From positions 515,153 to 579,152 of the forward strand of contig JBAZMP010000001.1 in assembly GCA_041649715.1 (NCBI GenBank): DNA of 64,000 bases, read 5' to 3'. The DNA is from Patescibacteria group bacterium. GTDB taxonomy: Bacteria > Patescibacteriota > Patescibacteriia > JAXHNJ01. Positions 1 through 64,000 of the stretch are shown here, piece after piece; the stretch's first letter is position 1; each line of letters opens with the position of its first letter. The position numbers were made by a program, and so were the translations under genes. The notes below the pieces were generated by a model that ran no database searches, had not been told where the DNA came from, and saw only the letters and a list, made by a program, of their open reading frames with translations.

Positions 1-61
1 TCGAGAAAAGTTTACCGATGTATTTTTCCGAACCCTTAAAATCCACTATGGTTTTATTGTT

Positions 62-949
62 TTGCTTATTTTTGGCCTGGTTTATCTCATCTTTTTTTCA
101 GAAATTTTTCAGATTCACTTCATCGTGGTCAAGGGCGCAAACAAAGTTCCCGTTCAGACCATTGAAAACTATGTAAAAGAAGAGCTTTCTTTAAAACGGC
201 TGAATTTCCTTCCGCAGAGCAATTATTACTTTTTTGACGAAAAATCGGCCCGAGTCAAAGTCAGAGAAAAGATCGAAAAAACCATTGCCCTTGAGGAATA
301 TAACTTTAAAAAAGTATTTCCCCGCACGGTCACGGTTACCCTAAAAGAAGCAATACCTTCGCTAACCTGGTGGAATGGCACAAGTTACTATTACTTATCC
401 GCCACTGGCCTAGTCGCCCAAACCGTTCTGGAAAATGAGGTAAACAAAGAATATCCCCTGATTGAAGACTTAAATAAACTTTCGGTCAGTCCGCAAGATC
501 AGACCGTAAGCGCCGAATGGCTAGGCGCTATCTCTGAAATAAGGCAGAATCTGGCAAAAATTAATCTGCCCGTTGATCATTTTATCGTGCCGATAATCAC
601 CTGTTATAACCCCGATTTGCCCGAAGAAGAGGAGTCAGAAATAACCTTAAATTTAAATGCCAACACGAACCTAAATGCAAACAAGAACATTAACAGTAAT
701 AAAAACGAAAATCTCAACGAAAATACTAATACCAGTCTGCCCCCGTGCCAACTGAAAGAAGAACTAAATAAATTAAAACAAATTAATGTTTTGACCGCCG
801 AAGGGTATCAGATTTATTTGGCCGCGGATCAGGATATCGCGAAGCAGATAGAAAATCTGAATCTGGTGCTAGCAAGCAAGTTAAAGGGAAAAACCTCGAC
901 GCTAAAGTATATCGATTTAAGATTTGAAAACAGGATATATTACCAATGA
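62..949 (+). CDS. FtsQ/DivIB-like cell division protein with POTRA-like region and an Asn-rich low-complexity insert. TTG start; the frame stays open to the window edge, so it may be 5' partial.
   Basis: N-terminal TM segment; KIEKTIALEEY...TVTVTLKE resembles FtsQ POTRA; repeat NLNANTNLNANKNINSNKNENLNENTN. Confidence 0.45.
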   Translation: MLIFGLVYLIFFSEIFQIHFIVVKGANKVPVQTIENYVKEELSLKRLNFLPQSNYYFFDEKSARVKVREKIEKTIALEEYNFKKVFPRTVTVTLKEAIPSLTWWNGTSYYYLSATGLVAQTVLENEVNKEYPLIEDLNKLSVSPQDQTVSAEWLGAISEIRQNLAKINLPVDHFIVPIITCYNPDLPEEEESEITLNLNANTNLNANKNINSNKNENLNENTNTSLPPCQLKEELNKLKQINVLTAEGYQIYLAADQDIAKQIENLNLVLASKLKGKTSTLKYIDLRFENRIYYQ

Positions 950-2223
950 ATTATTTTGTCTTAGGCTTATTTATTCTCACTTACGTTTTTCTTATTTGGG
1001 GCAAACTCCATAAGCTCTGGGTGGTTGGAGTCGCCGCCGGAATTTTGATTTTTACGCGGACCATAAGCTTGCCCGAAGCCTTTAGTTTTGTCAATTGGAA
1101 CGTAATGACCCTTTTTGTCGGCATGCTAGTTTTAGCCGATCTTTTCATTGATTCCCAAGTGCCGGCATATTTTGCCCAGAAACTTGCCTCAAAAGCTAAA
1201 ACGATCGTCTTCGCCATGCTTTTTATCTGCGTTTTAACGAGTTTAATCTCCGCCTTTGTGGAAAACGTGGCCACGGTTCTGATTATCGCGCCGATTGCCA
1301 TCTCCTTGGCGAAAAATTTAAAAATCAAGGCGGCGCCATTTTTAATCGCCATTGCCATTTGTTCCAACCTTCAAGGCACGGCCACCTTAGTTGGCGACCC
1401 GCCAAGCATGATTTTAGGCAGCTACGCAAAATTAAGCTTTAATGATTTTTTTTGGTTTCACGGGCATCCCGGAATATTTTTTGCCGTGCAGGCCGGAGCG
1501 CTAGCTTCATTTATAGTCTTGTATTTTATTTTCCGCCATTACAAAGCTTCTGTCGGTCAAATTGAAATTGTTAAAGTAAAAACCTGGCGGCCCACGATTC
1601 TCATTGTCCTTTTGATCCTGGCGTTGGCCACCTCTTCTGTCATTGCTCCCGACGCTCCTCTTTTAAGCGGCATGATCACGCTTGTTTTCGCGCTGATTGG
1701 ATTTTTAAGCCAGGTCGTCAGGGTGGGGCATCGGGCTATTTCTGACCTGATAAAACCCCTGGACTGGAGCACGACTTTGTTTTTGCTCTTTATTTTTATA
1801 ATTGTCGGAAGCCTAACGCCCGCCGGCGTAATTGACAAAATCACTTATTTAATGAAGTCAATCACGGGCGATAATATTTTTCTGACATATACCCTCATCA
1901 TGTGGGTTTCCGTGTTATTATCCGCTTTTATAGACAATGTCCCGTATATATTAATGATGTTGCCGGTCGCCGGCGGATTAGCGGTTTATCTTGGGGTCAG
2001 TCCATATCTCTTTTATTTTTCGCTCTTGATTGGCGCTTCTGTCGGTGGTAATATTACTCCAATCGGCGCTTCCGCTAATATTGTAAGCGTGGGTCTGGCC
2101 CAAAAAAAAGCCGGGGAAAAGATCAGCTTCAAGGAATTCGTGAAAATGGGATTGCCGTATACATTGGCTGCGGTTAGCGCGGCCTGGCTGGTCGGCTGGT
2201 TCTTTTGGCGGAATTTAGTATGA
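946..2223 (+). CDS. ArsB/NhaD-superfamily anion permease (multi-TM)
   Basis: GDPPS motif in a hairpin loop, about 10 TM segments, starts 4 nt before the upstream stop. Confidence 0.6.
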   Translation: MNYFVLGLFILTYVFLIWGKLHKLWVVGVAAGILIFTRTISLPEAFSFVNWNVMTLFVGMLVLADLFIDSQVPAYFAQKLASKAKTIVFAMLFICVLTSLISAFVENVATVLIIAPIAISLAKNLKIKAAPFLIAIAICSNLQGTATLVGDPPSMILGSYAKLSFNDFFWFHGHPGIFFAVQAGALASFIVLYFIFRHYKASVGQIEIVKVKTWRPTILIVLLILALATSSVIAPDAPLLSGMITLVFALIGFLSQVVRVGHRAISDLIKPLDWSTTLFLLFIFIIVGSLTPAGVIDKITYLMKSITGDNIFLTYTLIMWVSVLLSAFIDNVPYILMMLPVAGGLAVYLGVSPYLFYFSLLIGASVGGNITPIGASANIVSVGLAQKKAGEKISFKEFVKMGLPYTLAAVSAAWLVGWFFWRNLV

Positions 2224-2317
2224 CGAGATTCGTGATTTGCGACTCGATATTCGGAGTCCTAATCACCAATCCCGAATCTCGAATCACGAAAATATCTAAA
2301 TAATCAATAAAAACAAC

Positions 2318-2692
2318 ATGCAATATACCAAAAAAGTTCTAGATCATTTCCAGAATCCGCATAATCTCGGTCGTATAGAAAACGCGGATGGGGTAGGGGA
2401 GGTGGGCAATCCGGTTTGCGGCGACATTATGAAACTATATATCAAGGTTAAAGACGATAAAATTACCGATATAAAGTTTGAAACCCTTGGTTGCGGCGCG
2501 GCCATTGCCACTTCCTCCATGATCACCGACCTTGCCCGCGGCAAAACGATTAAAGAGGCAAAAAGAATTTCCCGGGAAGATATCGCCGATGAACTCGGAG
2601 GCCTTCCGCCGGTAAAGATGCACTGCTCAAATCTGGCGGCGGAGGCCTTGGCGAAAGCGATCAAAGACTACGAAAATAAGCAAGATAAATAA
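2318..2692 (+). CDS. iscU: Fe-S cluster scaffold protein IscU/NifU
   Basis: VGNPVCGD, LGCGAAIATS, HCSNLAAEAL motifs. Confidence 0.85.
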   Translation: MQYTKKVLDHFQNPHNLGRIENADGVGEVGNPVCGDIMKLYIKVKDDKITDIKFETLGCGAAIATSSMITDLARGKTIKEAKRISREDIADELGGLPPVKMHCSNLAAEALAKAIKDYENKQDK

Positions 2693-2704
2693 TTATATTA
2701 ATTT

Positions 2705-3844
2705 ATGAAAAAACTCTTACTATCGGCGGTAAGTCTTATTATGGTCTTTGCTATGGCCGGTTGCGCCAAAAACGGAGTAACAGTCGATACGGGAAAAGAT
2801 GACAAAAATATAAACAAGGGGCAGGCGGTCAGTCAGATTGACCCGAATAATAAATTCGGCTGGCTGGGCGGCGATGAGAACAGTTTTCAGTATGTTTCCG
2901 GTCAGGGCGCTGGCTGGATCAGGCCGCACCCAGGCCCTTTTGTCTGGGATATGATGCAGATATCACAAACAGATGAAATTGATTTCACAAATATGGATAA
3001 AACAGTCTCTGACGCCCAAAAGTATGGCGTTAACTTGTTAATTACTATTTGGCCATTTGCCAATTGGGATCAGATAAAAAGAAGTAATGCCTCTTCTTGC
3101 CAGGTTTCTTCCGATGACGAATTTCTACCGCAAAATGATAAAAAGGGACGCGATTCATATTTACCGCTTTATCGCTGTAATCCCAATGATTGGAACGCGT
3201 ATAAAAGCTTTGTCACTCAAGTGGTGGAAAGATATGACGGAGACGGTGTGGATGATATAAAGGGGTTAACCTATCCGATCAGATACTGGGAAGTGATGAA
3301 CGAACCGGATCTAGAAGGAGGCATGGGCCTTGATTTTTATAAACAGGGATATACCGAATACGCCGAACTTCTTAAAAATACCTTTCAGGCGGTAAAAGAA
3401 GCAGACAGTACGGCCCAGGTTTTAATCGCCGGGGCGGCCGGAGCGGACAGCCGCTTTCTTAATTTTTACGAAAGCATGTTTAAAGCCGATGCGACTCTGG
3501 CTAATTATTTTGATATCGCCAATATTCACTGCATTTCCAACGACCGAAGCACTAATTCATTTAACGTCATCGCGTATAAGCAGATGCTTGACCGGCAGGG
3601 GATTTTAAAGCCGATTTGGGTGACCGAAGCGGAAATGATGACGGGTTCGACTCTGGATGAAAACGCGGAAACCACGAGTTTAAACGTAAAAAACGCCATA
3701 GCCGCCGGCGCCAGCAAGATATTTTTCACCCGCTACGATTTCGCCGACACCCGCACGGATATGAGTCAAAAATTCGAACCGTCAGAAAGTGAACAGTTAA
3801 GAAGCGACGAATTATACCGCGATATTATTAAAAGTAATAATTGA
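2705..3844 (+). CDS. Lipoprotein, glycoside-hydrolase-like TIM barrel
   Basis: Lipobox MAGC; YWEVMNEPD (NEP catalytic acid motif of GH clan A). Confidence 0.5.
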   Translation: MKKLLLSAVSLIMVFAMAGCAKNGVTVDTGKDDKNINKGQAVSQIDPNNKFGWLGGDENSFQYVSGQGAGWIRPHPGPFVWDMMQISQTDEIDFTNMDKTVSDAQKYGVNLLITIWPFANWDQIKRSNASSCQVSSDDEFLPQNDKKGRDSYLPLYRCNPNDWNAYKSFVTQVVERYDGDGVDDIKGLTYPIRYWEVMNEPDLEGGMGLDFYKQGYTEYAELLKNTFQAVKEADSTAQVLIAGAAGADSRFLNFYESMFKADATLANYFDIANIHCISNDRSTNSFNVIAYKQMLDRQGILKPIWVTEAEMMTGSTLDENAETTSLNVKNAIAAGASKIFFTRYDFADTRTDMSQKFEPSESEQLRSDELYRDIIKSNN

Positions 3845-4659
3845 TTAGTATGAGTAAAATTAGACCAAGCATAGGCCTGGCTTTAGGCAGCGGGGGATTC
3901 AGGGGTCTGGCGCATATTGGCGTCATAAAGGTTTTAGAGAAAAATAATATTCCTGTTGATTATATTGCCGGTTCCTCAATCGGGGCCTTAATTTCGACGC
4001 TTTATGCTTATTGCTTGGATATTTTGAAAATCGAAAAACTAGCTTTAAATACCTCTTGGCGTCGAGGATTATCTATATTTGATCTGGGACGACATGGCGG
4101 TCTTATCAAAGGCGCAAAAATCGAAAAATTGATTACTAATTGGCTTGAACATATTTGCCCGGGAAAACCATTGATTCCTTTAGCCATCGTGACGACGGAT
4201 TTAAATACCGGCCAGCCGGTTATTTTTAAGAAAGGTGATTTTGTCAAACCAATTCACGGCAGTATTGCTATTCCTTTGATTTTTGAACCCATAAATTATC
4301 AGGGTAAGCTTTTAGTTGATGGCGGTTTGGTTAATCCCGTGCCTGATGATATCGTAAAAAACATGGGCGCAGACAAGATCATTGCCGTTAATCTGGACCA
4401 AGGCGAATTTAAGCCCTTAATCGGCAAAAAAAATCCGACTTTTATTAATATCGGGTTAAGGTCTCTGGATATTATGGCTTGGTATTTGAATATAAACTCT
4501 ATCCATGACGCGGATGTCATTATCAACCCGTTAATTAAAGAAGAGGGGATAGTCGGTTTTGATAAGTTTTTGAATCGTAATATGGTCAAACGTTTGATTA
4601 AGATCGGCGAAACGGCGGCGGAAAAAGAATTGCCGAGGATAAAAAAATTAGTTAATTAA
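3841..4659 (+). CDS. Patatin-like phospholipase
   Basis: GSGGFRG oxyanion motif, GSSIG nucleophile elbow, DGG. Confidence 0.8.
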   Translation: MISMSKIRPSIGLALGSGGFRGLAHIGVIKVLEKNNIPVDYIAGSSIGALISTLYAYCLDILKIEKLALNTSWRRGLSIFDLGRHGGLIKGAKIEKLITNWLEHICPGKPLIPLAIVTTDLNTGQPVIFKKGDFVKPIHGSIAIPLIFEPINYQGKLLVDGGLVNPVPDDIVKNMGADKIIAVNLDQGEFKPLIGKKNPTFINIGLRSLDIMAWYLNINSIHDADVIINPLIKEEGIVGFDKFLNRNMVKRLIKIGETAAEKELPRIKKLVN

Positions 4660-4675
4660 AAATTTTATCTGATAT

Positions 4676-4710
4676 AAAAATCCCCTCCATTCGTAAGAGG
4701 GGATTTGTTG
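4676..4710. terminator. Bidirectional hairpin terminator
   Basis: aaaatcccctccattcgtaagaggggatttgtt. Confidence 0.7.
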
Positions 4711-4727
4711 ACATACTGACGCGGTTT

Positions 4728-5111
4728 TCAAGCCGCCTGACGGAGGTAGGTCCGGCGTTTACTTCGCAGCCAGATCAGCTGGTTGACAAGTGCCGCTCTA
4801 AGGACACGGGTAGTCTGACCGGAGAAGTTGACGCGGAATGCGAGGCGTCTCTTGCCATGATGAATGAGACGGATAGGATGGAAAGTGACGTTTTCATGAT
4901 CGTTCTTTTCGCCGATAATAATGAAGTTACAGGCCTTAAGGCCCATGATCTTGTGATCAACGTCTTCGGCGAGGAAATACGTCGTCGCTCCTGGCACCCG
5001 GCTGTCCCGATAAAGACTGATCGTCACGAGACCCTTTCGGTCAATCTGGCAGCACAAAGTGGTCGGATTCTCCAAGGTCTGGCAGAAAGTCGTGGCGACA
5101 AGTTTTGCCAA
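4728..5111 (-). CDS. Hypothetical small protein on a GC-rich segment; TTG start with AAGGAGG RBS
   Basis: ORF with RBS 6 nt upstream, island-type promoter upstream, GC clearly above neighbours. Confidence 0.4.
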   Translation of the reverse strand: MAKLVATTFCQTLENPTTLCCQIDRKGLVTISLYRDSRVPGATTYFLAEDVDHKIMGLKACNFIIIGEKNDHENVTFHPIRLIHHGKRRLAFRVNFSGQTTRVLRAALVNQLIWLRSKRRTYLRQAA

Positions 5112-5179
5112 GCTAGACCTCCTTGTTACGCGTTTTCTTAAACTCCTAACAAAGAACGGGATTACTTAGTGTTTAAGAT

Positions 5180-5208
5180 AATTTACCCCGTTTGAAAAAA
5201 GTTGTCAA
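5180..5208 (-). promoter_or_regulatory. Sigma70-like promoter TTGACA-17-TAAATT (island type)
   Basis: Exact 17-bp spacer, TCTTGACA extended -35. Confidence 0.5.
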
Positions 5209-5312
5209 GAAAAAATAATGTAATTAAAATATTTTGCGACACATTAGATTTGACGTTAAACATAAGATATACTAAAGTGTCTATAAACCGTTTTACCTTA
5301 GGGAGGATGACT

Positions 5313-5612
5313 ATGTTGCGCTGGATCTTAGTAGTCTCGGTAATATCTATCCTGATCGGCAAATGGCTATGCAACCGGTCAGTCAGAAACTTCCAGTACA
5401 AGACAAGAACCGGACAGCAGGCACTGAACAGATATATACTTGATCTTAATTTCTGCGAAAGCGAAGGAGACACCAACCTGATGATTGAAAGTCAGGCGTC
5501 CTACTGGAAGCAGAGGAGAGCCGGCCTTTTCCTGCAGTACGCCGGCGCTTTCTTGCTTCTGATTACGCTCATCTCAATAGCTCTTTACGTAGTGGAGAAT
5601 CTGAAATATTAA
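5313..5612 (+). CDS. Small two-TM membrane protein
   Basis: GGGAGG RBS 6 nt upstream of ATG; the longer ORF from 5202 lacks an RBS. Confidence 0.5.
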   Translation: MLRWILVVSVISILIGKWLCNRSVRNFQYKTRTGQQALNRYILDLNFCESEGDTNLMIESQASYWKQRRAGLFLQYAGAFLLLITLISIALYVVENLKY

Positions 5613-5631
5613 ACATTGAAGAAAAGAATTT

Positions 5632-5661
5632 CAGGCTGTTCCCTCGAGGACAGCCTTTTTT
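5632..5661 (+). terminator. Rho-independent terminator
   Basis: caggctgttccctcgaggacagcc followed by a T-run. Confidence 0.7.
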
Positions 5662-5676
5662 CTTAGGGAAGAGGTG

Positions 5677-5705
5677 TTGACGGACCTAAATGGCCTAGGT
5701 ATAAT
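5677..5705 (+). promoter_or_regulatory. Promoter TTGACG-17-TATAAT
   Basis: Consensus hexamers with 17-bp spacer upstream of the recombinase gene. Confidence 0.55.
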
Positions 5706-5747
5706 GAATATGTTAACTGTGTATAATATCCCTTACACTCATATAAT

Positions 5748-6725
5748 ATGACTAAAATTAGCCAAGCCAAAGCAAAGAGTTCTTTTAGGTCTTCCCTACC
5801 TAATGTCGATGATTTCTTATTGAATCTACAGACAAATAATTATTCCAAAGAAACAGTTTACAATTACGAAAGAGATTTAAAAGTATTTGAAGAGTATCTT
5901 TCGGAGATGAGTCTCCCCTGGAAAAAGCTCAACCGGAGGGCTATTGAGCAATACAAGGCCTATTTGACCTCCATTGATCGAAAAACGGCCCAGAACGCCA
6001 AAATAGAGGCCAAATTGGGCTCATACAGCATTAATCGCATGCTTTCAAGCCTTAGATCCTACTTGAAGTACTTAATTGATAATGAATACGAAACCCCCAT
6101 TTCACCCGAGGTGGTGAAGCTGACTAAGACAGAGAAGAAACACCCGCGGGTGGCTGAGCTGGCCGATCTTATCCGCTTGATCGAATCCCCTGCTATTTTT
6201 GAAAAAAATAAAGAAGTGATCTTGCGCAACCGCGCCATGCTGGAAGTTTTATTTTCCACCGGTCTTAGAATTTCTGAACTGGTCAATCTCAACCGCGACC
6301 AGATTGACAATTCCGGCAAGATCTTTGTCATGGGCAAAGGGAAAAAAGAAAGATTCGTCTATCTGACCGAGCGGGCCAAAGAATATCTGAAAAACTACTT
6401 AAATACACGGAAAGATGATTCCCCTAGCCTATTCATCCCCTATCGCGGCTCGGCGGTCAAAACCACGCACCGGAGAATTTCCATAAATTATATTCAGGAG
6501 AGAATAAAAAGATACCGCGAGCTTTTAAAAATTAACGTGCCGACGTCAGCCCACAGTTTGCGTCACGGCTTTGCCACGTATTTAGCCGAATCCGGCGCCA
6601 ATCCGGCGGCGATTCAGATTCTTTTAGGTCATGAATCATTAGACACTACGACAAGATATGTACATGCTTCGGATAGATATGCGGAAGAAACGATGAAAAG
6701 GTTTCATCCGTTAAAAAATAAGTAA
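5748..6725 (+). CDS. Tyrosine site-specific recombinase, XerC/XerD (phage integrase) family
   Basis: N-terminal SAM-like domain; catalytic R...HxxR...Y (HSLRHGFAT, TTTRYVHAS). Confidence 0.8.
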   Translation: MTKISQAKAKSSFRSSLPNVDDFLLNLQTNNYSKETVYNYERDLKVFEEYLSEMSLPWKKLNRRAIEQYKAYLTSIDRKTAQNAKIEAKLGSYSINRMLSSLRSYLKYLIDNEYETPISPEVVKLTKTEKKHPRVAELADLIRLIESPAIFEKNKEVILRNRAMLEVLFSTGLRISELVNLNRDQIDNSGKIFVMGKGKKERFVYLTERAKEYLKNYLNTRKDDSPSLFIPYRGSAVKTTHRRISINYIQERIKRYRELLKINVPTSAHSLRHGFATYLAESGANPAAIQILLGHESLDTTTRYVHASDRYAEETMKRFHPLKNK

Positions 6726-6733
6726 CTAATAAT

Positions 6734-7522
6734 ATGATTTATTTTAGAGAAAGAAACAAGCTAAAAAAGGATTATTCAGGCTTTCAAGAAGTTTCAAATT
6801 CTTTGAGAAATAAACTAAAAACTATCTGTGAAAAGTATATAATTAAAGGTATTGGTTTGGGTAACGAGAATTATTATTTGGATTACGATACTATAGCGTA
6901 TGAATTAAAAATACATCTTGATAAGGGAGATATCCTTGATATCATCGATACTGAAACATACGAGAATATTTTTGAAGCTATTGAAATATTCTTAAAAACT
7001 GCCGAAGGACACGTAATTCAAAGTGTTTATGAAGAAATCCTACTTAATATTGCTAGAGCCTTCAAACTTTCAGGAAGTGTATATAAAGTAAATTATGATG
7101 GTGAAATTGAGTTAAAAATAGATGAAAGCCTAGCCAAAAGCCTAAAAGAAACGGAAGAAATTTTAGGTGGTAATAAAAATGCCTATGAAACATTTTTTGA
7201 TGCCACTGCAGATTTATTAAAAAGAAAAGGCAAACCAGAAGATATTGTAAAAAATATTTTTGTAGCTTTTGAAGATTACTTAAAAAATGAGACTCATACT
7301 AATGGTTTTGATAAAGCCATTTCATGGTTAGAAAGCAAAAATATTATTAATGGACGACAAAAATCTATACTTGAAAAAATTAAATCGTATAGGAGTGACG
7401 CATATAAGGTTACACATGCGGGTGAATCCAGCAAACCAAGTGAAATTGACACTCTATGGTATTTAGATACAGTTGTCGCTCAATTAAAATTTATTGATAG
7501 GAAATTAAAAAATACGGCCTAA
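6734..7522 (+). CDS. Hypothetical protein, AT-rich, co-directional with the recombinase
   Basis: ORF only; no recognisable motifs. Confidence 0.4.
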   Translation: MIYFRERNKLKKDYSGFQEVSNSLRNKLKTICEKYIIKGIGLGNENYYLDYDTIAYELKIHLDKGDILDIIDTETYENIFEAIEIFLKTAEGHVIQSVYEEILLNIARAFKLSGSVYKVNYDGEIELKIDESLAKSLKETEEILGGNKNAYETFFDATADLLKRKGKPEDIVKNIFVAFEDYLKNETHTNGFDKAISWLESKNIINGRQKSILEKIKSYRSDAYKVTHAGESSKPSEIDTLWYLDTVVAQLKFIDRKLKNTA

Positions 7523-7562
7523 ATTAATAAAAATCAGGCCGAAAGGGTCTTATTTTTTAAAT

Positions 7563-7600
7563 AAAAAAGCGGTTCGCCAAAGGCGAACCGCGTCTGTTGA
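7563..7600. terminator. Bidirectional terminator between convergent genes
   Basis: aaaaagcggttcgccaaaggcgaaccgc plus T-run; a second weaker hairpin caggccgaaagggtct lies just upstream. Confidence 0.65.
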
Positions 7601-7612
7601 TTGAGTGAATCC

Positions 7613-8494
7613 TCACTTATAGAGCGCCTTGATGGCTCCCCAAGAAGATTCTTTAACGGCGATTGGCGGCCCATCACCGTAAGCACAAACAGAACCAATT
7701 ATTGTGGCATAGAGCCATCCCCAGCTGTTGATTGCGACACCAGTTGGATTAGGGGCTGTCGTTAATGAATATTGCATAACCCCGCCGCTGCTATACTTTA
7801 CCACGCCACTGGCAGTGTTTGTTGCCACATACACGAAGCCTGCGGCATCAGTTTCAAGATTGTAACAGCCTGGAGTCGACCACGTACTTATGGGATTCCC
7901 AAGTGTATCAAAAACGTCGACGACATTGGCACCCCGCTTGCCGACATAGACTAGTTGGCCGTTTTTATCCACCGCGACCCCGATACCATAACCACTCACG
8001 CCATAAGACCAGTGACGAATCAATTCACCGTCAGGAGTGAAGATAAGTATTTGAGCTTGAGAGGGATCGCAGACGTAGATCTCGCCGTTAGGTGCTTGAT
8101 CGATGCCGTACGGCCCGCTGAAGTTCGTGAATACGGGTATCGCCCATGATAGAACATGGTCTCCGTTCTGGGTGAACTTGCGTACCATACCGTTGTTTAA
8201 GTCGCAGACATAGATGTAGCCATCCTTTCCCGCCACGATACCGGTAGGAGTACTGAATAGTCCCGCCCCCCAAGTAAGGAGAGGCTGACCTTGATAATTG
8301 AGTTTGGTAACCCCTGCACCTATTTCTGTGTAGTAGATATTCCCACTCATATCAGCGGTAATATCTAGCGTAGTGCCGTTATTGGGGTCACCGGCAGGAA
8401 CACAGAAAATTTGCGATGGCGGGTTTTCCGCACTGGCGACGCCAGCGAAAGAGAAAGCGACAAACGCAATAATGACAAAGAGCATTCCTTTCAT
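7613..8494 (-). CDS. Secreted NHL-repeat beta-propeller protein (GC-rich island gene)
   Basis: Signal peptide MKGMLFVIIAFVAFSFAGVASA; repeated YVCD/YVAD blades; AGGAGG RBS before MKGM. Confidence 0.6.
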   Translation of the reverse strand: MKGMLFVIIAFVAFSFAGVASAENPPSQIFCVPAGDPNNGTTLDITADMSGNIYYTEIGAGVTKLNYQGQPLLTWGAGLFSTPTGIVAGKDGYIYVCDLNNGMVRKFTQNGDHVLSWAIPVFTNFSGPYGIDQAPNGEIYVCDPSQAQILIFTPDGELIRHWSYGVSGYGIGVAVDKNGQLVYVGKRGANVVDVFDTLGNPISTWSTPGCYNLETDAAGFVYVATNTASGVVKYSSGGVMQYSLTTAPNPTGVAINSWGWLYATIIGSVCAYGDGPPIAVKESSWGAIKALYK

Positions 8495-8554
8495 GACTTC
8501 TTCCTCCTTATTGTCATGAAAACCAAAAACACTTTTAACCATTTATATATCTAT

Positions 8555-8583
8555 GTCTTATATTAAATTGCCTTATTTGTCAA
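8555..8583 (-). promoter_or_regulatory. Island-type promoter GTCTTGACA-17-TAAGAC (weak -10)
   Basis: Conserved TCTTGACA block with 17-bp spacer. Confidence 0.35.
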
Positions 8584-8602
8584 GACAAAAATCAATCCTT
8601 AA

Positions 8603-8634
8603 TCAAAAAGCAGGCCGAAAGGGCCTCTTTTGTT
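8603..8634. terminator. Bidirectional terminator/insulator hairpin
   Basis: aaaaagcaggccgaaagggcctctttt; same caggccgaaaggg core as at 7532. Confidence 0.55.
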
Positions 8635-8689
8635 AAATCCGAAGCACTAAATCCAAAATCCTAAACTCTAAACCCTGGCATAAACAGGG

Positions 8690-8718
8690 TTGACAAAAAA
8701 ACAAAATACCGCTAAGGT
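8690..8718 (+). promoter_or_regulatory. Promoter TTGACA-17-TAAGGT
   Basis: 17-bp spacer; preceded by the hairpin accctggcataaacagggt. Confidence 0.5.
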
Positions 8719-8767
8719 TTTAGCGCCAAGGTTAATGTTTTCAAACACGAACCGGAGGTGGAAAGCC

Positions 8768-9235
8768 ATGCCAGAACGCTGGAATTTTCTGGTCCATGAT
8801 CCGATCAGATGGGCGAAATTCCGCTGCAACCTGGAAATTCCCAAATCGCTGCAAGAAGGCCGGGTCTACTGGGAATTCATCCCCTCAATCGGCGGCGGTA
8901 CGATCCTGAACCTTTTCAAGGTTCTGACCGTCAACGGGCATTTCGCCGAGATCCACATCATCTATCCCAGCTCGGTGGAGGAAAGGGATATCGTGCTCTT
9001 CTGCTGGAGCTGCGGGGAAGAATACATTCCCAGGAAACGCGAAGACATTTTCACCTGCCCCCTGTGCGGAATCAGCCAGGAGGATAAGGAGGCTAATGAC
9101 GAAGTAGCTGGGCAAAGCAGCGGCCCCCGCTGCCCCAAATGCGGCAGGACCATGTTTCCGGCGGATGAACACGGCCGTCAGGCCTGCCTTTGCGGAGGAA
9201 TGCGCGACATAGTCGCGGAGAACAGCGAACCGTAA
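8768..9235 (+). CDS. Hypothetical protein with two zinc-ribbon motifs
   Basis: GGAGGTGG RBS; CPLCG...CPKCG; the longer ORF from 8690 begins inside the -35 box. Confidence 0.5.
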   Translation: MPERWNFLVHDPIRWAKFRCNLEIPKSLQEGRVYWEFIPSIGGGTILNLFKVLTVNGHFAEIHIIYPSSVEERDIVLFCWSCGEEYIPRKREDIFTCPLCGISQEDKEANDEVAGQSSGPRCPKCGRTMFPADEHGRQACLCGGMRDIVAENSEP

Positions 9236-9265
9236 GGAGACAATATATCCTGAATCTAGCTCTTC

Positions 9266-9293
9266 GCCCGACGATCCTCGCCGGGCTTTTTCT
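9266..9293 (+). terminator. Rho-independent terminator
   Basis: gcccgacgatcctcgccgggc plus ttttt. Confidence 0.7.
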
Positions 9294-9354
9294 TTACCAA
9301 AAAACAGGACGAAATGACCTGATTTTGTTTCAAATCCAAGACTAAAAGTATGTC

Positions 9355-9383
9355 TTGACATTTATCATTTATTATGCTAACAT
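9355..9383 (+). promoter_or_regulatory. Promoter TTGACA-17-TGc-TAACAT
   Basis: gtcttgaca tttatcatttattatgc taacat. Confidence 0.6.
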
Positions 9384-9446
9384 TTTTCATTAAGAAGTTT
9401 TCCGATGCAAGCGATTCCTTGGTCTTAAAACAGGAGGTTGAGAAGC

Positions 9447-9959
9447 ATGAAGTTTATCGGCAATATCCGGTTGTTCTTTGAGAACGAAGAGATCCCGCTC
9501 GTCGTGCTCGAGAAATTCCGCGCTGACTGGAGCAAACTCAGCCTTCAGCCCGGTATTTTCGGCAGTGAATGGTCCAATCGGAGAGTGGCCTTGAGCCTGC
9601 TGTGCCAAAAGCTTCCTTTCGATATCGTGGCTGACGATCTCGCCGGCCAGCTTATGCTTCAGATTGAGCTGTCCCGTTTCCCCTACTCGATCAATGACCG
9701 GAAGGGATTCGAAGCTTTCAGCCTGAGGCTGGTTCCGGTCAAGGGGCGAATCGCCTTGATTCAGAAGGATACGGAAAGTCATATCGCCATCGATACTTTC
9801 GTATTTTCAGAAGAGGCTCTCTTCAGTAACGTGGGCAACGGCTCGGTTTACGTGGTAATCTACCGTGGCCGGCAGCCCAGAAAGTTGCCCGCTCTCTGCC
9901 CGCCGGATGGCTACCAGCCGGCTGTCGTCTTTGACGCAACCAACCCAGCGGGATTTTGA
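9447..9959 (+). CDS. Hypothetical protein (GC-rich island)
   Basis: AGGAGG RBS before MKFIG. Confidence 0.45.
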   Translation: MKFIGNIRLFFENEEIPLVVLEKFRADWSKLSLQPGIFGSEWSNRRVALSLLCQKLPFDIVADDLAGQLMLQIELSRFPYSINDRKGFEAFSLRLVPVKGRIALIQKDTESHIAIDTFVFSEEALFSNVGNGSVYVVIYRGRQPRKLPALCPPDGYQPAVVFDATNPAGF

Positions 9960-9975
9960 GATGTAAGTTAAGTAA

Positions 9976-10013
9976 GGTGCAACTCCATTCGGGAGCTCTG
10001 CACCTCTTTTTTT
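9976..10013 (+). terminator. Rho-independent terminator
   Basis: ggtgcaactccattcgggagctctgcacc plus tcttttttt. Confidence 0.75.
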
Positions 10014-10134
10014 AAATCCAAAATTTTAAATCCTAAATTTTAAACAAATTCGAAACACTAAAATCTAAAACCCGTTAGAATACTATTTCTAAATGGAAAA
10101 ATATGATTATCCCCTGATCTAATTTTTTTGGTAA

Positions 10135-10170
10135 TAAAAAAAGCGGGGCATTTAAGCTTGAAGCCCCGCC
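10135..10170 (-). terminator. Terminator of the minus-strand two-gene unit
   Basis: aaaaaaagcggggcatttaagcttgaagccccgc (T-run on the minus strand). Confidence 0.7.
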
Positions 10171-10195
10171 GATCAAAGGACTATCTTTTATGCGG

Positions 10196-10501
10196 CTAGA
10201 AACTCATGGCAAAGCCGTTTTCTCCGATTGCCCAGCAGTCGAAGCCGTCGCGGAAAGGCCCGATCACGATCTTGGCTTCCCCATTCGGCGTCATGAACTT
10301 GAACACTTTTTGCGCTTTCCGCCGCTTGCGAATACTGGCTTTTACCCTTTCCGGAGTCTTGGGATCACTCAGCAGATGATCCGCTATCGTGGATACTTTG
10401 AGGTTCGACACTTCCTCGAAGGTGACTTTGTCTGGATCCAAGCCGGCCATAGCGGCCGCATAGTGCTTGGCTTCTTCGACGCTTGAGAATTCCCTTGACA
10501 T
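10196..10501 (-). CDS. Hypothetical small protein, translationally coupled (ATGA overlap) to the upstream ORF
   Basis: Stop/start overlap with the 10501..10830 ORF. Confidence 0.45.
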   Translation of the reverse strand: MSREFSSVEEAKHYAAAMAGLDPDKVTFEEVSNLKVSTIADHLLSDPKTPERVKASIRKRRKAQKVFKFMTPNGEAKIVIGPFRDGFDCWAIGENGFAMSF

Positions 10502-10830
10502 CAGTCACTCCCTTCTTTGTCCATCTTTTTGAAATAAGCCGAGGCGTATTTCGCCGGTTTTCCATCCTTGTTTCTAAGCAGCTTCCCGCCCATCGTTTCA
10601 ATGCTGATCCACTGGGACGGCAAAGCGCCGCGGCCTCGGTCATTGACCAGCTGCTGGCGGAGATCCTTGCTTTTATCCTGGGAATGGCTTCCACGGGAAA
10701 AGTGCCTATCATTGCTTTCAACAGCCAGCACGATAAAAGGTCCTTGTCCGTCTTCATGGGCGATAGTAACGCTGGGATCCGCCCAATCAACTTTCTCGCC
10801 GACCTTGAATACCGGGCCGATAAGAGTCAT
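10501..10830 (-). CDS. Hypothetical small protein, first gene of the two-gene unit
   Basis: GGAGGG RBS; island-type promoter upstream. Confidence 0.45.
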   Translation of the reverse strand: MTLIGPVFKVGEKVDWADPSVTIAHEDGQGPFIVLAVESNDRHFSRGSHSQDKSKDLRQQLVNDRGRGALPSQWISIETMGGKLLRNKDGKPAKYASAYFKKMDKEGSD

Positions 10831-10889
10831 TGTTTACCCTCCCTGATTGTGATTTTAAAGAATCAGAATTGTTGCATGTTTAGCTAAAA

Positions 10890-10918
10890 ATGTTAGCAAA
10901 TATATTTAAGATTGTCAA
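10890..10918 (-). promoter_or_regulatory. Promoter TTGACA-17-TGc-TAACAT
   Basis: ccttgacaatcttaaatatatttgctaacat on the minus strand. Confidence 0.6.
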
Positions 10919-10933
10919 GGTTGAATTTTGGTT

Positions 10934-10965
10934 AAAAAAAGGAGCCTGGGCGGCTCCTTGCTTTT
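10934..10965. terminator. Bidirectional terminator
   Basis: aaaaaaaggagcctgggcggctccttgctttt. Confidence 0.7.
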
Positions 10966-10980
10966 AGTTTGGCAGAAGGT

Positions 10981-11310
10981 TTAAACATCCTCTTCCCGGC
11001 AATAGGGATTCCGAGGTATATGTCTGCGGCCGGATACCGGACTTCTTGGGCTCATTCTCGGTTGTTCGAGATCACGCACCGATTCGCCGGCCTTCGGCAC
11101 GGGAATGTCAAAAGCCGACTTTTTGGCGTCGCGCCAGCAGTGCGTGCAGAAATAGTTATTGGGGATTGTCACCTTCCCGTGGCAGCGGACGCAGATGCCG
11201 ATGCAGTCGGCACAGACCTTGATATGCTTCCACTTGGGATGGATCCTGGCCCCAAGCGCTGGCTTCATCTGCTTGCAGACCGAACACTTGATCATAGATT
11301 CTTCTGGCAT
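10981..11310 (-). CDS. Cys-rich zinc-binding small protein
   Basis: CSVCK...CADCIGICVRCHG...CTHCW. Confidence 0.5.
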   Translation of the reverse strand: MPEESMIKCSVCKQMKPALGARIHPKWKHIKVCADCIGICVRCHGKVTIPNNYFCTHCWRDAKKSAFDIPVPKAGESVRDLEQPRMSPRSPVSGRRHIPRNPYCREEDV

Positions 11311-11361
11311 TTACTCCCTCCTCGTTGACTGTTAATCAGGCTGAAATGTGCAAATCTGATT

Positions 11362-11390
11362 AACTTACACCCATTTTTTATTTTTGTCAA
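11362..11390 (-). promoter_or_regulatory. Promoter AATTAGATCTTGACA-17-TAAGTT
   Basis: Shares a 15-nt block with the promoters at 12405 and 12691. Confidence 0.5.
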
Positions 11391-11432
11391 GATCTAATTG
11401 CAAACACGACTATCCTCTATCTTTAGCTAGAT

Positions 11433-11468
11433 AAAAGCGAGCCCCGGGGAAAATCCCAACCAGGGCTC
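11433..11468 (-). terminator. Terminator
   Basis: gagccctggttgggattttccccggggctc plus gctttt on the minus strand. Confidence 0.6.
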
Positions 11469-11494
11469 AAGCTTGGTGAACGTATGTTCCGGCA

Positions 11495-11698
11495 CTACTT
11501 TTTTTCCGGAACCGGATCGTGGGCATGGGCTTTGGCGAACGCGATCATGGCATCCGAATTGCTCTGCTCTTTCAGCCAGAAAGCATGTTCCTCGTCTGTC
11601 GTGTCGCGCATCATCTCATCGCGCGTCTGCCCTCTTTCTTGGGCTGTGTGGTCGCAATAGTAGCGGCCACAGACCGGACATAAACTGGGCATTTCCAT
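11495..11698 (-). CDS. Small zinc-ribbon protein (67 aa)
   Basis: CPVCGRYYCDH. Confidence 0.45.
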   Translation of the reverse strand: MEMPSLCPVCGRYYCDHTAQERGQTRDEMMRDTTDEEHAFWLKEQSNSDAMIAFAKAHAHDPVPEKK

Positions 11699-11754
11699 CC
11701 TCCTGTGTAGGCGCCTTTTTGACAGATTTATTAGCTGATTTATAAGGATACATT

Positions 11755-11783
11755 AATTTAGCATGACCTGATAAAATAGTCAA
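11755..11783 (-). promoter_or_regulatory. Promoter TTGACT-17-TGc-TAAATT
   Basis: 17-bp spacer. Confidence 0.5.
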
Positions 11784-11800
11784 GATATTTAGGGCCTAAG

Positions 11801-11834
11801 AAAAAGCCGTCGGCAAGGCCAACGGCTTTCAAAA
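11801..11834. terminator. Bidirectional terminator
   Basis: aaaaagccgtcggcaaggccaacggctttcaaaa. Confidence 0.65.
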
Positions 11835-11855
11835 CTCCTTTCGGAAGTCTTGGTG

Positions 11856-12284
11856 CTAGGCGAGGTTACGGCGAAGGCCGTAATACTTGTTGGAGATATC
11901 CCGACGGATGATCTCCCAGGCCTCGCGAAAGAGCTGGCGGAGATGACGCATGGGCGAAGGACACATCTCTTTTTCGTAGCAGATCTCCGGCCAGATCAGA
12001 CCTCCCATAATCTTGAGGAACAGCTTCTTGGCATCGCGGATATCCACGAACTTGACCATCGCGAAATACATATCCCTTTGTCCGGACCACTGAATTTTCA
12101 GTGAGGCTTCGGCCGTCTTGTAACGGTATAAGCCCTGTTCTCGATGAGCGGTTACAGGAAAATGGACATAGGCCGTGCCGTAGTCATACCGCTGGCCATC
12201 CAGCACGGTCGGATCGGCGACTTCGAGCTCGCCCCCCACAGACATGAATTGCTCGGTCTCTCCATTGCGCCATAGATAGAACAT
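11856..12284 (-). CDS. Hypothetical protein (about 143 aa). The true start is at the internal Met (MFYLW) with a GGAG RBS.
   Basis: The upstream part of the long ORF, including its TTG start, coincides with the -35 box of its own promoter. Confidence 0.45.
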   Translation of the reverse strand: MFYLWRNGETEQFMSVGGELEVADPTVLDGQRYDYGTAYVHFPVTAHREQGLYRYKTAEASLKIQWSGQRDMYFAMVKFVDIRDAKKLFLKIMGGLIWPEICYEKEMCPSPMRHLRQLFREAWEIIRRDISNKYYGLRRNLA

Positions 12285-12376
12285 GGCTGACTCCTTTCTT
12301 CTTTCCGTCTCCGGTTTTTCCAAAGATCGGTGAGTGGAGGCCAATGTCAGTCGGGTATTTCCCGAATGACCAATCA

Positions 12377-12405
12377 TACTAGCACACTTTCTGATTTCTG
12401 TCAAG
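12377..12405 (-). promoter_or_regulatory. Promoter AATTAGGTCTTGACA-17-TGc-TAGTAT
   Basis: 17-bp spacer, extended -10. Confidence 0.55.
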
Positions 12406-12456
12406 ACCTAATTCCTAACACTGCTATCCCCTACTTTTCCGTTTTTAAGGCAATAA

Positions 12457-12656
12457 AAAAACGAGCCCGCACCGAAGTGGGGCTCTTGTAGGAGGGGATA
12501 TGCAAGAGATATGCGAAGGAACGATATTGAAGCGTGTACGCTTCGTGAGGTGGAGATGACGTTCGTAGACACTCCACTTGGACGCACCGAGCAGAATTGC
12601 TCAATTAGCGTCCTCGACGCGTTGACTAGGGGCTTGTACTGATTCTGCGCTACCTT
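12457..12656 (-). ncRNA. Candidate about 200-nt small RNA: island-type promoter and intrinsic terminator with no ORF of 60 aa or more
   Basis: Promoter at 12663-12691; terminator gagcccgcaccgaagtggggctc plus T7 on the minus strand; internal hairpins (gaagcgtacacgcttc; gtggag...ctccac); no ATG-initiated ORF. Confidence 0.3.
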
Positions 12657-12662
12657 TATTAA

Positions 12663-12691
12663 ACCTTATCATACCTCGTCTATATTGTCAA
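12663..12691 (-). promoter_or_regulatory. Promoter AATTAGGTCTTGACA-17-TAAGGT
   Basis: Drives the ORF-less unit. Confidence 0.5.
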
Positions 12692-12725
12692 GACCTAATT
12701 CAACGCTACTAAATAAATACAGATA

Positions 12726-12757
12726 AAAAGAAAAAGGACTCGCTAAGAGTCCTTTTA
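12726..12757. terminator. Bidirectional terminator
   Basis: aaaaaggactcgctaagagtcctttt. Confidence 0.7.
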
Positions 12758-12777
12758 TCACGAAATCAGAAAGTACA

Positions 12778-13146
12778 CTAGAGTCGGCGCAAATTGCCTC
12801 CGCCGGATTGAAAACTCAAGACCGCTTCCCTGATCGCCTGTACACGTCTATCTGACCAGCCTTCTTTAGAAACATTTCGGCAGATCTCGTCTGCGTCTAA
12901 AAGGCCGGGATTGGCCAGGCAGCTTTCGCAGAGAGAGAAACTGGCCTGACGGACAGGCTCCCCATTCTGGGGCTTATAAAGAATCAGGCCGGCTTCTTTG
13001 CCCCACCAAGTGTCTCGGCAGCCCGGACATTTTGTCCAGCCGTTTAGCGTTCCCGTCAGGTTACGAAGCCAGCGTAAACCGCCCGCCACGACGTACAAAA
13101 CGAAAAGACCGTAACAAAGTATCATTATTCCGAGCACTCTGTTCAT
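12778..13146 (-). CDS. TM-anchored Cys-containing hypothetical protein
   Basis: N-terminal TM; CPGC...CESC; GAGG RBS. Confidence 0.45.
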   Translation of the reverse strand: MNRVLGIMILCYGLFVLYVVAGGLRWLRNLTGTLNGWTKCPGCRDTWWGKEAGLILYKPQNGEPVRQASFSLCESCLANPGLLDADEICRNVSKEGWSDRRVQAIREAVLSFQSGGGNLRRL

Positions 13147-13194
13147 CTCTACCTCCTCGTTGTTAATCCCCTTTTAAGAAAAGATCAGCCTAAG

Positions 13195-13223
13195 ATATTA
13201 GCATAAGAATATATCTAAGTCAA
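13195..13223 (-). promoter_or_regulatory. Promoter TTGACT-17-TGc-TAATAT
   Basis: 17-bp spacer, extended -10. Confidence 0.55.
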
Positions 13224-13234
13224 GGCCCAATAAG

Positions 13235-15019
13235 TCAAATAAACCCACCGGCTTGAAGCTGCCAAAGATTCTTATATATGCCGTTCCGTTTCTTGATCAA
13301 CTGGTTATGAGCCCCCTCTTCCGTGATCCTGCCTCCATCTATCACAATGATACGATCCATTTTTTTAATGGTGGAAAGACGGTGGGCGATGGCCAAGACT
13401 GTTTTATTTTTCATCAGTTCATCTAATGCGTCCTGAATCAGCCGTTCTGATTCGGAATCTAAGGAAGAGGTCGCTTCATCCAATACCAAGATCGGCGCGT
13501 TATAAAGAATGGCCCGGGCAATCGCCACCCGCTGGCGTTCGCCGCTGGAAAGTTTGATCCCCCGCTCACCGACATGCGTCTCATACCCTTCAGCCAAATT
13601 AACGATAAATTCATGGCAGTGGGCAACTTTTGCCGCCCTGATCACCTCATTATCCGTTGCCTCGGGCCGGCCGTAACGGATGTTATCCCTAAGGCTCCGA
13701 TGGAACAATATCGGATCCTGGGGGACCAGACTGATTTGCCGGCGCAGACTTTTCTGGGTGACACGGCTTATGTTTTGGCCGTCGATGATGACGCGGCCGG
13801 CCGTCACTTCATGCAAACGCAGCAAGATTTTTATCAAAGTGGTTTTTCCGGCGCCGGAAGGACCGACCACGCCCAGTCTCTCGCAAGGTTTTACCGCCAA
13901 GTTAAATTTTTTCAGAACGGCGCGGGTCTTCTGGTAGTTAAAGTCTACCCGGTCAAAATTTATGATACCCTCTGACACCACTAGGTCTTTTGCCCCCGGC
14001 GCGTCCGTTATTTCAAGAGGCATCTCCAAAATGACCGTCATCTCTTCGGCATCAGCCAAACTTTCATAAATGTGACGGATCACTTTGCCAAAATCCCAGA
14101 TACGAGAAAAAATATTGATAAGGTAAGTTTGGATTAGAACAAAATCCCCGATAGTTATTATCTCCTTCTTCCACAAAAATATAGAAAGAAATAAAATTCC
14201 TATCTCCAGGCCGCTCATTAAGAATCCCTGAACCGCTTCAAAGATATTGCTGTAGTCCCAGGTCAGCTTGCGCAAAACTCGCAAGCGTTCATTAACCCGG
14301 CCAAACCCCTTGATTTCACGTTCGTAGCCGTCAAAAAGCTTGATCGTACTCTGGTTAGTGATCGTGTCGGCGATTACCGCCGTGGTCTTAGTTTCCGCCT
14401 CGCTGCGCCGGAGGTCATATTTTAGTTTAAATCGGATAAAAACGCCGTTTATTACCAGAAAAACCACAAGCCAAACCAATACACCGCCGCCTAAAAATAT
14501 ATTTCGCCGGAAAAGGATCGCGATAATAATACCGATATTTATTACCAGGGGGCCCAAATCCCAAAACAAACGGTCCGTGATAACTTCAAAAGAACGGGCG
14601 AACCATTTAACTTTTTTTACTAACGAGCCGACAAAGTTTTCGGTAAAAAAACCGAGAGAGTGTTTTTGCAAATAGGCAAAACAATACTCGGTAAGATCCG
14701 CCATGACCTTGGACTGAAAGTTACTGGCCGAAAATGTGGTTAATCGATAAAAAATCCATTGGGCGAGGCGCAAAAAAGTGATTATCACCACCACTGAAAT
14801 CAAACTGCTGACTACCGCTGAAATCAATTGTCCGCTGGTCAGCAGATCAACGAATTTTTTCAAATACAGGGGCACAATCACGTTCATTACCGCCGCTCCG
14901 ATAACGCCTACGAGGGTCAAGATGAGGGTTTTTTTGTAATGTAAACTCGCCCGCCAGTAATACGCTAATGTTTTTTTGATGTTTGATCTCATAAAATTAT
15001 TAATATCGGGATGTGGCAT
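13235..15019 (-). CDS. ABC transporter, fused permease/ATPase (MsbA-like exporter)
   Basis: 6 TM, Walker A GPSGAGKTT, LSGGERQR signature, Walker B LVLDEATS. Confidence 0.85.
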   Translation of the reverse strand: MPHPDINNFMRSNIKKTLAYYWRASLHYKKTLILTLVGVIGAAVMNVIVPLYLKKFVDLLTSGQLISAVVSSLISVVVIITFLRLAQWIFYRLTTFSASNFQSKVMADLTEYCFAYLQKHSLGFFTENFVGSLVKKVKWFARSFEVITDRLFWDLGPLVINIGIIIAILFRRNIFLGGGVLVWLVVFLVINGVFIRFKLKYDLRRSEAETKTTAVIADTITNQSTIKLFDGYEREIKGFGRVNERLRVLRKLTWDYSNIFEAVQGFLMSGLEIGILFLSIFLWKKEIITIGDFVLIQTYLINIFSRIWDFGKVIRHIYESLADAEEMTVILEMPLEITDAPGAKDLVVSEGIINFDRVDFNYQKTRAVLKKFNLAVKPCERLGVVGPSGAGKTTLIKILLRLHEVTAGRVIIDGQNISRVTQKSLRRQISLVPQDPILFHRSLRDNIRYGRPEATDNEVIRAAKVAHCHEFIVNLAEGYETHVGERGIKLSSGERQRVAIARAILYNAPILVLDEATSSLDSESERLIQDALDELMKNKTVLAIAHRLSTIKKMDRIIVIDGGRITEEGAHNQLIKKRNGIYKNLWQLQAGGFI

Positions 15020-15204
15020 TTTAAAAATCCCGCGCTCGGCGGGATGATTTCTTTGAAAAAAAGAGTGTTTTTCCCCAAATCACGCCGGTTTGAATCGGTT
15101 TTTTTTGAAATAAATTTGTCTGATTGAATAAATCATCTGCTGATCATTATAACGAAACCGTAAAAATGAGTCAAATTAAAGCATAAAAATGAGAGTTTAA
15201 TCGG

Positions 15205-15234
15205 CAAAAAAGGAGCCTTGGAGAGGCTCCTTAT
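15205..15234. terminator. Bidirectional terminator
   Basis: aaaaaaggagccttggagaggctcctt. Confidence 0.65.
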
Positions 15235-15257
15235 AAAGAACGGTCATGCGCCGCTTG

Positions 15258-15668
15258 TTACGGCTTAGCCTTGGGGCCGAAGAAACTGTCGAAGTGATCG
15301 GACAGCTGCTGGGCGAGATCACGCAGTTTGTGGCCGGAGCGTTGCATCACCCCGTAGAGACGGCCCTGAAAGGCGCGGAAGAGCGGATTGGTCGGGTTGA
15401 CCTCGAAATCCTCGAGCATCTTGATGGCGAAGACTTCGCCGAATTGACGATAGACCATGTCGACGGCCGCGCCGCAGCACTTCTCCACGTAGGTTCGGTC
15501 AAGCAGCGTGCCGACGCTCAAAGGCTCATCCTTTGTCCCGGTGTGCTTGGTGCCGCAGATCTCGCAGACGACGTTCCCAATCATGCTCTGGTTATTCGGA
15601 TTCCAGCCCAACCCGCTGACGAGCTGGCTAGGACCGACCGGAGCCTCAAAAATCGGCTTTTTGGGCAT
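15258..15668 (-). CDS. Hypothetical Cys-containing small protein on a GC-rich segment (outlier island module)
   Basis: AAGGAGGG RBS before MPKKPIF; CEICGTKH...EKCCGAA. Confidence 0.45.
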   Translation of the reverse strand: MPKKPIFEAPVGPSQLVSGLGWNPNNQSMIGNVVCEICGTKHTGTKDEPLSVGTLLDRTYVEKCCGAAVDMVYRQFGEVFAIKMLEDFEVNPTNPLFRAFQGRLYGVMQRSGHKLRDLAQQLSDHFDSFFGPKAKP

Positions 15669-15724
15669 CTTTTCCCTCCTTTGAAGAAACATGATAAAAG
15701 GACGCGAGGAATTTTATTATATAC

Positions 15725-15753
15725 ACCTTACTTGGCTTTGGGCAAAATGTCAA
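15725..15753 (-). promoter_or_regulatory. Promoter TTGACA-17-TAAGGT
   Basis: Island-type architecture. Confidence 0.5.
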
Positions 15754-15799
15754 GCCAAAAATCCTGGCCATAGATTATATTAATGATCATTTATGGTTA

Positions 15800-15838
15800 A
15801 AGAAAAAGAGCTCGTTGCCGAAGCTTCGAGCTCTCTCA
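15800..15838 (-). terminator. Terminator downstream of the M23 peptidase gene
   Basis: gagagagctcgaagcttcggcaacgagctc plus tttttcttt on the minus strand. Confidence 0.6.
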
Positions 15839-16008
15839 GATATGTGCGATTGTTCTTTAGAACTGATTATATATTAACATACCCAAAAATCATGTCAAGT
15901 ACTATTTTGGTTATTTTTTTGGCTAATATTCAAGGACTTATCACTAATAACATTAATTATCCCCAACTAAAAAAAGGTTTATAGCAGTTTACCCTTTTAT
16001 CCACATTT

Positions 16009-17409
16009 TTAATATAGATATGTAGCTGGATCGACAGGAATCGGAATACCGCTTTCATTGACTTTGCGGACTTCAAAATGCAGGTGCGCGCCGGTGGAAA
16101 AAACGCCCGCGCCGGCCGTGCCTGGCAGTCCCCCGCTGGCTCCTATTACCTGGCCTTTGGTGACAAAATCCCCTTCCGAGACATTGATACGGCTCAAGTG
16201 GCCGTAGACCGTGGAAAGGGTGTCGTTATGGATAATGCTCACGTAATTGTAAGCGGAACGTTTGCGGCCGCTGGCATCCGTCACCCAGTCCAGTTTTCGC
16301 GCAATGGCGACATAGCCGTCCGCGGCGGCATAGACCGGCGAGCCTTGGGACGTGGAAATATCCATGGCCGGATGGGAGCCCAGCCACCTTTGATAAGGAT
16401 AGCCATCGCAGTGGAAACCGCAGGTAACCACCTGGGAATCAACCGGCCAAACGAATGTGCCGGAAAATTCACCGTAATATGTTTCTCCTTTTTCTGAGGC
16501 CAATTTGGCCCGCATTCTTTTTTCCAAGGAGGACACTTCCGCTTCTACCGCTTGCTGCTGCTTGGTCAATTCCGCAAGCAAGGCCTGATATTCGCTTTCC
16601 GAACTCAAAGTTTGATCTAAAAGTATGTTTTGATAATCAACCTGCTGGCCTAAATCCGTTTTTTGGCGGACTAAAACCTCCTTGGTGTCGTCTAGTTCGG
16701 TCTTTTTACCCGAGAGATCTTCTTCTTTTACTTCCAAATCGTGTTTTAAGACGACGAACTCATCTAAATCCTTTTTAATCTCGCTTTGGATCTCATTTGT
16801 GTATTTGATCTGGCCGAAGAAATCGGAAAAACTGTCGTTCAGCAAGACAATTTCCAGATAGGATTTTTGGCCGTTCTTGTAAATGATTCTTAAGAACTCA
16901 GCGATCCGGCTCTTGCGCTGGTTTATTTCATCCTCTTTTTCCTTTATTTCGCTCTTGGTTTTTTCTATTTCAAGCTGGAGTTGTTCAATTTCCGTCTGTT
17001 TTTTGGTTATTTCAAGATTCGCCAAGCTTATCTGGTTATTCAGCAAATAAATTTCATTATTTAGGCTCGCTTTTTCTTTCTGCTTTTGGCTGATATTTTC
17101 TTGATAAACCCTTGATTGTTGGTTCAATTCATCGATGGCTTTTCTTTTTTCACTGATTTCGCTGGACAGGTTCCCCGTTTCTTCGGGGGCAGAAACAACC
17201 GTACTGTTCGTATTATCATTATTATTTGAGCGGTTCAAATTACTGTTCGCACTACCATTCACTTCCTGGGCGATAAGGGGCAGCGAAGAAATCAAAAAAA
17301 CAGCCAACATTATGAAGACTGTCATGTAGACAGAAATTTGTTTTGAGCGATTGATTATGTTTTTGTTTTTGGCCATTTTTGCTCTAGTTAGGCTTTCTTT
17401 CAACTGCAA
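16009..17409 (-). CDS. M23 family metallopeptidase with long N-terminal coiled coil (EnvC/LytM-like)
   Basis: C-terminal HxxxD...HLHFEVR M23 motifs; Q/E/K-rich coiled coil. Confidence 0.75.
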   Translation of the reverse strand: MQLKESLTRAKMAKNKNIINRSKQISVYMTVFIMLAVFLISSLPLIAQEVNGSANSNLNRSNNNDNTNSTVVSAPEETGNLSSEISEKRKAIDELNQQSRVYQENISQKQKEKASLNNEIYLLNNQISLANLEITKKQTEIEQLQLEIEKTKSEIKEKEDEINQRKSRIAEFLRIIYKNGQKSYLEIVLLNDSFSDFFGQIKYTNEIQSEIKKDLDEFVVLKHDLEVKEEDLSGKKTELDDTKEVLVRQKTDLGQQVDYQNILLDQTLSSESEYQALLAELTKQQQAVEAEVSSLEKRMRAKLASEKGETYYGEFSGTFVWPVDSQVVTCGFHCDGYPYQRWLGSHPAMDISTSQGSPVYAAADGYVAIARKLDWVTDASGRKRSAYNYVSIIHNDTLSTVYGHLSRINVSEGDFVTKGQVIGASGGLPGTAGAGVFSTGAHLHFEVRKVNESGIPIPVDPATYLY

Positions 17410-17435
17410 TGCATTATAGCAAAAAATGGCCGGTT

Positions 17436-18872
17436 TTACAAGTTTTCCAGTTTAATAAGCGCTTTTTTGACTTTATCAAGTGATTTTTGCCGGCCAAAAA
17501 TTTCGAGGATATCAAAGACATCCGGCGAAGCACGTTTGCCCGAGAGCGCCACCCGCAGGGGCCAAAGTACTTTCCCCGTCTTCAGATCATTCTCTTGAAT
17601 GTACTTTTCAAAGATTTGGCGCCAATCAGACGCTTTTAATTCAGCCTCCTTGACGTTTTCCAATTGCTTTTGGGCTAGCTTAAGGTTGCCGACTGTTTCG
17701 TTTTTATTGCTTTTTATCGGTATCAAGATTTCCGGCAAATAGTCGATCTCTTCAAAAACAAAATCGCAAAGTGAATTGATTTGTTTTAGAGTATTAATCC
17801 TTTCCTGGGCCATTCGCCAGACCTTTTCCAAGTTTATGTTCTTTTCCGTTGCCCTGGCCTGATATTCCGGTCGAAGATATGGCTGGCCAGCCTTGATCAA
17901 GCGCTCTAAAGACAGATTCCTGATATACAAACCGTTAAGCCAGAGAAGCTTGTCAAGATTAAAAACCGCTCCGGCTTTGTTTATGTTTTCTAAGGAAAAT
18001 TCCTTGATAAGCTCCTCGCGGCTGAAAAATTCCTTTTCTGTTTTGGGATTCCAGCCCAAAAAAGCGAGAAAATTCAGCATCGCTTCCGGTAGATAACCAT
18101 CCTTGATATATTGCAGGACAGAAGTCGCGCCGTGGCGTTTGGAAAGCTTTTTCTTATCATGGCCCAATATCATGGGCAGGTGGGCAAAAGCAGGCGGAGG
18201 AAATCCGAAAGCCTGGTAAAGCAAAATATGCTTGGGCGTCGAGGGCAGCCATTCTTCGGCGCGGATAACATGAGTAATGCCCATTTCATGGTCATCGACC
18301 ACCACGGCCAGGTGATAGGTGGGATAACCGTCAGATTTTAAAAGCACGGAATCATCAAGGTTATTATTTTCAAAAGAGACTATTCCCCGAATTATGTCTT
18401 TAAACTCCGTGACCCCGCTTTCCGGTATGTTCTGACGGATAACATAGGGCATCCCTTCTTTTAAATTTTTGTCAATTTCCCCCTGGTTTAATTTCAAGCA
18501 ACATTTGTCATAGCGCGGGGCCATTTTCTTTTCCGCCTGTTCGATTCTAAGCTTTTCCAGCCTGTCTTTTGAGCAAAAACAATAATAGGCCTTTTTTTCT
18601 CGTACCAGCCTTAAGGCCATTTTTTTATAGATCTCCCGCCTTTTTGACTGATAAATCGGGCCTTCGTCCCAAGCTAAACCCAGCCAGGTCAGCGCCTCCA
18701 TAATGCTTCCCACGCTTTTTTCCTGATATCTTTCCCGGTCGGTATCTTCAATGCGCAGTATAAACTGACCGCCCTCTTTTCGGGCAAACAACCAATTAAA
18801 CAGAGCGGTGCGCAATACCCCGACATGGGGTTCACCGGTGGGTGAGGGAGCGAAACGGACACGGACGCTCAT
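17436..18872 (-). CDS. gltX: Glutamate--tRNA ligase
   Basis: RFAPSPTGEPHVG (HIGH), KLSKR (KMSKS). Confidence 0.9.
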   Translation of the reverse strand: MSVRVRFAPSPTGEPHVGVLRTALFNWLFARKEGGQFILRIEDTDRERYQEKSVGSIMEALTWLGLAWDEGPIYQSKRREIYKKMALRLVREKKAYYCFCSKDRLEKLRIEQAEKKMAPRYDKCCLKLNQGEIDKNLKEGMPYVIRQNIPESGVTEFKDIIRGIVSFENNNLDDSVLLKSDGYPTYHLAVVVDDHEMGITHVIRAEEWLPSTPKHILLYQAFGFPPPAFAHLPMILGHDKKKLSKRHGATSVLQYIKDGYLPEAMLNFLAFLGWNPKTEKEFFSREELIKEFSLENINKAGAVFNLDKLLWLNGLYIRNLSLERLIKAGQPYLRPEYQARATEKNINLEKVWRMAQERINTLKQINSLCDFVFEEIDYLPEILIPIKSNKNETVGNLKLAQKQLENVKEAELKASDWRQIFEKYIQENDLKTGKVLWPLRVALSGKRASPDVFDILEIFGRQKSLDKVKKALIKLENL

Positions 18873-20008
18873 AATTTTTTTAATAAATTAATAATCTCAA
18901 AGACAACGCCCGTCGCAAAAATAAGGATATAAAAATATTTGGCGGGAGTCGGCATCCAAAAATTATAGGCGGTTTTGCCGAGACATGCTTTTTTGGCCCT
19001 TAGGCAGATCAAAAAAATCACTATCCCTTCGATACCCAGCATAAAAGCGCCGGTCACACCGATAATATTGATAAAGCTTTTCATGCCTAAAAGGTACAAA
19101 GCCAAGGGAATGAAGGTGGCGAAAAACCAGGAAAAATGCTTGGGTATGCCGTAATCATACCAGAATATTTTCTTTAGAACCAAGCCCAGGGTTATAAAAG
19201 AGGTAAAAGTGGCCAAAAAACCGAAGATATAGCTGAAAAGAATGATTTTTTCGCCCAATATACCAACCAAACCGCTGATTGCTTGCGGGGCGGTATTAAC
19301 CCCCGTGATGCCCAAAACAAGGAGAATAAATAGGATATAGAAGATGGCGGAAATAATCACGCCCCAGATCATGATTCCTTTCATTTTTGATTCTTCGCCT
19401 TTTAGCATTTCTTTTAATTCCGGCACGACCGATAAGCCCCAAAGAGAGAAAGTAAGCACGCCGAAAGGCAAAAAGATGTTTTTCGACGGAACCTTCAAAT
19501 TTTCCCAGTTAATGTGGGGAAAGCCAAAAAACATAAAAAGGATGACCAAAAGAAAAAACAAGATCATCATGATAATCTCCACCCGGGCGATCGTACGGGC
19601 GTCTTTAAAAATGAAAAAGGCGCCAAAGGCAAAATATACAAAAGCGTACAAGATCAAGGGGCCGCCCAGCAAAGGCTGAAAAAGACCGGCTAAAAATTCG
19701 CCGCCTATAATCAGATAAGAAAGGAGGGTGCCGATCAAACCCAGGGTGAGGGTGAAAAAAACGACATTTTTGGTTTTTTTGCCCAGGTACATTTCCGCAT
19801 AGCCGGGCAGACGCCTTGCGTCGCCGCTGGCCGTTACCACTTGGCCGTAAAGAAGTCCCGCCGCCAATATCGTGGAGCCGACAACTACAAAGTATATAAG
19901 CATGATCAGAAGACCGCTTTGCGAAGCAACATAAGGCAGGGCGAAAAAACCGGAGCCGATGATCGTACCGGTGAAAGTCGCCAGAGCCGAAATATATTTT
20001 TTGTTCAT
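18869..20008 (-). CDS. Amino acid permease-like multi-TM transporter (HAAAP/AAAP-like)
   Basis: 11 TM; IIGSGFFALP motif; overlaps neighbours by 4 nt. Confidence 0.5.
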   Translation of the reverse strand: MNKKYISALATFTGTIIGSGFFALPYVASQSGLLIMLIYFVVVGSTILAAGLLYGQVVTASGDARRLPGYAEMYLGKKTKNVVFFTLTLGLIGTLLSYLIIGGEFLAGLFQPLLGGPLILYAFVYFAFGAFFIFKDARTIARVEIIMMILFFLLVILFMFFGFPHINWENLKVPSKNIFLPFGVLTFSLWGLSVVPELKEMLKGEESKMKGIMIWGVIISAIFYILFILLVLGITGVNTAPQAISGLVGILGEKIILFSYIFGFLATFTSFITLGLVLKKIFWYDYGIPKHFSWFFATFIPLALYLLGMKSFINIIGVTGAFMLGIEGIVIFLICLRAKKACLGKTAYNFWMPTPAKYFYILIFATGVVFEIINLLKKL

Positions 20009-20751
20009 TTTATTTTTCTTTTATTTTTTAAAACCTCTGAGCTGAAATAGGCGGTCGCCTTGACAATGCGGGGAAAACGCCAGGGCTGACGATAAAGGCG
20101 GAAAAGCCACTCTAACCCGATTTTTCGCATGACAAGCGGGGCGCGTTTGACCTGGCCGGAAATATAATCAAAGGCCCCGCCCACGCCCATCCCTATCTTT
20201 ACCGTCTTCAATTTCGGCAAATAATGATAAAGCCATTTTTCCTGCTTAGGGGCCCCGTAAGCCACAAAAAGGATATCCGGCTTAACGCGATTTATTTTTT
20301 CAATGATAGTACTGTCCGACAAACGCCAACCCCAGCCCCGAAAACCATTGTCATATCCGGCGATTTTTAAAGAGGGATATTCTTTGATCAGCTTGATGGC
20401 GGTTTTTTCCGGCACCCTCCCCAGACCGCCGAGCAAATAAACGGAATAATTTTTTTGCGAGGCAAGCAAGCAAAGATCAAGCATTAAATCCACGCCGGTA
20501 ATCCTTTGCTTGATTTTATTTTTTAAATACAGGGAAGCCAGTATCAGGCCGAAGCCATCAGGTATAGCCAAATCGGATTTGTTCAGAATATTCCTTAGCT
20601 CTTGATTCTCTTGCGCTTGAAGCAAGATCTCGGGATTCGGCGTCGTGATCAAGTGGGGTCGGTCGCTCTTTAAAAAAAATCCCAGATCCTCCAGTATTTC
20701 CTTTTTTGGCTTGCTGTCAATGTCAACGCCTAATATATTTACTTTTGGCAT
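20005..20751 (-). CDS. WecB/TagA/CpsF family glycosyltransferase
   Basis: FVAYGAPKQEKW...GMGVGGAFD motifs. Confidence 0.8.
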   Translation of the reverse strand: MPKVNILGVDIDSKPKKEILEDLGFFLKSDRPHLITTPNPEILLQAQENQELRNILNKSDLAIPDGFGLILASLYLKNKIKQRITGVDLMLDLCLLASQKNYSVYLLGGLGRVPEKTAIKLIKEYPSLKIAGYDNGFRGWGWRLSDSTIIEKINRVKPDILFVAYGAPKQEKWLYHYLPKLKTVKIGMGVGGAFDYISGQVKRAPLVMRKIGLEWLFRLYRQPWRFPRIVKATAYFSSEVLKNKRKIK

Positions 20752-21362
20752 AAATTAAACGACTGGATGATTTTATAATTGGCGCCCTCCTTTGATAGAT
20801 CGCTTTTCATCAGTTCAAGGCTGGCCACTTTTTGCCGGCCGGAAATGCTCATACCCCTTAAAAATGAAAGGTCTCCGGCAAAACCTCTGGCGCGGGCGAG
20901 CGTTAAATGAGGTATGAATGCCCTAGTTTCCTCGTCCCCTATTTTTAATAAATTAAAAACTGAATTTATCTCTCCATACAATCTTGTTAAAGCGGGATTA
21001 TTTCTTATTCCAATGCCCAAGATTTTGCTCTGATAAAATGAGGGAAGGGCCACCAATCCGTCATATTCCAAGGCAAACGGCGTAATATTGGCCGCAATTT
21101 TACCCAGGCTACTCTCGGTTTCTTGTCTCTCCCGAAGGGAAATATCGCCCAAAAATCTTAAAGTAAGATGGATATTATCACTTTCAACAAACTTGAATCC
21201 GGGTAAATCTTTTTTAAGAGCGAGCGAAAAATCACCAATTTTTCTTTTTTCTTCAGGACTTAAATTTAGGGCCACAAAACATCGCATCAGCATAATTGAA
21301 TTATAACAAATTTTTGCCTTTTTGTAAATCTGCTTTAAAATGCTATAATATAATCCAGGCAT
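20739..21362 (-). CDS. 2'-5' RNA ligase / 2H phosphoesterase (LigT/ThpR). The real start is probably the internal Met near 21287.
   Basis: Two HxT/S motifs (HLTLRF, HLTLAR). Confidence 0.65.
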   Translation of the reverse strand: MPGLYYSILKQIYKKAKICYNSIMLMRCFVALNLSPEEKRKIGDFSLALKKDLPGFKFVESDNIHLTLRFLGDISLRERQETESSLGKIAANITPFALEYDGLVALPSFYQSKILGIGIRNNPALTRLYGEINSVFNLLKIGDEETRAFIPHLTLARARGFAGDLSFLRGMSISGRQKVASLELMKSDLSKEGANYKIIQSFNLCQK

Positions 21363-22377
21363 GAAAGAGGCATATCTATATCAAAAACTAAAGAATAAGA
21401 CGATAAAATGTCGGCTTTGTCAGCATGGCTGCCTGATTACGCTTGGACAACGCGGTCTTTGCGGTGTGAGAGAGAACAAAAGCGGCGTCCTTTATTCTTT
21501 GGTTTATGCTCAGGCGATCAGTGAAGCGGTAGACCCAATTGAAAAAAAACCATTTTTTCATTTCTTGCCTGGAAGTATGGCCTTGTCCGTCGCCACTTTA
21601 GGCTGTAATTTACGCTGTGATAATTGCCAAAACTGGCCGATTTCCCAAGGAGTTAAAACAGCCGGGAAAATCGTCGGCCAAGACTTACCGCCGGAAAAGA
21701 TCATTGAGGATGCCTTAAAAAACAAGTGCGCTTCTATCGCTTATACTTACACGGAACCGACCATATTTTTTGAATACGCCCTCGACACGATGAAATTAGC
21801 CAAGAAGAAAGGATTAAAAAATTTATTTGTCTCCAACGGCTACATGTCTGATGACTGCCTTAAAATGGCCGATGGATATCTTGATGCTATAAACGTTGAT
21901 TTAAAATTTTTCGATGATCAAGCATACGTCAAAAACTGCGGCGCTCACCTCCCCCCCATCTTGCATAATTTGACCACCCTAAAAAAAATGGGCGTCTGGC
22001 TGGAAATCACCACTCTTGTAATTCCCACTCTTTCTGATTCGACGGCCATGTTTGAACAGATGTCAGAATTCATCCGCCACGAATTAGGACCGGAAGTTCC
22101 CTGGCATCTCTCCCGTTTTTCTGGCTCAATATCTTATAAGCTTGGAAACATTCCCGACACGCCGGTGGACACCTTAGTCAGGGCCAGAAAGATTGGTCTT
22201 AAAAACGGGCTTCGATACGTCTATATCGGTAATGTCGTTGGAGAAGGAGAAAACACCCAATGTCCTAAATGCCGAGCCTTAGTCATTAAGCGTTTCGGCT
22301 ATGACATAGAAAGAAAAGATAAACAAGGTCGCTGCCCGGAATGCGGCCGAAAATTAGAAGGGAAAATAATAAAATGA
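21361..22377 (+). CDS. amrS: AmmeMemoRadiSam system radical SAM enzyme
   Basis: CxxxCxxC-like cluster CNLRCDNCQNW plus N-terminal CRLCQHGC; the partners amrA/amrB lie downstream. Confidence 0.75.
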   Translation: MKEAYLYQKLKNKTIKCRLCQHGCLITLGQRGLCGVRENKSGVLYSLVYAQAISEAVDPIEKKPFFHFLPGSMALSVATLGCNLRCDNCQNWPISQGVKTAGKIVGQDLPPEKIIEDALKNKCASIAYTYTEPTIFFEYALDTMKLAKKKGLKNLFVSNGYMSDDCLKMADGYLDAINVDLKFFDDQAYVKNCGAHLPPILHNLTTLKKMGVWLEITTLVIPTLSDSTAMFEQMSEFIRHELGPEVPWHLSRFSGSISYKLGNIPDTPVDTLVRARKIGLKNGLRYVYIGNVVGEGENTQCPKCRALVIKRFGYDIERKDKQGRCPECGRKLEGKIIK

Positions 22378-23747
22378 AAAAAATATCTCTAATTATCTGT
22401 CTTTTTGCTCTTTTTCTTCCCCAAAGCCTCATGGCCCTGAGTTTTGATAAAAATAATATTATCTCCGATTCAGATCTGACTGATGGATCAGCGATGTCTT
22501 TAAATAGGATCCAAGATTTTCTCAACCGTCAAACCGGTACCTTGAAACAATACCGCTCAAGCGTCGACGGAGTGGCTAAAAACGCCAGTCAGATAATCTA
22601 TGACTTTTCCGTAAGCTATGATATCAACCCAAAATTCATCCTGGCCACGCTCCAAAAAGAACAAAGCCTGGTGACGGATTCAACGCCATCCACCGATCAG
22701 TATGATTGGGCTATGGGCTACGGCGTCTGCGACAGCTGCTCGAAAAGCGACCCCGCCCTCCAAGTATACAGGGGTTTTTCCAATCAATTGTCCTACGCCG
22801 TTCAGCGTCTAAGGGGAGATTATTATTTAGGCGGTTTGGAAAAATACGGACACACGATTTCCGGCTGGGGTCCGGGGATCACGAAAATGGTTGACGGTCA
22901 GTCAGTAACCCCCGTAAATAACGCCACGGCCGTCCTCTATACCTATACTCCGCATATTTCCGGAAATTTATCCTTTTGGAATATCTGGACGCGCTGGTTC
23001 GTTAAAAGATACCCCAACGGCTCTCTTCTGCGGGTCAGGGGTGAGTCTGGTATTTGGCTAATACGAAACAACAAAAGATATAATTTTGTTTCCCGATCCG
23101 CTTTTTTATCGAGTTACAGTTTTGATAAAGTAATCGACGTTTCCATAAATGATATAATGGCCTATGATTACGGCGCGCCGATCAAATTCGCCGATTTCAG
23201 CCTTTTGCAGGCCCCTTCCGGCGGAGTTTACCTCCTTGTTAACGGAGAAAAGAGACCGATAACTTCGCGCGAAGCTTTCCGCAATTTAGGCTACAGCCCG
23301 GAAGAAACCGTTATGGTTACCTGGGAAGACTTGGCCGCCTATCCAGCCGGTGAGAAAATAACGCTTGATACGACAAATCCATCCGGCGTTCTTTTACAGG
23401 TCAAAGAAACCGGCGGTATCTATTATATTGAAAAAGGGGTCAAGCGGGCCATTTTTTCTCGGGAAATATTAAACTCGCAGTTCGCCAAGCGCCGATGGAC
23501 AACCGTCCCCGGAGCCGAATTGGATAAATACCCGACTGGCGAGCCGGTTAAATTCCGCGACGGCGAATTGGTAACCTCACCATCGGCCAATGGCGTATAT
23601 CTGATCGCCGACGGCCAAAAACACGGGATCAGATCGCCAGAAATTTTCAATCAGATGGGTTTTAAATGGACTAATATCATAAGAACCACGGACCGGGCCT
23701 TGGAAATTCATCCTTTGGGCGATCCCATTGATTATTTAACTCAATAA
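22374..23747 (+). CDS. Secreted protein with C-terminal about 55-aa triplicated repeat, inserted inside the amr cluster
   Basis: ATGA overlap with the amrS stop; signal peptide MKKISLIICLFALFLPQSLMA; repeats GGVYLLVNGEKRPITSREAF / GGIYYIEKGVKRAIFSREIL / NGVYLIADGQKHGIRSPEIF. Confidence 0.5.
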   Translation: MKKISLIICLFALFLPQSLMALSFDKNNIISDSDLTDGSAMSLNRIQDFLNRQTGTLKQYRSSVDGVAKNASQIIYDFSVSYDINPKFILATLQKEQSLVTDSTPSTDQYDWAMGYGVCDSCSKSDPALQVYRGFSNQLSYAVQRLRGDYYLGGLEKYGHTISGWGPGITKMVDGQSVTPVNNATAVLYTYTPHISGNLSFWNIWTRWFVKRYPNGSLLRVRGESGIWLIRNNKRYNFVSRSAFLSSYSFDKVIDVSINDIMAYDYGAPIKFADFSLLQAPSGGVYLLVNGEKRPITSREAFRNLGYSPEETVMVTWEDLAAYPAGEKITLDTTNPSGVLLQVKETGGIYYIEKGVKRAIFSREILNSQFAKRRWTTVPGAELDKYPTGEPVKFRDGELVTSPSANGVYLIADGQKHGIRSPEIFNQMGFKWTNIIRTTDRALEIHPLGDPIDYLTQ

Positions 23748-23752
23748 ATATT

Positions 23753-24544
23753 GTGCTTACTTTTGCTTCTATTTGCCCCCATCCGCCCCTCTTAATACCT
23801 AATATAGGGCAGGAAAATATAAAACAAGTGGTTAAGACCCAAAAATCCCTGGAAAAACTGGAGGAAATTTTTTACGCCTCAAAACCTGATGCCGTCGTTA
23901 TTATTTCCCCCCACGCCCCTCTTATACCCGAGTCATTTGGCATAAACATTGCGGAAAAATTTACCGGTGATTTTCAGGAATTCGGGGATTTCAGCCTGAA
24001 GCTAAAATATAAATCGGATCAGGCCTTTGCCCATCGTTTACGAGAACGCGTGGAAAAAAATCAGTTTCCCTCGGTTTTGATCAATCAAGAAAACCTTGAT
24101 CATGGTAATTTGGTCCCCCTTTATTACCTGACTAGGCATTTACCAAACCTGCCTTTAATTCCCCTGAGCTTTTCTCTTCTTGATCTAAAAACCCACTATG
24201 ACTATGGCCGGATTATTTCCGAGGAAATACATGCCACCAACCGGAGAATCGCGGTTATCGCTTCCGGCGATCTTTCCCATCGGTTGATTCCGTCGGCCCC
24301 GGCCGGCTATTCCCAAAAAGGGAAAGTTTTCGATAAAAAACTCATCGAACTCATCCAAAAAAGGGAGGCCGAGGAAATAATACGCCTCGATCCCCTTTTA
24401 ATCGAAGAAGCCGGAGAATGCGGCCTACGTTCAATTTTAATTCTCCTGGGCTGTCTAAATCAGAAAGAATATACTCCGGAAATCCTTTCCTATGAAGGAC
24501 CTTTTGGCGTCGGTTATTTAGTGGCCAATTTCCGTCTAGGTTGA
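23753..24544 (+). CDS. amrB: AmmeMemoRadiSam system protein B (MEMO1/LigB-superfamily)
   Basis: ISPHAPL...ASGDLSHR motifs; position between amrS and amrA. Confidence 0.55.
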   Translation: MLTFASICPHPPLLIPNIGQENIKQVVKTQKSLEKLEEIFYASKPDAVVIISPHAPLIPESFGINIAEKFTGDFQEFGDFSLKLKYKSDQAFAHRLRERVEKNQFPSVLINQENLDHGNLVPLYYLTRHLPNLPLIPLSFSLLDLKTHYDYGRIISEEIHATNRRIAVIASGDLSHRLIPSAPAGYSQKGKVFDKKLIELIQKREAEEIIRLDPLLIEEAGECGLRSILILLGCLNQKEYTPEILSYEGPFGVGYLVANFRLG

Positions 24545-24596
24545 ATATGCTATTTGGCCGAAAATATTATTTAATTTTTGGGTATCATTAACCAAA

Positions 24597-25115
24597 ATGG
24601 ATGAATATGTCAAATTAGCCAGGAACTCGCTGGAAACCTATATAAGGACCGGCCAGATAATAAGTCTCCCGGCGGATATTCCGTCAGAAATGAAGGAAAA
24701 AAAAGCCGGCGTTTTTGTTTCTTTACACAAAAAATCCAGCCGTGAATTGCGCGGTTGTATCGGCACCTTTTTGCCGACTAAAAAAAACGTGGCTCATGAG
24801 ATTATCAGTAACGCGGTCAGCGCGGCGGTTGACGACCCCCGCTTTAATCCCCTTACTCCGAAGGAACTGACCGATTTAGAAATAAATGTTGATGTTTTGA
24901 GCGAGCCGGAGAAAATCGAAAGCCAAAAAGAACTAAACCCAAAAATATACGGAGTAATCGTAAAATCAGCCGATGGACGCGCCGGCTTGCTTCTGCCGGA
25001 TATCGAAGGTGTGCGCACCGTCAACGACCAAATATCGATCGCCTGCCAAAAAGCGGGTATCTCTAGCCAGGAGAAAATTTCACTTTACCGGTTCACCGTT
25101 AGCAGGCACAAATGA
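24597..25115 (+). CDS. amrA: AmmeMemoRadiSam system protein A (AMMECR1 domain)
   Basis: RGCIG motif. Confidence 0.8.
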   Translation: MDEYVKLARNSLETYIRTGQIISLPADIPSEMKEKKAGVFVSLHKKSSRELRGCIGTFLPTKKNVAHEIISNAVSAAVDDPRFNPLTPKELTDLEINVDVLSEPEKIESQKELNPKIYGVIVKSADGRAGLLLPDIEGVRTVNDQISIACQKAGISSQEKISLYRFTVSRHK

Positions 25116-27010
25116 ACATGTTCGCCGAAATATTACCATTACGAAAAATGCCTAAAAATCTGGATTATTTTGATTACCGGGTGCCTTTTGATTTATCAGG
25201 TAAAATAAAGCTTGGCCAGGAAGTGATAATCCCCTTTAGAAATCTAAACATACGCGGAATCGTCTATAAATTCAAAGATGCGACAAATTATAAAAATATC
25301 CGTGAAATCAAAGAGATTGTCCAGAGCGAACCGGTCTTGACGGCCGGTCAGATCAAACTGGCGACCTTTGTCTCTGATTACTATCTTACTTCCCTGCCCA
25401 CTGTTTTAAAACAGATCGCCCCGCCCTTTTTATCAAAACCGCGCCCGGTGAAAAGTGCGTCTGTCAAATCGATTTCCGCCCCCGTCTGTCCGGCTGAAAT
25501 TGCCTCTTTAGCCCAAAAAGTTACGGCTAGCCGGCAAAAAAAGTATCTTTTCTTTTATCGACATCCTGAAAACAATATTTCTTTCTTTCTCAATCTTATT
25601 GAAAATTTTATAAAGAAACAAAGCCAGATTTTGATCGTTTTTCCGGAAATAATTGACATCGAGAATTTTAAGCGCCGCGTGCCGGAAAAATATCAGGCAA
25701 AAACTATCGTTATTCACCGCCGGCTTTCGTCCTCTGCATATCTTAAAAATTACTGGCTGATCAAAAACAAGGCTGTAAACCTCATATTGGGCACGCCAAT
25801 CAGCGTTTTTCTTCCCTTCAAAAAACTTGGATTGATTATTATTGATCAGTCAGAAAATCAGAATCACAAACAGTACGATCAAAATCCGCGTTTTAACGCC
25901 AAAAAAATCGCGGAAAAGATGGCCGAAACGACCCCGGCAAAAGTGGTATTTTCAAGCGTTTCTCCCGACATCGAGACATTTAATAAGACGGTAAAAAATG
26001 AATTCAAGCGATTAAACGCCCCGCCCTGCCCCGGCCGTGTAAAATTAGTGGATTTGAGAAAAAGTCGTTCTGATCAGGCGATCTCCCCGGTTTTACTAGA
26101 TGAAATTAAAAAAACTTTGTCCGCCAAGGGAAAACTCCTGCTGTTTTTAAATCGCCGCGGTTTTAGCCGCTCCTTGGTCTGTCTTGATTGCGGTCAAACG
26201 TTGAAATGCCCGTTTTGTGATCTGCCCTTCATCCTCCACCAGGAGGGAAACGGCTATTATTTGCTTTGCCATCGTTGTGGCCGAAAGGAAAAGAGCCTTT
26301 CTGTTTGTCCGGTCTGCCGGGGAACACGCCTTAAAAACATCGGAATCGGCACGGAAAAAGTCGAAAGCGAATTAAGAGTTCTTTTTCCCGGGGCAAAAAT
26401 AGGCCGTTTTGAGGAAAAGCTGCCGAAAAACTTATCCCTTACCCGTCTTGATATAATAATTACGACTCAATTGGTCTTTAAACGCCTTGATTGGCAAAAA
26501 ATAAGCCTTATCGGAGTTGTTTCGGCGGATACCATCTTAAATCTACCAGATTATCGCGCCCAGGAAAAAACCTTCCAGCAACTTACCCGTTTATTATCAT
26601 ATTCGCTGATTAATAAAAACTGCCGTTTGGTCATACAGACATATCATCCGGATAATCCGGCCATAAAATATTTTCCCGACCAATTTGAAATATTTTTCCG
26701 CCAGGATTTAAAAATGAGAAAAGATTATTTTTATCCCCCTTTTTCAAAAATTGCGAAATTAACTTGTCAGCATAAAGACAGCCGGCAAGCTTTGGCCCAA
26801 GCGAGAATAGTTTACGAAAATCTAATTAAACTGACCGATTTTTCCATCTCCCCGCCTTTGCCCGCTTTTATTTTCAGGCAATATGGAAATTTCCGTTATC
26901 AGTTGATTATTAAAATTCCGCTCGCCACGCCGCTAAAATCACTAAAAGATATGCTTAAGATTGTGCCGGATAATTGGCTGATAGATGTTGATCCGGAAAA
27001 TCTGCTCTAA
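25112..27010 (+). CDS. priA: Primosomal protein N' (PriA)-like with degenerate Walker A/B
   Basis: Cys4+Cys4 zinc region CLDCG...CPFC...CHRCG...CPVCRG; GxGKT replaced by RHPENNIS and DEEH by DQSE. Confidence 0.6.
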   Translation: MNMFAEILPLRKMPKNLDYFDYRVPFDLSGKIKLGQEVIIPFRNLNIRGIVYKFKDATNYKNIREIKEIVQSEPVLTAGQIKLATFVSDYYLTSLPTVLKQIAPPFLSKPRPVKSASVKSISAPVCPAEIASLAQKVTASRQKKYLFFYRHPENNISFFLNLIENFIKKQSQILIVFPEIIDIENFKRRVPEKYQAKTIVIHRRLSSSAYLKNYWLIKNKAVNLILGTPISVFLPFKKLGLIIIDQSENQNHKQYDQNPRFNAKKIAEKMAETTPAKVVFSSVSPDIETFNKTVKNEFKRLNAPPCPGRVKLVDLRKSRSDQAISPVLLDEIKKTLSAKGKLLLFLNRRGFSRSLVCLDCGQTLKCPFCDLPFILHQEGNGYYLLCHRCGRKEKSLSVCPVCRGTRLKNIGIGTEKVESELRVLFPGAKIGRFEEKLPKNLSLTRLDIIITTQLVFKRLDWQKISLIGVVSADTILNLPDYRAQEKTFQQLTRLLSYSLINKNCRLVIQTYHPDNPAIKYFPDQFEIFFRQDLKMRKDYFYPPFSKIAKLTCQHKDSRQALAQARIVYENLIKLTDFSISPPLPAFIFRQYGNFRYQLIIKIPLATPLKSLKDMLKIVPDNWLIDVDPENLL

Positions 27011-27067
27011 TCGCCTTGAAATATCCTGATATTTTGTTATACTATAAGCGATTTTAAAGACAGATTT

Positions 27068-27544
27068 ATGGCCAAACTAAACATTCAAAAAGAGGGCTCC
27101 CCGATTTTAAGAAAAAAAGCGGAGTCCGTTAAAATTATAGACGCAGGCGTTTTAAAGTTATCGGCGGACATGCTGGAGACGCTGGATAAAGAAAACGGTC
27201 TTGGCTTGGCTGCCCCACAGATCGGCAAATCTCTCCGGGTAATCTGTGTTAAAAGTAAGGAGGGAGGTCTTATCTTCGTCAATCCCGAAATTACAAAAAA
27301 ATCGTTCAGAAAAAACACCGCCGAAGAAGGCTGTCTGAGCATTCCGGGGATTTTTGGCTACGTAAAAAGGCATAATTCTATCGTCCTGGAAGCGGACAGC
27401 CTGGAAAGGACAAGAATAAAATTAAAAGCCAAGGGTCTGATGGCCCGCGTCATCCAACACGAGTTAGATCACCTTTCAGGCATACTCTTCACCGACAAAG
27501 TGGAAAAAAAACATAAAGGCAATAAAGATGAAAGAAAAATCTAG
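27068..27544 (+). CDS. def: Peptide deformylase
   Basis: GLAAPQIG, EGCLS, QHELDH. Confidence 0.9.
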   Translation: MAKLNIQKEGSPILRKKAESVKIIDAGVLKLSADMLETLDKENGLGLAAPQIGKSLRVICVKSKEGGLIFVNPEITKKSFRKNTAEEGCLSIPGIFGYVKRHNSIVLEADSLERTRIKLKAKGLMARVIQHELDHLSGILFTDKVEKKHKGNKDERKI

Positions 27545-28466
27545 GATAGTTTTTTTCGGTACGCCCCCTTTTGCCGGAAAAGTTTTACAGGCATTAATTG
27601 AGGAAAATTTCAATGTCGTCGCCTGTGTCACCAAGCCCGATTCAAAAGCGGGACGTAAACTTAAATTAAGCGTGTCCGCGGTCAAAAAAATCGCCACGGA
27701 AAATAACATCCCCGTCCTGCAGCCGGAGAAAATGAAAGACGAGGGATTTTCTCGTCAATTAGCCTCGCTTAAACCGGAAATCATTATCGTGGTGGCTTAC
27801 GGAAAAATATTGCCTGCCTCAATTCTAAACTTACCGCCCTTCGGTTCTCTTAATATCCATGCTTCGCTTTTGCCAAGGTACCGCGGAGCCTCCCCTATCC
27901 AGGCCGCTTTATTAAACGGTGATCAGGAAACCGGCGTCACGATAATGAAAATGGATGAACAGATGGATACCGGCCCGATTTTGGCACAGGAAAAAGTCGG
28001 CCTTTCACCAGGGACCGGTCTGGAAACTTTACATGACGCGCTGGCTTTCGTCGGGGCTAAATTATTGATAAAAACCCTGCCTCTTTATTTAGCCGGTAAA
28101 ATAATTCCCGAACCTCAAGATAACGACCGGGCAAGTTATGTCAAAATAATCAAAAAAGAAGACGGTCATCTTGATTTTAGCTTGCCGGCGGAAATCTTGG
28201 CAAGAAAAATACTCGCCCTAAATCCTTGGCCGGGCACCTATGTTATTTGGCGAGATAAAAGCCTAAAAATTTTAGAAGCGGAAATAAATGAAAAGAACAA
28301 CGGGCGCAAGCCAGGCCAGGTAACCGTCGATAAAGGAGGTCTATACGTGGCCGCCCAAGACCGGATTATGGCCATCAAAAAACTTCAGCTTTCCGGCCGG
28401 CAGCAAACCGGCGCCCGCGATTTTATCCTCGGCCATCCGGAGATTAAAGACGCGGTTTTTGCCTAA
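27528..28466 (+). CDS. fmt: Methionyl-tRNA formyltransferase
   Basis: N-terminal formyltransferase fold (IHASLLPRYRG), C-terminal domain. Confidence 0.9.
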   Translation: MKEKSRIVFFGTPPFAGKVLQALIEENFNVVACVTKPDSKAGRKLKLSVSAVKKIATENNIPVLQPEKMKDEGFSRQLASLKPEIIIVVAYGKILPASILNLPPFGSLNIHASLLPRYRGASPIQAALLNGDQETGVTIMKMDEQMDTGPILAQEKVGLSPGTGLETLHDALAFVGAKLLIKTLPLYLAGKIIPEPQDNDRASYVKIIKKEDGHLDFSLPAEILARKILALNPWPGTYVIWRDKSLKILEAEINEKNNGRKPGQVTVDKGGLYVAAQDRIMAIKKLQLSGRQQTGARDFILGHPEIKDAVFA

Positions 28467-29971
28467 GTTTTTCTTACCTTTTTTGTCGTCTGAAAACCGA
28501 GGTATTTGCCCAACATCAGCCTGGTTTGAGCGTCAATGGCAGGAAATGAACCAAAAACGATCATGCTGATCGGAAATAATATCCATTGCAGAGCCATCAA
28601 CGGATATTTTAAATATGTGTGTTTTTTCGGCCGCGGTGGCAGAATAATTAAGCTTAAGATGGCGGAAATAAATAAACCGATCATGGCCGCTCCCATCAGC
28701 CAGTTCAAAATATTGGGGGTATTGGAAACAACCGGATTGTAAATTTCCGGCCGCTCGAAATGTCTGATCACCCAGACCGGCAACCTGCCCAAGACAAAAA
28801 TAAGAATTGGGGCGGTCGCCCAAGAATATACCCCCTCCAGCTGATTCCAGATATAACGGAGTTTGGGCCAAACTCGAATTTTGCTATTGGGAAAAAAATT
28901 CCAAAACATGAAAGGGAAATTTTCCACGCCGTAGGCCCAGCGTCTCTGCTGTTTATAGAGATTCTTTAAACTTTCCCAATTATTTTTCCCCAATACCGTA
29001 TCCATGGAAATCGGAATATACATGGGCGTCACCTGATAATCACCGTCATACTGAATGAAACCCTGAATAAATATCCGCGAATCTTCGGTCACAATATCAG
29101 ACTGCCAAAAGTCAACGTCGATCAAGGCCTTGAAACTCATGGAATGCGAGGAAAAGGTGAAGAGACGGTCCGGGCGTAAAGTCTCGCTCATAAGCCAAAA
29201 AGTGGTGCTGTTAGAGGCCACCCGCATCAAGGCGGGCGAATCCCAGATATTGTTATTGAACAACGGAATAGGCTGAAAACTGGTATGCGTCGGGTTGGCC
29301 ACGGTCAGATATTTGTAGGTCAAGTAGGAAAAATACTCCGGGTGAACGCAGGAATCAACATCAAAGGACGAAACGGCGATATTTTCATAAGGAATCCTTG
29401 CGGCATCGATCCATTTTTTTATCTGCCTTCCGGCGTAAGCGATATTGGAACCCTTGCCCGCGACTTCGCCCGGCGTATCTTTTGGGTGAAGAGCCCAGAA
29501 GAATTTAAAGAACTTTCCCGAGAATTCGCCTTCAATTAACCGAGCCTTGGCCTGGGCTTCTGCGCCCTCTCTTTCTTCGAGCGCCAAAACGACAATCAAT
29601 TTATCCAAAGGATAGGAGATTTTTGTGAGGTATAAAAGAGAGGTGCGGATGATTTCAATCTCATCCTTGTAGGAAGCAATGACCACTAAATGGTATATCC
29701 CCGTCCACTTTGGTATTTTTTGGCAGGCCGCCAGCCAATTTACCCTGATGTCGCGACGGTAACGGACATAAGCGATTATTAAATATACGAATACGTAGAC
29801 GACCCTGATCAGCCAATAGAAATCAAAAACTATGATAAAATATATAACCCACAAAGGAACAACAAAAGAAAGGACCAGGGCTAAAAAAAAGGTCAGCCAA
29901 ATGGATAATCCGGGTATTATTTCCAAAATCCGGTATTTTGTGTGCGGGGATATATTAGACCAAATAATCAT
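28463..29971 (-). CDS. Membrane-bound family 2 glycosyltransferase (processive, cellulose/chitin-synthase-like)
   Basis: N-terminal and C-terminal TM segments; DxD-like FDVDS; QRRWAYG (QxxRW). Confidence 0.65.
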   Translation of the reverse strand: MIIWSNISPHTKYRILEIIPGLSIWLTFFLALVLSFVVPLWVIYFIIVFDFYWLIRVVYVFVYLIIAYVRYRRDIRVNWLAACQKIPKWTGIYHLVVIASYKDEIEIIRTSLLYLTKISYPLDKLIVVLALEEREGAEAQAKARLIEGEFSGKFFKFFWALHPKDTPGEVAGKGSNIAYAGRQIKKWIDAARIPYENIAVSSFDVDSCVHPEYFSYLTYKYLTVANPTHTSFQPIPLFNNNIWDSPALMRVASNSTTFWLMSETLRPDRLFTFSSHSMSFKALIDVDFWQSDIVTEDSRIFIQGFIQYDGDYQVTPMYIPISMDTVLGKNNWESLKNLYKQQRRWAYGVENFPFMFWNFFPNSKIRVWPKLRYIWNQLEGVYSWATAPILIFVLGRLPVWVIRHFERPEIYNPVVSNTPNILNWLMGAAMIGLFISAILSLIILPPRPKKHTYLKYPLMALQWILFPISMIVFGSFPAIDAQTRLMLGKYLGFQTTKKVRKT

Positions 29972-31470
29972 AACCGGCGGATTTTATAAATAATGACCTG
30001 ATTTAAGGCTTTTTTGGCCAATAAAATACGCTCCCGGTTACGGGCGAACAAGGTGATTAATTTTTCCCCTTTTTCAACGTCATCGCCGATTTTTTGATGC
30101 AGGCGCATGCCCGCTAACTTGTCATTGGGGGCCCCCAAACTACGAGTTACTTCATCGATAGCTCGATTATCGATATCAGTGATCCGCCCCTTGTTATTCG
30201 CGTAAATTCTTAATTTTTGGGCGCCTAGGGTTATGGATTCCGAATCTATTTTATTTTTACCGCCCTGTGCGACTATCATTTCATTCATTTTCTGCCAGGC
30301 TTTACCGGAACATAAAAGGCGCTGGGCCATGGCTTCCCCTTCTCCCGGGCGCGCCCGGCCGCAAAGCTCAAAAAGCTGGCCAGCCAGATATAAAGATTTG
30401 TTTTCCAGATCAAGGGGTCTTTTCTCTTTCTGCTGCAAGACCCGCAAAACATCTCTTGCTTCCAGGGCCGGCCCGATGCCGTTGCCAATCGGCTCTTTCG
30501 CTTCAAGAATGGTCACTTTTAGCTTGATGCCGAATTTATCGCACAGATACTGAAATTTGGCGGCTACCTGGTGAGCGGTGTCTTGATCCTGTATCTTGGC
30601 GGAGGGACCGACGGGAATGTCAATCAAGAGGTATTTGACGCCCATGGCCACCTTTTTGGCCATGATTGAAACGATCATTTTGGACAATGGCTCAAGAGAA
30701 ATATCTTTAGTCAAACGGATGATCATGTCGTCGGCCGGGGCGATATTTGTCGCTCCGCCCCAAACCAAGCAGCCGTTATGTTTAAGCACCAAACGTTCCA
30801 CTTCTTTTAATTTAAAGGTGACGGGAGCCAGAACCTCCATCGTATCAGCCGTGCCGGCCGGTGAGGTGACGGCTCTGGAGGAAGTCTTAGGGATGAAAAG
30901 GCCGGAAGAAGCGATAATCGGGACCACTACCATCGTCGTGCGGTTGCCGGCCAGTCCGCCGACGCAGTGCTTATCCACCACCGTTTTCCCCGTAAAATCT
31001 ATTCTTTCTCCGGTATCAACCATGGCTTTGGTCAAATAAAATAATTCTTCGTCGCTGAATTCATTGGTGAAACCGGAGGCAATAAAAAAGGCCAGCTCAC
31101 AATCACTGATCCGGCCGGCCAGCAGATCCCGAATAATCGTGTACATTTCGTGATAACTCAATGATTCGCCTTTCAGCTTCTTTTTAATCGCCTTGATTGA
31201 GGTCGGGCGGTCGAATAGTTCCAAATAAATGATTTCGTTGTTCCTTATTTTTGTTTTTAGGCTGGTTTCTTTAAACAAACCGATAAATCCCGGAACTATT
31301 TTAGTTTTTGTCGTTTCAATATTAACGACTGCTTCCTTCTTTTGCCAGTTAAGCTCGGTGCGATCGCCGGCCTGCAAACCAAAAATATCGGCGTCTTTTT
31401 CATTGATCATCACCGTCATGGCTTGACCGGATTTAAAATCCATTCTTTTTGCCCTAAGAAAAAACGACAT
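29968..31470 (-). CDS. AMP phosphorylase (thymidine phosphorylase family)
   Basis: Pyrimidine-nucleoside phosphorylase fold with N-terminal extension; sits next to RuBisCO and R15P isomerase. Confidence 0.75.
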   Translation of the reverse strand: MSFFLRAKRMDFKSGQAMTVMINEKDADIFGLQAGDRTELNWQKKEAVVNIETTKTKIVPGFIGLFKETSLKTKIRNNEIIYLELFDRPTSIKAIKKKLKGESLSYHEMYTIIRDLLAGRISDCELAFFIASGFTNEFSDEELFYLTKAMVDTGERIDFTGKTVVDKHCVGGLAGNRTTMVVVPIIASSGLFIPKTSSRAVTSPAGTADTMEVLAPVTFKLKEVERLVLKHNGCLVWGGATNIAPADDMIIRLTKDISLEPLSKMIVSIMAKKVAMGVKYLLIDIPVGPSAKIQDQDTAHQVAAKFQYLCDKFGIKLKVTILEAKEPIGNGIGPALEARDVLRVLQQKEKRPLDLENKSLYLAGQLFELCGRARPGEGEAMAQRLLCSGKAWQKMNEMIVAQGGKNKIDSESITLGAQKLRIYANNKGRITDIDNRAIDEVTRSLGAPNDKLAGMRLHQKIGDDVEKGEKLITLFARNRERILLAKKALNQVIIYKIRRL

Positions 31471-31473
31471 AAG

Positions 31474-32700
31474 TTAGAAATGTTTTAACGCCGTTTCTAA
31501 TTCTTGATGAGTAAGAGAATATTTTTTCAGACTGACATCTTTTTTCACGGCTTCCAAGGCTTGCCTGACCGCCAGCACCCCCGCTCTTGCTCCTTGCGGA
31601 TGGCCGTAAATTCCCCCGCCGAAATTCAAGACAACATCTTTGCCCAGTAAGGAAATAAGCCTGGGGATCAAAGCGGGATGCAGGCCACCGGAAGCAATGG
31701 GGAGGGTCTTTTTTAAGCCATGCCAATTTGAGGTTAAAAAATTATTTATATTTAAAACCTGTTCTCGGCCCCCTTCCATCTTTCCGACAATCGTCCCCGA
31801 ATGCAACTGGTCAACGCCGGCCAAGCGAGCCAGCTTACTTAAGACTAAAATAGATAAACCATGGTGAGACTCTCGCGTGAACGCCGAGTGCATCGCCCGA
31901 TGACCATGGATTATAAGCCCTAAATTTGCCCTTCTTAGGGCAAGAACGCCGGAGAAGCCACAAGTGACTATGTCAATCATCACACACCGTCCGCCGCAGG
32001 TTTTGACGAATCTCGCCCTTTTTATCATCTCGCCGGTCTCGGCCGTGACATTAAAAGCGACCAATTTTCGGGTAGGGCTTGTTTTTTCCACTTTTTTGAC
32101 CAGGGCGAGCGTTTTTACCACTCTTTCCTTGAAAGGGTTGAATTTTTGATCGGTCAAATTTTCGTCGTCTTTGACCAAATCCGCTCCTGCGGATAATACT
32201 TCATAAGCCAGCTGAGCATGCTGGGTGGCCGACAGACCTAATTTAGGCTTCATTATTGACCCGATTAACGGGCGACCTCTGATGCCGGTCAACTTTCTGA
32301 TTTCCTCTAAACCAAAAGCCGGACCAGCGAATGATCTGACGTATTTTCCGGGTAACTCAAAATCCAACAGCTTTAGATGTTTTATTTCCTTAAGACTGTA
32401 GATATTTCCGGCGATAGAAGAGAGCAGTTGGGGTATATTTCCCGGCTCAAACAAATCCAGAGGATAGGCGACTTTGAAGATATTTTTCTTAAAATCAATA
32501 TAATAAACCTTGGCGGCCAACTGGTCAAATTTCTTTTTATTCTGTGTTTTTACTTTTGTCCAAGTACCGATTGATGACTCGGTAGCGATCGCCGCCGCCG
32601 CCTCCCTGTCACCCAGAGAAGAATCAACAAAAAACGTCACAAAAATATTATTTTTGGGGTTGAATTTTTTCCCTAAGGCTAAATAATTCAAATCGTACAT
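31474..32700 (-). CDS. rbcL: RuBisCO large subunit, form II/III-like
   Basis: GADLVKDDE (carbamylated Lys), GGLHP, GGGIYGHPQG. Confidence 0.8.
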   Translation of the reverse strand: MYDLNYLALGKKFNPKNNIFVTFFVDSSLGDREAAAAIATESSIGTWTKVKTQNKKKFDQLAAKVYYIDFKKNIFKVAYPLDLFEPGNIPQLLSSIAGNIYSLKEIKHLKLLDFELPGKYVRSFAGPAFGLEEIRKLTGIRGRPLIGSIMKPKLGLSATQHAQLAYEVLSAGADLVKDDENLTDQKFNPFKERVVKTLALVKKVEKTSPTRKLVAFNVTAETGEMIKRARFVKTCGGRCVMIDIVTCGFSGVLALRRANLGLIIHGHRAMHSAFTRESHHGLSILVLSKLARLAGVDQLHSGTIVGKMEGGREQVLNINNFLTSNWHGLKKTLPIASGGLHPALIPRLISLLGKDVVLNFGGGIYGHPQGARAGVLAVRQALEAVKKDVSLKKYSLTHQELETALKHF

Positions 32701-32701
32701 A

Positions 32702-33619
32702 TTATTTTAGCAAATCCTGATAATGACTTTTAACCAAAAGTCTTATGCCACTTGGTTTTATTAAGCCAAATTCCGTGATAAAAGCGGTAATAAACTTGGC
32801 CGGAATATAATCAAAAGCATAGTTTTCCAGTTTTAGACCCCTTGGGGCTTCCGGCCAAATTTCCCGGCTGCTTCTTTTTTCCAAAGGAATACGAATATTA
32901 ACCCGGCTTTTAGGATCTATTTTTAACAGACTGGTCGCCACGTAAACCGGTATCCTTGATTCCCAGGCCGCGAGCGCCAAACCGAAACTGCCGATCTTAT
33001 TCACGGCCCAGCCGTTCAGACCCACCGCATCGGCTCCGATAATCAATTTATTGATCTTGATGTCATCGCCGGAATGATCGCTTATCAAAAAAGCAGCGGC
33101 GGAATCACATACCTGCGACACTTTTATATGATTTTTGATCAAATTTTTTGCGGTTATTCTACCTTGAAAAAGCGGCCGCGTCTCCGAATTATAAACGTGA
33201 AAATTTTTCCCGTCTTTTCTGGCTTTAACCAATATTTTTTCCACCAGCGAAGAATGGCAATGCGTGAAGATATTTTCCCGGCTTTTTATCAATAAAGACC
33301 CCCTTTTTACGATTTTGGCCTCAATTTCTTCATAAGCCTTTATTAGGCGTTCAACCTCGTTGGTTACACTTTTTCGGTCCAGTGATTTTTTTACCCCTAA
33401 CCTTTTTTCTATTATGCCAAACAGGTTAATGACCAGGGGTTCAGTCGGCCTTCGGCATAAAATGCCATTTTTAAAAAGTTTGATCGATTTGATCGTTTCC
33501 GCCGCCCGTTTTTTAAACGGCATTCCTTTTAATGTCAAAAGAGAGGTTAGAGCGATTTGGCTTGCCCCTTGGATTTTTATTTTTTTTAATTCCCTTAATG
33601 TTCTTTTCCACGTTACCAT
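32702..33619 (-). CDS. Ribose-1,5-bisphosphate isomerase (eIF-2B alpha/beta/delta family)
   Basis: e2b2-fold motifs; 1-nt gap to the RuBisCO gene. Confidence 0.7.
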   Translation of the reverse strand: MVTWKRTLRELKKIKIQGASQIALTSLLTLKGMPFKKRAAETIKSIKLFKNGILCRRPTEPLVINLFGIIEKRLGVKKSLDRKSVTNEVERLIKAYEEIEAKIVKRGSLLIKSRENIFTHCHSSLVEKILVKARKDGKNFHVYNSETRPLFQGRITAKNLIKNHIKVSQVCDSAAAFLISDHSGDDIKINKLIIGADAVGLNGWAVNKIGSFGLALAAWESRIPVYVATSLLKIDPKSRVNIRIPLEKRSSREIWPEAPRGLKLENYAFDYIPAKFITAFITEFGLIKPSGIRLLVKSHYQDLLK

Positions 33620-33655
33620 GGCTGTATTATATCATTTAAATATTCTTTTATAAAG

Positions 33656-34345
33656 CTATCGGCCTAATTCTCGGTATTTTTTAAACTTTGGTAAATACCT
33701 GAATAAAGCGTAAAGAAGACTGCTCGTGCCGGCGGCCATAAATATAAAAATCCAGGGACTTAAACTTTGGCCGGTCGCGCCAAAAATAACCGCAACTAAA
33801 ATATTTGGCGCGCGGCCCAAGATAGCCGCCAACACCCCCTGCCAGAGGGGTATATAAGTTAAACCCAGTATAAAACAAAGAACATCATCCGGTAAGCCAG
33901 GTATCAAAAAAAGCAGGACAAAAAACCAAAATGTTCGATGACCGATCTTCTTGTATATTCTATCCACTTTTTCCTGGCTTAATATTTTGAAGACTAGTGG
34001 CTGTCCGTATTTCCTGGCCAGTAAAATCGCAATAATTGAACCAATAGTAATACCTATAAATGAGTTAAATGATCCCCGTATTATCCCGAATATATAGCCG
34101 TTGGCCATATCGACGGCCTGACCAGGCAAAGGAGCCAAGACGACCTGAATAATTTCGTAAGTAATAATTACTAGAGAGGCCCAGGGTCCATAAGACAATA
34201 TCTTATCCCTTAAAAGTGTCTGAGAAAAAAGCAGCTGACGCCAGTAATTATCCGTAAAAACAATAATTAAAAAAACAAGACTACTAAAAATTATAGCCGT
34301 CACGACCCAAAACGCTCTCATTTTATAAACCTTGCTCTTTGCCAT
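33656..34345 (-). CDS. DedA/TVP38/TMEM64 family membrane protein
   Basis: VTT-domain-like hydrophobic profile; GLPDDV-like segment. Confidence 0.65.
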   Translation of the reverse strand: MAKSKVYKMRAFWVVTAIIFSSLVFLIIVFTDNYWRQLLFSQTLLRDKILSYGPWASLVIITYEIIQVVLAPLPGQAVDMANGYIFGIIRGSFNSFIGITIGSIIAILLARKYGQPLVFKILSQEKVDRIYKKIGHRTFWFFVLLFLIPGLPDDVLCFILGLTYIPLWQGVLAAILGRAPNILVAVIFGATGQSLSPWIFIFMAAGTSSLLYALFRYLPKFKKYRELGR

Positions 34346-34440
34346 AAAAAAAGTCAGCCGTACTATATCTGATTCAACTAAAAATCGTCTGGTATGGAAT
34401 ATATTTCGACGCTAATAAATTGTGATATTCTTCGGCAAAT

Positions 34441-34511
34441 CTGCGGGACCTGGAATCGAACCAGGATTGACGGCTCCAAAGGCCGCTGTCCTACCATTAG
34501 ACGACCCCGCA
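34441..34511 (-). tRNA. tRNA-Gln (anticodon UUG), no encoded CCA
   Basis: Cloverleaf; acceptor TGCGGGG/TCCCGCA; anticodon loop CTTTGGA; T-loop GGTTCGATTCC. Confidence 0.7.
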
Positions 34512-34622
34512 ACACTGAGGTAAATTTTTTATCTTTAATAATCCCGCAGATTTGCCGACAATAATTTGTAATATAATAGTGATCTAAGAAACCAAGTTTA
34601 AATCATAGGATACCACCTTTAA

Positions 34623-35546
34623 TTACACTCGTAAATAACGCCGGACGGCGATCAATGAGCTTAACACGCACATAATGATAGAAAGGACGACCAAGCTGGC
34701 AAAAATAAGGAGAAAATTTTGATTGAAGTAATCGACAATATTCAGTTCGTAACCGGCAAAGAATCGGTTAAGGAAAGGGGCAATCGTGTTGATCAGGGTG
34801 AAAATAAGGCCCAAACAGATCAAGCTGGCAATCAGCGCGTAAATAATGCTTTCAATGACAAAGGGCGCCCGGACAAAACCGTTTGAGGCTCCGACCAGCT
34901 TCATAATGCCGATTTCCTCGCGATAAGAATAAATATTGATCCTAATGGTGTTGAAAATCATAAGAATGGCAATCACGGCAAAAACAGCTGCCAGGACCAG
35001 ACCGAATTTATTTATATTATTGGTGATATTTGAAAGCTTATCGATAATACTCTGGTTATTCTCAAAATCCCTCGCTTTATCCTGGATGATGTTTTGGTAA
35101 ACCGGATCGTCTAAAACGTCGATGATTGCCGGATAATCAGAAAGCTCTTTTGATTTTATGACCAAAGCGGCGCCCAAGGGATTGGTATCCAGGGCTTCAA
35201 TCGCCTCTAAAACCACCGGATTATCCTTATTGTCCTCTTTAAATTTGGTCAAAGCCTCGTCAGGGGAAATATAAGTCACTTGAGTCACCTCCGGCATTTC
35301 CTCAAGCCTTGCCTGAAGCTCGGTCACCACGGTTTTGTCGGCCGTCGAGGAAAAATATACGCTCATATCGACTTTATCCTTGACGGAATCAAGGGTCTTA
35401 TCCGCGACCACCTTAACGGTCACGATCAATGAGATAAGAAATAAGGTCAGGATCAAAATTAAAACCGTCACTAATGACAGCCAGCGGTTCCGCCAAAAAT
35501 TCTGCCACCCTAGTTTTAAGGCCCGGTAAGAAGAAGTAAAAATCAT
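34623..35546 (-). CDS. ftsX: Cell division ABC transporter permease FtsX
   Basis: 1 TM plus large extracytoplasmic loop plus 3 C-terminal TM; follows ftsE with a 4-nt overlap. Confidence 0.8.
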   Translation of the reverse strand: MIFTSSYRALKLGWQNFWRNRWLSLVTVLILILTLFLISLIVTVKVVADKTLDSVKDKVDMSVYFSSTADKTVVTELQARLEEMPEVTQVTYISPDEALTKFKEDNKDNPVVLEAIEALDTNPLGAALVIKSKELSDYPAIIDVLDDPVYQNIIQDKARDFENNQSIIDKLSNITNNINKFGLVLAAVFAVIAILMIFNTIRINIYSYREEIGIMKLVGASNGFVRAPFVIESIIYALIASLICLGLIFTLINTIAPFLNRFFAGYELNIVDYFNQNFLLIFASLVVLSIIMCVLSSLIAVRRYLRV

Positions 35547-36226
35547 AAGATGTATTTGCCTCCTTCCTGATCGGAAATAATCACGCCCTGATCAATGGTG
35601 ATCACCCGCTTTTTTAAATAGTTGACAATCTCACGGTTATGCGTCACTAAGACCACGGTCGTGCCGAATTCGTTGATCTTCTCCAGCAGCATGATAATTT
35701 CGTGGGCGTTAATTGAATCAAGATTGCCGGTCGGCTCATCGGCCAGAAGTATTTTGGGGCGATGGACAAGCGCCCTGGCAATGGCCACCCTCTGCTGCTC
35801 GCCGCCCGAGATCTCCGTCGGAAAACGGTTTTTCTTGCCTTCAAGGCCAACGATCTTCAAAACCTGCGGCACCATTTCTTCTATCTTCTTGCTTTCTTCG
35901 CCGCAGACCTCCAGGGCGAAAGCAACATTTTCAAAAACGGTTTTTTTGTTTAAAAGCTTAAAATCCTGGAAAACCATGCCGATCTGTCTTCTTAAAATCG
36001 GAACTTCGCTTTCACTGATATCAGTGATGTCCCAATCCCCGATTATCACCTTCCCCTTGGTTGGCCTTACTTCGGCGATAATAAGCTTGATCATCGTGCT
36101 TTTTCCCGTTCCTGATTGGCCGACGATGGAAACAAATTCACCCGGATACACCTGGAAATTGATGTTCTTTACCCCCACTGCCCTATCCGGCTGATAAATT
36201 TTCGTGACATTAACAAATTTGATCAT
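35543..36226 (-). CDS. ftsE: Cell division ATP-binding protein FtsE
   Basis: Walker [30 protein letters not shown]. Confidence 0.85.
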   Translation of the reverse strand: MIKFVNVTKIYQPDRAVGVKNINFQVYPGEFVSIVGQSGTGKSTMIKLIIAEVRPTKGKVIIGDWDITDISESEVPILRRQIGMVFQDFKLLNKKTVFENVAFALEVCGEESKKIEEMVPQVLKIVGLEGKKNRFPTEISGGEQQRVAIARALVHRPKILLADEPTGNLDSINAHEIIMLLEKINEFGTTVVLVTHNREIVNYLKKRVITIDQGVIISDQEGGKYIL

Positions 36227-36234
36227 AAAAATTC

Positions 36235-37458
36235 CTATTCGTAACGCAGGGCGTCTATCGGTTTTAACCGGCTGGCCCGGATGGCGGGCGCGACGCCAAA
36301 AATAATGCCGATCACTAAGGAAAAGCCGATCGCCACCCCGACCGAGTAAAAATTAATTATGGGCTCAAAATTGAATTTATATTTAACGATTAAACTGCCG
36401 ACTTTGGCCAGGCCGACTCCGATTACGCCGCCAAAAAGCCCCAAAATAACGGCTTCAGTCAAAAATTGGATTAAGATGGAACTATTGGAAGCACCGACCG
36501 CTTTCCGCAAACCGATCTCCTTAGTCCTCTCCGTCACGGAAACAAGCATGATATTCATGATACCGATACCGCCGACAATCAGTGATATAATGGCAAGAGT
36601 TAAAAGCATGTTCGTCATAAGGCTTAAAATCTGGTCGAACATGCTTAAGATTTCTTCTTGCGTAAAAATGGTAAATTCCTCTATTCCGTCATGGGCCGCC
36701 AGTAATTCCGTTTTTATTTTCTCCTGCACATCCTTAACTTGTTCCGCCTCGGCGACCTTTATGGCAATGCGGTGGACTTTATTAGAATTGTTAATGCTTT
36801 CCGCGACCGTATACGGAATAAGCACCATATTATCAAATTCACTTTCCTGACCAAAAGTCACGGACGCCTCGGTTTCTTTATAGGCCACTATTTCGAATTC
36901 TTCTTTGTTCAAAAGAATTTTTTTTCCGATTGGATCCTCGTTGGGAAAAAACTGGTTTTTTAAACCCGTAAATATTACGGCTTTTTTCGCTTTATTTACT
37001 ACGTCCTCGTCGGCAAACATCTGCCCGTGTGTTTGGCCAGAAGTAGATTCCCCCTGGACAGTATACTGTATCGCCGGATTAGTCCCCAAGGGTATGGCGC
37101 CCCTGGCTATTTGACCCTGGTAAGACACCTGGGCGCTGGCAAACATTAGGGGTGAAACAAACTGGACCCCGGCCGTATTTTTAATGATATCCACATCTTT
37201 GATTGTCAACGTACTTTCGCCGACCAATCCTGTCGGTACGCTCCCCTTTTCCATCTTACCAGGCAAGACAACTAAAAGATTTGAACCCAATCCCTCTACT
37301 TGCTTTGAAACCTCTTTTTTAATCGACTGGCCGACGCCGATAAGTATGATTATGACAAAGACACCGATGATGATACCCAGCATCGTCAAAAAGGCCCGGC
37401 CCTTGTTCGTCCTGATGGCCATCAGGGCTAATTTAATATTTTCCCAAAATTTTGTCAT
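36235..37458 (-). CDS. ABC transporter permease, MacB/FtsX family
   Basis: N-terminal TM, periplasmic domain, C-terminal 3 TM. Confidence 0.8.
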   Translation of the reverse strand: MTKFWENIKLALMAIRTNKGRAFLTMLGIIIGVFVIIILIGVGQSIKKEVSKQVEGLGSNLLVVLPGKMEKGSVPTGLVGESTLTIKDVDIIKNTAGVQFVSPLMFASAQVSYQGQIARGAIPLGTNPAIQYTVQGESTSGQTHGQMFADEDVVNKAKKAVIFTGLKNQFFPNEDPIGKKILLNKEEFEIVAYKETEASVTFGQESEFDNMVLIPYTVAESINNSNKVHRIAIKVAEAEQVKDVQEKIKTELLAAHDGIEEFTIFTQEEILSMFDQILSLMTNMLLTLAIISLIVGGIGIMNIMLVSVTERTKEIGLRKAVGASNSSILIQFLTEAVILGLFGGVIGVGLAKVGSLIVKYKFNFEPIINFYSVGVAIGFSLVIGIIFGVAPAIRASRLKPIDALRYE

Positions 37459-38120
37459 AGGATCTGCCCGTCTAGAATATTAATTATTTTTTGGGCATAA
37501 CCGGCGATTTTAGCGTCATGCGTTACCATCACGATCGTAACCCCTTGTTTATTTAAATAACCGAGCAACTTCAAAATTTCTTCGCCGTTTTTTGAATCAA
37601 GATTGCCGGTCGGCTCATCGGCTAAAACCACCTTGGGTTCCGTGACTAAAGCCCGGGCAATCGCCACCCGCTGGGTTTCCCCGCCGGACAATTCGTTCGA
37701 TTTATGATTCAAGCGGCTTTCCAGACCGACTTTTTTTAGGGCGGTAAGAACTTTTTCCTGTCTTTGTTTGCCGTTAAGACCAAGATAAATTAAGGGCAGC
37801 TCGACGTTTTTCGCCACCGTTGTCCTGGGCAATAAATTAAAGGTCTGAAAGACAAAGCCGATCTCGCGGCCCCGAATCTTGGCCAGCTGGCTTTGCGATT
37901 TCTTGGAAATATCCTGGTTGTCTAAAAAGTACTGGCCGGAGGTAGGCACGTCCAGACAGCCTATTATGTTCATTAAAGTGGATTTTCCCGAGCCGGAAGG
38001 GCCCATCAGGGCGATAAAATCACCCTTATTTACTTCCAGATTTATCCCCCGCAAAGCGGAAAAAATAATTTTTCCCAAGCGGTAGTTTTTACAGACTTTT
38101 TTTAAACTGATTAAACTCAT
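37455..38120 (-). CDS. ABC transporter ATP-binding protein (MacB/LolD type)
   Basis: [28 protein letters not shown]. Confidence 0.85.
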
Positions 38121-38122
38121 GT

Positions 38123-39709
38123 TTAAAAAACCTTCAAGCCGTACTCAATTAGATTCTTCGCGTCTGAGGCCCGTGTATAGACGGTCGGACTGTTTAAAAT
38201 CACGGCCACAAATTCCCGGCCATCGCCCGTCCTGGCTTTGGCCACGAGACAATAACCGGATTCGTTGATATAGCCGGTTTTGGCCGCGACCATCGGAACA
38301 TTAGCCAAAGTATTGGTATATAGATAGACGGGGTTATGGATCGTTCTGTTTTCGCTTTTGTTAATAATGGTATAAGTGTAATCTCCCCGGATAGAAGCGT
38401 ACCTAACTCCGGGTCTTTTCATGATATAATTGGTCAGTAAAGCGATATCGGTCGTCGTGGAAATATTTCCCACTGTTATGCCGGAAGGGTCGACAAAATG
38501 CGTGCTCATCATATCCAAAATTACGGCTTTTTTATTCATCTTTTTCACGAATTCATCACGAGTCAGGCCGGTAGAACGGGCCAGGGCGTAAGCCGCGTTA
38601 TTGGCCGACCCGGTGATCATAGCGTTAAACAAATCTCTCACCGTAATCTGGTCGCCGGGGGCAACCGCAATCGTCACTCCGGCCTCGGGCCGCGGCCAAT
38701 CAGATTCATCAATGGTCACCACTTTTTCAAAATCAGGATTTGTCTCCAAAAAAACCAAAGCGGTCATCAATTTAGTGATGGAAGCCACGTTTTGCTTGAC
38801 GTATGAATTCTTCTCATAAATAACTTTTTTATTTTCCGCGTCGTAAATCATGGCAACCGGTGCGTTCACTAACGGCGCGGCTAGACCTTGAACCTGCGGG
38901 TTTAAAGCAACGGGTGCAGCCGAGTTTACGGAAGCGGCGACGTCAGCGGCCTCAACATGGACCTTGGCGGTACCTTCCCAGGTTTCAGCGATCGCCTTGA
39001 AAGCGGTCGAAGAAAGATCAATTATGCGATTAGCCACAAAAGGACCAGTGGACTTCACCTGACAGATAACTGTCTTTTTATTGTCTAAGTTAGTCACGCG
39101 CAATCTTGTATCCAGGGGATAATCATTGGAAGCGCAACCTGAAGGATAGCGGTAAGAACGGTACCAAGAAGCATATCCCTCGTATGAATCATCGCTTTCA
39201 AAAACGGCGACTTTTGAATACGGCAGATGGGCGTAGGCCCGGACGGATTTATCGACAACATTTGTTTCGGAAAAGAGCGGCCGCCACTTAATGTTTATGC
39301 TGTCGTAAAAATATATCTTCTTGGTCTTTAAGTTATCTGAACGGTATTTCATAACAATAACCAGATCTTTGGCGAAAATCTTGATTGGATCGGTCCTGAT
39401 GTCATACTCCAAAATATCACTGACCAAATTTAGATCTTGGGGCATCGTTAACCCCTCCTGGGTCATGCTTTTCAGGCTGACGTCAGCCGGAATATCCAAG
39501 ACATAGGGGTTGATCGCTAGTTTCATCAAACCATCGGGTTTAATTATTGTGTAACCCCTGGGTATCACTTCGGCGCTTAAATGCAGGGTTATATCGGAAT
39601 CCCTTAAGTTGACTGACAAAGCAGGATAACCGCTAAAGGCGTTGACTATAACAAAAACACCAACAAATATAGGTATAATAAGCTTTAGTTTGACTTGAAA
39701 ACTCGCCAT
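38123..39709 (-). CDS. Fusion protein: RlpA-like double-psi beta-barrel domain plus serine-type D-Ala-D-Ala carboxypeptidase (PBP5/DacA family)
   Basis: GYASWYRSYR...TASGE-like DPBB segment; SITKLM (SxxK), SGS, KTG. Confidence 0.7.
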   Translation of the reverse strand: MASFQVKLKLIIPIFVGVFVIVNAFSGYPALSVNLRDSDITLHLSAEVIPRGYTIIKPDGLMKLAINPYVLDIPADVSLKSMTQEGLTMPQDLNLVSDILEYDIRTDPIKIFAKDLVIVMKYRSDNLKTKKIYFYDSINIKWRPLFSETNVVDKSVRAYAHLPYSKVAVFESDDSYEGYASWYRSYRYPSGCASNDYPLDTRLRVTNLDNKKTVICQVKSTGPFVANRIIDLSSTAFKAIAETWEGTAKVHVEAADVAASVNSAAPVALNPQVQGLAAPLVNAPVAMIYDAENKKVIYEKNSYVKQNVASITKLMTALVFLETNPDFEKVVTIDESDWPRPEAGVTIAVAPGDQITVRDLFNAMITGSANNAAYALARSTGLTRDEFVKKMNKKAVILDMMSTHFVDPSGITVGNISTTTDIALLTNYIMKRPGVRYASIRGDYTYTIINKSENRTIHNPVYLYTNTLANVPMVAAKTGYINESGYCLVAKARTGDGREFVAVILNSPTVYTRASDAKNLIEYGLKVF

Positions 39710-39724
39710 TTTTTGTTTATAATT

Positions 39725-39798
39725 TTGTTATCCGCGGGTATAGTCTAGTGGTAAGACACATCCTTCCCAAGGATGAGTGACGGGTTCGATTCCCGTTA
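39725..39798 (+). tRNA. tRNA-Gly (anticodon CCC), CCA encoded
   Basis: Acceptor GCGGGTA/TACCCGC; anticodon loop TTCCCAA; GGTTCGATTCC; discriminator U. Confidence 0.75.
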
Positions 39799-39832
39799 CC
39801 CGCTCCAAATTTGCGAGGTTAGCTCTCCCGGA

Positions 39833-39852
39833 GGCGGGCGGCCCGCTTTTTA
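39833..39852. terminator. Hairpin terminator after tRNA-Gly
   Basis: gcgggcggcccgc plus ttttt. Confidence 0.6.
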
Positions 39853-39904
39853 AAAAAGCCTTAGTTTTAAGGTTTTTTTATTATAACACAAAATTCGTTA
39901 TTTG

Positions 39905-40588
39905 TTAAATCAGCGCGGCCCTCTCCCGGATAAAACGGTGGATTTTAAAGAAAATTTCTTCCTGGCCGGGAAAATTTGAAATGATAATGTGCTGATCAGT
40001 ATTGATATATTCAATCTTTTTATCAGGACTCTTGATTTTTCGGTATAGATAATCCGCGCTCCAGGAGTTAATATCAGTATCATTCGTGGATTGAAAAATA
40101 TAGACAGGAAGGTTTATCTCGGGCAAGATTTCCTTTGTTTCCTGAACCAGTTTATAGAACTGCCAGGCGCTATCCAAAGGAATGCGGGTATAAGACCCCT
40201 TACTCCCATTCTCAAAATAATCCCTAATATCCTGTGTCCTTTTTTTTGTCGTGAACTTTTTAAAATTTTTTATTAAAGGGATAAACCAGAATATCAGACG
40301 GCCGGGTTTGGTATAGATCGGAGTGTTTATTAAAATCAAACCATCGACTCCTCGTTCAATTTTCGTGAAAAGAAGAGCTAAATTACCGCCCATGGAAAAA
40401 CCGACAATAAATATTTTTTTTACTTTTTGCCTTAACTCATCCGCCGCCATTTTAAACGAATAGTACCAGTCAAAACGGTTAATTTTTTCGGGAACTTCGT
40501 GATAAACTTCATGACCAGACAATCTTACTCCCGCGACGGTGAAACCTTTATCGGCCAAATATTCCCCGAGCGGCCGTAAATCTTTAGG
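39905..40588 (-). CDS. Alpha/beta hydrolase (esterase/lipase). The conserved N-terminal HGF motif lies upstream of the first in-frame Met, so it is either a non-canonical start or a frameshifted pseudogene.
   Basis: GFSMGG nucleophile elbow; HGFAGSPKDLRPLGEYLADKGF translates upstream of the called ATG, with an in-frame TGA 7 codons before HGF and no ATG/GTG/TTG start. Confidence 0.6.
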   Translation of the reverse strand, partial: PKDLRPLGEYLADKGFTVAGVRLSGHEVYHEVPEKINRFDWYYSFKMAADELRQKVKKIFIVGFSMGGNLALLFTKIERGVDGLILINTPIYTKPGRLIFWFIPLIKNFKKFTTKKRTQDIRDYFENGSKGSYTRIPLDSAWQFYKLVQETKEILPEINLPVYIFQSTNDTDINSWSADYLYRKIKSPDKKIEYINTDQHIIISNFPGQEEIFFKIHRFIRERAALI

Positions 40589-40745
40589 GCTGCCGGCAAA
40601 ACCATGGACTAAATTACCCCCAATTCACTACCTTTGTAAAAAAACGGCTTGGTATTTTCAAGAATATTTTCTTCCTCTTTCATGTTATTTTGATCAGCGT
40701 ATATTCTTTATATGGGGAATTTATTACGTTTTTGGATATTTAATA

Positions 40746-40818
40746 AGCCACCGGTCGGATTCGAACCGACGACCTTTGCTTTACGAAAGCACTGCTCTAC
40801 CAGCTGAGCTACGGTGGC
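40746..40818 (-). tRNA. tRNA-Thr (anticodon CGU)
   Basis: Acceptor GCCACCG/CGGTGGC; anticodon loop TTCGTAA; GGTTCGAATCC. Confidence 0.75.
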
Positions 40819-40904
40819 GTGAGTTAATACTAGATTATTTTCAAGATCTTGGCAATCGGGTCAAATAAAAAAATCACGCCGTCTGGCGCAAGACGATAAT
40901 AAGC

Positions 40905-41918
40905 TTATTGCTGATTGGCCGCCGTAGAAATCGCCTCACCGGTCGTTTTATCCCATTTCAGGCCTTTCTTAAAAACATAGACCCTGGCCTTCGCTAATTG
41001 AGCGGTGATATATTCGTCTATATCCTGGGTCATGATCAAGATATGGCTGACTTCCCGGGTCTGAGATTCGCCTTCACCCGTTATATTCAAAACTTTGATA
41101 ATGTGAAAACCGTAAGTAGTGCGAACGAGATCGCTTATCTCTCCTTTTTCGAGCTTAAAAGCGGCTTCTTCAAATTCTGACACCATCTGCCCGCGCGCTA
41201 TCGTGCCAAGATTACCGCCATTTTCAGCGCTGGTCGTATCCTCACTTGAGGTCTTGGCAATACTGGCAAAATCATCAGGATTGGCTCTTACTTCGGCCAA
41301 CACACTATCGGCCTTTTTTTTCGCTTCGATATTATTAGGCAGATTGTCGTCAAAAGATAACTTTTCGGCCAGTTTACTGCGCAAGAGGTAATAATAAACG
41401 ACGTTATCACGGTATTGCTCCGGTGTCCAATTATAAAGGGTCTTTAGAGTGTTAATGGCCGTTGTTTCGTCATCAGACTGAGCCATGATTTTTTGCAGTT
41501 CCTGATCCGACTCTAATTTTGTCACTTTGACCTTGTATTCTTTGGCAAGCTGACGAGTAATCTCATTTCTGATCATTCTTTTTAAGACCGCCTTCTCCAT
41601 GCTCTCCGCGCTGGGAGTCGCTATCCCCGCGTTCTCACTGACGCCGCCTTCTTGATAATAGTGAGCCAAAGTATCCAAATCAAAATTATAGGAGTTAAAG
41701 GTCAAAAACTTATAATCGACCAGAGCCGCGGGATAAGGAACTATTTTTTCCACTTTTTGCGTCCATTTGTCTTGCCAGCTAAACACATAAATTCCCAGGG
41801 CAAAAACCGCGATAAATATAAAGATTAAAGCAATAACAATGATCACTGCCCAGCCAGCCACTCGGCCGGTCTTTTTTGCTCTTACTTCGTCTTTTTTGTT
41901 CTCAATTTCGTTATTCAT
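40905..41918 (-). CDS. Membrane-anchored parvulin-type peptidyl-prolyl isomerase (PrsA/SurA-like)
   Basis: N-terminal TM; C-terminal PpiC motif GGNLG...MVSEFEEAAF...GFHIIKV. Confidence 0.75.
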   Translation of the reverse strand: MNNEIENKKDEVRAKKTGRVAGWAVIIVIALIFIFIAVFALGIYVFSWQDKWTQKVEKIVPYPAALVDYKFLTFNSYNFDLDTLAHYYQEGGVSENAGIATPSAESMEKAVLKRMIRNEITRQLAKEYKVKVTKLESDQELQKIMAQSDDETTAINTLKTLYNWTPEQYRDNVVYYYLLRSKLAEKLSFDDNLPNNIEAKKKADSVLAEVRANPDDFASIAKTSSEDTTSAENGGNLGTIARGQMVSEFEEAAFKLEKGEISDLVRTTYGFHIIKVLNITGEGESQTREVSHILIMTQDIDEYITAQLAKARVYVFKKGLKWDKTTGEAISTAANQQ

Positions 41919-41930
41919 TTTAGCTTAATG

Positions 41931-42335
41931 TTAATTTTTAAAAAAATATTGCCACCATTTTTGAGGAGAACTGCTCTGAACGTCCGCATTGGAGGCGGTC
42001 GACTCAATCGAATCAGTGCTAGTGTTGACGTTATTATCTTCGGGTAAAATGATGATATTTTCACCCGGCTTTTTCAGGCCTAATTTAAGCCTCGCCTCCC
42101 TCTCTCGATAAGATTCGCTTTTTAAATAATCTATCAGGGCGGTTAAATCCGTGTTTCTTTTTTCAAGGCTACTGATTTCACTATTCAAAGAAGAAACTCT
42201 CTGGGAAATCTCCACCCGGCGGGCAAATTCCTTGCTCAAGGACACTCCAAAAAAAATCAAAACCGCGATCCCCGTTATGATAAATAATTTGGAAGAGATT
42301 ATTTGGGTGAAAAACGAGCTTTTTTTAAGAGGCAT
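41931..42335 (-). CDS. Septum formation initiator (FtsB/DivIC/FtsL-like)
   Basis: Single TM followed by a coiled coil; size 134 aa. Confidence 0.6.
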   Translation of the reverse strand: MPLKKSSFFTQIISSKLFIITGIAVLIFFGVSLSKEFARRVEISQRVSSLNSEISSLEKRNTDLTALIDYLKSESYREREARLKLGLKKPGENIIILPEDNNVNTSTDSIESTASNADVQSSSPQKWWQYFFKN

Positions 42336-42391
42336 GATCGTTTTTGAGATAACTTAACCTATTTTACTACAATTTTGATAATACGTAAAGA

Positions 42392-42991
42392 TTAGGGATG
42401 AAAAAGTTTCTTTATGGCTTCCTCATCGACCTGGGCGTTGATTTTTTGGGCGGCGGTTAATAATTCTTCTTTCGTCAAAACGGTCCCAGCCGGGCGGTAA
42501 TCAGACGTTCTCTGCTGGTCGGTAATCACTTCTTGGACACGGGCGGGATTTTTGATAAAATTAAGCTCCAAGTTGGCGACATTGCCGGCCGTCTGAATTT
42601 GAATGCTGCCAAAATGAAAAATGGTGGCCATTATCCCTTTGATCTTATAGCTTACGTCCTGGATTTTGCTATAGTTGCATTCGGAAACGGTCTTGTTGAA
42701 AAAGCCGTGCTGATCGATATCGATCACCCGCTTGCTGGTGATGACAAAAGTATTTTTTGACCAGATGACCCAGGTTCGAAAAACCAGGAGAGAAACGACC
42801 GACAGGACGACAAAAAATATCAGCACGCCCCACCAGCCTTGGGCAAACAGCAGGGTCAGCAGGAAAAAATCCAAGATAACAAAGACTCCGCCAATCACCA
42901 TGGGGCCGGCCATCGTAATAGGGTGACGGCGCACGACTTGCACCAATATTTCACCTTCTTCTAGGTTTTTGCTATAATTAATAGGGTTCAC
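42392..42991 (-). CDS. Membrane protein with bacterial PH (bPH_2/YdbS-like) domain
   Basis: 2 TM followed by a YdbT-like beta-rich segment. Confidence 0.5.
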   Translation of the reverse strand: MNPINYSKNLEEGEILVQVVRRHPITMAGPMVIGGVFVILDFFLLTLLFAQGWWGVLIFFVVLSVVSLLVFRTWVIWSKNTFVITSKRVIDIDQHGFFNKTVSECNYSKIQDVSYKIKGIMATIFHFGSIQIQTAGNVANLELNFIKNPARVQEVITDQQRTSDYRPAGTVLTKEELLTAAQKINAQVDEEAIKKLFHP

Positions 42992-43114
42992 GGGTTGTTA
43001 AATATATGATTTCCAAAAATCAAAAGAAAAATATGAGCCGTATTTGGCTGGTCATCACCATTATTGGCATATTGGCTATGCTTTTTTTCACGATCATGCC
43101 GGCTTTTTACTAAT

Positions 43115-44899
43115 CTATCTTTTTAAAAGCTTCAAATACACTTGGGCGGGAATTTCCACGCTGCCTCTTTCCAGCATCTTCTTCTTGCCCTTTTTTTGTT
43201 TTTCCAGGAGCTTTCTTTTGCGGGTGACATCACCGCCGTAAAGTTTGGCCGTAACGTCTTTTCTCAAGGCGCGCAAGTGGCTGGCGGCGATTATTTGACC
43301 CCCTAAGGCGGCCTGTATTTTCACCACGAACTGCTGCTTGGGTAAAATCTCTTTTAGAGTGTCGACCACTCGCCTGCCCTCGGCATAAGCCTTGCTCCGA
43401 TAGACCAGACTCGCCAAAGCAGGGACCCTTTCTTCTGCCACTAAAATATCCAGTTTTACGAGATCCACCGGCCGGTAATCCAAGAGCTCATAATTAAGAG
43501 AGGCAAACCCCGAACTGGCACTTTTTAGTTTATCATAGAAATCGACTAAAATGGAAGCGAGCGGCATTTCATAATGCAGGATAAGCCGTGAATTCTCGCT
43601 GAAATCCAAATATTCGGTCGCCTTATACAATCCGCAAAAATCATTGAGAAGAGAAAAGATCTGACCGATATATTCTTTAGAAGTGACTATATCCAATTTT
43701 ACAAAAGGCTCTTCGGCTCTTTTGATAAGGCTCGGATTAGGCCACTCCTCCGCGCTATGAATAGTAGTGGCCTCCTCCCGATTTAAAAGAAAGACCTTGT
43801 AGGCGACACTCGGCACGGTCGTTACGACCGGCAGATTGTATTCTCTGGCCAGTCTTTCCTGGACGATTTCCAAATGAAGCAATCCTAAAAATCCGCCGCG
43901 AAAGCCGAAACCCAGGGCGGGCGAATGCTCCGGGACAAATGTTAAAGCGGCGTCGTTCAATTTCAACTTTTCCAAGGCCTCTCTTAATTTTTCATAGCCT
44001 TCGCCGGTCGAGGAATACAGACTGGCATAAACCATCGGTTTGACCTCCTTATAGCCCGGCAAAGGGGGCGTATCGACCCCTTCCTTCATGACCGTATCGC
44101 CCACTCTCACGAGATTTAATTCCTTTAAACCGGAAGCGAGATAACCGATCTGGCCGACGACCAATCTTTCCCCCTTTTTCAATTCCGGCGAAAAACTTCC
44201 GACCTCCAGCACTTCGGTCACTTTTTGACTGGCAAAGAACTTTACGTGCGTTGAAGCCCTCACTTCTCCGGACATCACGCGGATAAAGGCGACCACCCCC
44301 CGATATTCATCATACTGGGAATCAAAGATCAAAGCTTGAAACGCTCCCTCGCGCTCGCCCTTTGGCGCCGGAACATCTTTTATTATCCGGTCCAGTATCG
44401 GCGCAATATTGTCCCCTCTTTTCGCTGATATCCTTAAGATAGTGTCTGGGGGAACGCCGAGCAGCTGACTTAATTCTTTAGCCGTTCTCTCCACTTCCGC
44501 GTTCGGCAAATCGATTTTATTAACGACGGGAATTATCGTTAAATTGTGCTCAAGCGCCAGGTAGAGATTGCCCAGAGTTTGCGCCTGTATCCCCTGAGTG
44601 GCGTCAACCAACAAGACCGCTCCTTCGACGGCAGCCAGGGAACGGGAAACTTCATAGGTAAAATCCACGTGGCCGGGCGTATCGATCAGATTCAATTCAA
44701 AATCCTTATAATTAAGCTTGACCGGCTGTAATTTTATGGTGATGCCCCTTTCCCTTTCCAGATCCATCTGATCCAGATATTGTTCGCGCATTTTCCTTTC
44801 CGGTATTTGATGGGTGATATCCAAAAAACGGTCGGCCAGGGTGGATTTTCCGTGATCAATATGCGCGATTATGCAGAAGTTGCGAATATTCTCAGACAT
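43115..44899 (-). CDS. lepA: Elongation factor 4 (LepA)
   Basis: NFCIIAHIDHGKSTL; LepA C-terminal domain; real start at MSENIRNF. Confidence 0.9.
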   Translation of the reverse strand: MSENIRNFCIIAHIDHGKSTLADRFLDITHQIPERKMREQYLDQMDLERERGITIKLQPVKLNYKDFELNLIDTPGHVDFTYEVSRSLAAVEGAVLLVDATQGIQAQTLGNLYLALEHNLTIIPVVNKIDLPNAEVERTAKELSQLLGVPPDTILRISAKRGDNIAPILDRIIKDVPAPKGEREGAFQALIFDSQYDEYRGVVAFIRVMSGEVRASTHVKFFASQKVTEVLEVGSFSPELKKGERLVVGQIGYLASGLKELNLVRVGDTVMKEGVDTPPLPGYKEVKPMVYASLYSSTGEGYEKLREALEKLKLNDAALTFVPEHSPALGFGFRGGFLGLLHLEIVQERLAREYNLPVVTTVPSVAYKVFLLNREEATTIHSAEEWPNPSLIKRAEEPFVKLDIVTSKEYIGQIFSLLNDFCGLYKATEYLDFSENSRLILHYEMPLASILVDFYDKLKSASSGFASLNYELLDYRPVDLVKLDILVAEERVPALASLVYRSKAYAEGRRVVDTLKEILPKQQFVVKIQAALGGQIIAASHLRALRKDVTAKLYGGDVTRKRKLLEKQKKGKKKMLERGSVEIPAQVYLKLLKR

Positions 44900-44968
44900 A
44901 TAAATTAAATATATTTGTCCATCCTGAGCCGAGCCGAAGGATGAGCGATAATGCAAAAATTGCGGATA

Positions 44969-46600
44969 TTACTGCTCATGTCCGTTTTCCTCGTTATTTT
45001 CGATCTCTTTTTTCTTCTTGAACAGCCACTGGCGCAAGATGGAAATCTCGTCAAAATGAAAGATAAAAGCGATCGCCAGATAAACCAAGACGCCGACCGC
45101 TCCGGCAACCACGCCTTCCAGCAGAACGCCGACAAAAGTCTGCATATTAAGGCCTAAAACCAGGAATCTCTTGACCAGCCAGATGACGCCGCCCATAAAA
45201 AAAGAGGCTAATAAAATCCTGACCGTCGAATTGATGATTTTTTTGTCATCCAGATCGCCGAATCGGCGGCGCAATACCAAGATAAGAAGCGCCATATTAA
45301 CCAGATTGGAAATAGAAAATGAAAGAGCCAAGCCCAAAATTCCCATATAGCGGCTCAGAATGACAGAACCCAATATATTTATCAGGAGCGAGACAACGCT
45401 TATCTTTACCGGCGTTTTCGTATCCTGGTGGGCGTAAAATGACCGCGCCAGCATCGGAATAAGACTTTGGGCGAAAAGAGAAAGAGAAAAATAACCCAAG
45501 GCTTGAGCGGTCAAATATGTATCCTGCCAGTCAAAAGCGCCGGCCCCCAAGATTACCCGGACGATCTGCGCCCTCAGCAAGATAAACAACACCGAAGCGG
45601 GAATGATTAAGAACAAGACCCGGCGCAGGGTGACAGAAAACTGGACAACAAATTTATCCGTTTCGCGGGCGGCAAAAGCCTCGCTCATCAGGGGAAAAGC
45701 AGCGATGGCCAGGGAAACACCGATAACATTGATCGGGAAACTCTGCAGATTATTCGCCAGGTTAAATACGGCGAGCGAACCGGCCGCTAAAAAAGAAGCG
45801 ATGACCGTGATCACGAGCTGATTTATCTGCCCCACGGCCAGTCCAAAAGTTCGGGGTAAAATCAGGCGGAACATTTTTCTGACGCCGGGATGTTTAAAGT
45901 CAAAAAGCCATTGGTAACGGAAACCGGTTTTCAAAACCGAAGGCACTTGAATGGCTAAATGCAAAAAAGCGCCGACCACAACGCCCCAGGCTAAACCCTC
46001 CACGCCCCACCATTTATAAAAAAGGAGAATTCCGAAAATAATGCCGATGTTGTACATCACCGGCGCGAAGGCAAAGGCCAGAAACTTGCGGAATGAATTC
46101 AGGATACTGCCGAAAATATTGGAGATTCCAAAAATAAAAATGGAAGCCAACATGATCCGCGTCAGATCCACGGTCATGGCCTGTTTGACCGGGGAAAATC
46201 CCGGAGTGATAAGACGCGTAATGGGTGTGGCAAAAATAAAAAAGAACAAACCCAAAACAAGCAATATCAGGCAAATAATGTTTAGAACGGAATTGGCGAT
46301 CCGCCAAGCTTCTTTAGTGCTAAAATTTGCCTCTTTATCCTTTTGCCAGTATTCCAAAAAAACCGGGATAAAAGCGGCCGAAAGTGCCCCTAATACCAAA
46401 ACGTTGAAGATCAAATCCGGCAGGCGGAAAGCCGCGTAATAACTGTCCAAAATGTCCCCCGCCCCAAAGGTAGAGGCGAACAAACGGTCACGTAACAATC
46501 CCAAGAGCCGGGATACAATCGAAGCGAAAGCGATGATAATCGCGCCGCCGGCCACCGTCGTTTGTAATTTATGCCAAATTCTCCTTAACATAATAGCCAA
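44969..46600 (-). CDS. murJ: Lipid II flippase MurJ (MviN)
   Basis: 14 TM, MviN/MOP family profile. Confidence 0.85.
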   Translation of the reverse strand: MAIMLRRIWHKLQTTVAGGAIIIAFASIVSRLLGLLRDRLFASTFGAGDILDSYYAAFRLPDLIFNVLVLGALSAAFIPVFLEYWQKDKEANFSTKEAWRIANSVLNIICLILLVLGLFFFIFATPITRLITPGFSPVKQAMTVDLTRIMLASIFIFGISNIFGSILNSFRKFLAFAFAPVMYNIGIIFGILLFYKWWGVEGLAWGVVVGAFLHLAIQVPSVLKTGFRYQWLFDFKHPGVRKMFRLILPRTFGLAVGQINQLVITVIASFLAAGSLAVFNLANNLQSFPINVIGVSLAIAAFPLMSEAFAARETDKFVVQFSVTLRRVLFLIIPASVLFILLRAQIVRVILGAGAFDWQDTYLTAQALGYFSLSLFAQSLIPMLARSFYAHQDTKTPVKISVVSLLINILGSVILSRYMGILGLALSFSISNLVNMALLILVLRRRFGDLDDKKIINSTVRILLASFFMGGVIWLVKRFLVLGLNMQTFVGVLLEGVVAGAVGVLVYLAIAFIFHFDEISILRQWLFKKKKEIENNEENGHEQ

Positions 46601-47030
46601 ATTTTAGCAGAATTTTGGCTTTTTGACAACTTGCCGTCTTTTTCAAAAATCAGTTTAGGTGGCTTAAAAGAACCATTTTTATGTAAAAACCAATAACCAA
46701 GAAACAAGAGAAAACAATGTCAATATTCAATATTCAATTTTCAAACTGTTAAGCGGCAAAAAGCGTTTGGTTATTGAGATTTGAAATTTAAATATTATTT
46801 GGAATACTTGTATCTTGTCTCTTGTTTCTTAACCAAAAAGCTGCCTATAAGCTTTGTCAATTTGAGAATGACTGTTCAGTAGCTTTGCTCCAGAAACTTT
46901 TGGTCCCTGAAACAAGAGGAGAGAGATTTGCTATTGCCACAGAAATTCTTGATTTTAGGCTTATAGACAGCTTTCTGTCTTCAATATAGAACACTATTGA
47001 AGAATTTGTCAAGAAGGTTTTTTAAAAGAA

Positions 47031-47101
47031 CCTCGTCTTAAGCTTACTAATTAGATAAATAAGCTTGAGAAGAGGGGGAAGACGCAACAAGGGTCTTCCC
47101 C
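47031..47101. repeat. Array element copy (terminal, degenerate): hp1-like ctcgtcttaagctta...taagcttgagaagag plus GC hairpin ggggaagacgcaacaagggtcttcccc
   Basis: Matches the element consensus and lies after the last array gene. Confidence 0.5.
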
Positions 47102-47112
47102 GCGAACAAGAA

Positions 47113-47553
47113 CTATTCATTGGCCGCTTTCAAAAATTCAGCGGCTTTCTGGACCGCACCCAGGGTCACGGTTTCCCACACTTCAACGCCCTTGAAACCG
47201 AGGCGAACCACTTGATAACCAGTTACTTCGCCCGCGTTGATAATCGGAACGTACCCGATCTCACCGCAGAGCTTCACGCGGCCGAGTCGTATTGCTTCCC
47301 GCCAGGGGAAGAATCGATTCTTTGTCCGACCGAGATATCTGTCTAGGATGATGCCGAGGCTGCGACCGCCCCTGTCTTGCAAACTAATCATAAACAAACT
47401 GTACGGCAGACGACCGTTTTCCCGAAAAAAATCCAGCACCGCCAACGAGAGGACGGCTTTATAATTCTGCAGCTCGCCATTGCTGTAGGAATAGACAAGC
47501 AGCACAAGAACGCAGATCACGGCGAGAATAGCGACGACCATCAAAGCGATCAT
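47113..47553 (-). CDS. Array gene: N-terminally TM-anchored hypothetical protein (146 aa)
   Basis: ORF with RBS. Confidence 0.5.
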   Translation of the reverse strand: MIALMVVAILAVICVLVLLVYSYSNGELQNYKAVLSLAVLDFFRENGRLPYSLFMISLQDRGGRSLGIILDRYLGRTKNRFFPWREAIRLGRVKLCGEIGYVPIINAGEVTGYQVVRLGFKGVEVWETVTLGAVQKAAEFLKAANE

Positions 47554-47596
47554 GACATATTACCTCCGAATCAAGTTGTAACGACATAAAGCAGTA

Positions 47597-47785
47597 TTAG
47601 TCGCGAGGCTTCCACTCCCGGTAAAACACGCTGAAGACAATATATGTCAAAAAGCCGGCATAAAAACACAGGATGGCCGCCCAAAGATTGAATCCCTTAA
47701 GCGCCATAAAGGTCTTAACCGCAGAAATTAGGAACAGAAGCAATACCGCAATCGAGAAATACTTTTTACCTGACATTTCAACCAT
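47597..47785 (-). CDS. Array gene: 62-aa two-TM peptide. No element separates it from the next gene, so the two share one cassette.
   Basis: Hydrophobic profile; 44-nt gap to the next gene with a GGAGG RBS. Confidence 0.45.
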   Translation of the reverse strand: MVEMSGKKYFSIAVLLLFLISAVKTFMALKGFNLWAAILCFYAGFLTYIVFSVFYREWKPRD

Positions 47786-47817
47786 CCCCTTTTGATGATG
47801 TTTCTATGTTTTAAAAG

Positions 47818-47897
47818 ATCCGTCTTAAGCCACAAGATTTTCTTATGACTTAGGAGGGACGGGCGCAGAGCAAGAATAAAAACTTGTCCGCGCCCGG
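47818..47897. repeat. Array element copy (degenerate, variant-2 type)
   Basis: tcttaagccacaag...cttatgacttaggag followed by the hairpin gggcgcagagcaag...cttgtccgcgccc. Confidence 0.45.
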
Positions 47898-47913
47898 GAA
47901 AAAAGGGAATGAA

Positions 47914-48333
47914 CTACTCGTTTTCCCAGGGGTGATAGCAGTAGGCAACCACATAGTCACGCAGATGCCAATCGATGTAGACATCATAGCCGTCAAGCCC
48001 CAGGGCGGAAACGTCGGCCAGGCCGATCTCGCTGCCGTGAAAGGTAATCTTGCGATTGCCCTCGGACAGCACCAGGCTGTTTCGCAAATCTTTTTGGTCA
48101 AAACTATCTAGGACCGTTTCGAAAATCGTCCGGCCATCAGACAGTTTCGCCAGCAAATTTGCCGGCAAAATACTGTTGGTCAGACGGTATTCCTCGCAAG
48201 AGGAAAAGACTTGCTCGGCAATCAGCCGACACTCGTCTGCCTCTTTACTGAGGTTCATATTCGCCGCAAGCATGTACGCCAGGCTTAACACGACGATAAT
48301 GATCACGGTAAGAAGGAAAGTCCGGTAAGACAT
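47914..48333 (-). CDS. Array gene: TM-anchored hypothetical protein (139 aa)
   Basis: GGAGG RBS. Confidence 0.5.
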   Translation of the reverse strand: MSYRTFLLTVIIIVVLSLAYMLAANMNLSKEADECRLIAEQVFSSCEEYRLTNSILPANLLAKLSDGRTIFETVLDSFDQKDLRNSLVLSEGNRKITFHGSEIGLADVSALGLDGYDVYIDWHLRDYVVAYCYHPWENE

Positions 48334-48377
48334 TACTAACCTCCGTTCGCTAAGAATGAATGGTTACTTTCAATGAA

Positions 48378-48447
48378 CTCTCTTGAGCCTGCCAATATTA
48401 ATTGCCAGACTCGAGAGAGCGGGCCAAGACTTGAAGTGCCTGGCCCG
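48378..48447. repeat. Array element, variant 1: CTCTCTTGAGCCTGCCAA-tattaa-TTGCCAGACTCGAGAGAG plus hairpin cgggccaagacttgaagtgcctggcccg
   Basis: Imperfect palindrome plus adjacent GC hairpin. Confidence 0.7.
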
Positions 48448-48482
48448 AAGAACAAATCGCGAATACCGAAACATGACATGTC

Positions 48483-48917
48483 TCAGAACTGTTTGGATGA
48501 TTTAGCAACACATTCAACACCGAACATAATCAGCAGACAGACGGGACCAAAGAATAAGAGAGCGGGGGCTGGCGGATATTGACGTGCGATGAGAATAAGA
48601 ACGCCGGCGACGATGATCAGGAATAAGCCGAAGTAGAACCAGTGCCTGCGATGTCTAAGCGGCCGGTACTTACGCACTGCCGCAACGAGTCCCTCAAGCA
48701 ATTTATTGAAGGCTCCGGCCGCGACGAAGATCAGAAAAAACAGCGCCAAAGCGATCATTTCCCGCTCAATAATGAGAAGAAAAACCCCGCCGGCGAAACA
48801 GAGAAAAACAACGACGCACAGAACCCAGGAAAACGGCATGGCCATCACATAATGCATGGCTATCATCGCCATTACCGTGGCAAACAGACCCAGACACAGC
48901 AGAGCAAAGTGTCTCAT
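48483..48917 (-). CDS. Array gene: four-TM membrane protein (144 aa)
   Basis: Hydrophobic profile. Confidence 0.5.
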   Translation of the reverse strand: MRHFALLCLGLFATVMAMIAMHYVMAMPFSWVLCVVVFLCFAGGVFLLIIEREMIALALFFLIFVAAGAFNKLLEGLVAAVRKYRPLRHRRHWFYFGLFLIIVAGVLILIARQYPPAPALLFFGPVCLLIMFGVECVAKSSKQF

Positions 48918-48968
48918 TTTGCTACCTCCGCAAAGTTAGGGGCGACTTTTTATTGACTACTCAATGTA

Positions 48969-49049
48969 CTCTCTTGAGTCTGCCAAACTAGTGTTTGCCA
49001 AACTCGAGAGAATGGAGGAGAAAAAGAGGAAGACCTCTCCTTCTCCTCC
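48969..49049. repeat. Array element, variant 1, plus hairpin ggaggagaaaaagaggaagacctctccttctcctcc
   Basis: CTCTCTTGAGTCTGCCAA-actagtgt-TTGCCAAACTCGAGAGA. Confidence 0.7.
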
Positions 49050-49068
49050 GTATTTACAGAACGACTTC

Positions 49069-49494
49069 TCAGGGAACGGGCGGCGTGCGATCGATCAGCT
49101 GATCGACGTTTCCGTCACCCCCCAAGACGTAAAGAACATAGCCCGAGGCATGGTTCGGATTTTCCGAAGCCGGCTGATACTTCAGGGCGCCGGGCTGGAA
49201 AATCGAAGTACGGTTGTCCCAGTCGCGCGGCTCGCTGTGACGCAGCGTGTAGGGATTAACCAGCTTCTCGCCCTTGGGCAAGAACTGGACCATCTCCCCT
49301 GCGGTCATGGGATACGTGCTGTGCAAACGGTAATAGGCCGAGAGGGCCTTTTCCGTCTGATCGCAGTTCTGCTTGACGACCTTGTCCACGGCCTGGTCGT
49401 AGTGGTTGAGGGCCGGCGGAAGAACGCCGAAGAAAAGAATGACAACGACAGCGATTGCCGCGACGACGATAGTCGACCTCTGAATTCTGGTCAT
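49069..49494 (-). CDS. Array gene: pilin-fold-like protein (GspG/pseudopilin-like C-terminus) with a plain N-terminal anchor lacking a prepilin cleavage motif
   Basis: NPYTL...YVLYVLGGDGNVD resembles the T2SS-G C-terminal region; no G/F-xxxE motif. Confidence 0.4.
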   Translation of the reverse strand: MTRIQRSTIVVAAIAVVVILFFGVLPPALNHYDQAVDKVVKQNCDQTEKALSAYYRLHSTYPMTAGEMVQFLPKGEKLVNPYTLRHSEPRDWDNRTSIFQPGALKYQPASENPNHASGYVLYVLGGDGNVDQLIDRTPPVP

Positions 49495-49544
49495 CTGGAC
49501 CTCCTCTAACCAGGTTAAGTGAAACTTCGTAACACTCTGCCTTA

Positions 49545-49670
49545 TTTAGCAATTGGCAGCGGCATGATTATTAGCATATGACATATGGCTTATAGCTTAG
49601 AGATAAATTGCTTATCGCAAACCATAAGCCATAAGCTATGTGCCAACTAACAACCAACCCGCTGCCAACC
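49545..49670. mobile_element. Small IR-bounded insert (MITE-like, about 125 bp)
   Basis: Terminal IR aattggcagcggc / gccgctgccaacc; internal IR catatggcttatagc / ataagccataagctatg. Confidence 0.35.
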
Positions 49671-49684
49671 TTTTTGTAATGTGC

Positions 49685-49750
49685 TCTCTTGAGCCTGCCA
49701 ATTTTACTTGCCAGACTCAAGGGAAGGAGAGAAGCGGCTTGCCTCTCTCC
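49685..49750. repeat. Array element, variant 1, plus hairpin ggagagaagcggcttgcctctctcc
   Basis: CTCTCTTGAGCCTGCCAA-ttttac-TTGCCAGACTCAAGGGA. Confidence 0.7.
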
Positions 49751-49762
49751 GATGAATTAGCG

Positions 49763-50110
49763 TTACTTGATAAAGAGCGTGGAAGCTCGTGGCGCGGTCC
49801 GACAACGCATGTAGACGACTTCCGTCACCTTGACTTCCGCTCCATAAAGAATGTTTCGGTACGGGACGACGAACACGGTAAAAAGACAGCGATCACTCCA
49901 TCTCATGACCACGACGACTCCCATATCAAGACCCACCAAGTGTTGTACGTCGCTGAAAGTCGTAAATGAATCATCGGAAGAAAAGTCAGAAACTCTCATA
50001 TGTTTCTGCTCCTGGAGCTGCTTTTGAAGCTCTTCTCCCGTCCGCTGGTGTTTACAACCCGCCGAAAGCGTCAAAACAGCCGCCAGCAGGACAAACAACA
50101 TAGTTCTCAT
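49763..50110 (-). CDS. Array gene: lipoprotein (115 aa)
   Basis: Lipobox LSAGC; GGGAGG RBS. Confidence 0.5.
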   Translation of the reverse strand: MRTMLFVLLAAVLTLSAGCKHQRTGEELQKQLQEQKHMRVSDFSSDDSFTTFSDVQHLVGLDMGVVVVMRWSDRCLFTVFVVPYRNILYGAEVKVTEVVYMRCRTAPRASTLFIK

Positions 50111-50175
50111 CAGGAAACCTCCCTTTCGCTTGAAAGACTTCAAGTATTTACTACTACTCTTAAATTCGCAACGAG

Positions 50176-50245
50176 CTCGCTTGAGCCTGCCAAACTATTA
50201 TTTGTCAGACTCGAGTGAATGGGCCAAACCGAGGAGGTCTGGCCC
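50176..50245. repeat. Array element, variant 1, plus hairpin gggccaaaccgaggaggtctggccc
   Basis: CTCGCTTGAGCCTGCCAA-actattat-TTGTCAGACTCGAGTGA. Confidence 0.7.
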
Positions 50246-50267
50246 AAGGAGCGAAGGTGAAAGAGTC

Positions 50268-50534
50268 TCAGCCTTTAACGGCATGAAACTCTCCCTCATA
50301 TACGAAATAGCGACGAACACACTTCTTGCATTCCAGATAATCAACGGCAACGACTGATTGTGATCCGGTAAATGAATTCTTCATAGCCAGATCACACTTA
50401 GACTCGCGCCAATCCGGACGATGAATACCGGAGCTGGTAATGTGGATCGTGGTCTTGAAAAGGCGTTGCATAATCATCGAAACAACGACCCCCACTATTA
50501 CCAACAAAATAGCAACCAACGCGAACTCTTTCAT
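50268..50534 (-). CDS. Array gene: TM-anchored small protein (about 88 aa)
   Basis: AAGGAGG RBS before MKEFALV. Confidence 0.5.
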   Translation of the reverse strand: MKEFALVAILLVIVGVVVSMIMQRLFKTTIHITSSGIHRPDWRESKCDLAMKNSFTGSQSVVAVDYLECKKCVRRYFVYEGEFHAVKG

Positions 50535-50583
50535 TTCTATCCTCCTTAGAGAGATAAACTCCAGATTTCGATTATTCAATGTG

Positions 50584-50659
50584 CTCTCTTAAATAAACCA
50601 ACAACATTTGATTTACTAAAGAGATGAGGGAACGCACTTCCTATTAAGAAGGGTTCCCT
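50584..50659. repeat. Array element (degenerate hp1) plus hairpin gagggaacgcacttcctattaagaagggttccctc
   Basis: ctctcttaaataaaccaa...ttgatttactaaagagatgag. Confidence 0.5.
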
Positions 50660-50670
50660 CGGTTGTGCGA

Positions 50671-51060
50671 TTATTTCAGGACGATCACGGCCGAGAGGAT
50701 CCATTCCTCGTAGCCTTCGCCTTCCCCAGAACATCTGGTAAAGGCGACGATGGTCCCATTCTTCCCGTTGACCAGGGCGTAGACCACCGGATTATCGAGC
50801 TTCCCGTCATAGAGAAGACCGGCGCTGTCGTAGACTCGGACAGTGGAGCTGTCGTCGATGTACGAAGTTCCGTCGTAGAAAATCTCGATGGTTCTGGATC
50901 GCTCGTAGGCCGGCTTTTCCGACTTCATGGTAATCTCGCCGGTGCCACCCCAGATGTGCTTGTCGACTTTGATGTTGACCGGGGGCCCGGCGAAGCTGTT
51001 GCTGCCCGCGAACGGAAGCATGACCACGAGGATCATGATAACGAGCATGAACTTTTTCAC
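50671..51060 (-). CDS. Array gene: secreted protein; probable GTG start giving MKKFMLVIM
   Basis: Signal peptide; GGAG RBS 7 nt before the GTG. Confidence 0.45.
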   Translation of the reverse strand: MKKFMLVIMILVVMLPFAGSNSFAGPPVNIKVDKHIWGGTGEITMKSEKPAYERSRTIEIFYDGTSYIDDSSTVRVYDSAGLLYDGKLDNPVVYALVNGKNGTIVAFTRCSGEGEGYEEWILSAVIVLK

Positions 51061-51130
51061 GCTTGGCTCCTTTCGGTAAAACTGATCTTCTGCCATCTTA
51101 GGCTGGCAGACGCCCTTACTAGTCAAAGAA

Positions 51131-51199
51131 CTCCCTCTTAAGCCAACCAGAGATGCCTGATTGACTTGAGAGAGAGGGACGTTTTTTAGGAAACGTCCC
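51131..51199. repeat. Array element, variant 2: CTCTTAAGCCAACCA-gagatgcc-TGATTGACTTGAGAG plus hairpin gggacgttttttaggaaacgtccc
   Basis: Lies inside a roughly 105-nt block nearly identical to 52715-52830. Confidence 0.7.
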
Positions 51200-51312
51200 G
51201 CGTATTTCAGTTCACGGCCCGCCAGCCGGTGGTTTTTTAAGGTGGTGTCACATCTCCACCGGACTAGGCATGACTTATTCCACTCCCCTCTTTTATAAGA
51301 TATCAGCGACGG

Positions 51313-51753
51313 TCAGGCCTGACGCTTAATCCACCAAGCGGACAGGAAGAATACGATCGCAAATAGTCCGGAAATACACGCCAGAAATATGAATGAATAA
51401 CGCTCCCACCGGAATACCGCAATCAAGGAAATCAAACAGATAAACGCTTCGACTATCCCGAAGAGGCACTGCCGTGTCGGCAAATCTTGCTTGGCCTTGC
51501 TGAAAATGCCGGCAATCATCCCAAAGATTCCCAACAAGAAAAAGAGAATCGTCATGATGATGCCCAAGAAGGCAAAAAACAGCCACTCGAGAATGTCGCG
51601 CTCGACGTAGACGATCACGACACCTCCTCCGACGATTAGAACTCCAATCGTCAGAAGCCAGGGATCGAACCCAGGCATGTAGTGCAGGACCACGACGCCG
51701 CACGTGATCGCCACAATCCCGAGAACAAAGATAATGATGCTTTTCATCACCAA
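51313..51753 (-). CDS. Array gene: four-TM membrane protein, paralog A
   Basis: Shares VVVLxxMxGFDPWLLxIGVL with 52873..53328. Confidence 0.55.
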   Translation of the reverse strand: MVMKSIIIFVLGIVAITCGVVVLHYMPGFDPWLLTIGVLIVGGGVVIVYVERDILEWLFFAFLGIIMTILFFLLGIFGMIAGIFSKAKQDLPTRQCLFGIVEAFICLISLIAVFRWERYSFIFLACISGLFAIVFFLSAWWIKRQA

Positions 51754-51790
51754 CCTCCAGGTTTATAGCCTTTTTGATTCAAAGATCTAA

Positions 51791-51857
51791 CTCTCTTAAG
51801 CCAACCAATGTTTGATTGACTTGAGAGAATGGAGGGACCCACGGGGTGGATCCCTCC
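51791..51857. repeat. Array element, variant 2, plus hairpin ggagggacccacggggtggatccctcc
   Basis: CTCTCTTAAGCCAACCAA-tgtt-TGATTGACTTGAGAGA. Confidence 0.7.
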
Positions 51858-51873
51858 GGAACGAACGTAGTGG

Positions 51874-52443
51874 CTAGGCCGCTGCCCCCACCTTCTGGCG
51901 CGCCTCCTGCGGATAGTAGACGCGCAGGTCCCGGCTGCCGATGTTGGCGAGATTCGCGATGTCAGCGCAGTGGTAAAAGCCCACAGCCCTGGCCGCAGTC
52001 CGGGAGAGAATGACGATCCGACCATCGGTCAGAGCGGCATCCATGAAGGCGGCACCGGCGGTCTTGAGCACGCAGCAGGTAAGCTCCTTGTCGCGGAGCT
52101 CGAGAACGCTGCCCGTGTGGACACCTTCGCCGTCGATCCAGCACACTTGCCCTTTGGGAAGCGGCGGGAACGGCACGGCGAGGAGCGCCTTCACCCTCGC
52201 GACGATCTGTTCGTCGGAAAGCCAGCCTTCCGGCTTAGGCGGCAACGTTCTGACGTTGCGGGCCTGCGGTTTCCCATCGAGGGCGTTGATCGGTTCGAAG
52301 ACGACCTCCTCCCCGATCTTCCAGTACTGCCGGCAGCTCGACGCGATGGCCCAGTTGGGCACATAGCGGTCGACGCCATTTTCGTCGGTGATGAAGGAAT
52401 ACACGGCGCCGATTGACTTGACCTTACCATTCATCTGAGACAT
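51874..52443 (-). CDS. Array gene: protein with N-terminal cold-shock-domain-like segment plus about 130-aa extension
   Basis: MSQMNGKVKSIGAVYSFITDENGVDRYV compared with the CspA pattern GxVKWFNxxKGFGFITxxxGxDVFV; AAGGAGG RBS. Confidence 0.45.
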   Translation of the reverse strand: MSQMNGKVKSIGAVYSFITDENGVDRYVPNWAIASSCRQYWKIGEEVVFEPINALDGKPQARNVRTLPPKPEGWLSDEQIVARVKALLAVPFPPLPKGQVCWIDGEGVHTGSVLELRDKELTCCVLKTAGAAFMDAALTDGRIVILSRTAARAVGFYHCADIANLANIGSRDLRVYYPQEARQKVGAAA

Positions 52444-52495
52444 GAGAGACCTCCTTTTCCGAAGCACCTTGGAACACTGTGACTTCTTTCTTGAG

Positions 52496-52660
52496 CCACC
52501 TCACTGGAGGTGAGGCTAAATTGGGAGCTTTCATTAGAAAATGAAAGGCCTGAAAGGATAATCGAGTGAATGACTTAGTAGACCAAGCCAGACGCTTAAA
52601 TTATCCTCAATCGATTGTCCCCGTTAGAAATTTATTTCTAATGGGATGTCTCACCCTCCA
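52496..52660. mobile_element. MITE copy A (about 165 bp), hairpin-ended, with a 28-bp palindromic internal insert
   Basis: Ends gccacctcactggaggtgagg / tcaccctccatggaggtggc; the internal about 75 nt is identical to copy B. Confidence 0.6.
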
Positions 52661-52693
52661 TGGAGGTGGCTAAGAAAAATTTTAGTCAAAGAA

Positions 52694-52761
52694 CTCTCTC
52701 TTAAGCCAACCAATTTACTTGATTGACTTGAGAGAGAGGGACGTTTTTTAGGAAACGTCCC
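52694..52761. repeat. Array element, variant 2, plus hairpin gggacgttttttaggaaacgtccc
   Basis: CTCTCTCTTAAGCCAACCAA-tttact-TGATTGACTTGAGAGAGAG. Confidence 0.7.
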
Positions 52762-52872
52762 GCGTATTTCAGTTCACGGCCCGCCGGCCGGTGGTTTTTT
52801 AAGGTGGTGTCACATCTCCACCGAACTAGTCTTAGTCATTAACACCCCTCTTTTGCAGATTTTGGCGCCGGA

Positions 52873-53328
52873 TTATACCCGTGACATCCGGCGGTTGTTC
52901 CTCCTGCCGATGGTCAGGCAATACAGAGCGACCAGGGCGAAGGGCACTCCAAGGATGAAAATGATGGTATAGAGCGGGTGCCCCCAGTACAGAAGGCCGA
53001 CTGTGATGTCGTATAGGCCGATCAGACCATATGTCCAACTGAAGATTCGCCAATTGCTGTCCAGGAAGCGTCTGACTGGCCGCGACCAGGCGACCATTTT
53101 CTCCATGCCTTTCAAGAGGACATAGAGGATCGCGAAGATGATGCCGAGAAAGATAAAGAAATCCTCCTCAAGAACATCGCTCACAGCGTAAGTCAGGCTG
53201 ACACCACCGGCGATGCAGAGGACTCCGATCACCAGAAGCCAGGGATCGAACCCCGACATATGGCGCAGGACGACGACGCCGACCACGATCGCGATCATAC
53301 CCATAACGAACAGCATGTTGTTCCGCAT
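52873..53328 (-). CDS. Array gene: four-TM membrane protein, paralog B
   Basis: Paralog of 51313..51753; GGAGG RBS. Confidence 0.55.
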   Translation of the reverse strand: MRNNMLFVMGMIAIVVGVVVLRHMSGFDPWLLVIGVLCIAGGVSLTYAVSDVLEEDFFIFLGIIFAILYVLLKGMEKMVAWSRPVRRFLDSNWRIFSWTYGLIGLYDITVGLLYWGHPLYTIIFILGVPFALVALYCLTIGRRNNRRMSRV

Positions 53329-53631
53329 TACAAACCTCCATTAGAGTTAGATGACTAGTTTCGTTTGAAAAATCAAAGTGCTTTATCATTTTCTGAAAGC
53401 ACTAATCTATTAATGCTTTCGGAAAAGTCAGGGAGGCCGATGAAACGCATTTCATCAAAACCTCCCTGGATAGTTTTACCCATCTCGGGTCACCCCGGAT
53501 GGAACCCAGCCGCCCATTTGTTGGCCGGGGTTGAGGCTAGAGTGTTCGCAGGAGGCGAAGCACCCATAGCCCGTGATGGACCAGGTTTTTCACCTGTCCA
53601 CCTCCTTTCTTTTATGATTTAAAGAGCTTCG

Positions 53632-53781
53632 CTAGCTGATCACGATGCAGCAGGAAATCCCGAGAATCCCCAGCACCGTAGGCACAAAGCCAAGCGCCGG
53701 ATGGCCGGAATGCATAATCGCCTTCCCCGCGATAAAGCATAGCAGGGAAACGACGAGTAACGGGCCAAGGTGCTTTTTCAT
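53632..53781 (-). CDS. Unannotated 49-aa two-TM membrane peptide (MKKHLGPLLVVSLLCFIAGKAIMHSGHPALGFVPTVLGILGISCCIVIS)
   Basis: GGAGGGAAGAA RBS with ideal spacing; below the 60-aa ORF-track cutoff; a more plausible reading than the overlapping 53612..53800 ORF. Confidence 0.5.
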   Translation of the reverse strand: MKKHLGPLLVVSLLCFIAGKAIMHSGHPALGFVPTVLGILGISCCIVIS

Positions 53782-53824
53782 TTCTTCCCTCCGAGTTCAA
53801 GACGTATAACGTATAAAGATCGTT

Positions 53825-53904
53825 CCTCTCTTGAAAGTCCTAAATCTTTAAGGCTTTTAAGAGAGGGCTCGGCAAAGAAGGTAGAACAAGTTGATGACCG
53901 AGCC
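53825..53904. repeat. Array element (divergent) plus hairpin gctcggcaaagaaggtagaacaagttgatgaccgagcc
   Basis: cctctcttgaaagtcc-taaatctttaa-ggcttttaagagagg. Confidence 0.55.
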
Positions 53905-53961
53905 TTTTAACGAGCGGATTTTGAGGTGGGATACCGGTTAGGGTGACCGGTGGCGGGAAAA

Positions 53962-54576
53962 TCAGGCAAAGACCATCATTCTTTGGCGGTATTCTATCCG
54001 AAGCATGAAGGCAACCACCAGAAGAGTCGTAACTGTCGCCCGAGTGGCATAGAGAACGGCTAGACTGTCGCCGTCAATCAGGGCCGGATAGAGGGCGATG
54101 AGCATTGCGATGCCCGTTCCGATCCAGACTGAGAACGGCTCGGTGTTTTTTGGCGACGTCCACAAATGCTGGAGGGTAGCGATGTAACCGATGACCACCA
54201 GCAGCTGAGTGAGAACGTTCGACCAGGAGGCCTGGCGGAACATCATCCAGAATAGGATGATTCCCGCGGCCGCAACAAGCGTGCCTTTCTGAAACCGGCT
54301 GAAAGCCAGCTTCAGTTCTCCGTCACGGTATCTCGTCCAGAGGACGAAGAAACAAATGACAGAGGTATTGAGAACGCCAGTCGCGTTGCCGACGTTGCCG
54401 GTCCAGCTGTGAACCGGCGAACGCATGTAGGTGATAAAACCGAGGATCATCGTCAAGCTGATAATAATCCAGGTCGCCGGCACAGGATGCTTGGCCCGGG
54501 TGTTAATCAGATAGCAGTATCTGATAGTCACACCGAACATGATCAAAGCGACGAGAATAACCGACAGTTCTCTCAT
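53962..54576 (-). CDS. Array gene: multi-TM membrane protein (about 204 aa)
   Basis: GAGGTG RBS before MRELSVIL; 5-6 TM. Confidence 0.5.
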   Translation of the reverse strand: MRELSVILVALIMFGVTIRYCYLINTRAKHPVPATWIIISLTMILGFITYMRSPVHSWTGNVGNATGVLNTSVICFFVLWTRYRDGELKLAFSRFQKGTLVAAAGIILFWMMFRQASWSNVLTQLLVVIGYIATLQHLWTSPKNTEPFSVWIGTGIAMLIALYPALIDGDSLAVLYATRATVTTLLVVAFMLRIEYRQRMMVFA

Positions 54577-54805
54577 TTCACACCTCAACTTTTTTAATTC
54601 AATGTGCATTGAAATTCTGGTGGCGGCGAGGGAGTTTAACCCTACTTTTTCAAGTCCCGATCGCCTTGCTAGGCAGGACTTCTCATCCTCTTTTTGTCGG
54701 GACGCCGCCTTTTTCAAACTAATGAATCTTGATCATAAGCTTGAAAAAGGTGAAGAGTCAGATAGTCCGTACTAACTGACTCTTCGCGCGTAGGAACCCT
54801 TGGCT

Positions 54806-55054
54806 TCAGAGACTCAGTCTCTTTTTGCCCTTGTTGTAGCCGGCGACTTGCTTCATCGCCTTGATTTTCTCCAGGAACGAAAGCCGCGGGTCTTTCGGCA
54901 CCAGATCCGTGTTGCCGAGAACATAGATAACGGCCGAAAGAAAATCCTCCAACGTAATCTCGTAGTCGCCGAGATATACGACCTGAGGACCGAAACCATC
55001 GGTCTTAACCGATAGTCCCTCCGGCTTGCTTCCCTGATTTAGGATCAAACTCAT
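54806..55054 (-). CDS. Array gene: small soluble hypothetical protein (about 83 aa)
   Basis: GGGAGG RBS before MSLILNQG. Confidence 0.45.
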   Translation of the reverse strand: MSLILNQGSKPEGLSVKTDGFGPQVVYLGDYEITLEDFLSAVIYVLGNTDLVPKDPRLSFLEKIKAMKQVAGYNKGKKRLSL

Positions 55055-55100
55055 GATTTTCCTCCCTTCAGCATGTGTTATTCTGTCCGATGTAAGGTGC

Positions 55101-55168
55101 TCGCTTGAGCCAACCAAGGACAAGCTTTGATTGACTTAAGTGAGGGAGGGATCCAGGGGGATCCCTCC
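55101..55168. repeat. Array element, variant 2, plus hairpin gggagggatccagggggatccctcc
   Basis: CTCGCTTGAGCCAACCAA-ggacaagct-TTGATTGACTTAAGTGAG. Confidence 0.7.
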
Positions 55169-55190
55169 GTTGTTTTGGACTTTCGTCCGG

Positions 55191-55772
55191 TTAGAACGAG
55201 CAGATGAGCGCGAACCAGCGTTCATTGGTGTCCCCGAGTTTGAACGCGGCGCACAGTCTGGCCGAGCTGAAGGGCCCGACCTTGCCGAGTTCGACGAATG
55301 GGCCGACCCGCGGGTTCAGAGCCTCATCACCGTTCTTGGTGAGATGGCCGATCAGACCGACGGGGAAAGTTCCGCACGTGATCCATTCCCGAAGCAACAG
55401 GAAATTCGGCGCGCCGTGCTGTCCAAACTGCATCAGATCATAGCTCTGCCAGTGTATCGGACCGAAATCCAGGCCGAAGCTTGCGTCGAAGTTCACGTAC
55501 ATGACGCCGATCTTGTCGCCGCCGATATCGCCGAAGCTCAAGCCAGATCCGAACTGGAACGGACCGATCTTGGGTCCGACCGAGAAAGCGACCTCGGTCC
55601 CCGGCGTCGTCCAGATATTGCATCCGAGACGGGGAATGAAAAGAGAGTCTCTGCCCGCGCAACCGAACAGGTTGCCCGTCGGGTAGAACTCGACCGAGGC
55701 GTAGGAACCGGCCAAGCAGACCGCCGGAACCATGAGGATCAGGATAAGCGTGATGAGCATGAACGACTTCAT
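55191..55772 (-). CDS. Array gene: secreted Gly-rich protein (about 193 aa)
   Basis: Signal peptide MKSFMLITLILILMVPAVCLA; AGGAGG RBS. Confidence 0.5.
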   Translation of the reverse strand: MKSFMLITLILILMVPAVCLAGSYASVEFYPTGNLFGCAGRDSLFIPRLGCNIWTTPGTEVAFSVGPKIGPFQFGSGLSFGDIGGDKIGVMYVNFDASFGLDFGPIHWQSYDLMQFGQHGAPNFLLLREWITCGTFPVGLIGHLTKNGDEALNPRVGPFVELGKVGPFSSARLCAAFKLGDTNERWFALICSF

Positions 55773-55819
55773 CGCGAACCTCCTTAAGGCTACAGAGTTT
55801 GGGAACACCCTTCTTCTTC

Positions 55820-55964
55820 GCCACCTCACTGGAGGTGAGGCTAATATGGCAACTTCCACTAGAAAGTGAAAGGCCTGAAAGGATAATCGAGTGAATGACT
55901 TAGTAGACCAAGCCAGACGCTTAAATTATCCTCAATCGATTGTCTCACCCTCCATGGAGGTGGC
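55820..55964. mobile_element. MITE copy B (about 145 bp)
   Basis: Same hairpin ends and internal sequence as copy A. Confidence 0.6.
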
Positions 55965-55995
55965 GAAAAAATGTATAAATGTAAAGGACTTTTTT

Positions 55996-56063
55996 CTCGC
56001 TTGAGCCTGTCAATCTTTTGTTGGCAGACTCGAGTGAGGGGCCAAGACTTAGGAAGCTTGGCC
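55996..56063. repeat. Array element, variant 1, plus hairpin ggggccaagacttaggaagcttggccc
   Basis: CTCGCTTGAGCCTGTCAA-tcttttg-TTGGCAGACTCGAGTGAG. Confidence 0.7.
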
Positions 56064-56085
56064 CAGAAATCTTCTGGAACGAACG

Positions 56086-56430
56086 CTAGCCTCTAAACAC
56101 GTGGAAGTAAGCTTGGTTCACATCAGGAAGAAGCGCTCTGAACACGACTTCATCGTGACGGATGATCTGAATCGCCACAATGGAACAATTATCGATGTTC
56201 AGTATCACCTCTTCGCCTACGTCGACCCTTGGCAGACCGTCAGCCGGAATCACATATCCCTTGCCGTTAACCTTTAGGCTAAGGACGCTATGGAAGCCAG
56301 ACGAAGGCTCGTGCAAGTCCAAGCTTGCTTCTTCTACGACACCGCGTATGACCGTTTCTGTGACAGGTTCACGCTCTTCATACCCAATCTCGCCCATTCT
56401 GTAAACTCTAGTTACTTCCGATATCTTCAT
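56086..56430 (-). CDS. Array gene: small soluble hypothetical protein (about 114 aa)
   Basis: AAGGAG RBS before MKISEVT. Confidence 0.45.
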   Translation of the reverse strand: MKISEVTRVYRMGEIGYEEREPVTETVIRGVVEEASLDLHEPSSGFHSVLSLKVNGKGYVIPADGLPRVDVGEEVILNIDNCSIVAIQIIRHDEVVFRALLPDVNQAYFHVFRG

Positions 56431-56464
56431 CGCCTGCTCCTTTATATAAAGATCTCCTTCCAAA

Positions 56465-56523
56465 GCACTAGTACTTTACTAATGCCTTCGAGAGAGAGGG
56501 CCAAGCCACGAAGGCTTGACCCG
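56465..56523. repeat. Array element (left arm degenerate) plus hairpin gggccaagccacgaaggcttgaccc
   Basis: ...CCTTCGAGAGAGA plus a GC hairpin. Confidence 0.45.
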
Positions 56524-56553
56524 TATGTACGAACGGCGGAAACGCCGGTGTCG

Positions 56554-56781
56554 CTAGATATGCCTGGTAACAAAACGACCCACCAGAGCGATGACGAACC
56601 AGATCGCGAGACAGAAAACGACGTAACCGATCAAGGCGATCGCGATGGCCCCGTAAAAGGCCGGGATCACGATGAGCAAGCGCAGAATGTCGTTTCCGTT
56701 CACGAACTGGATCTTGAGGATCTGGGGGCCGAGAAGAGCGAATAGAATACAGATAATGGTAATCACGATAAACCACTTCAT
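56554..56781 (-). CDS. Array gene: 75-aa two-TM peptide (first gene of the array)
   Basis: GGAGG RBS; hydrophobic profile. Confidence 0.5.
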   Translation of the reverse strand: MKWFIVITIICILFALLGPQILKIQFVNGNDILRLLIVIPAFYGAIAIALIGYVVFCLAIWFVIALVGRFVTRHI

Positions 56782-56814
56782 TTCTGACCTCCGTTTTTTA
56801 TGACCTTCTCAAAG

Positions 56815-56891
56815 ATCTCCTTCTAAGACACTAACCATTGGCTAATGTCCTTGAGAGAGAGGGCAACCATCCGACAGAGTCGTGGTTGCCC
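56815..56891. repeat. Array element (degenerate, upstream of the first gene) plus hairpin gggcaaccatccgacagagtcgtggttgccc
   Basis: ...TCCTTGAGAGAGAG plus a GC hairpin. Confidence 0.45.
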
Positions 56892-57817
56892 AGGCTATCA
56901 CTCATCATTCGCTATGCGATAACTTGATATGATAGAAGGAACGATATGAAAGAGCGAAATTATCGCCAGGTGAATATTTTCATTCATGAATCCACGGGGG
57001 ATTCAATATGAAGACGCTTGCTATTGTCAGGACAATCAAGCGGAGGTGAGATTAAAAGTGGTATCTTCTCAAGCTTTCGCAAAGAGAAGGCCTAAAGGCG
57101 AAGCGCTTGGAGAGGTCGAGTGAAACCCAACCTCGCAAGCCTCTACGCCCAAATAATATCTTTCTCACCCTCCCCTTGACTGTTCTGAAATATTTTTATT
57201 TTGTCGAAGGACTGATGCGGGAGAAGAGGAGGCACTAAGGCCTCCTCCCCTACCGTCTGCTCTGTAAGATCTTACAGAGGAAGTTGGAAGCTAAATTTTC
57301 ATTACCGACCAACTTCCTCTTTACGATCCTTACGAAAAAAGACCCTTCCACATTTGAGAGAGTCTATTCAATCGATTTATAAACAAAACATATGTCTATA
57401 AATCACCGATTCAAAAAATCGGTACTCTCTCCTCATATTAAGTTGTCAAAGTCTCCTCTCCTTTAAGACCTTGTTCTCTCTCCTATTTCTAGCTTGACAC
57501 CTCACTATATAGGGGGGTGGTTTTCTTGTCAAGGGGGGTTATCCCCACCTCTGGCAATTTTGACCTAATCTTAGGTAAAATTAATTCTAAAAAATATCCT
57601 TAAATATTAATTTTTGACGGTTTTTGACCTATTTTTTGCCGCAAAAAAAACAGCCATTTTTAGCCTTTTGTGGATAACTGGCAAAACTCAAACAAACGGG
57701 AGTTTTGCCACCCTGAGCGAAGTCTCGCTAAGCGGGACAAGCGAAGGGTCTTACATTAAAATATATTGCCCCGTGTTTGCGAATGGATCCCGAATAAGAC
57801 AGAGAGTCTAGTCGATT

Positions 57818-59980
57818 TTATTTCCTCTCTAAGATTACTCCGTATTCCCGATCTTTATCCAATGTCGCTTGATATTTGAGCAAGTTATTTTCCTCGGCCA
57901 AGCCTTGGGGCGCCTTAGCCCGCACCTGATAATCTGCCGGTATTTCAAACACCGCTTCTATCCCTGACTCCTTGGCCCCGGCCTGTTTCTGCAGATAAAG
58001 CGAATAAGCCTCTTCTTCCGCCGTCAGTTTAAAGGGCAGCTTATACTTAAGAGTGACTTCTCGGCTTTCCCCCGCCTCCAAATTGAACCAGTTGGCAAAG
58101 CAGGTTTTTCCGAATTCCGAAGTGATCCGAGTTCCGCTTCTTTCGTTTATGACCGGGTCTTTTTCATAGGCCAGTAAATCCTTGTCTTCCGCCGCCTTAT
58201 CATCCGGAAGAATAAACAGATTGGTATCGATCTTAGAAAAACCTGTCGCTTCCAAAAGCTCGGCGCCGGCGGGCACGTATACTCTTAAGTAATCGATATT
58301 TTTTATTTTCGTGTACGCATCCTGCGGGTCTCCCCGATGGGTCCGTTTTATTTTGACGGTGTCAATGATCGTCCCGTCGCTTTGCACAACCACCGCGTGA
58401 TTTATTTCCTGATCTATTACGCCGTCTGTCTTGCCGCCGCCCACATTCGTATTGACGACCATGAGAAAATCTTTTGCGGCGTTCTTAATTTCACCGGCCA
58501 GACCCAGATCTTTCAGGCTGCTTTCCGTTCCCTCATCAGCGGAATAAATCAGGATATCCTTCTCTGTAAATCCCTTTTGAAAAACATTTAAAAGGTCCAG
58601 GAATTCGCCGGACTTTGTTTGGGCAATTTTAGTGATCAAAATAGGCATCAGGTCGCCGATCAGCGCTTTCGGACGGTTCACTTCCTTGTCATACTCTTTT
58701 TCCACTTTCTCTTGCGTTTCCGTAATAAAATTTTCACTGGTAATCACCGTCTGGTATTTATCCAAGGTGATTGGCCCGGTAATCTTTAAAAGCTCTACTA
58801 TGATATCCGGGGTAAAACTTATTATGCCGTCAACCTTAAAACCGCGCGCCGCCTCGTAAAACCAGTTGATCTTAGCCGCCGTGGCCGGAAAATCGGGGAA
58901 CCAGTTGGCATCCTGGATCTGCCACTTATTGTTTACCAGCCACAGGGGTTTGGGCGGAATGATATCCAGGGTTGAATCTTCATTTATTTCATAGGAGCCT
59001 TTGCCGGGAACCTCTAAAATCTTGATTTTGCCCCGGTCCACCTTGACCAAAGCAACGCTGCCGATAAATCCTCCGGTCGCCCGGATTTCCTGGTTATTCT
59101 GGAAAATAAACATATACTCCCGTGATTTTTCCTGGCCCAAAAGCGACGAGGTCACGCCGAAAAGCTTTTTTGCGTATTGGAAATAATCGGCTAAAGCCGG
59201 CAGTATTTGGCGGATTTTTTCCATTTCCGGCCGATACTGCTCGGGCAGGCTCTCCACCTTCACCTTCGCTAAATGACGGCTGATATTATCGATCTTTTTC
59301 TCTATTGTGTCAAAACTTTCATTTAAGGAAAATAAAAACTGGGGCAGGACATATTCATCCTCTTTTACGGCGAGGGCGGAATCCGCCAGGGGTTCGACTC
59401 TTTCGCTGATTATCTGGCCGATCCCGGCCAGCTCCTTGCCCGCCGAAATCAAATGCTGCCCGGAAGTCAGGGTCTGGCCTTTAAAAGGAACCAGCTTTAC
59501 CAGAGCCAGGACCAGACTGTTTATTTTTTTTAATTCTGTTTCCGCGGCGGTAAAATCATTCTGAGCCTGGATAAAACCCTGCTTGGCGGAAGGAATGTCA
59601 AAATTGGTCATCGCCAGTCCGGCCGACTTCAAATCTTCCAGGGCCGTGACGGAAGCGCCCAGCACCTGGCCCTTAACCGTATTAATCCGGCTGAAACCCA
59701 TGGCGGCCATAAAAGGTAAAATGATGATCAAACAAAAAAGGCCGAAAACCAGGATATTGCGCCATTTGATTTCCAAAATAGAGAAGGGGCTTTTCCCCCA
59801 GGTTTTTTCCAGGCGCTTATATATCTTAGCCGATTTGGGCATTGACCTTTCCTTGGCTTTAGTTTCCTGCTCCACTAAAAGTTTCTTTAAGTCAATAACA
59901 TTATCGGAGGGGATCTTCGTCTTCCTTAAATAATCGTCTAGATCTGAAGGTGGTAATTTTTGGTTGGATTTTGCGCTCAT
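57818..59980 (-). CDS. Large N-terminally membrane-anchored extracytoplasmic protein (720 aa), first gene of the polysaccharide cluster
   Basis: Single N-terminal TM after a charged N-terminus; no catalytic motif recognised. Confidence 0.5.
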   Translation of the reverse strand: MSAKSNQKLPPSDLDDYLRKTKIPSDNVIDLKKLLVEQETKAKERSMPKSAKIYKRLEKTWGKSPFSILEIKWRNILVFGLFCLIIILPFMAAMGFSRINTVKGQVLGASVTALEDLKSAGLAMTNFDIPSAKQGFIQAQNDFTAAETELKKINSLVLALVKLVPFKGQTLTSGQHLISAGKELAGIGQIISERVEPLADSALAVKEDEYVLPQFLFSLNESFDTIEKKIDNISRHLAKVKVESLPEQYRPEMEKIRQILPALADYFQYAKKLFGVTSSLLGQEKSREYMFIFQNNQEIRATGGFIGSVALVKVDRGKIKILEVPGKGSYEINEDSTLDIIPPKPLWLVNNKWQIQDANWFPDFPATAAKINWFYEAARGFKVDGIISFTPDIIVELLKITGPITLDKYQTVITSENFITETQEKVEKEYDKEVNRPKALIGDLMPILITKIAQTKSGEFLDLLNVFQKGFTEKDILIYSADEGTESSLKDLGLAGEIKNAAKDFLMVVNTNVGGGKTDGVIDQEINHAVVVQSDGTIIDTVKIKRTHRGDPQDAYTKIKNIDYLRVYVPAGAELLEATGFSKIDTNLFILPDDKAAEDKDLLAYEKDPVINERSGTRITSEFGKTCFANWFNLEAGESREVTLKYKLPFKLTAEEEAYSLYLQKQAGAKESGIEAVFEIPADYQVRAKAPQGLAEENNLLKYQATLDKDREYGVILERK

Positions 59981-59986
59981 TTAAAA

Positions 59987-61114
59987 TTAAATTACCGACT
60001 GATAAACTTCAAGAGTTTTGGCGGCCAGGTCCGGCCAGGAATATTTTTTTACCTGTTTAAAACCTTTTTGACGCAGATCGACGCGCAGGTCTTTGTCATC
60101 GATCAAACGCATAAGGGCGTAAAGCATGCTTTCTTCGTCATCCGCTTCAAAATAATAGGCGGCTTCCCCCAGGACTTCCGGCAGGCAGGAGGAGCGGCTG
60201 GCGGCCACCGGCAATCCTTGAGCCATCGCTTCCAGGGGCGGCAAGCCGAATCCTTCCGCCAGCGAGGGGAAAACATAAAGAAGGGCTTTTTGGTAGATAA
60301 ACTTCAACTCCTCATCCGGCAAATAGCCGGGAAAAAATACCCGCCCACCCAATTTTAACTCATCAACCAGATTTTTCAAACGGGAAAAAAAATAATCCAT
60401 TTTGCCGACCAGAACCAAATTCATGTCGTAACCTTTTTTTGTGACAAGCGTTCTAAAAACGGCCAGCAATTTTTCCAGGTTCTTATGCGGGTAGGCGTTG
60501 CCGACATACAATAAAAAAGGCGGTTTAAACCCGAATTTTTCAAAAAAACGCCTGGCGTTGACCTCCGCGGGCGTGGGCTTAAAATCACTGGTCGCCTCAT
60601 AGGTCACCGTGATTTTATCGGCCGGGACGCCAAAATCATCCATGATCTGTTTTTTTGAATAATGGGAAACGGTGATGATTTTGGCGGATTTTTTCACCGC
60701 CTGACTGATGACCGCCTGATAGACCCGGTGTTTAAGCCCGTATAAAAAGGGGCCCAAAGTTGACGCTCTTTCCGTCGGAAAATGTGACAAAATCAAGTCA
60801 TGGATCGTGACCACAAATTTGCCCCGAAAAACCAGGGGCACATTGAAATGCGGAAAATGCATCAGGTCAAGGCGCTGTTTTCGGATTAACGAAGGAAGGG
60901 CGATCTGTTCGGCTGGTGAATACCAGCGGTAATCAGCCAGCACTTTCTTAAAATTCGGGGCCGGCTTAAACCCCTCCCAAGTTTCCTTTCTTAAAAAAAC
61001 AGTGTATTCGTTTTGCCGGTCCTGCTCTTCAAGATACTGGATCAATTTTTCCGTGTAGCGTCCCAATCCCTTGGTCCCAGGGCCGTAAAATCTCGCGTCA
61101 ATGCCGATACGCAT
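59987..61114 (-). CDS. Glycosyltransferase family 4 (GT-B)
   Basis: EGFGLPPLEAMAQGLPV motif. Confidence 0.8.
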   Translation of the reverse strand: MRIGIDARFYGPGTKGLGRYTEKLIQYLEEQDRQNEYTVFLRKETWEGFKPAPNFKKVLADYRWYSPAEQIALPSLIRKQRLDLMHFPHFNVPLVFRGKFVVTIHDLILSHFPTERASTLGPFLYGLKHRVYQAVISQAVKKSAKIITVSHYSKKQIMDDFGVPADKITVTYEATSDFKPTPAEVNARRFFEKFGFKPPFLLYVGNAYPHKNLEKLLAVFRTLVTKKGYDMNLVLVGKMDYFFSRLKNLVDELKLGGRVFFPGYLPDEELKFIYQKALLYVFPSLAEGFGLPPLEAMAQGLPVAASRSSCLPEVLGEAAYYFEADDEESMLYALMRLIDDKDLRVDLRQKGFKQVKKYSWPDLAAKTLEVYQSVI

Positions 61115-61117
61115 AGT

Positions 61118-61744
61118 CTATAAGTTGTCCTTTTTTTCGTCTTTAAAATAATCAATGAGATATACCAGGAGCAGGGAGACAAACAGACCGGCCAAAAAGC
61201 CGATGACGGTGTTAAGAATAGTGTTTGGCCTGACCGCGACAATCACCGCCGGAGAAGGGACCGCTTCAAAGAGTGATTTTGAGTCGGCGGATTTGTTTAG
61301 ATCAAGGACTTTCTGGCGAATGACATCCACCGCGGCTTGCGCCACTTTATCGGCGATGCCCTCTTCTTTTTCCGTGAATTTAACGCCGATATTCTGTCCT
61401 GAATATTTCTTCGTGTTAAAAAGAGTGGCATACTTATTCATGGAATTGAAGGTCGGATTAATTCCCGCTTTGGCGTATATTTCCTTAACTACGGAGGGCG
61501 TGGAAAACCAGCTGACCACGGTTTGAGACACCAGGTCTGAAGCCTGAATGGCGTAGTAACCGTCATACTGGTACTGGCTTGTCTCTTCCCGGTTGGTCCG
61601 GTTGACGGCAAAAGAAAGAGAAGCCTCGTAGGCCACCGGCTTGAAATAGCTAATTAGAAAAGAGACCAAAGCGGCGGTAACGGTCAAAAAAACCACCAGG
61701 CTCTTATGCTTATTGACGATCAACAAATATTCTTTTAATTCCAT
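61118..61744 (-). CDS. Wzz/YveK-like polysaccharide chain-length determinant
   Basis: TM at both ends, periplasmic domain, position in the EPS cluster. Confidence 0.6.
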   Translation of the reverse strand: MELKEYLLIVNKHKSLVVFLTVTAALVSFLISYFKPVAYEASLSFAVNRTNREETSQYQYDGYYAIQASDLVSQTVVSWFSTPSVVKEIYAKAGINPTFNSMNKYATLFNTKKYSGQNIGVKFTEKEEGIADKVAQAAVDVIRQKVLDLNKSADSKSLFEAVPSPAVIVAVRPNTILNTVIGFLAGLFVSLLLVYLIDYFKDEKKDNL

Positions 61745-61754
61745 ATTTTTTCCT

Positions 61755-62861
61755 TTATTTAATTTTTTCTTGATATTTTAAATAGGTATTTTCCACAAAT
61801 TTTTTGATTCTTTCCTTGAATTTTTCCGTATCATACTCAAAAGCATGATTCTTTATGGCCTGGGGGTTGAATTTTTCCGGCTTGAAACGGATGACCGTAT
61901 CAGCTAAAGCTTCCCACTCCTGATCATCAAAAAAGACTCCGGTCTGGCCGGCAACCACGGTTTCCAGGGCTCCGCCGGCGGCATAGGCGATGACCGGCCG
62001 GCCGGAAGCCATGGCCTCCACAGCCGTGATACCGAAATCCTCCTCCTGGGGATGGATAAAGGCGATCGCTTCGCTGTAAAGCTTTTTTAAATCTTCGCCG
62101 CCCACTTTGCCCAAGAATTCGATATTTGGCTTGGCCATTTCGCGTAATTTCTGGTATTCGGGGCCTTCGCCGAAAATTTTTAAAGGAATTCCCAACTTGG
62201 AAAAAGCCCTCACCGCTAAGTCATATCTTTTGTAGGCGACAAGCCGTCCACCGATCAGATAATAGTCGCCGGTTTTTTCCGCGATAGAAAAATTAGTCGT
62301 ATCTACCGGCGGCAGTATAACGGCCGAATCACGGCGGTAATATTTATGGATCCTTTTCTGGATTGTTTGCGAATTAGCGATAAATTCATCCACGCGGTTG
62401 GCCGCCAGCGTGTCCCACATCCTTAAACGACTTAAATAATAAGGGATAATCTTTTTAATAACCCGATTATAGGAAAGTTCCTCCACGTAACTGTGGGTAT
62501 CGCTCCATAAATACCGCGTCGGTGAATGGCAGTAACAGATATGAACGGTTTTGGGCCGCGTGATCACGCCCTTGGCGAAAGCCGAAGCCGAAGAAAGGAC
62601 CACGTCGAATTCAGAAAAATCAAAGCTTTCGATGGCCGACGGCATCAAAAGCAAAAACCATTTGTATTTTTTTACGCCCCAGGGCAGCCGCTGAATAAAG
62701 GAAGTCCGGATATCTTTGCCGGCAAAAGCAGGGCTGGCTTCTTTTTTATCATAAAGCAAGGTATAGGTCGGCGCTTCGGGATAAAGGTTTTGAAAAACCC
62801 TTAAGACCTTTTCCGCCCCGCCATCCTGGGCTAAATGTTCGTGGACTAAAGCAACCTTCAT
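61755..62861 (-). CDS. Glycosyltransferase family 4
   Basis: EDFGITAVEAMASGRPVIA motif. Confidence 0.8.
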   Translation of the reverse strand: MKVALVHEHLAQDGGAEKVLRVFQNLYPEAPTYTLLYDKKEASPAFAGKDIRTSFIQRLPWGVKKYKWFLLLMPSAIESFDFSEFDVVLSSASAFAKGVITRPKTVHICYCHSPTRYLWSDTHSYVEELSYNRVIKKIIPYYLSRLRMWDTLAANRVDEFIANSQTIQKRIHKYYRRDSAVILPPVDTTNFSIAEKTGDYYLIGGRLVAYKRYDLAVRAFSKLGIPLKIFGEGPEYQKLREMAKPNIEFLGKVGGEDLKKLYSEAIAFIHPQEEDFGITAVEAMASGRPVIAYAAGGALETVVAGQTGVFFDDQEWEALADTVIRFKPEKFNPQAIKNHAFEYDTEKFKERIKKFVENTYLKYQEKIK

Positions 62862-62870
62862 AAATATTTA

Positions 62871-63977
62871 TTACCCGGCTGATTTCCCCGAAAATACGAC
62901 CAAGGGGGTTTTAATGATAATTTGCAAATCAAGATTAAGCGACCAATTTTCAATATAGTAAGTGTCTAATTTTGCTTCTTCATCAAATTTAAGGTCCGAA
63001 CGGCCGGAAATCTGGGCCAAACCCGTAAGACCCGGTTTGATGGCCAAAAGTTTCCTCTGATGTTTTTCGTACTTGGCGACTTCTTCCGGTTCATGGGGCC
63101 GCGGTCCGACCAAGCTCATTTCCCCCCGGAGAACGTTATAAAGCTGGGGCAATTCATCCAAAGAAGTCTTGCGGATAAAGCGGCCGACGCGGGTAATACG
63201 GGGGTCGTTCTTGATCTTGAAAAGAGGGCCGTCGTTTCTTTCGTTCAAAGCGATAAGATTTTTTTTCATTTCATGGGCGTTTCTTATCATCGAACGAAAC
63301 TTAAAAAGGATAAATGGCCGACCGGCCTCGCCGATCCTTTCCAGCCGGACGAAGACGGGGCCGCTGGAATCCAGTTTCACGGCCAAAGCGACGATCAAAA
63401 AAACCGGGGATAAAACCATAAGAAAAAGCAAGGAAAAAATAAAATCCAGGGTTCTTTTAATGATCTTGCCCCAACCGTCCAAAGGCGTTCTTTTCACTTC
63501 AACGATAGGGATACCGGCCATGGTATTCACTTCCAGATGAACCGTTTGAGCTTCGGAAATTCCGGCCGCGTATTTAAATATAAGATGATAATCGTTGCAT
63601 AAATCGATTAATCGCAAAACATCCTCCCGGGGAAGATTATTTTCCGCTTGAATAACCTCATCAATGGCCTTGTTTTGCGCCCAGGAAGCCGCCTGCTTAA
63701 GTTTTTCTTCGTCAAAATTATCAAAACGGCCGGCCAGTTTATAACCCAGGCCGGGTTTGATGCTGATCTCCCGGATAATCTCGTCCGCGGTGCGGTCCGA
63801 GCCGATTACCAAAACATTATGCGTGCCGACACTTCTTCGGAATAAGGCATGCTGCAGGGCTCTGACCAATATCCTGACCAACGAGACAAAAATTATGCTC
63901 AAGACCCAGCCGGAAAGAATGATGAAACGAGAAGAAAAAAATTCGCGCTTAAAGAAAATGATGATGATGATCAACAT
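62871..63977 (-). CDS. Polyprenyl-phosphate sugar phosphotransferase (bacterial sugar transferase, WbaP/CpsE-like)
   Basis: DELPQLYNVLRGEMSLVGPRP signature; N-terminal TMs. Confidence 0.8.
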   Translation of the reverse strand: MLIIIIIFFKREFFSSRFIILSGWVLSIIFVSLVRILVRALQHALFRRSVGTHNVLVIGSDRTADEIIREISIKPGLGYKLAGRFDNFDEEKLKQAASWAQNKAIDEVIQAENNLPREDVLRLIDLCNDYHLIFKYAAGISEAQTVHLEVNTMAGIPIVEVKRTPLDGWGKIIKRTLDFIFSLLFLMVLSPVFLIVALAVKLDSSGPVFVRLERIGEAGRPFILFKFRSMIRNAHEMKKNLIALNERNDGPLFKIKNDPRITRVGRFIRKTSLDELPQLYNVLRGEMSLVGPRPHEPEEVAKYEKHQRKLLAIKPGLTGLAQISGRSDLKFDEEAKLDTYYIENWSLNLDLQIIIKTPLVVFSGKSAG

Positions 63978-64000
63978 TATGGCGGTTGAGCAAGCGACAA

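Follow-up and report, generated by a model that had tools for sequence, protein, structure and literature searches.

Two genes of a Patescibacteria group bacterium encode paralogous four-transmembrane (4-TM) proteins, and the non-coding sequence following each of them is more alike between the two copies than the coding sequence. The genomes of CPR/Patescibacteria are small, belong to organisms that depend on a host, and encode a great many orphan surface proteins. The question raised by this locus is whether the coding parts diversify rapidly beside a constrained flank, or whether a recent recombination event had its breakpoint at the hairpin element behind the genes, as a sequence-only reading had alternatively proposed. 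We have examined the question in a 64,000-nucleotide stretch of the genome (the window) and in related metagenomic genomes. MurJ comparisons place the host genome near Kerfeldbacteria.

A near-identical block behind two diverged paralogs

The two genes and their flanks are part of an array of co-oriented ORFs:

46830..57532, minus strand: whole array, ~10 kb, 17 co-oriented orphan ORFs, between DUF4012 and murJ
52873..53328, minus strand: paralog B, 151-aa predicted 4-TM orphan protein, locus tag WC528_02925
52831..52872, minus strand: proximal 3' UTR of B, anciently homologous to 51269-51312
52683..52830, minus strand: module copy B, 148 nt
51313..51747, minus strand: paralog A, 144-aa 4-TM orphan protein, start ATG at 51747
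51269..51312, minus strand: proximal 3' UTR of A
51120..51268, minus strand: module copy A, 149 nt
48483..48917, minus strand: third, distant 4-TM paralog, 144 aa, without module

The A and B proteins are 55% identical over amino acids 1-80 (E = 2e-23), in agreement with the value estimated earlier by eye for their N-termini. It is noted that a TTG at 51753 is an alternative start of A. The third paralog is 27% identical to the N-terminus of B (E = 2e-5), and the family profile also recovers it; a full-HMMER profile search with the 4-TM family returned three proteins among 1.84 billion. No Pfam family was found above threshold for B, and a homolog search among 5.8 billion proteins found only B itself. 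A homolog search with the ORF at 51874-52443 likewise found only itself. The C-terminal halves of A and B, described in the sequence-only reading as unrelated, cannot be aligned with each other (nucleotide score p = 0.076, not significant; pS 0.83-0.84). However, the ortholog of A in the related genome L018 (P0124) does align with A through the C-terminus, its N-terminal 225 nt being 80% identical and its dN being ~five times higher in the C-terminal half (0.68) than in the N-terminal half (0.14). Because this ortholog still aligns, the C-terminal dissimilarity of A and B probably reflects fast divergence rather than replacement.

The near-identical block 3' of both genes is real, as seen in pairwise alignment, with a repeat finder and in a sliding-window plot. 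Between 51120-51268 and 52683-52830, only 4 of 141 positions differ outside one hairpin loop. The repeats comprise 51158-51267 versus 52720-52829 (family D4, 110 nt, 98% identical) and 51120-51149 versus 52683-52712 (family D9, 30 nt, 97% identical). The block is thus ~149 nt long instead of the ~105 nt first proposed, and it takes in the two arms of the hairpin as well as 12 nt past it, not the right arm only. Within the 64 kb, a 25-mer taken from the block has exactly two occurrences, at these two copies, where 0 are expected by chance. The identity between A and B is 66% in the coding sequence, 56% in the proximal UTR and 97% in the module, so that neighbouring segments are discordant and the divergence is not uniform.

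The 40-44 nt between stop codon and block are also homologous between A and B, with an identity of ~56-64% that varies with the alignment used (23/41 in one). Their global alignment score is 12, compared to -7.6 ± 3.8 in 2000 shuffles, none of which reached the observed value. Past ...CTTTGACTA, the sequences of A and B are unrelated (p = 0.24). The ends of the identical tract carry short repeats, CTAG...CTAG in A and GACTA...GACTA in B. An assembly artefact is ruled out by two more assemblies of the locus (ENA, 20.5 kb; Logan, 3.1 kb) that are 100% identical to the window; the Logan contig breaks within the repeats, as true repeats would give.

The array is punctuated by paired hairpins

A typical element of two hairpins, H2 and H1, is present after 16 of the 17 ORFs (E1-E12 and E14-E17), E13 being atypical. 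The elements lie 9-37 nt after the stop codons, or ~110 nt where the module intervenes. In each, a cassette-specific, GC-rich H2 abuts a family-conserved H1, and a short C[T/A]TT[G/T/A]A tail comes after H1. The elements upstream of the two paralogs and the head of the array are the following:

57532-57504: strong sigma-70-like promoter at the array head, TTGACA-17-TATAGT, then a conserved leader
53389..53468, minus strand: element E11 (H2 53429-53468, H1 53389-53426), 43.5 bits, upstream of paralog B
51790..51857, minus strand: element E9 (H2 51831-51857, H1 51790-51830), 62 bits, closing the previous cassette upstream of paralog A

The H1 arms of E9 are identical to those of E8, E10 and the orthologous element of L018. 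The H1 structure has 17 pairs, with 90% of cells paired compared to 73% in shuffles and compensatory changes in 14 pairs. Wobble pairs are biased to the sense strand both in H1 (53 G.T versus 16 A.C, p = 9e-6) and in H2 (27 versus 7), and the sense strand gives the more stable fold in 13/17 elements. The hairpins of the elements and of the module (described below) fold on the mRNA-sense strand.

Covariance-model matches in the 64 kb all fall within the array (47018-56863), and matches were also found in the murJ-adjacent arrays of seven relatives. At the DUF4012-murJ locus, the arrays of these relatives differ in size and content. The relative L005 is without window 47014-47819, exactly two cassettes, and the junction ends at elements E2 and E1; this pattern would equally arise by homologous recombination between repeats. 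A conserved region precedes murJ at the tail of the array. Inside the array, no convincing sigma-70-like promoter into any cassette gene was seen, and neither an integrase, a reverse transcriptase nor a transposase adjoins any array examined. No tRNA or tmRNA was found in the array, and an Rfam cmscan of 46000-58000 (E ≤ 1) gave only two spurious miRNA matches outside the module (49578-49639 and 57255-57340).

The module is an extended cassette terminus

The module is a discrete sense-strand unit of the hairpins P1, P2, H2 and H1 and a 12-nt tail. It is an extended form of the cassette terminus, in which P1, P2 and conserved linkers are added upstream of H2-H1-tail to give ~149 nt. All parts, and the structured RNA motif listed after them, are on the minus strand:

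P1: 51241-51260 in copy A, 52803-52822 in copy B
Linker P1/P2: 51232-51240 in A; A-rich linker, 52794-52802 in B
P2: 51215-51228 in A, 52777-52790 in B
Linker P2/H2: 51200-51214 in A; 52762-52776 in B, TGAACTGAAATACGC
H2: 51176-51199 in A, 52738-52761 in B
H1: 51132-51175 in A, 52695-52737 in B
Tail: 51120-51131 in A; 52683-52694 in B, GTTCTTTGACTA
Structured RNA motif: 52478..52680, immediately following module B, 5' of ORF 51874-52443
Further RNA-motif copies: 55805-55972 and 57050-57195

Copies A and B differ at 3/93 positions from P1 to H2, 0/18 in the H1 5' arm, 1/18 in the 3' arm and 0/12 in the tail; the substitutions are one A/C, two T/C and one A/G. The H1 loops differ at 5/8 positions and are nearly unrelated (Fisher p = 4e-8 versus the remainder of the block). 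The loop of A (GGCATCTC) is the outlier, since it differs at 6/8 positions from that of L018 as well, and the loop of B matches that of L018 with a 1/8 difference. Across four module sequences from three genomes, the P1 and H2 stems and a T6/A6 run are invariant, and covariation is limited to one compensatory change in the P2 stem and one U.G/C-G change. A closing stem between AAAGAG before the module and CUUU of the tail, suggested by RNAalifold, has only 4-5 pairs and is not kept in L007; it was discarded.

The RNA motif following module B, on the minus strand, shows a compensatory change in 19/36 predicted pairs across 7 copies. According to the repeat finder, the module and this motif are the only long repeats in the window. 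The order of module and RNA motif is also present in the related genomes L007 and L018, and module B together with the following motif aligns contiguously with L007 4978-5310.

The module is conserved across species behind different genes

In L018, the module (909-1053) follows the ortholog of paralog A, and in L007 (4978-5130) it follows an unrelated zinc-ribbon ORF; in both the RNA motif comes next. The module is thus an evolutionarily conserved unit in at least three related genomes. Between the window and L018, 6-7/93 positions differ from P1 to H2 and 0/12 in the tail. Across species, identity is 92-94% for P1-H2 and 100% for the tail. In the neighbouring sequence of window and L018, the N-terminal and C-terminal coding parts are 80% and 55% identical, the proximal 3' UTR is 50-59% identical, and dS is about 0.64-0.90, a noisy value calculated from only 75 codons. 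Because the module is far better conserved than the adjacent coding and untranslated sequence, this comparison shows that it is under strong purifying selection. The proposal of a constrained flank beside fast-evolving coding sequence therefore holds as a contribution. The block should not be taken as a mere flank of these paralogs, since it is an autonomous module also found behind the unrelated ORF of L007.

Probable homogenisation of the two copies

Outside the loop, either copy differs from L018 at 15-17/141 positions, compared to the 4/141 between A and B (Poisson P(≤4|15.5) = 6e-4; arms alone, P = 1e-3). The synonymous distances from the same few codons are similar for the three pairs (A-B 0.66, A-L018 0.64, B-L018 0.76). 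The two copies share derived states that the orthologous copies do not have: the H2 loop is CCTAAAAAA in A and B and CTTTAAAG in both L018 and L007, and the H1 arms of A and B are identical to those of E9, and are a derived state absent from the module copies in L018 and L007. These arms differ at 9-10/36 positions between species and at 1/36 between A and B. The locus hence shows both discordant neighbouring segments and derived states common to A and B against the orthologs. Because neither the H2 loop nor the H1 arms that A and B have in common are present in the module copies of L018 and L007, we infer that, besides constraint, the copies were homogenised in this lineage by non-reciprocal homologous recombination.

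The homogenisation may have occurred by gene conversion or by replacement of one cassette's 3' end, with the tract probably ending at CTAGT on the 5' side and at GACTA on the 3' side. The H1 arms of the neighbouring E8, E9 and E10 were probably made identical in the same way, while the coding parts, chiefly the C-terminal two-TM half, diverge quickly. The recent recombination proposed in the sequence-only reading is thus retained, and its breakpoint is relocated: instead of the array element, the tract borders are the 5' module edge (CTAGT, ~70 nt upstream of H2) and a point 12 nt past H1 (GACTA). It should be mentioned that the H1 loops differ although a conversion tract should have carried them, that of B being ancestral-like and that of A not.

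A short tract made identical between diverged paralogs, discordant divergence of neighbouring segments and derived states within one genome are also seen in concerted evolution by gene conversion, as in duplicated tuf genes, rRNA operons and homogenised VCR/attC repeats. In contrast to such cases, the tract here is a non-coding structured module and not a gene, the H1 loop inside it has escaped, and homogenisation is also found at the scale of ~18-nt hairpin arms in three neighbouring elements. Evolutionary patterns of this kind, in which constraint and gene conversion act together on a 3' module, are already known.

Could purifying selection by itself have kept the modules near-identical since the gene duplication, with no recombination? 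Conservation between species is very high in P1-H2 and the tail. Of the three or four A/B substitutions, two are wobble/Watson-Crick exchanges in stems without effect on the structure (P2 U.G versus C-G; H1 outer stem), and for P1-H2 the 3 observed differences are not significantly fewer than the ~7 expected (P = 0.08). Since constraint nearly suffices for P1-H2, the case for homogenisation is carried mainly by the H1 arms and the H2 loop, and the latter change could be a single mutational event. Nevertheless, the contrast of the H1 arms between and within species (P = 1e-3), the derived loop and arms common to A and B against both L018 and L007, and a dS(A-B) not smaller than dS(A-L018) make this account rather unlikely. 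It is scarcely credible that the block is a small MITE-like insertion which landed independently behind both genes. Its sharp 3' boundary, the CTAG and GACTA repeats at the tract ends and its presence behind unrelated ORFs would suit an insertion, but the block holds the H2-H1-tail obligatory for every cassette at its normal position, the A/B homology continues upstream at lower identity so that there was no empty site, the module is already present behind the A ortholog in L018, and the terminal repeats are absent in L007. There are only two copies in the 64 kb and none in viral or metagenome scans: viral scans with the P1 pattern and the linker-H2 pattern gave no match, and the one P1-pattern match in the metagenome contigs (L008 8601-8629) is AT-rich with no other module part and probably due to chance. 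Among scans with hairpin patterns, that of metagenome contigs with the subtype-1 pattern gave no match, and that of genome contigs with the subtype-2 pattern gave two chance matches inside Clostridia nfo genes.

An antisense sRNA or small peptide encoded on the plus strand, from near H2 to the P2 hairpin and T6 run, was also considered. A terminator scan flags CCGCCRGCCGGTGG followed by TTTTTT on that strand in both copies, and the T run is invariant in all four modules. Against this, sequence inspection found no conserved -10/-35 upstream on the plus strand in the window or L007, in L007 5 nt separate the conserved hairpin from the T run, the polymorphic P2 pair reads U.G on the sense strand as against C.A on the antisense strand, and there is no Rfam match. 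L007 has a 29-codon ORF in the conserved frame of the block; in the window copies this frame has no start codon, and window and L007 differ by a 1-nt indel, so the small ORF was rejected. We consider an antisense or peptide product very improbable. The overall best explanation, to which we assign a probability of about 0.68, is that of old paralogous cassettes with a constrained module, homogenised copies and a putative intercistronic RNA role.

A putative intercistronic RNA role

Because the hairpins fold on the mRNA-sense strand, we favour a putative role of H2-H1 and the module as RNA between cistrons. In a long polycistronic transcript, these structures may act on the 3' end of every cistron by terminating, processing or protecting it, and the extended module would be a specialised terminus usually preceding the structured leader RNA motif. 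In a canonical intrinsic terminator, a U-tract comes directly after a GC-rich hairpin. Counting against an RNA role, H2 is GC-rich but is followed by H1 rather than by a U-tract, and the H1 tail is U-rich in only about one element out of two (GUUCUUUG, UCUUUUAA) and not in the others (ACAUUGAG). In an RNase III-type processing signal, an interrupted stem of ~20 bp is cleaved between cistrons. The geometry of H1, with 6+11 pairs around a C.A / U-A position, is compatible with such a signal. The fold on the sense strand is compatible with a single-stranded DNA site as well.

Known intercistronic hairpins include REP/BIME in E. coli operons and the RNase III signals of phage T7. They resemble the elements here in being sense-strand stem-loops right after stop codons, with a ~20 bp stem containing an internal mismatch, tolerance of G.U and free loop sequence and length. 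REP/BIME copies are dispersed between genes throughout a genome, with a Y1 (RAYT) transposase and a conserved GTAG 5' of the palindrome. There are differences: the elements here are at one locus and not dispersed (matches confined to 47018-56863 of the 64 kb searched), a conserved family hairpin is paired with a cassette-specific partner, no RAYT transposase is present (no Y1_Tnp in window Pfam scans), and the H1 alignment has no GTAG motif. In the target of a diversity-generating retroelement (DGR), in which CPR genomes are rich, a variable C-terminal region is followed by a conserved IMH and hairpin, much as a variable C-terminal coding part here precedes conserved non-coding sequence with a hairpin. 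However, the C-terminal halves are unalignable and not point-mutated, the window has no reverse transcriptase and no template/variable repeat pair, and the differences are not adenine-specific, so a DGR was rejected.

Comparison with integrons

The array resembles an integron or a CALIN, an attC cluster with no integrase, in that its ORFs point one way, are small, mostly orphan and apparently without promoters of their own, and follow a single promoter. It also does so in its one imperfect palindrome per ORF, in its paralogous cassettes and variable content among relatives, and in sites more alike within the array than their genes. Homogeneity of attC within an array has been reported (PMC4889954). 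Co-oriented, palindrome-ended cassettes without promoters of their own behind one upstream promoter were indeed found here, and four of six integron features tested were lacking, namely IntI, the AAC ... GTT triplets, the site/loop length and the bottom-strand fold. An integron has IntI, with its extra domain near patch III, adjacent to the array, and a CALIN has at least bona fide attC sites. The only tyrosine recombinase of the window (5748-6725) is 40 kb from the array and of Xer type, its score being 203 bits against XerC and 70 against integrase_gron (cutoff 265), in a Pfam scan of every window ORF of at least 150 aa except overlapping alternative frames; none is present in the DUF4012-murJ intervals of L009 and L014. 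attC sites have an overall length of roughly 57-141 nt. Recombinogenic attC, as reportedly described by Bouvier et al. in 2009, fold on the strand complementary to the cassette ORFs (the bottom strand), whereas the fold here is on the ORF-sense strand. In a 24-sequence H1 alignment, the positions of the triplets read RAG ... CTY, with A21 and T49 invariant and G and C at the inner position. In contrast, attC has R and L boxes with conserved AAC ... GTT triplets and a variable terminal structure of 20-100 nt (PMC4889954), compared to an H1 of 38-46 nt with a loop of 3-10 nt. The obligatory second hairpin H2 outside the palindrome and a host of the roughly 1-Mb CPR class are further differences, and very small genomes had no integrons in a 2016 survey. 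We found nothing relevant in the literature on integrons or cassette arrays of Patescibacteria. A canonical integron can be rejected, as can an Xer/dif-like double-stranded core, since the spacer varies from 3 to 10 nt.

A looser variant is that H2-H1 are attC-like single-stranded DNA sites of a system with its integrase in trans, the module being a cassette 3' end moved or exchanged by site-specific recombination. Besides the array organisation, this variant draws on outer stems that are pyrimidine-rich 5' and purine-rich 3', the variation at the DUF4012-murJ locus, the two-cassette difference of L005 with its junction at element ends, a module behind three different ORFs, and a folding strand that, from GC skew, would be the lagging-strand template. 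We regard it as doubtful, given that no integron integrase is in the 64 kb or adjoins any related array, that triplets, loops and folding strand all depart from attC, that G.T-rich stems are weak as DNA, and that the A/B identity runs through both arms and 12 nt past H1, so that no crossover inside H1 separates the flanks. An unlikely prospect, somewhat beyond our preferred reading, is that H2-H1 and the module may define a previously undescribed CPR cassette system at the fixed DUF4012-murJ locus. In such a sense-strand hairpin-punctuated system, the exchange of orphan membrane and secreted genes and the homogenisation of their termini would both proceed independently of an integron integrase, by a recombinase of folded single strands or an RNA-level process, with the module and ~170-nt motif as control elements.

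Significance

The locus is a fixed chromosomal hotspot with a different gene content in every relative examined, punctuated by a family of covarying sense-strand hairpins. None of the neighbouring genes is as well conserved as its non-coding module, and the non-coding parts of the locus are homogenised at fine scale while the proteins diverge. The pair A/B illustrates the evolution of an unusual integrase-less gene-cassette array. H1, the module and the RNA motif are concrete, testable elements for asking whether cassette turnover in CPR bacteria is driven by a recombinase, as in integrons, or is a by-product of repeated RNA elements.

The mosaic of identity between the A and B cassettes

A and B are paralogous genes for predicted four-transmembrane (4-TM) orphan proteins, each followed by a ~149-nt non-coding module.

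51313-51747, minus strand: gene A
52873-53328, minus strand: gene B
51120-51268: module A
52683-52830: module B

Window 51080-51800 was aligned with 52640-53380 and the identity plotted per 30 columns in gene orientation. The 5' UTRs are ~50% identical, the first ~230 nt of the ORFs 60-87%, the remaining ORF sequence ~30% (the random level), the 40 nt past the stop codons ~45-57% and the following ~150 nt 83-100%, with unrelated sequence farther 3'. The repeat finder gave 98% identity for 51158-51267 versus 52720-52829 and 97% for 51120-51149 versus 52683-52712. Residues 1-80 of the two proteins are 55% identical (E 2e-23), and 48483-48917 is a third, distant member of the family; the B protein carries the NCBI name 'MAG: hypothetical protein WC528_02925', with an uncultured Patescibacteria bacterium as source. 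Two other public assemblies are 100% identical to the locus, and one Logan contig breaks off inside the repeats. The A/B repeat is therefore real, on the basis of sequence comparison and independent assemblies. The sequence-only reading had described a near-identical 3' flank beside paralogs sharing ~55% of their N-terminal residues and having unrelated C-terminal parts, all of which the alignment bears out as a clear mosaic rather than uniform divergence. The search it proposed for further block copies found none in the 64 kb beyond the two known, a block-derived 25-mer having only the A and B sites, while homologous modules came to light in two contigs from elsewhere, L007 and L018.

Setting and architecture of the array

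Both genes lie in an array of ~10.7 kb with 17 small minus-strand ORFs, bordered as follows.

44969-46591: murJ
57818-59980: DUF4012 gene

The closest named MurJ relatives are Kerfeldbacteria-like (56-60% identity). None of the 17 ORFs has a Pfam family above threshold, and most resemble membrane or secreted proteins. Behind every ORF except one stands an element of one kind, and the array has no Rfam match.

H2, 24-40 nt: GC-rich, cassette-specific hairpin, first part of the element
H1, 38-46 nt: family hairpin, 0-2 nt past H2
Tail, C[T/A]TT[G/T/A]A: short, 3' of H1

A strong sigma-70-like promoter (TTGACA-17-TATAGT, 57532-57504) is directed into the array, and within the array a promoter scan gave no convincing candidate pointing at a cassette gene. 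The conserved array head (56804-57532, minus) comprises this promoter, a ~650-nt untranslated leader holding several hairpins and a structured RNA motif, and E17, a first element that is fixed; L007 (2283-2679) matches this head at 72% identity over 402 nt. Array G+C is 0.47-0.54 (47000-57000), against ~0.38-0.48 in most of the flanking genome.

In the other cassettes only H2, H1 and tail are present, 9-37 nt past the stop codon; in the A and B cassettes ~110 nt lie between. The parts of the module are, in gene orientation:

P1: GGTGG-10 nt-CCACC, 5' end of the block
P1-P2 linker: TTAAAAAAC(CAC)
P2: CGGCY-GGCG-GGCCG
P2-H2 linker: TGAACTGAAATACGC
H2: GGGACGTTT-loop-AAACGTCCC, followed by H1
Tail: GTTCTTTGACTA, 3' of H1

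L007, found via close MurJ relatives (MurJ 73% identical), carries a homologous module at 4978-5130 behind an unrelated zinc-ribbon ORF. There the module is succeeded by the ~170-nt structured RNA motif, with a gene behind it, as is also the arrangement at window copy B; an alignment of the two regions runs unbroken for 353 nt. A profile search with the 4-TM family over 1.84 billion representatives returned three proteins only, among them P0124, the A ortholog in L018; this 1455-nt contig has, in order, a CSD-like gene, an element like E9 (the one upstream of A), the A ortholog, the module and the RNA motif. The modules of L007 and L018 show the block to be an old unit found behind different ORFs. 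An exact match to P1 and its linker (GGTGGAG-7 nt-ACCACCTTAAAAAAC) occurs in the AT-rich metagenome contig L008 (8601-8629), with the gene for a 150-aa membrane protein 50 nt downstream of it. The rest of the module is absent from that contig, and the match is probably due to chance, with ~0.5 matches expected by our own estimate for a collection assumed to be ~1 Tb.

Several other features were noted around the array. A conserved non-coding region between the last cassette and murJ (46830-47013, minus; L005 616-794, L007 6203-6415, L009 6508-6706) is 90% identical in L005 and 68-72% in L007 and L009. The region is served by a strong promoter of its own (TTGACA-18-TATATT, 47012-46983) and closes with a long stem that runs into a series of Ts; Rfam has no match to it, and it is possibly a small RNA gene that has escaped annotation. 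The array leaders of two relatives contain a tRNA-like sequence (L009 4120-4205, L011 1990-2075) with a 7-bp acceptor-like stem, a GGGTTCGAnTCC T-arm and a CCA-like end; ARAGORN, run on L009 of the two, did not call it, and none was seen in the window's array leader. In relatives (L005 980-1438; L010 480-935), a 23S_rRNA_IVP (four-helix-bundle) gene separates the array tail from murJ, and the pilin-like cassettes have a prepilin peptidase (Peptidase_A24) among them; weak pilin-like homologs of window ORF 49069-49494 occur in L009 and L010. Elsewhere in the window, 29968-33619 (minus) holds in a row an AMP-phosphorylase-like gene, a RuBisCO large-subunit homolog (31474-32700) and an IF-2B-family isomerase-like gene, a set that we read as the RuBisCO pathway of nucleoside salvage, as is typical for CPR genomes.

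Constraint and probable homogenisation of the module

Between the window and L018, P1 to H2 differ at 6-7 of 93 positions, the tail at 0 of 12 and the H1 arms at 9-10 of 36. Within the CDS, identity between A and its L018 ortholog is 80% for the N-terminal 225 nt and 55% in the C-terminal part, the proximal 3' UTRs are 50-59% identical, and dS is 0.64 for the N-terminal half of A and 0.90 for the CSD-like gene next to it. Apart from H1, then, the module surpasses neutral sequence, and even coding sequence, in conservation by a wide margin. The dN/dS of A against this ortholog is uneven, with dN 0.14 and omega 0.21 in the N-terminal half and dN 0.68 and omega 0.54 in the C-terminal half.

While dS is about equal in the three pairs (A-B 0.66, A-L018 0.64, B-L018 0.76), the modules outside the loop differ at 4 of 141 positions in A-B, 17 in A-L018 and 15 in B-L018. 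The Poisson probability of so low an A-B difference is 6e-4 overall and 1e-3 for the H1 arms alone. When P1-H2 is taken by itself, the surplus similarity does not reach significance (P = 0.08), and constraint is the main cause of near-identity there. The H2 loop CCTAAAAAA is common to A and B, with CTTTAAAG in both L018 and L007; the H1 arms of A and B are identical to those of neighbour E9 and its L018 ortholog, whereas L018 and L007 have a module H1 of a different type (AGCT..., not AGTC...). The CDS thus pairs A with L018 (80% versus 66% and 64%) and the module pairs A with B, a discordance whose simplest reading is non-reciprocal recombination in this lineage. The tract would have its 5' end at CTAGT, where identity falls from 98% to ~56-64% and homology goes on, and its 3' end at GACTA, where homology ends (p = 0.24).

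The block pattern is purifying selection plus gene conversion, evolutionarily a known kind. A constrained flank and a recent recombination had been offered as alternatives; both apply. The recombination proposal is upheld by the H2 loop and H1 arms that A and B share against L018 and L007, but its breakpoint at the array element gives way to ends at CTAGT and GACTA.

A conversion tract spanning both H1 arms should carry the loop as well, but the A and B loops differ. Within a 97-98% identical module, the H1 loops (51140-51147 in E8, 52703-52709 in E10) are almost unrelated (GGCATCTC versus AGTAAAT), differing at 5 of 8 positions (Fisher p = 4e-8 versus the rest of the module); B's loop differs from that of L018 at 1 of 8, and A's is related to neither. 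The adjacent elements E8, E9 and E10 have identical arms with different loops, H2s and tails, and therefore an arm-specific process of some kind is at work on H1. Candidates for it are conversion tracts of very short length, selection that keeps a shared recognition sequence, and recombination taking place at the hairpin.

Hairpin structure and comparison with integrons

When 24 H1 copies taken from three genomes are aligned, the 17 pairs proposed have 90% of their cells paired, versus 73% in shuffles, and 14 of them show compensatory change; sliding the partner by one column lowers pairing to 52-54%. Non-Watson-Crick cells on the ORF-sense strand are G.T in 53 cases versus A.C in 16 (p = 9e-6), or 43 versus 4 in the inner stem, and one pair is U.G in 15 of the 24 copies. 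The wobble bias of H2 is likewise sense (27 versus 7), and 13 of the 17 elements fold more stably on the sense strand. The H1 hairpin is real and forms on the sense strand. Matches to the covariance model R1 within the 64 kb are confined to 47018-56863, with independent copies in the murJ-adjoining arrays of seven other contigs (L005, L007, L009, L010, L011, L013, L017).

The array resembles an integron in its one-way orphan ORFs, a palindrome behind each and a single promoter. The number of ORFs between DUF4012 and murJ also varies, from almost none (L014) through three (L009) to ~10 (L011, L017). L005, the closest available relative (MurJ 88%), lacks 47014-47819 (versus L005 608-616), which is two cassettes (ORFs 47597-47785 and 47113-47553); the junction lies just past one element's H1 and ~19 nt past the next element's H1. 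Recombination between repeated H1 copies would give the same pattern of content variation. No integron integrase was found in the 64-kb window, whose sole recombinase (5748-6725, plus strand) is a Xer-type tyrosine recombinase with 203 bits to XerC and a score against the integron-integrase model far under that model's cutoff, and no recombinase lies beside the related arrays. An attC site recombines as the bottom strand, whereas H1 folds on the sense strand. The H1 alignment has RAG/CTY in place of the AAC/GTT triplets that are the most conserved part of attC, and the H1 loop measures 3-10 nt, as opposed to 20-100 nt for the variable terminal structure of attC (PMC4889954). That the array is an integron or CALIN is therefore not supported; it may work like a cassette array.

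Possible function of the hairpins and the RNA motif

The favoured reading is that H1, H2 and the module act as intercistronic RNA structures, by which the cistrons of a long transcript would each be terminated, processed or protected; the module would serve as a terminus of specialised form, usually ahead of the structured RNA motif. Four observations suggest this: H1, H2 and P2 fold on the sense strand, they come directly behind stop codons, no convincing promoter lies within the array, and no recombinase adjoins it. A role in single-stranded DNA recombination is the main alternative, and we regard it as rather unlikely. A fixed-spacer, double-stranded recombinase core is ruled out by the variable length of the H1 loop. 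For the block itself, four further readings were weighed and rejected: antisense sRNA, small ORF, MITE and DGR target.

The structured RNA motif (~150-190 nt) is found at the array head and 5' of some cassette genes.

52478-52680, 55805-55972, 57050-57195, all minus strand: copies in the window
L007 2290-2440 and 5128-5318; L009 3955-4100 and 4880-5015; L018 ~1065-1245: copies in relatives

It has a closing stem UGGAGGG...CCUCCA, invariant stretches GGUCUGACU and UUAGGCC, compensatory changes in 19 of 36 predicted pairs and no Rfam match, which makes it a candidate for a new cis-regulatory RNA. Its 20-nt inverted ends give it a superficial likeness to a MITE.

In the literature on integrons and cassette arrays in Patescibacteria, we found no published description of an array like this one. 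What makes the locus interesting is its context in a CPR lineage: a cassette array that is hypervariable, punctuated by hairpins and devoid of an integrase, and that carries conserved, structured modules of non-coding sequence.
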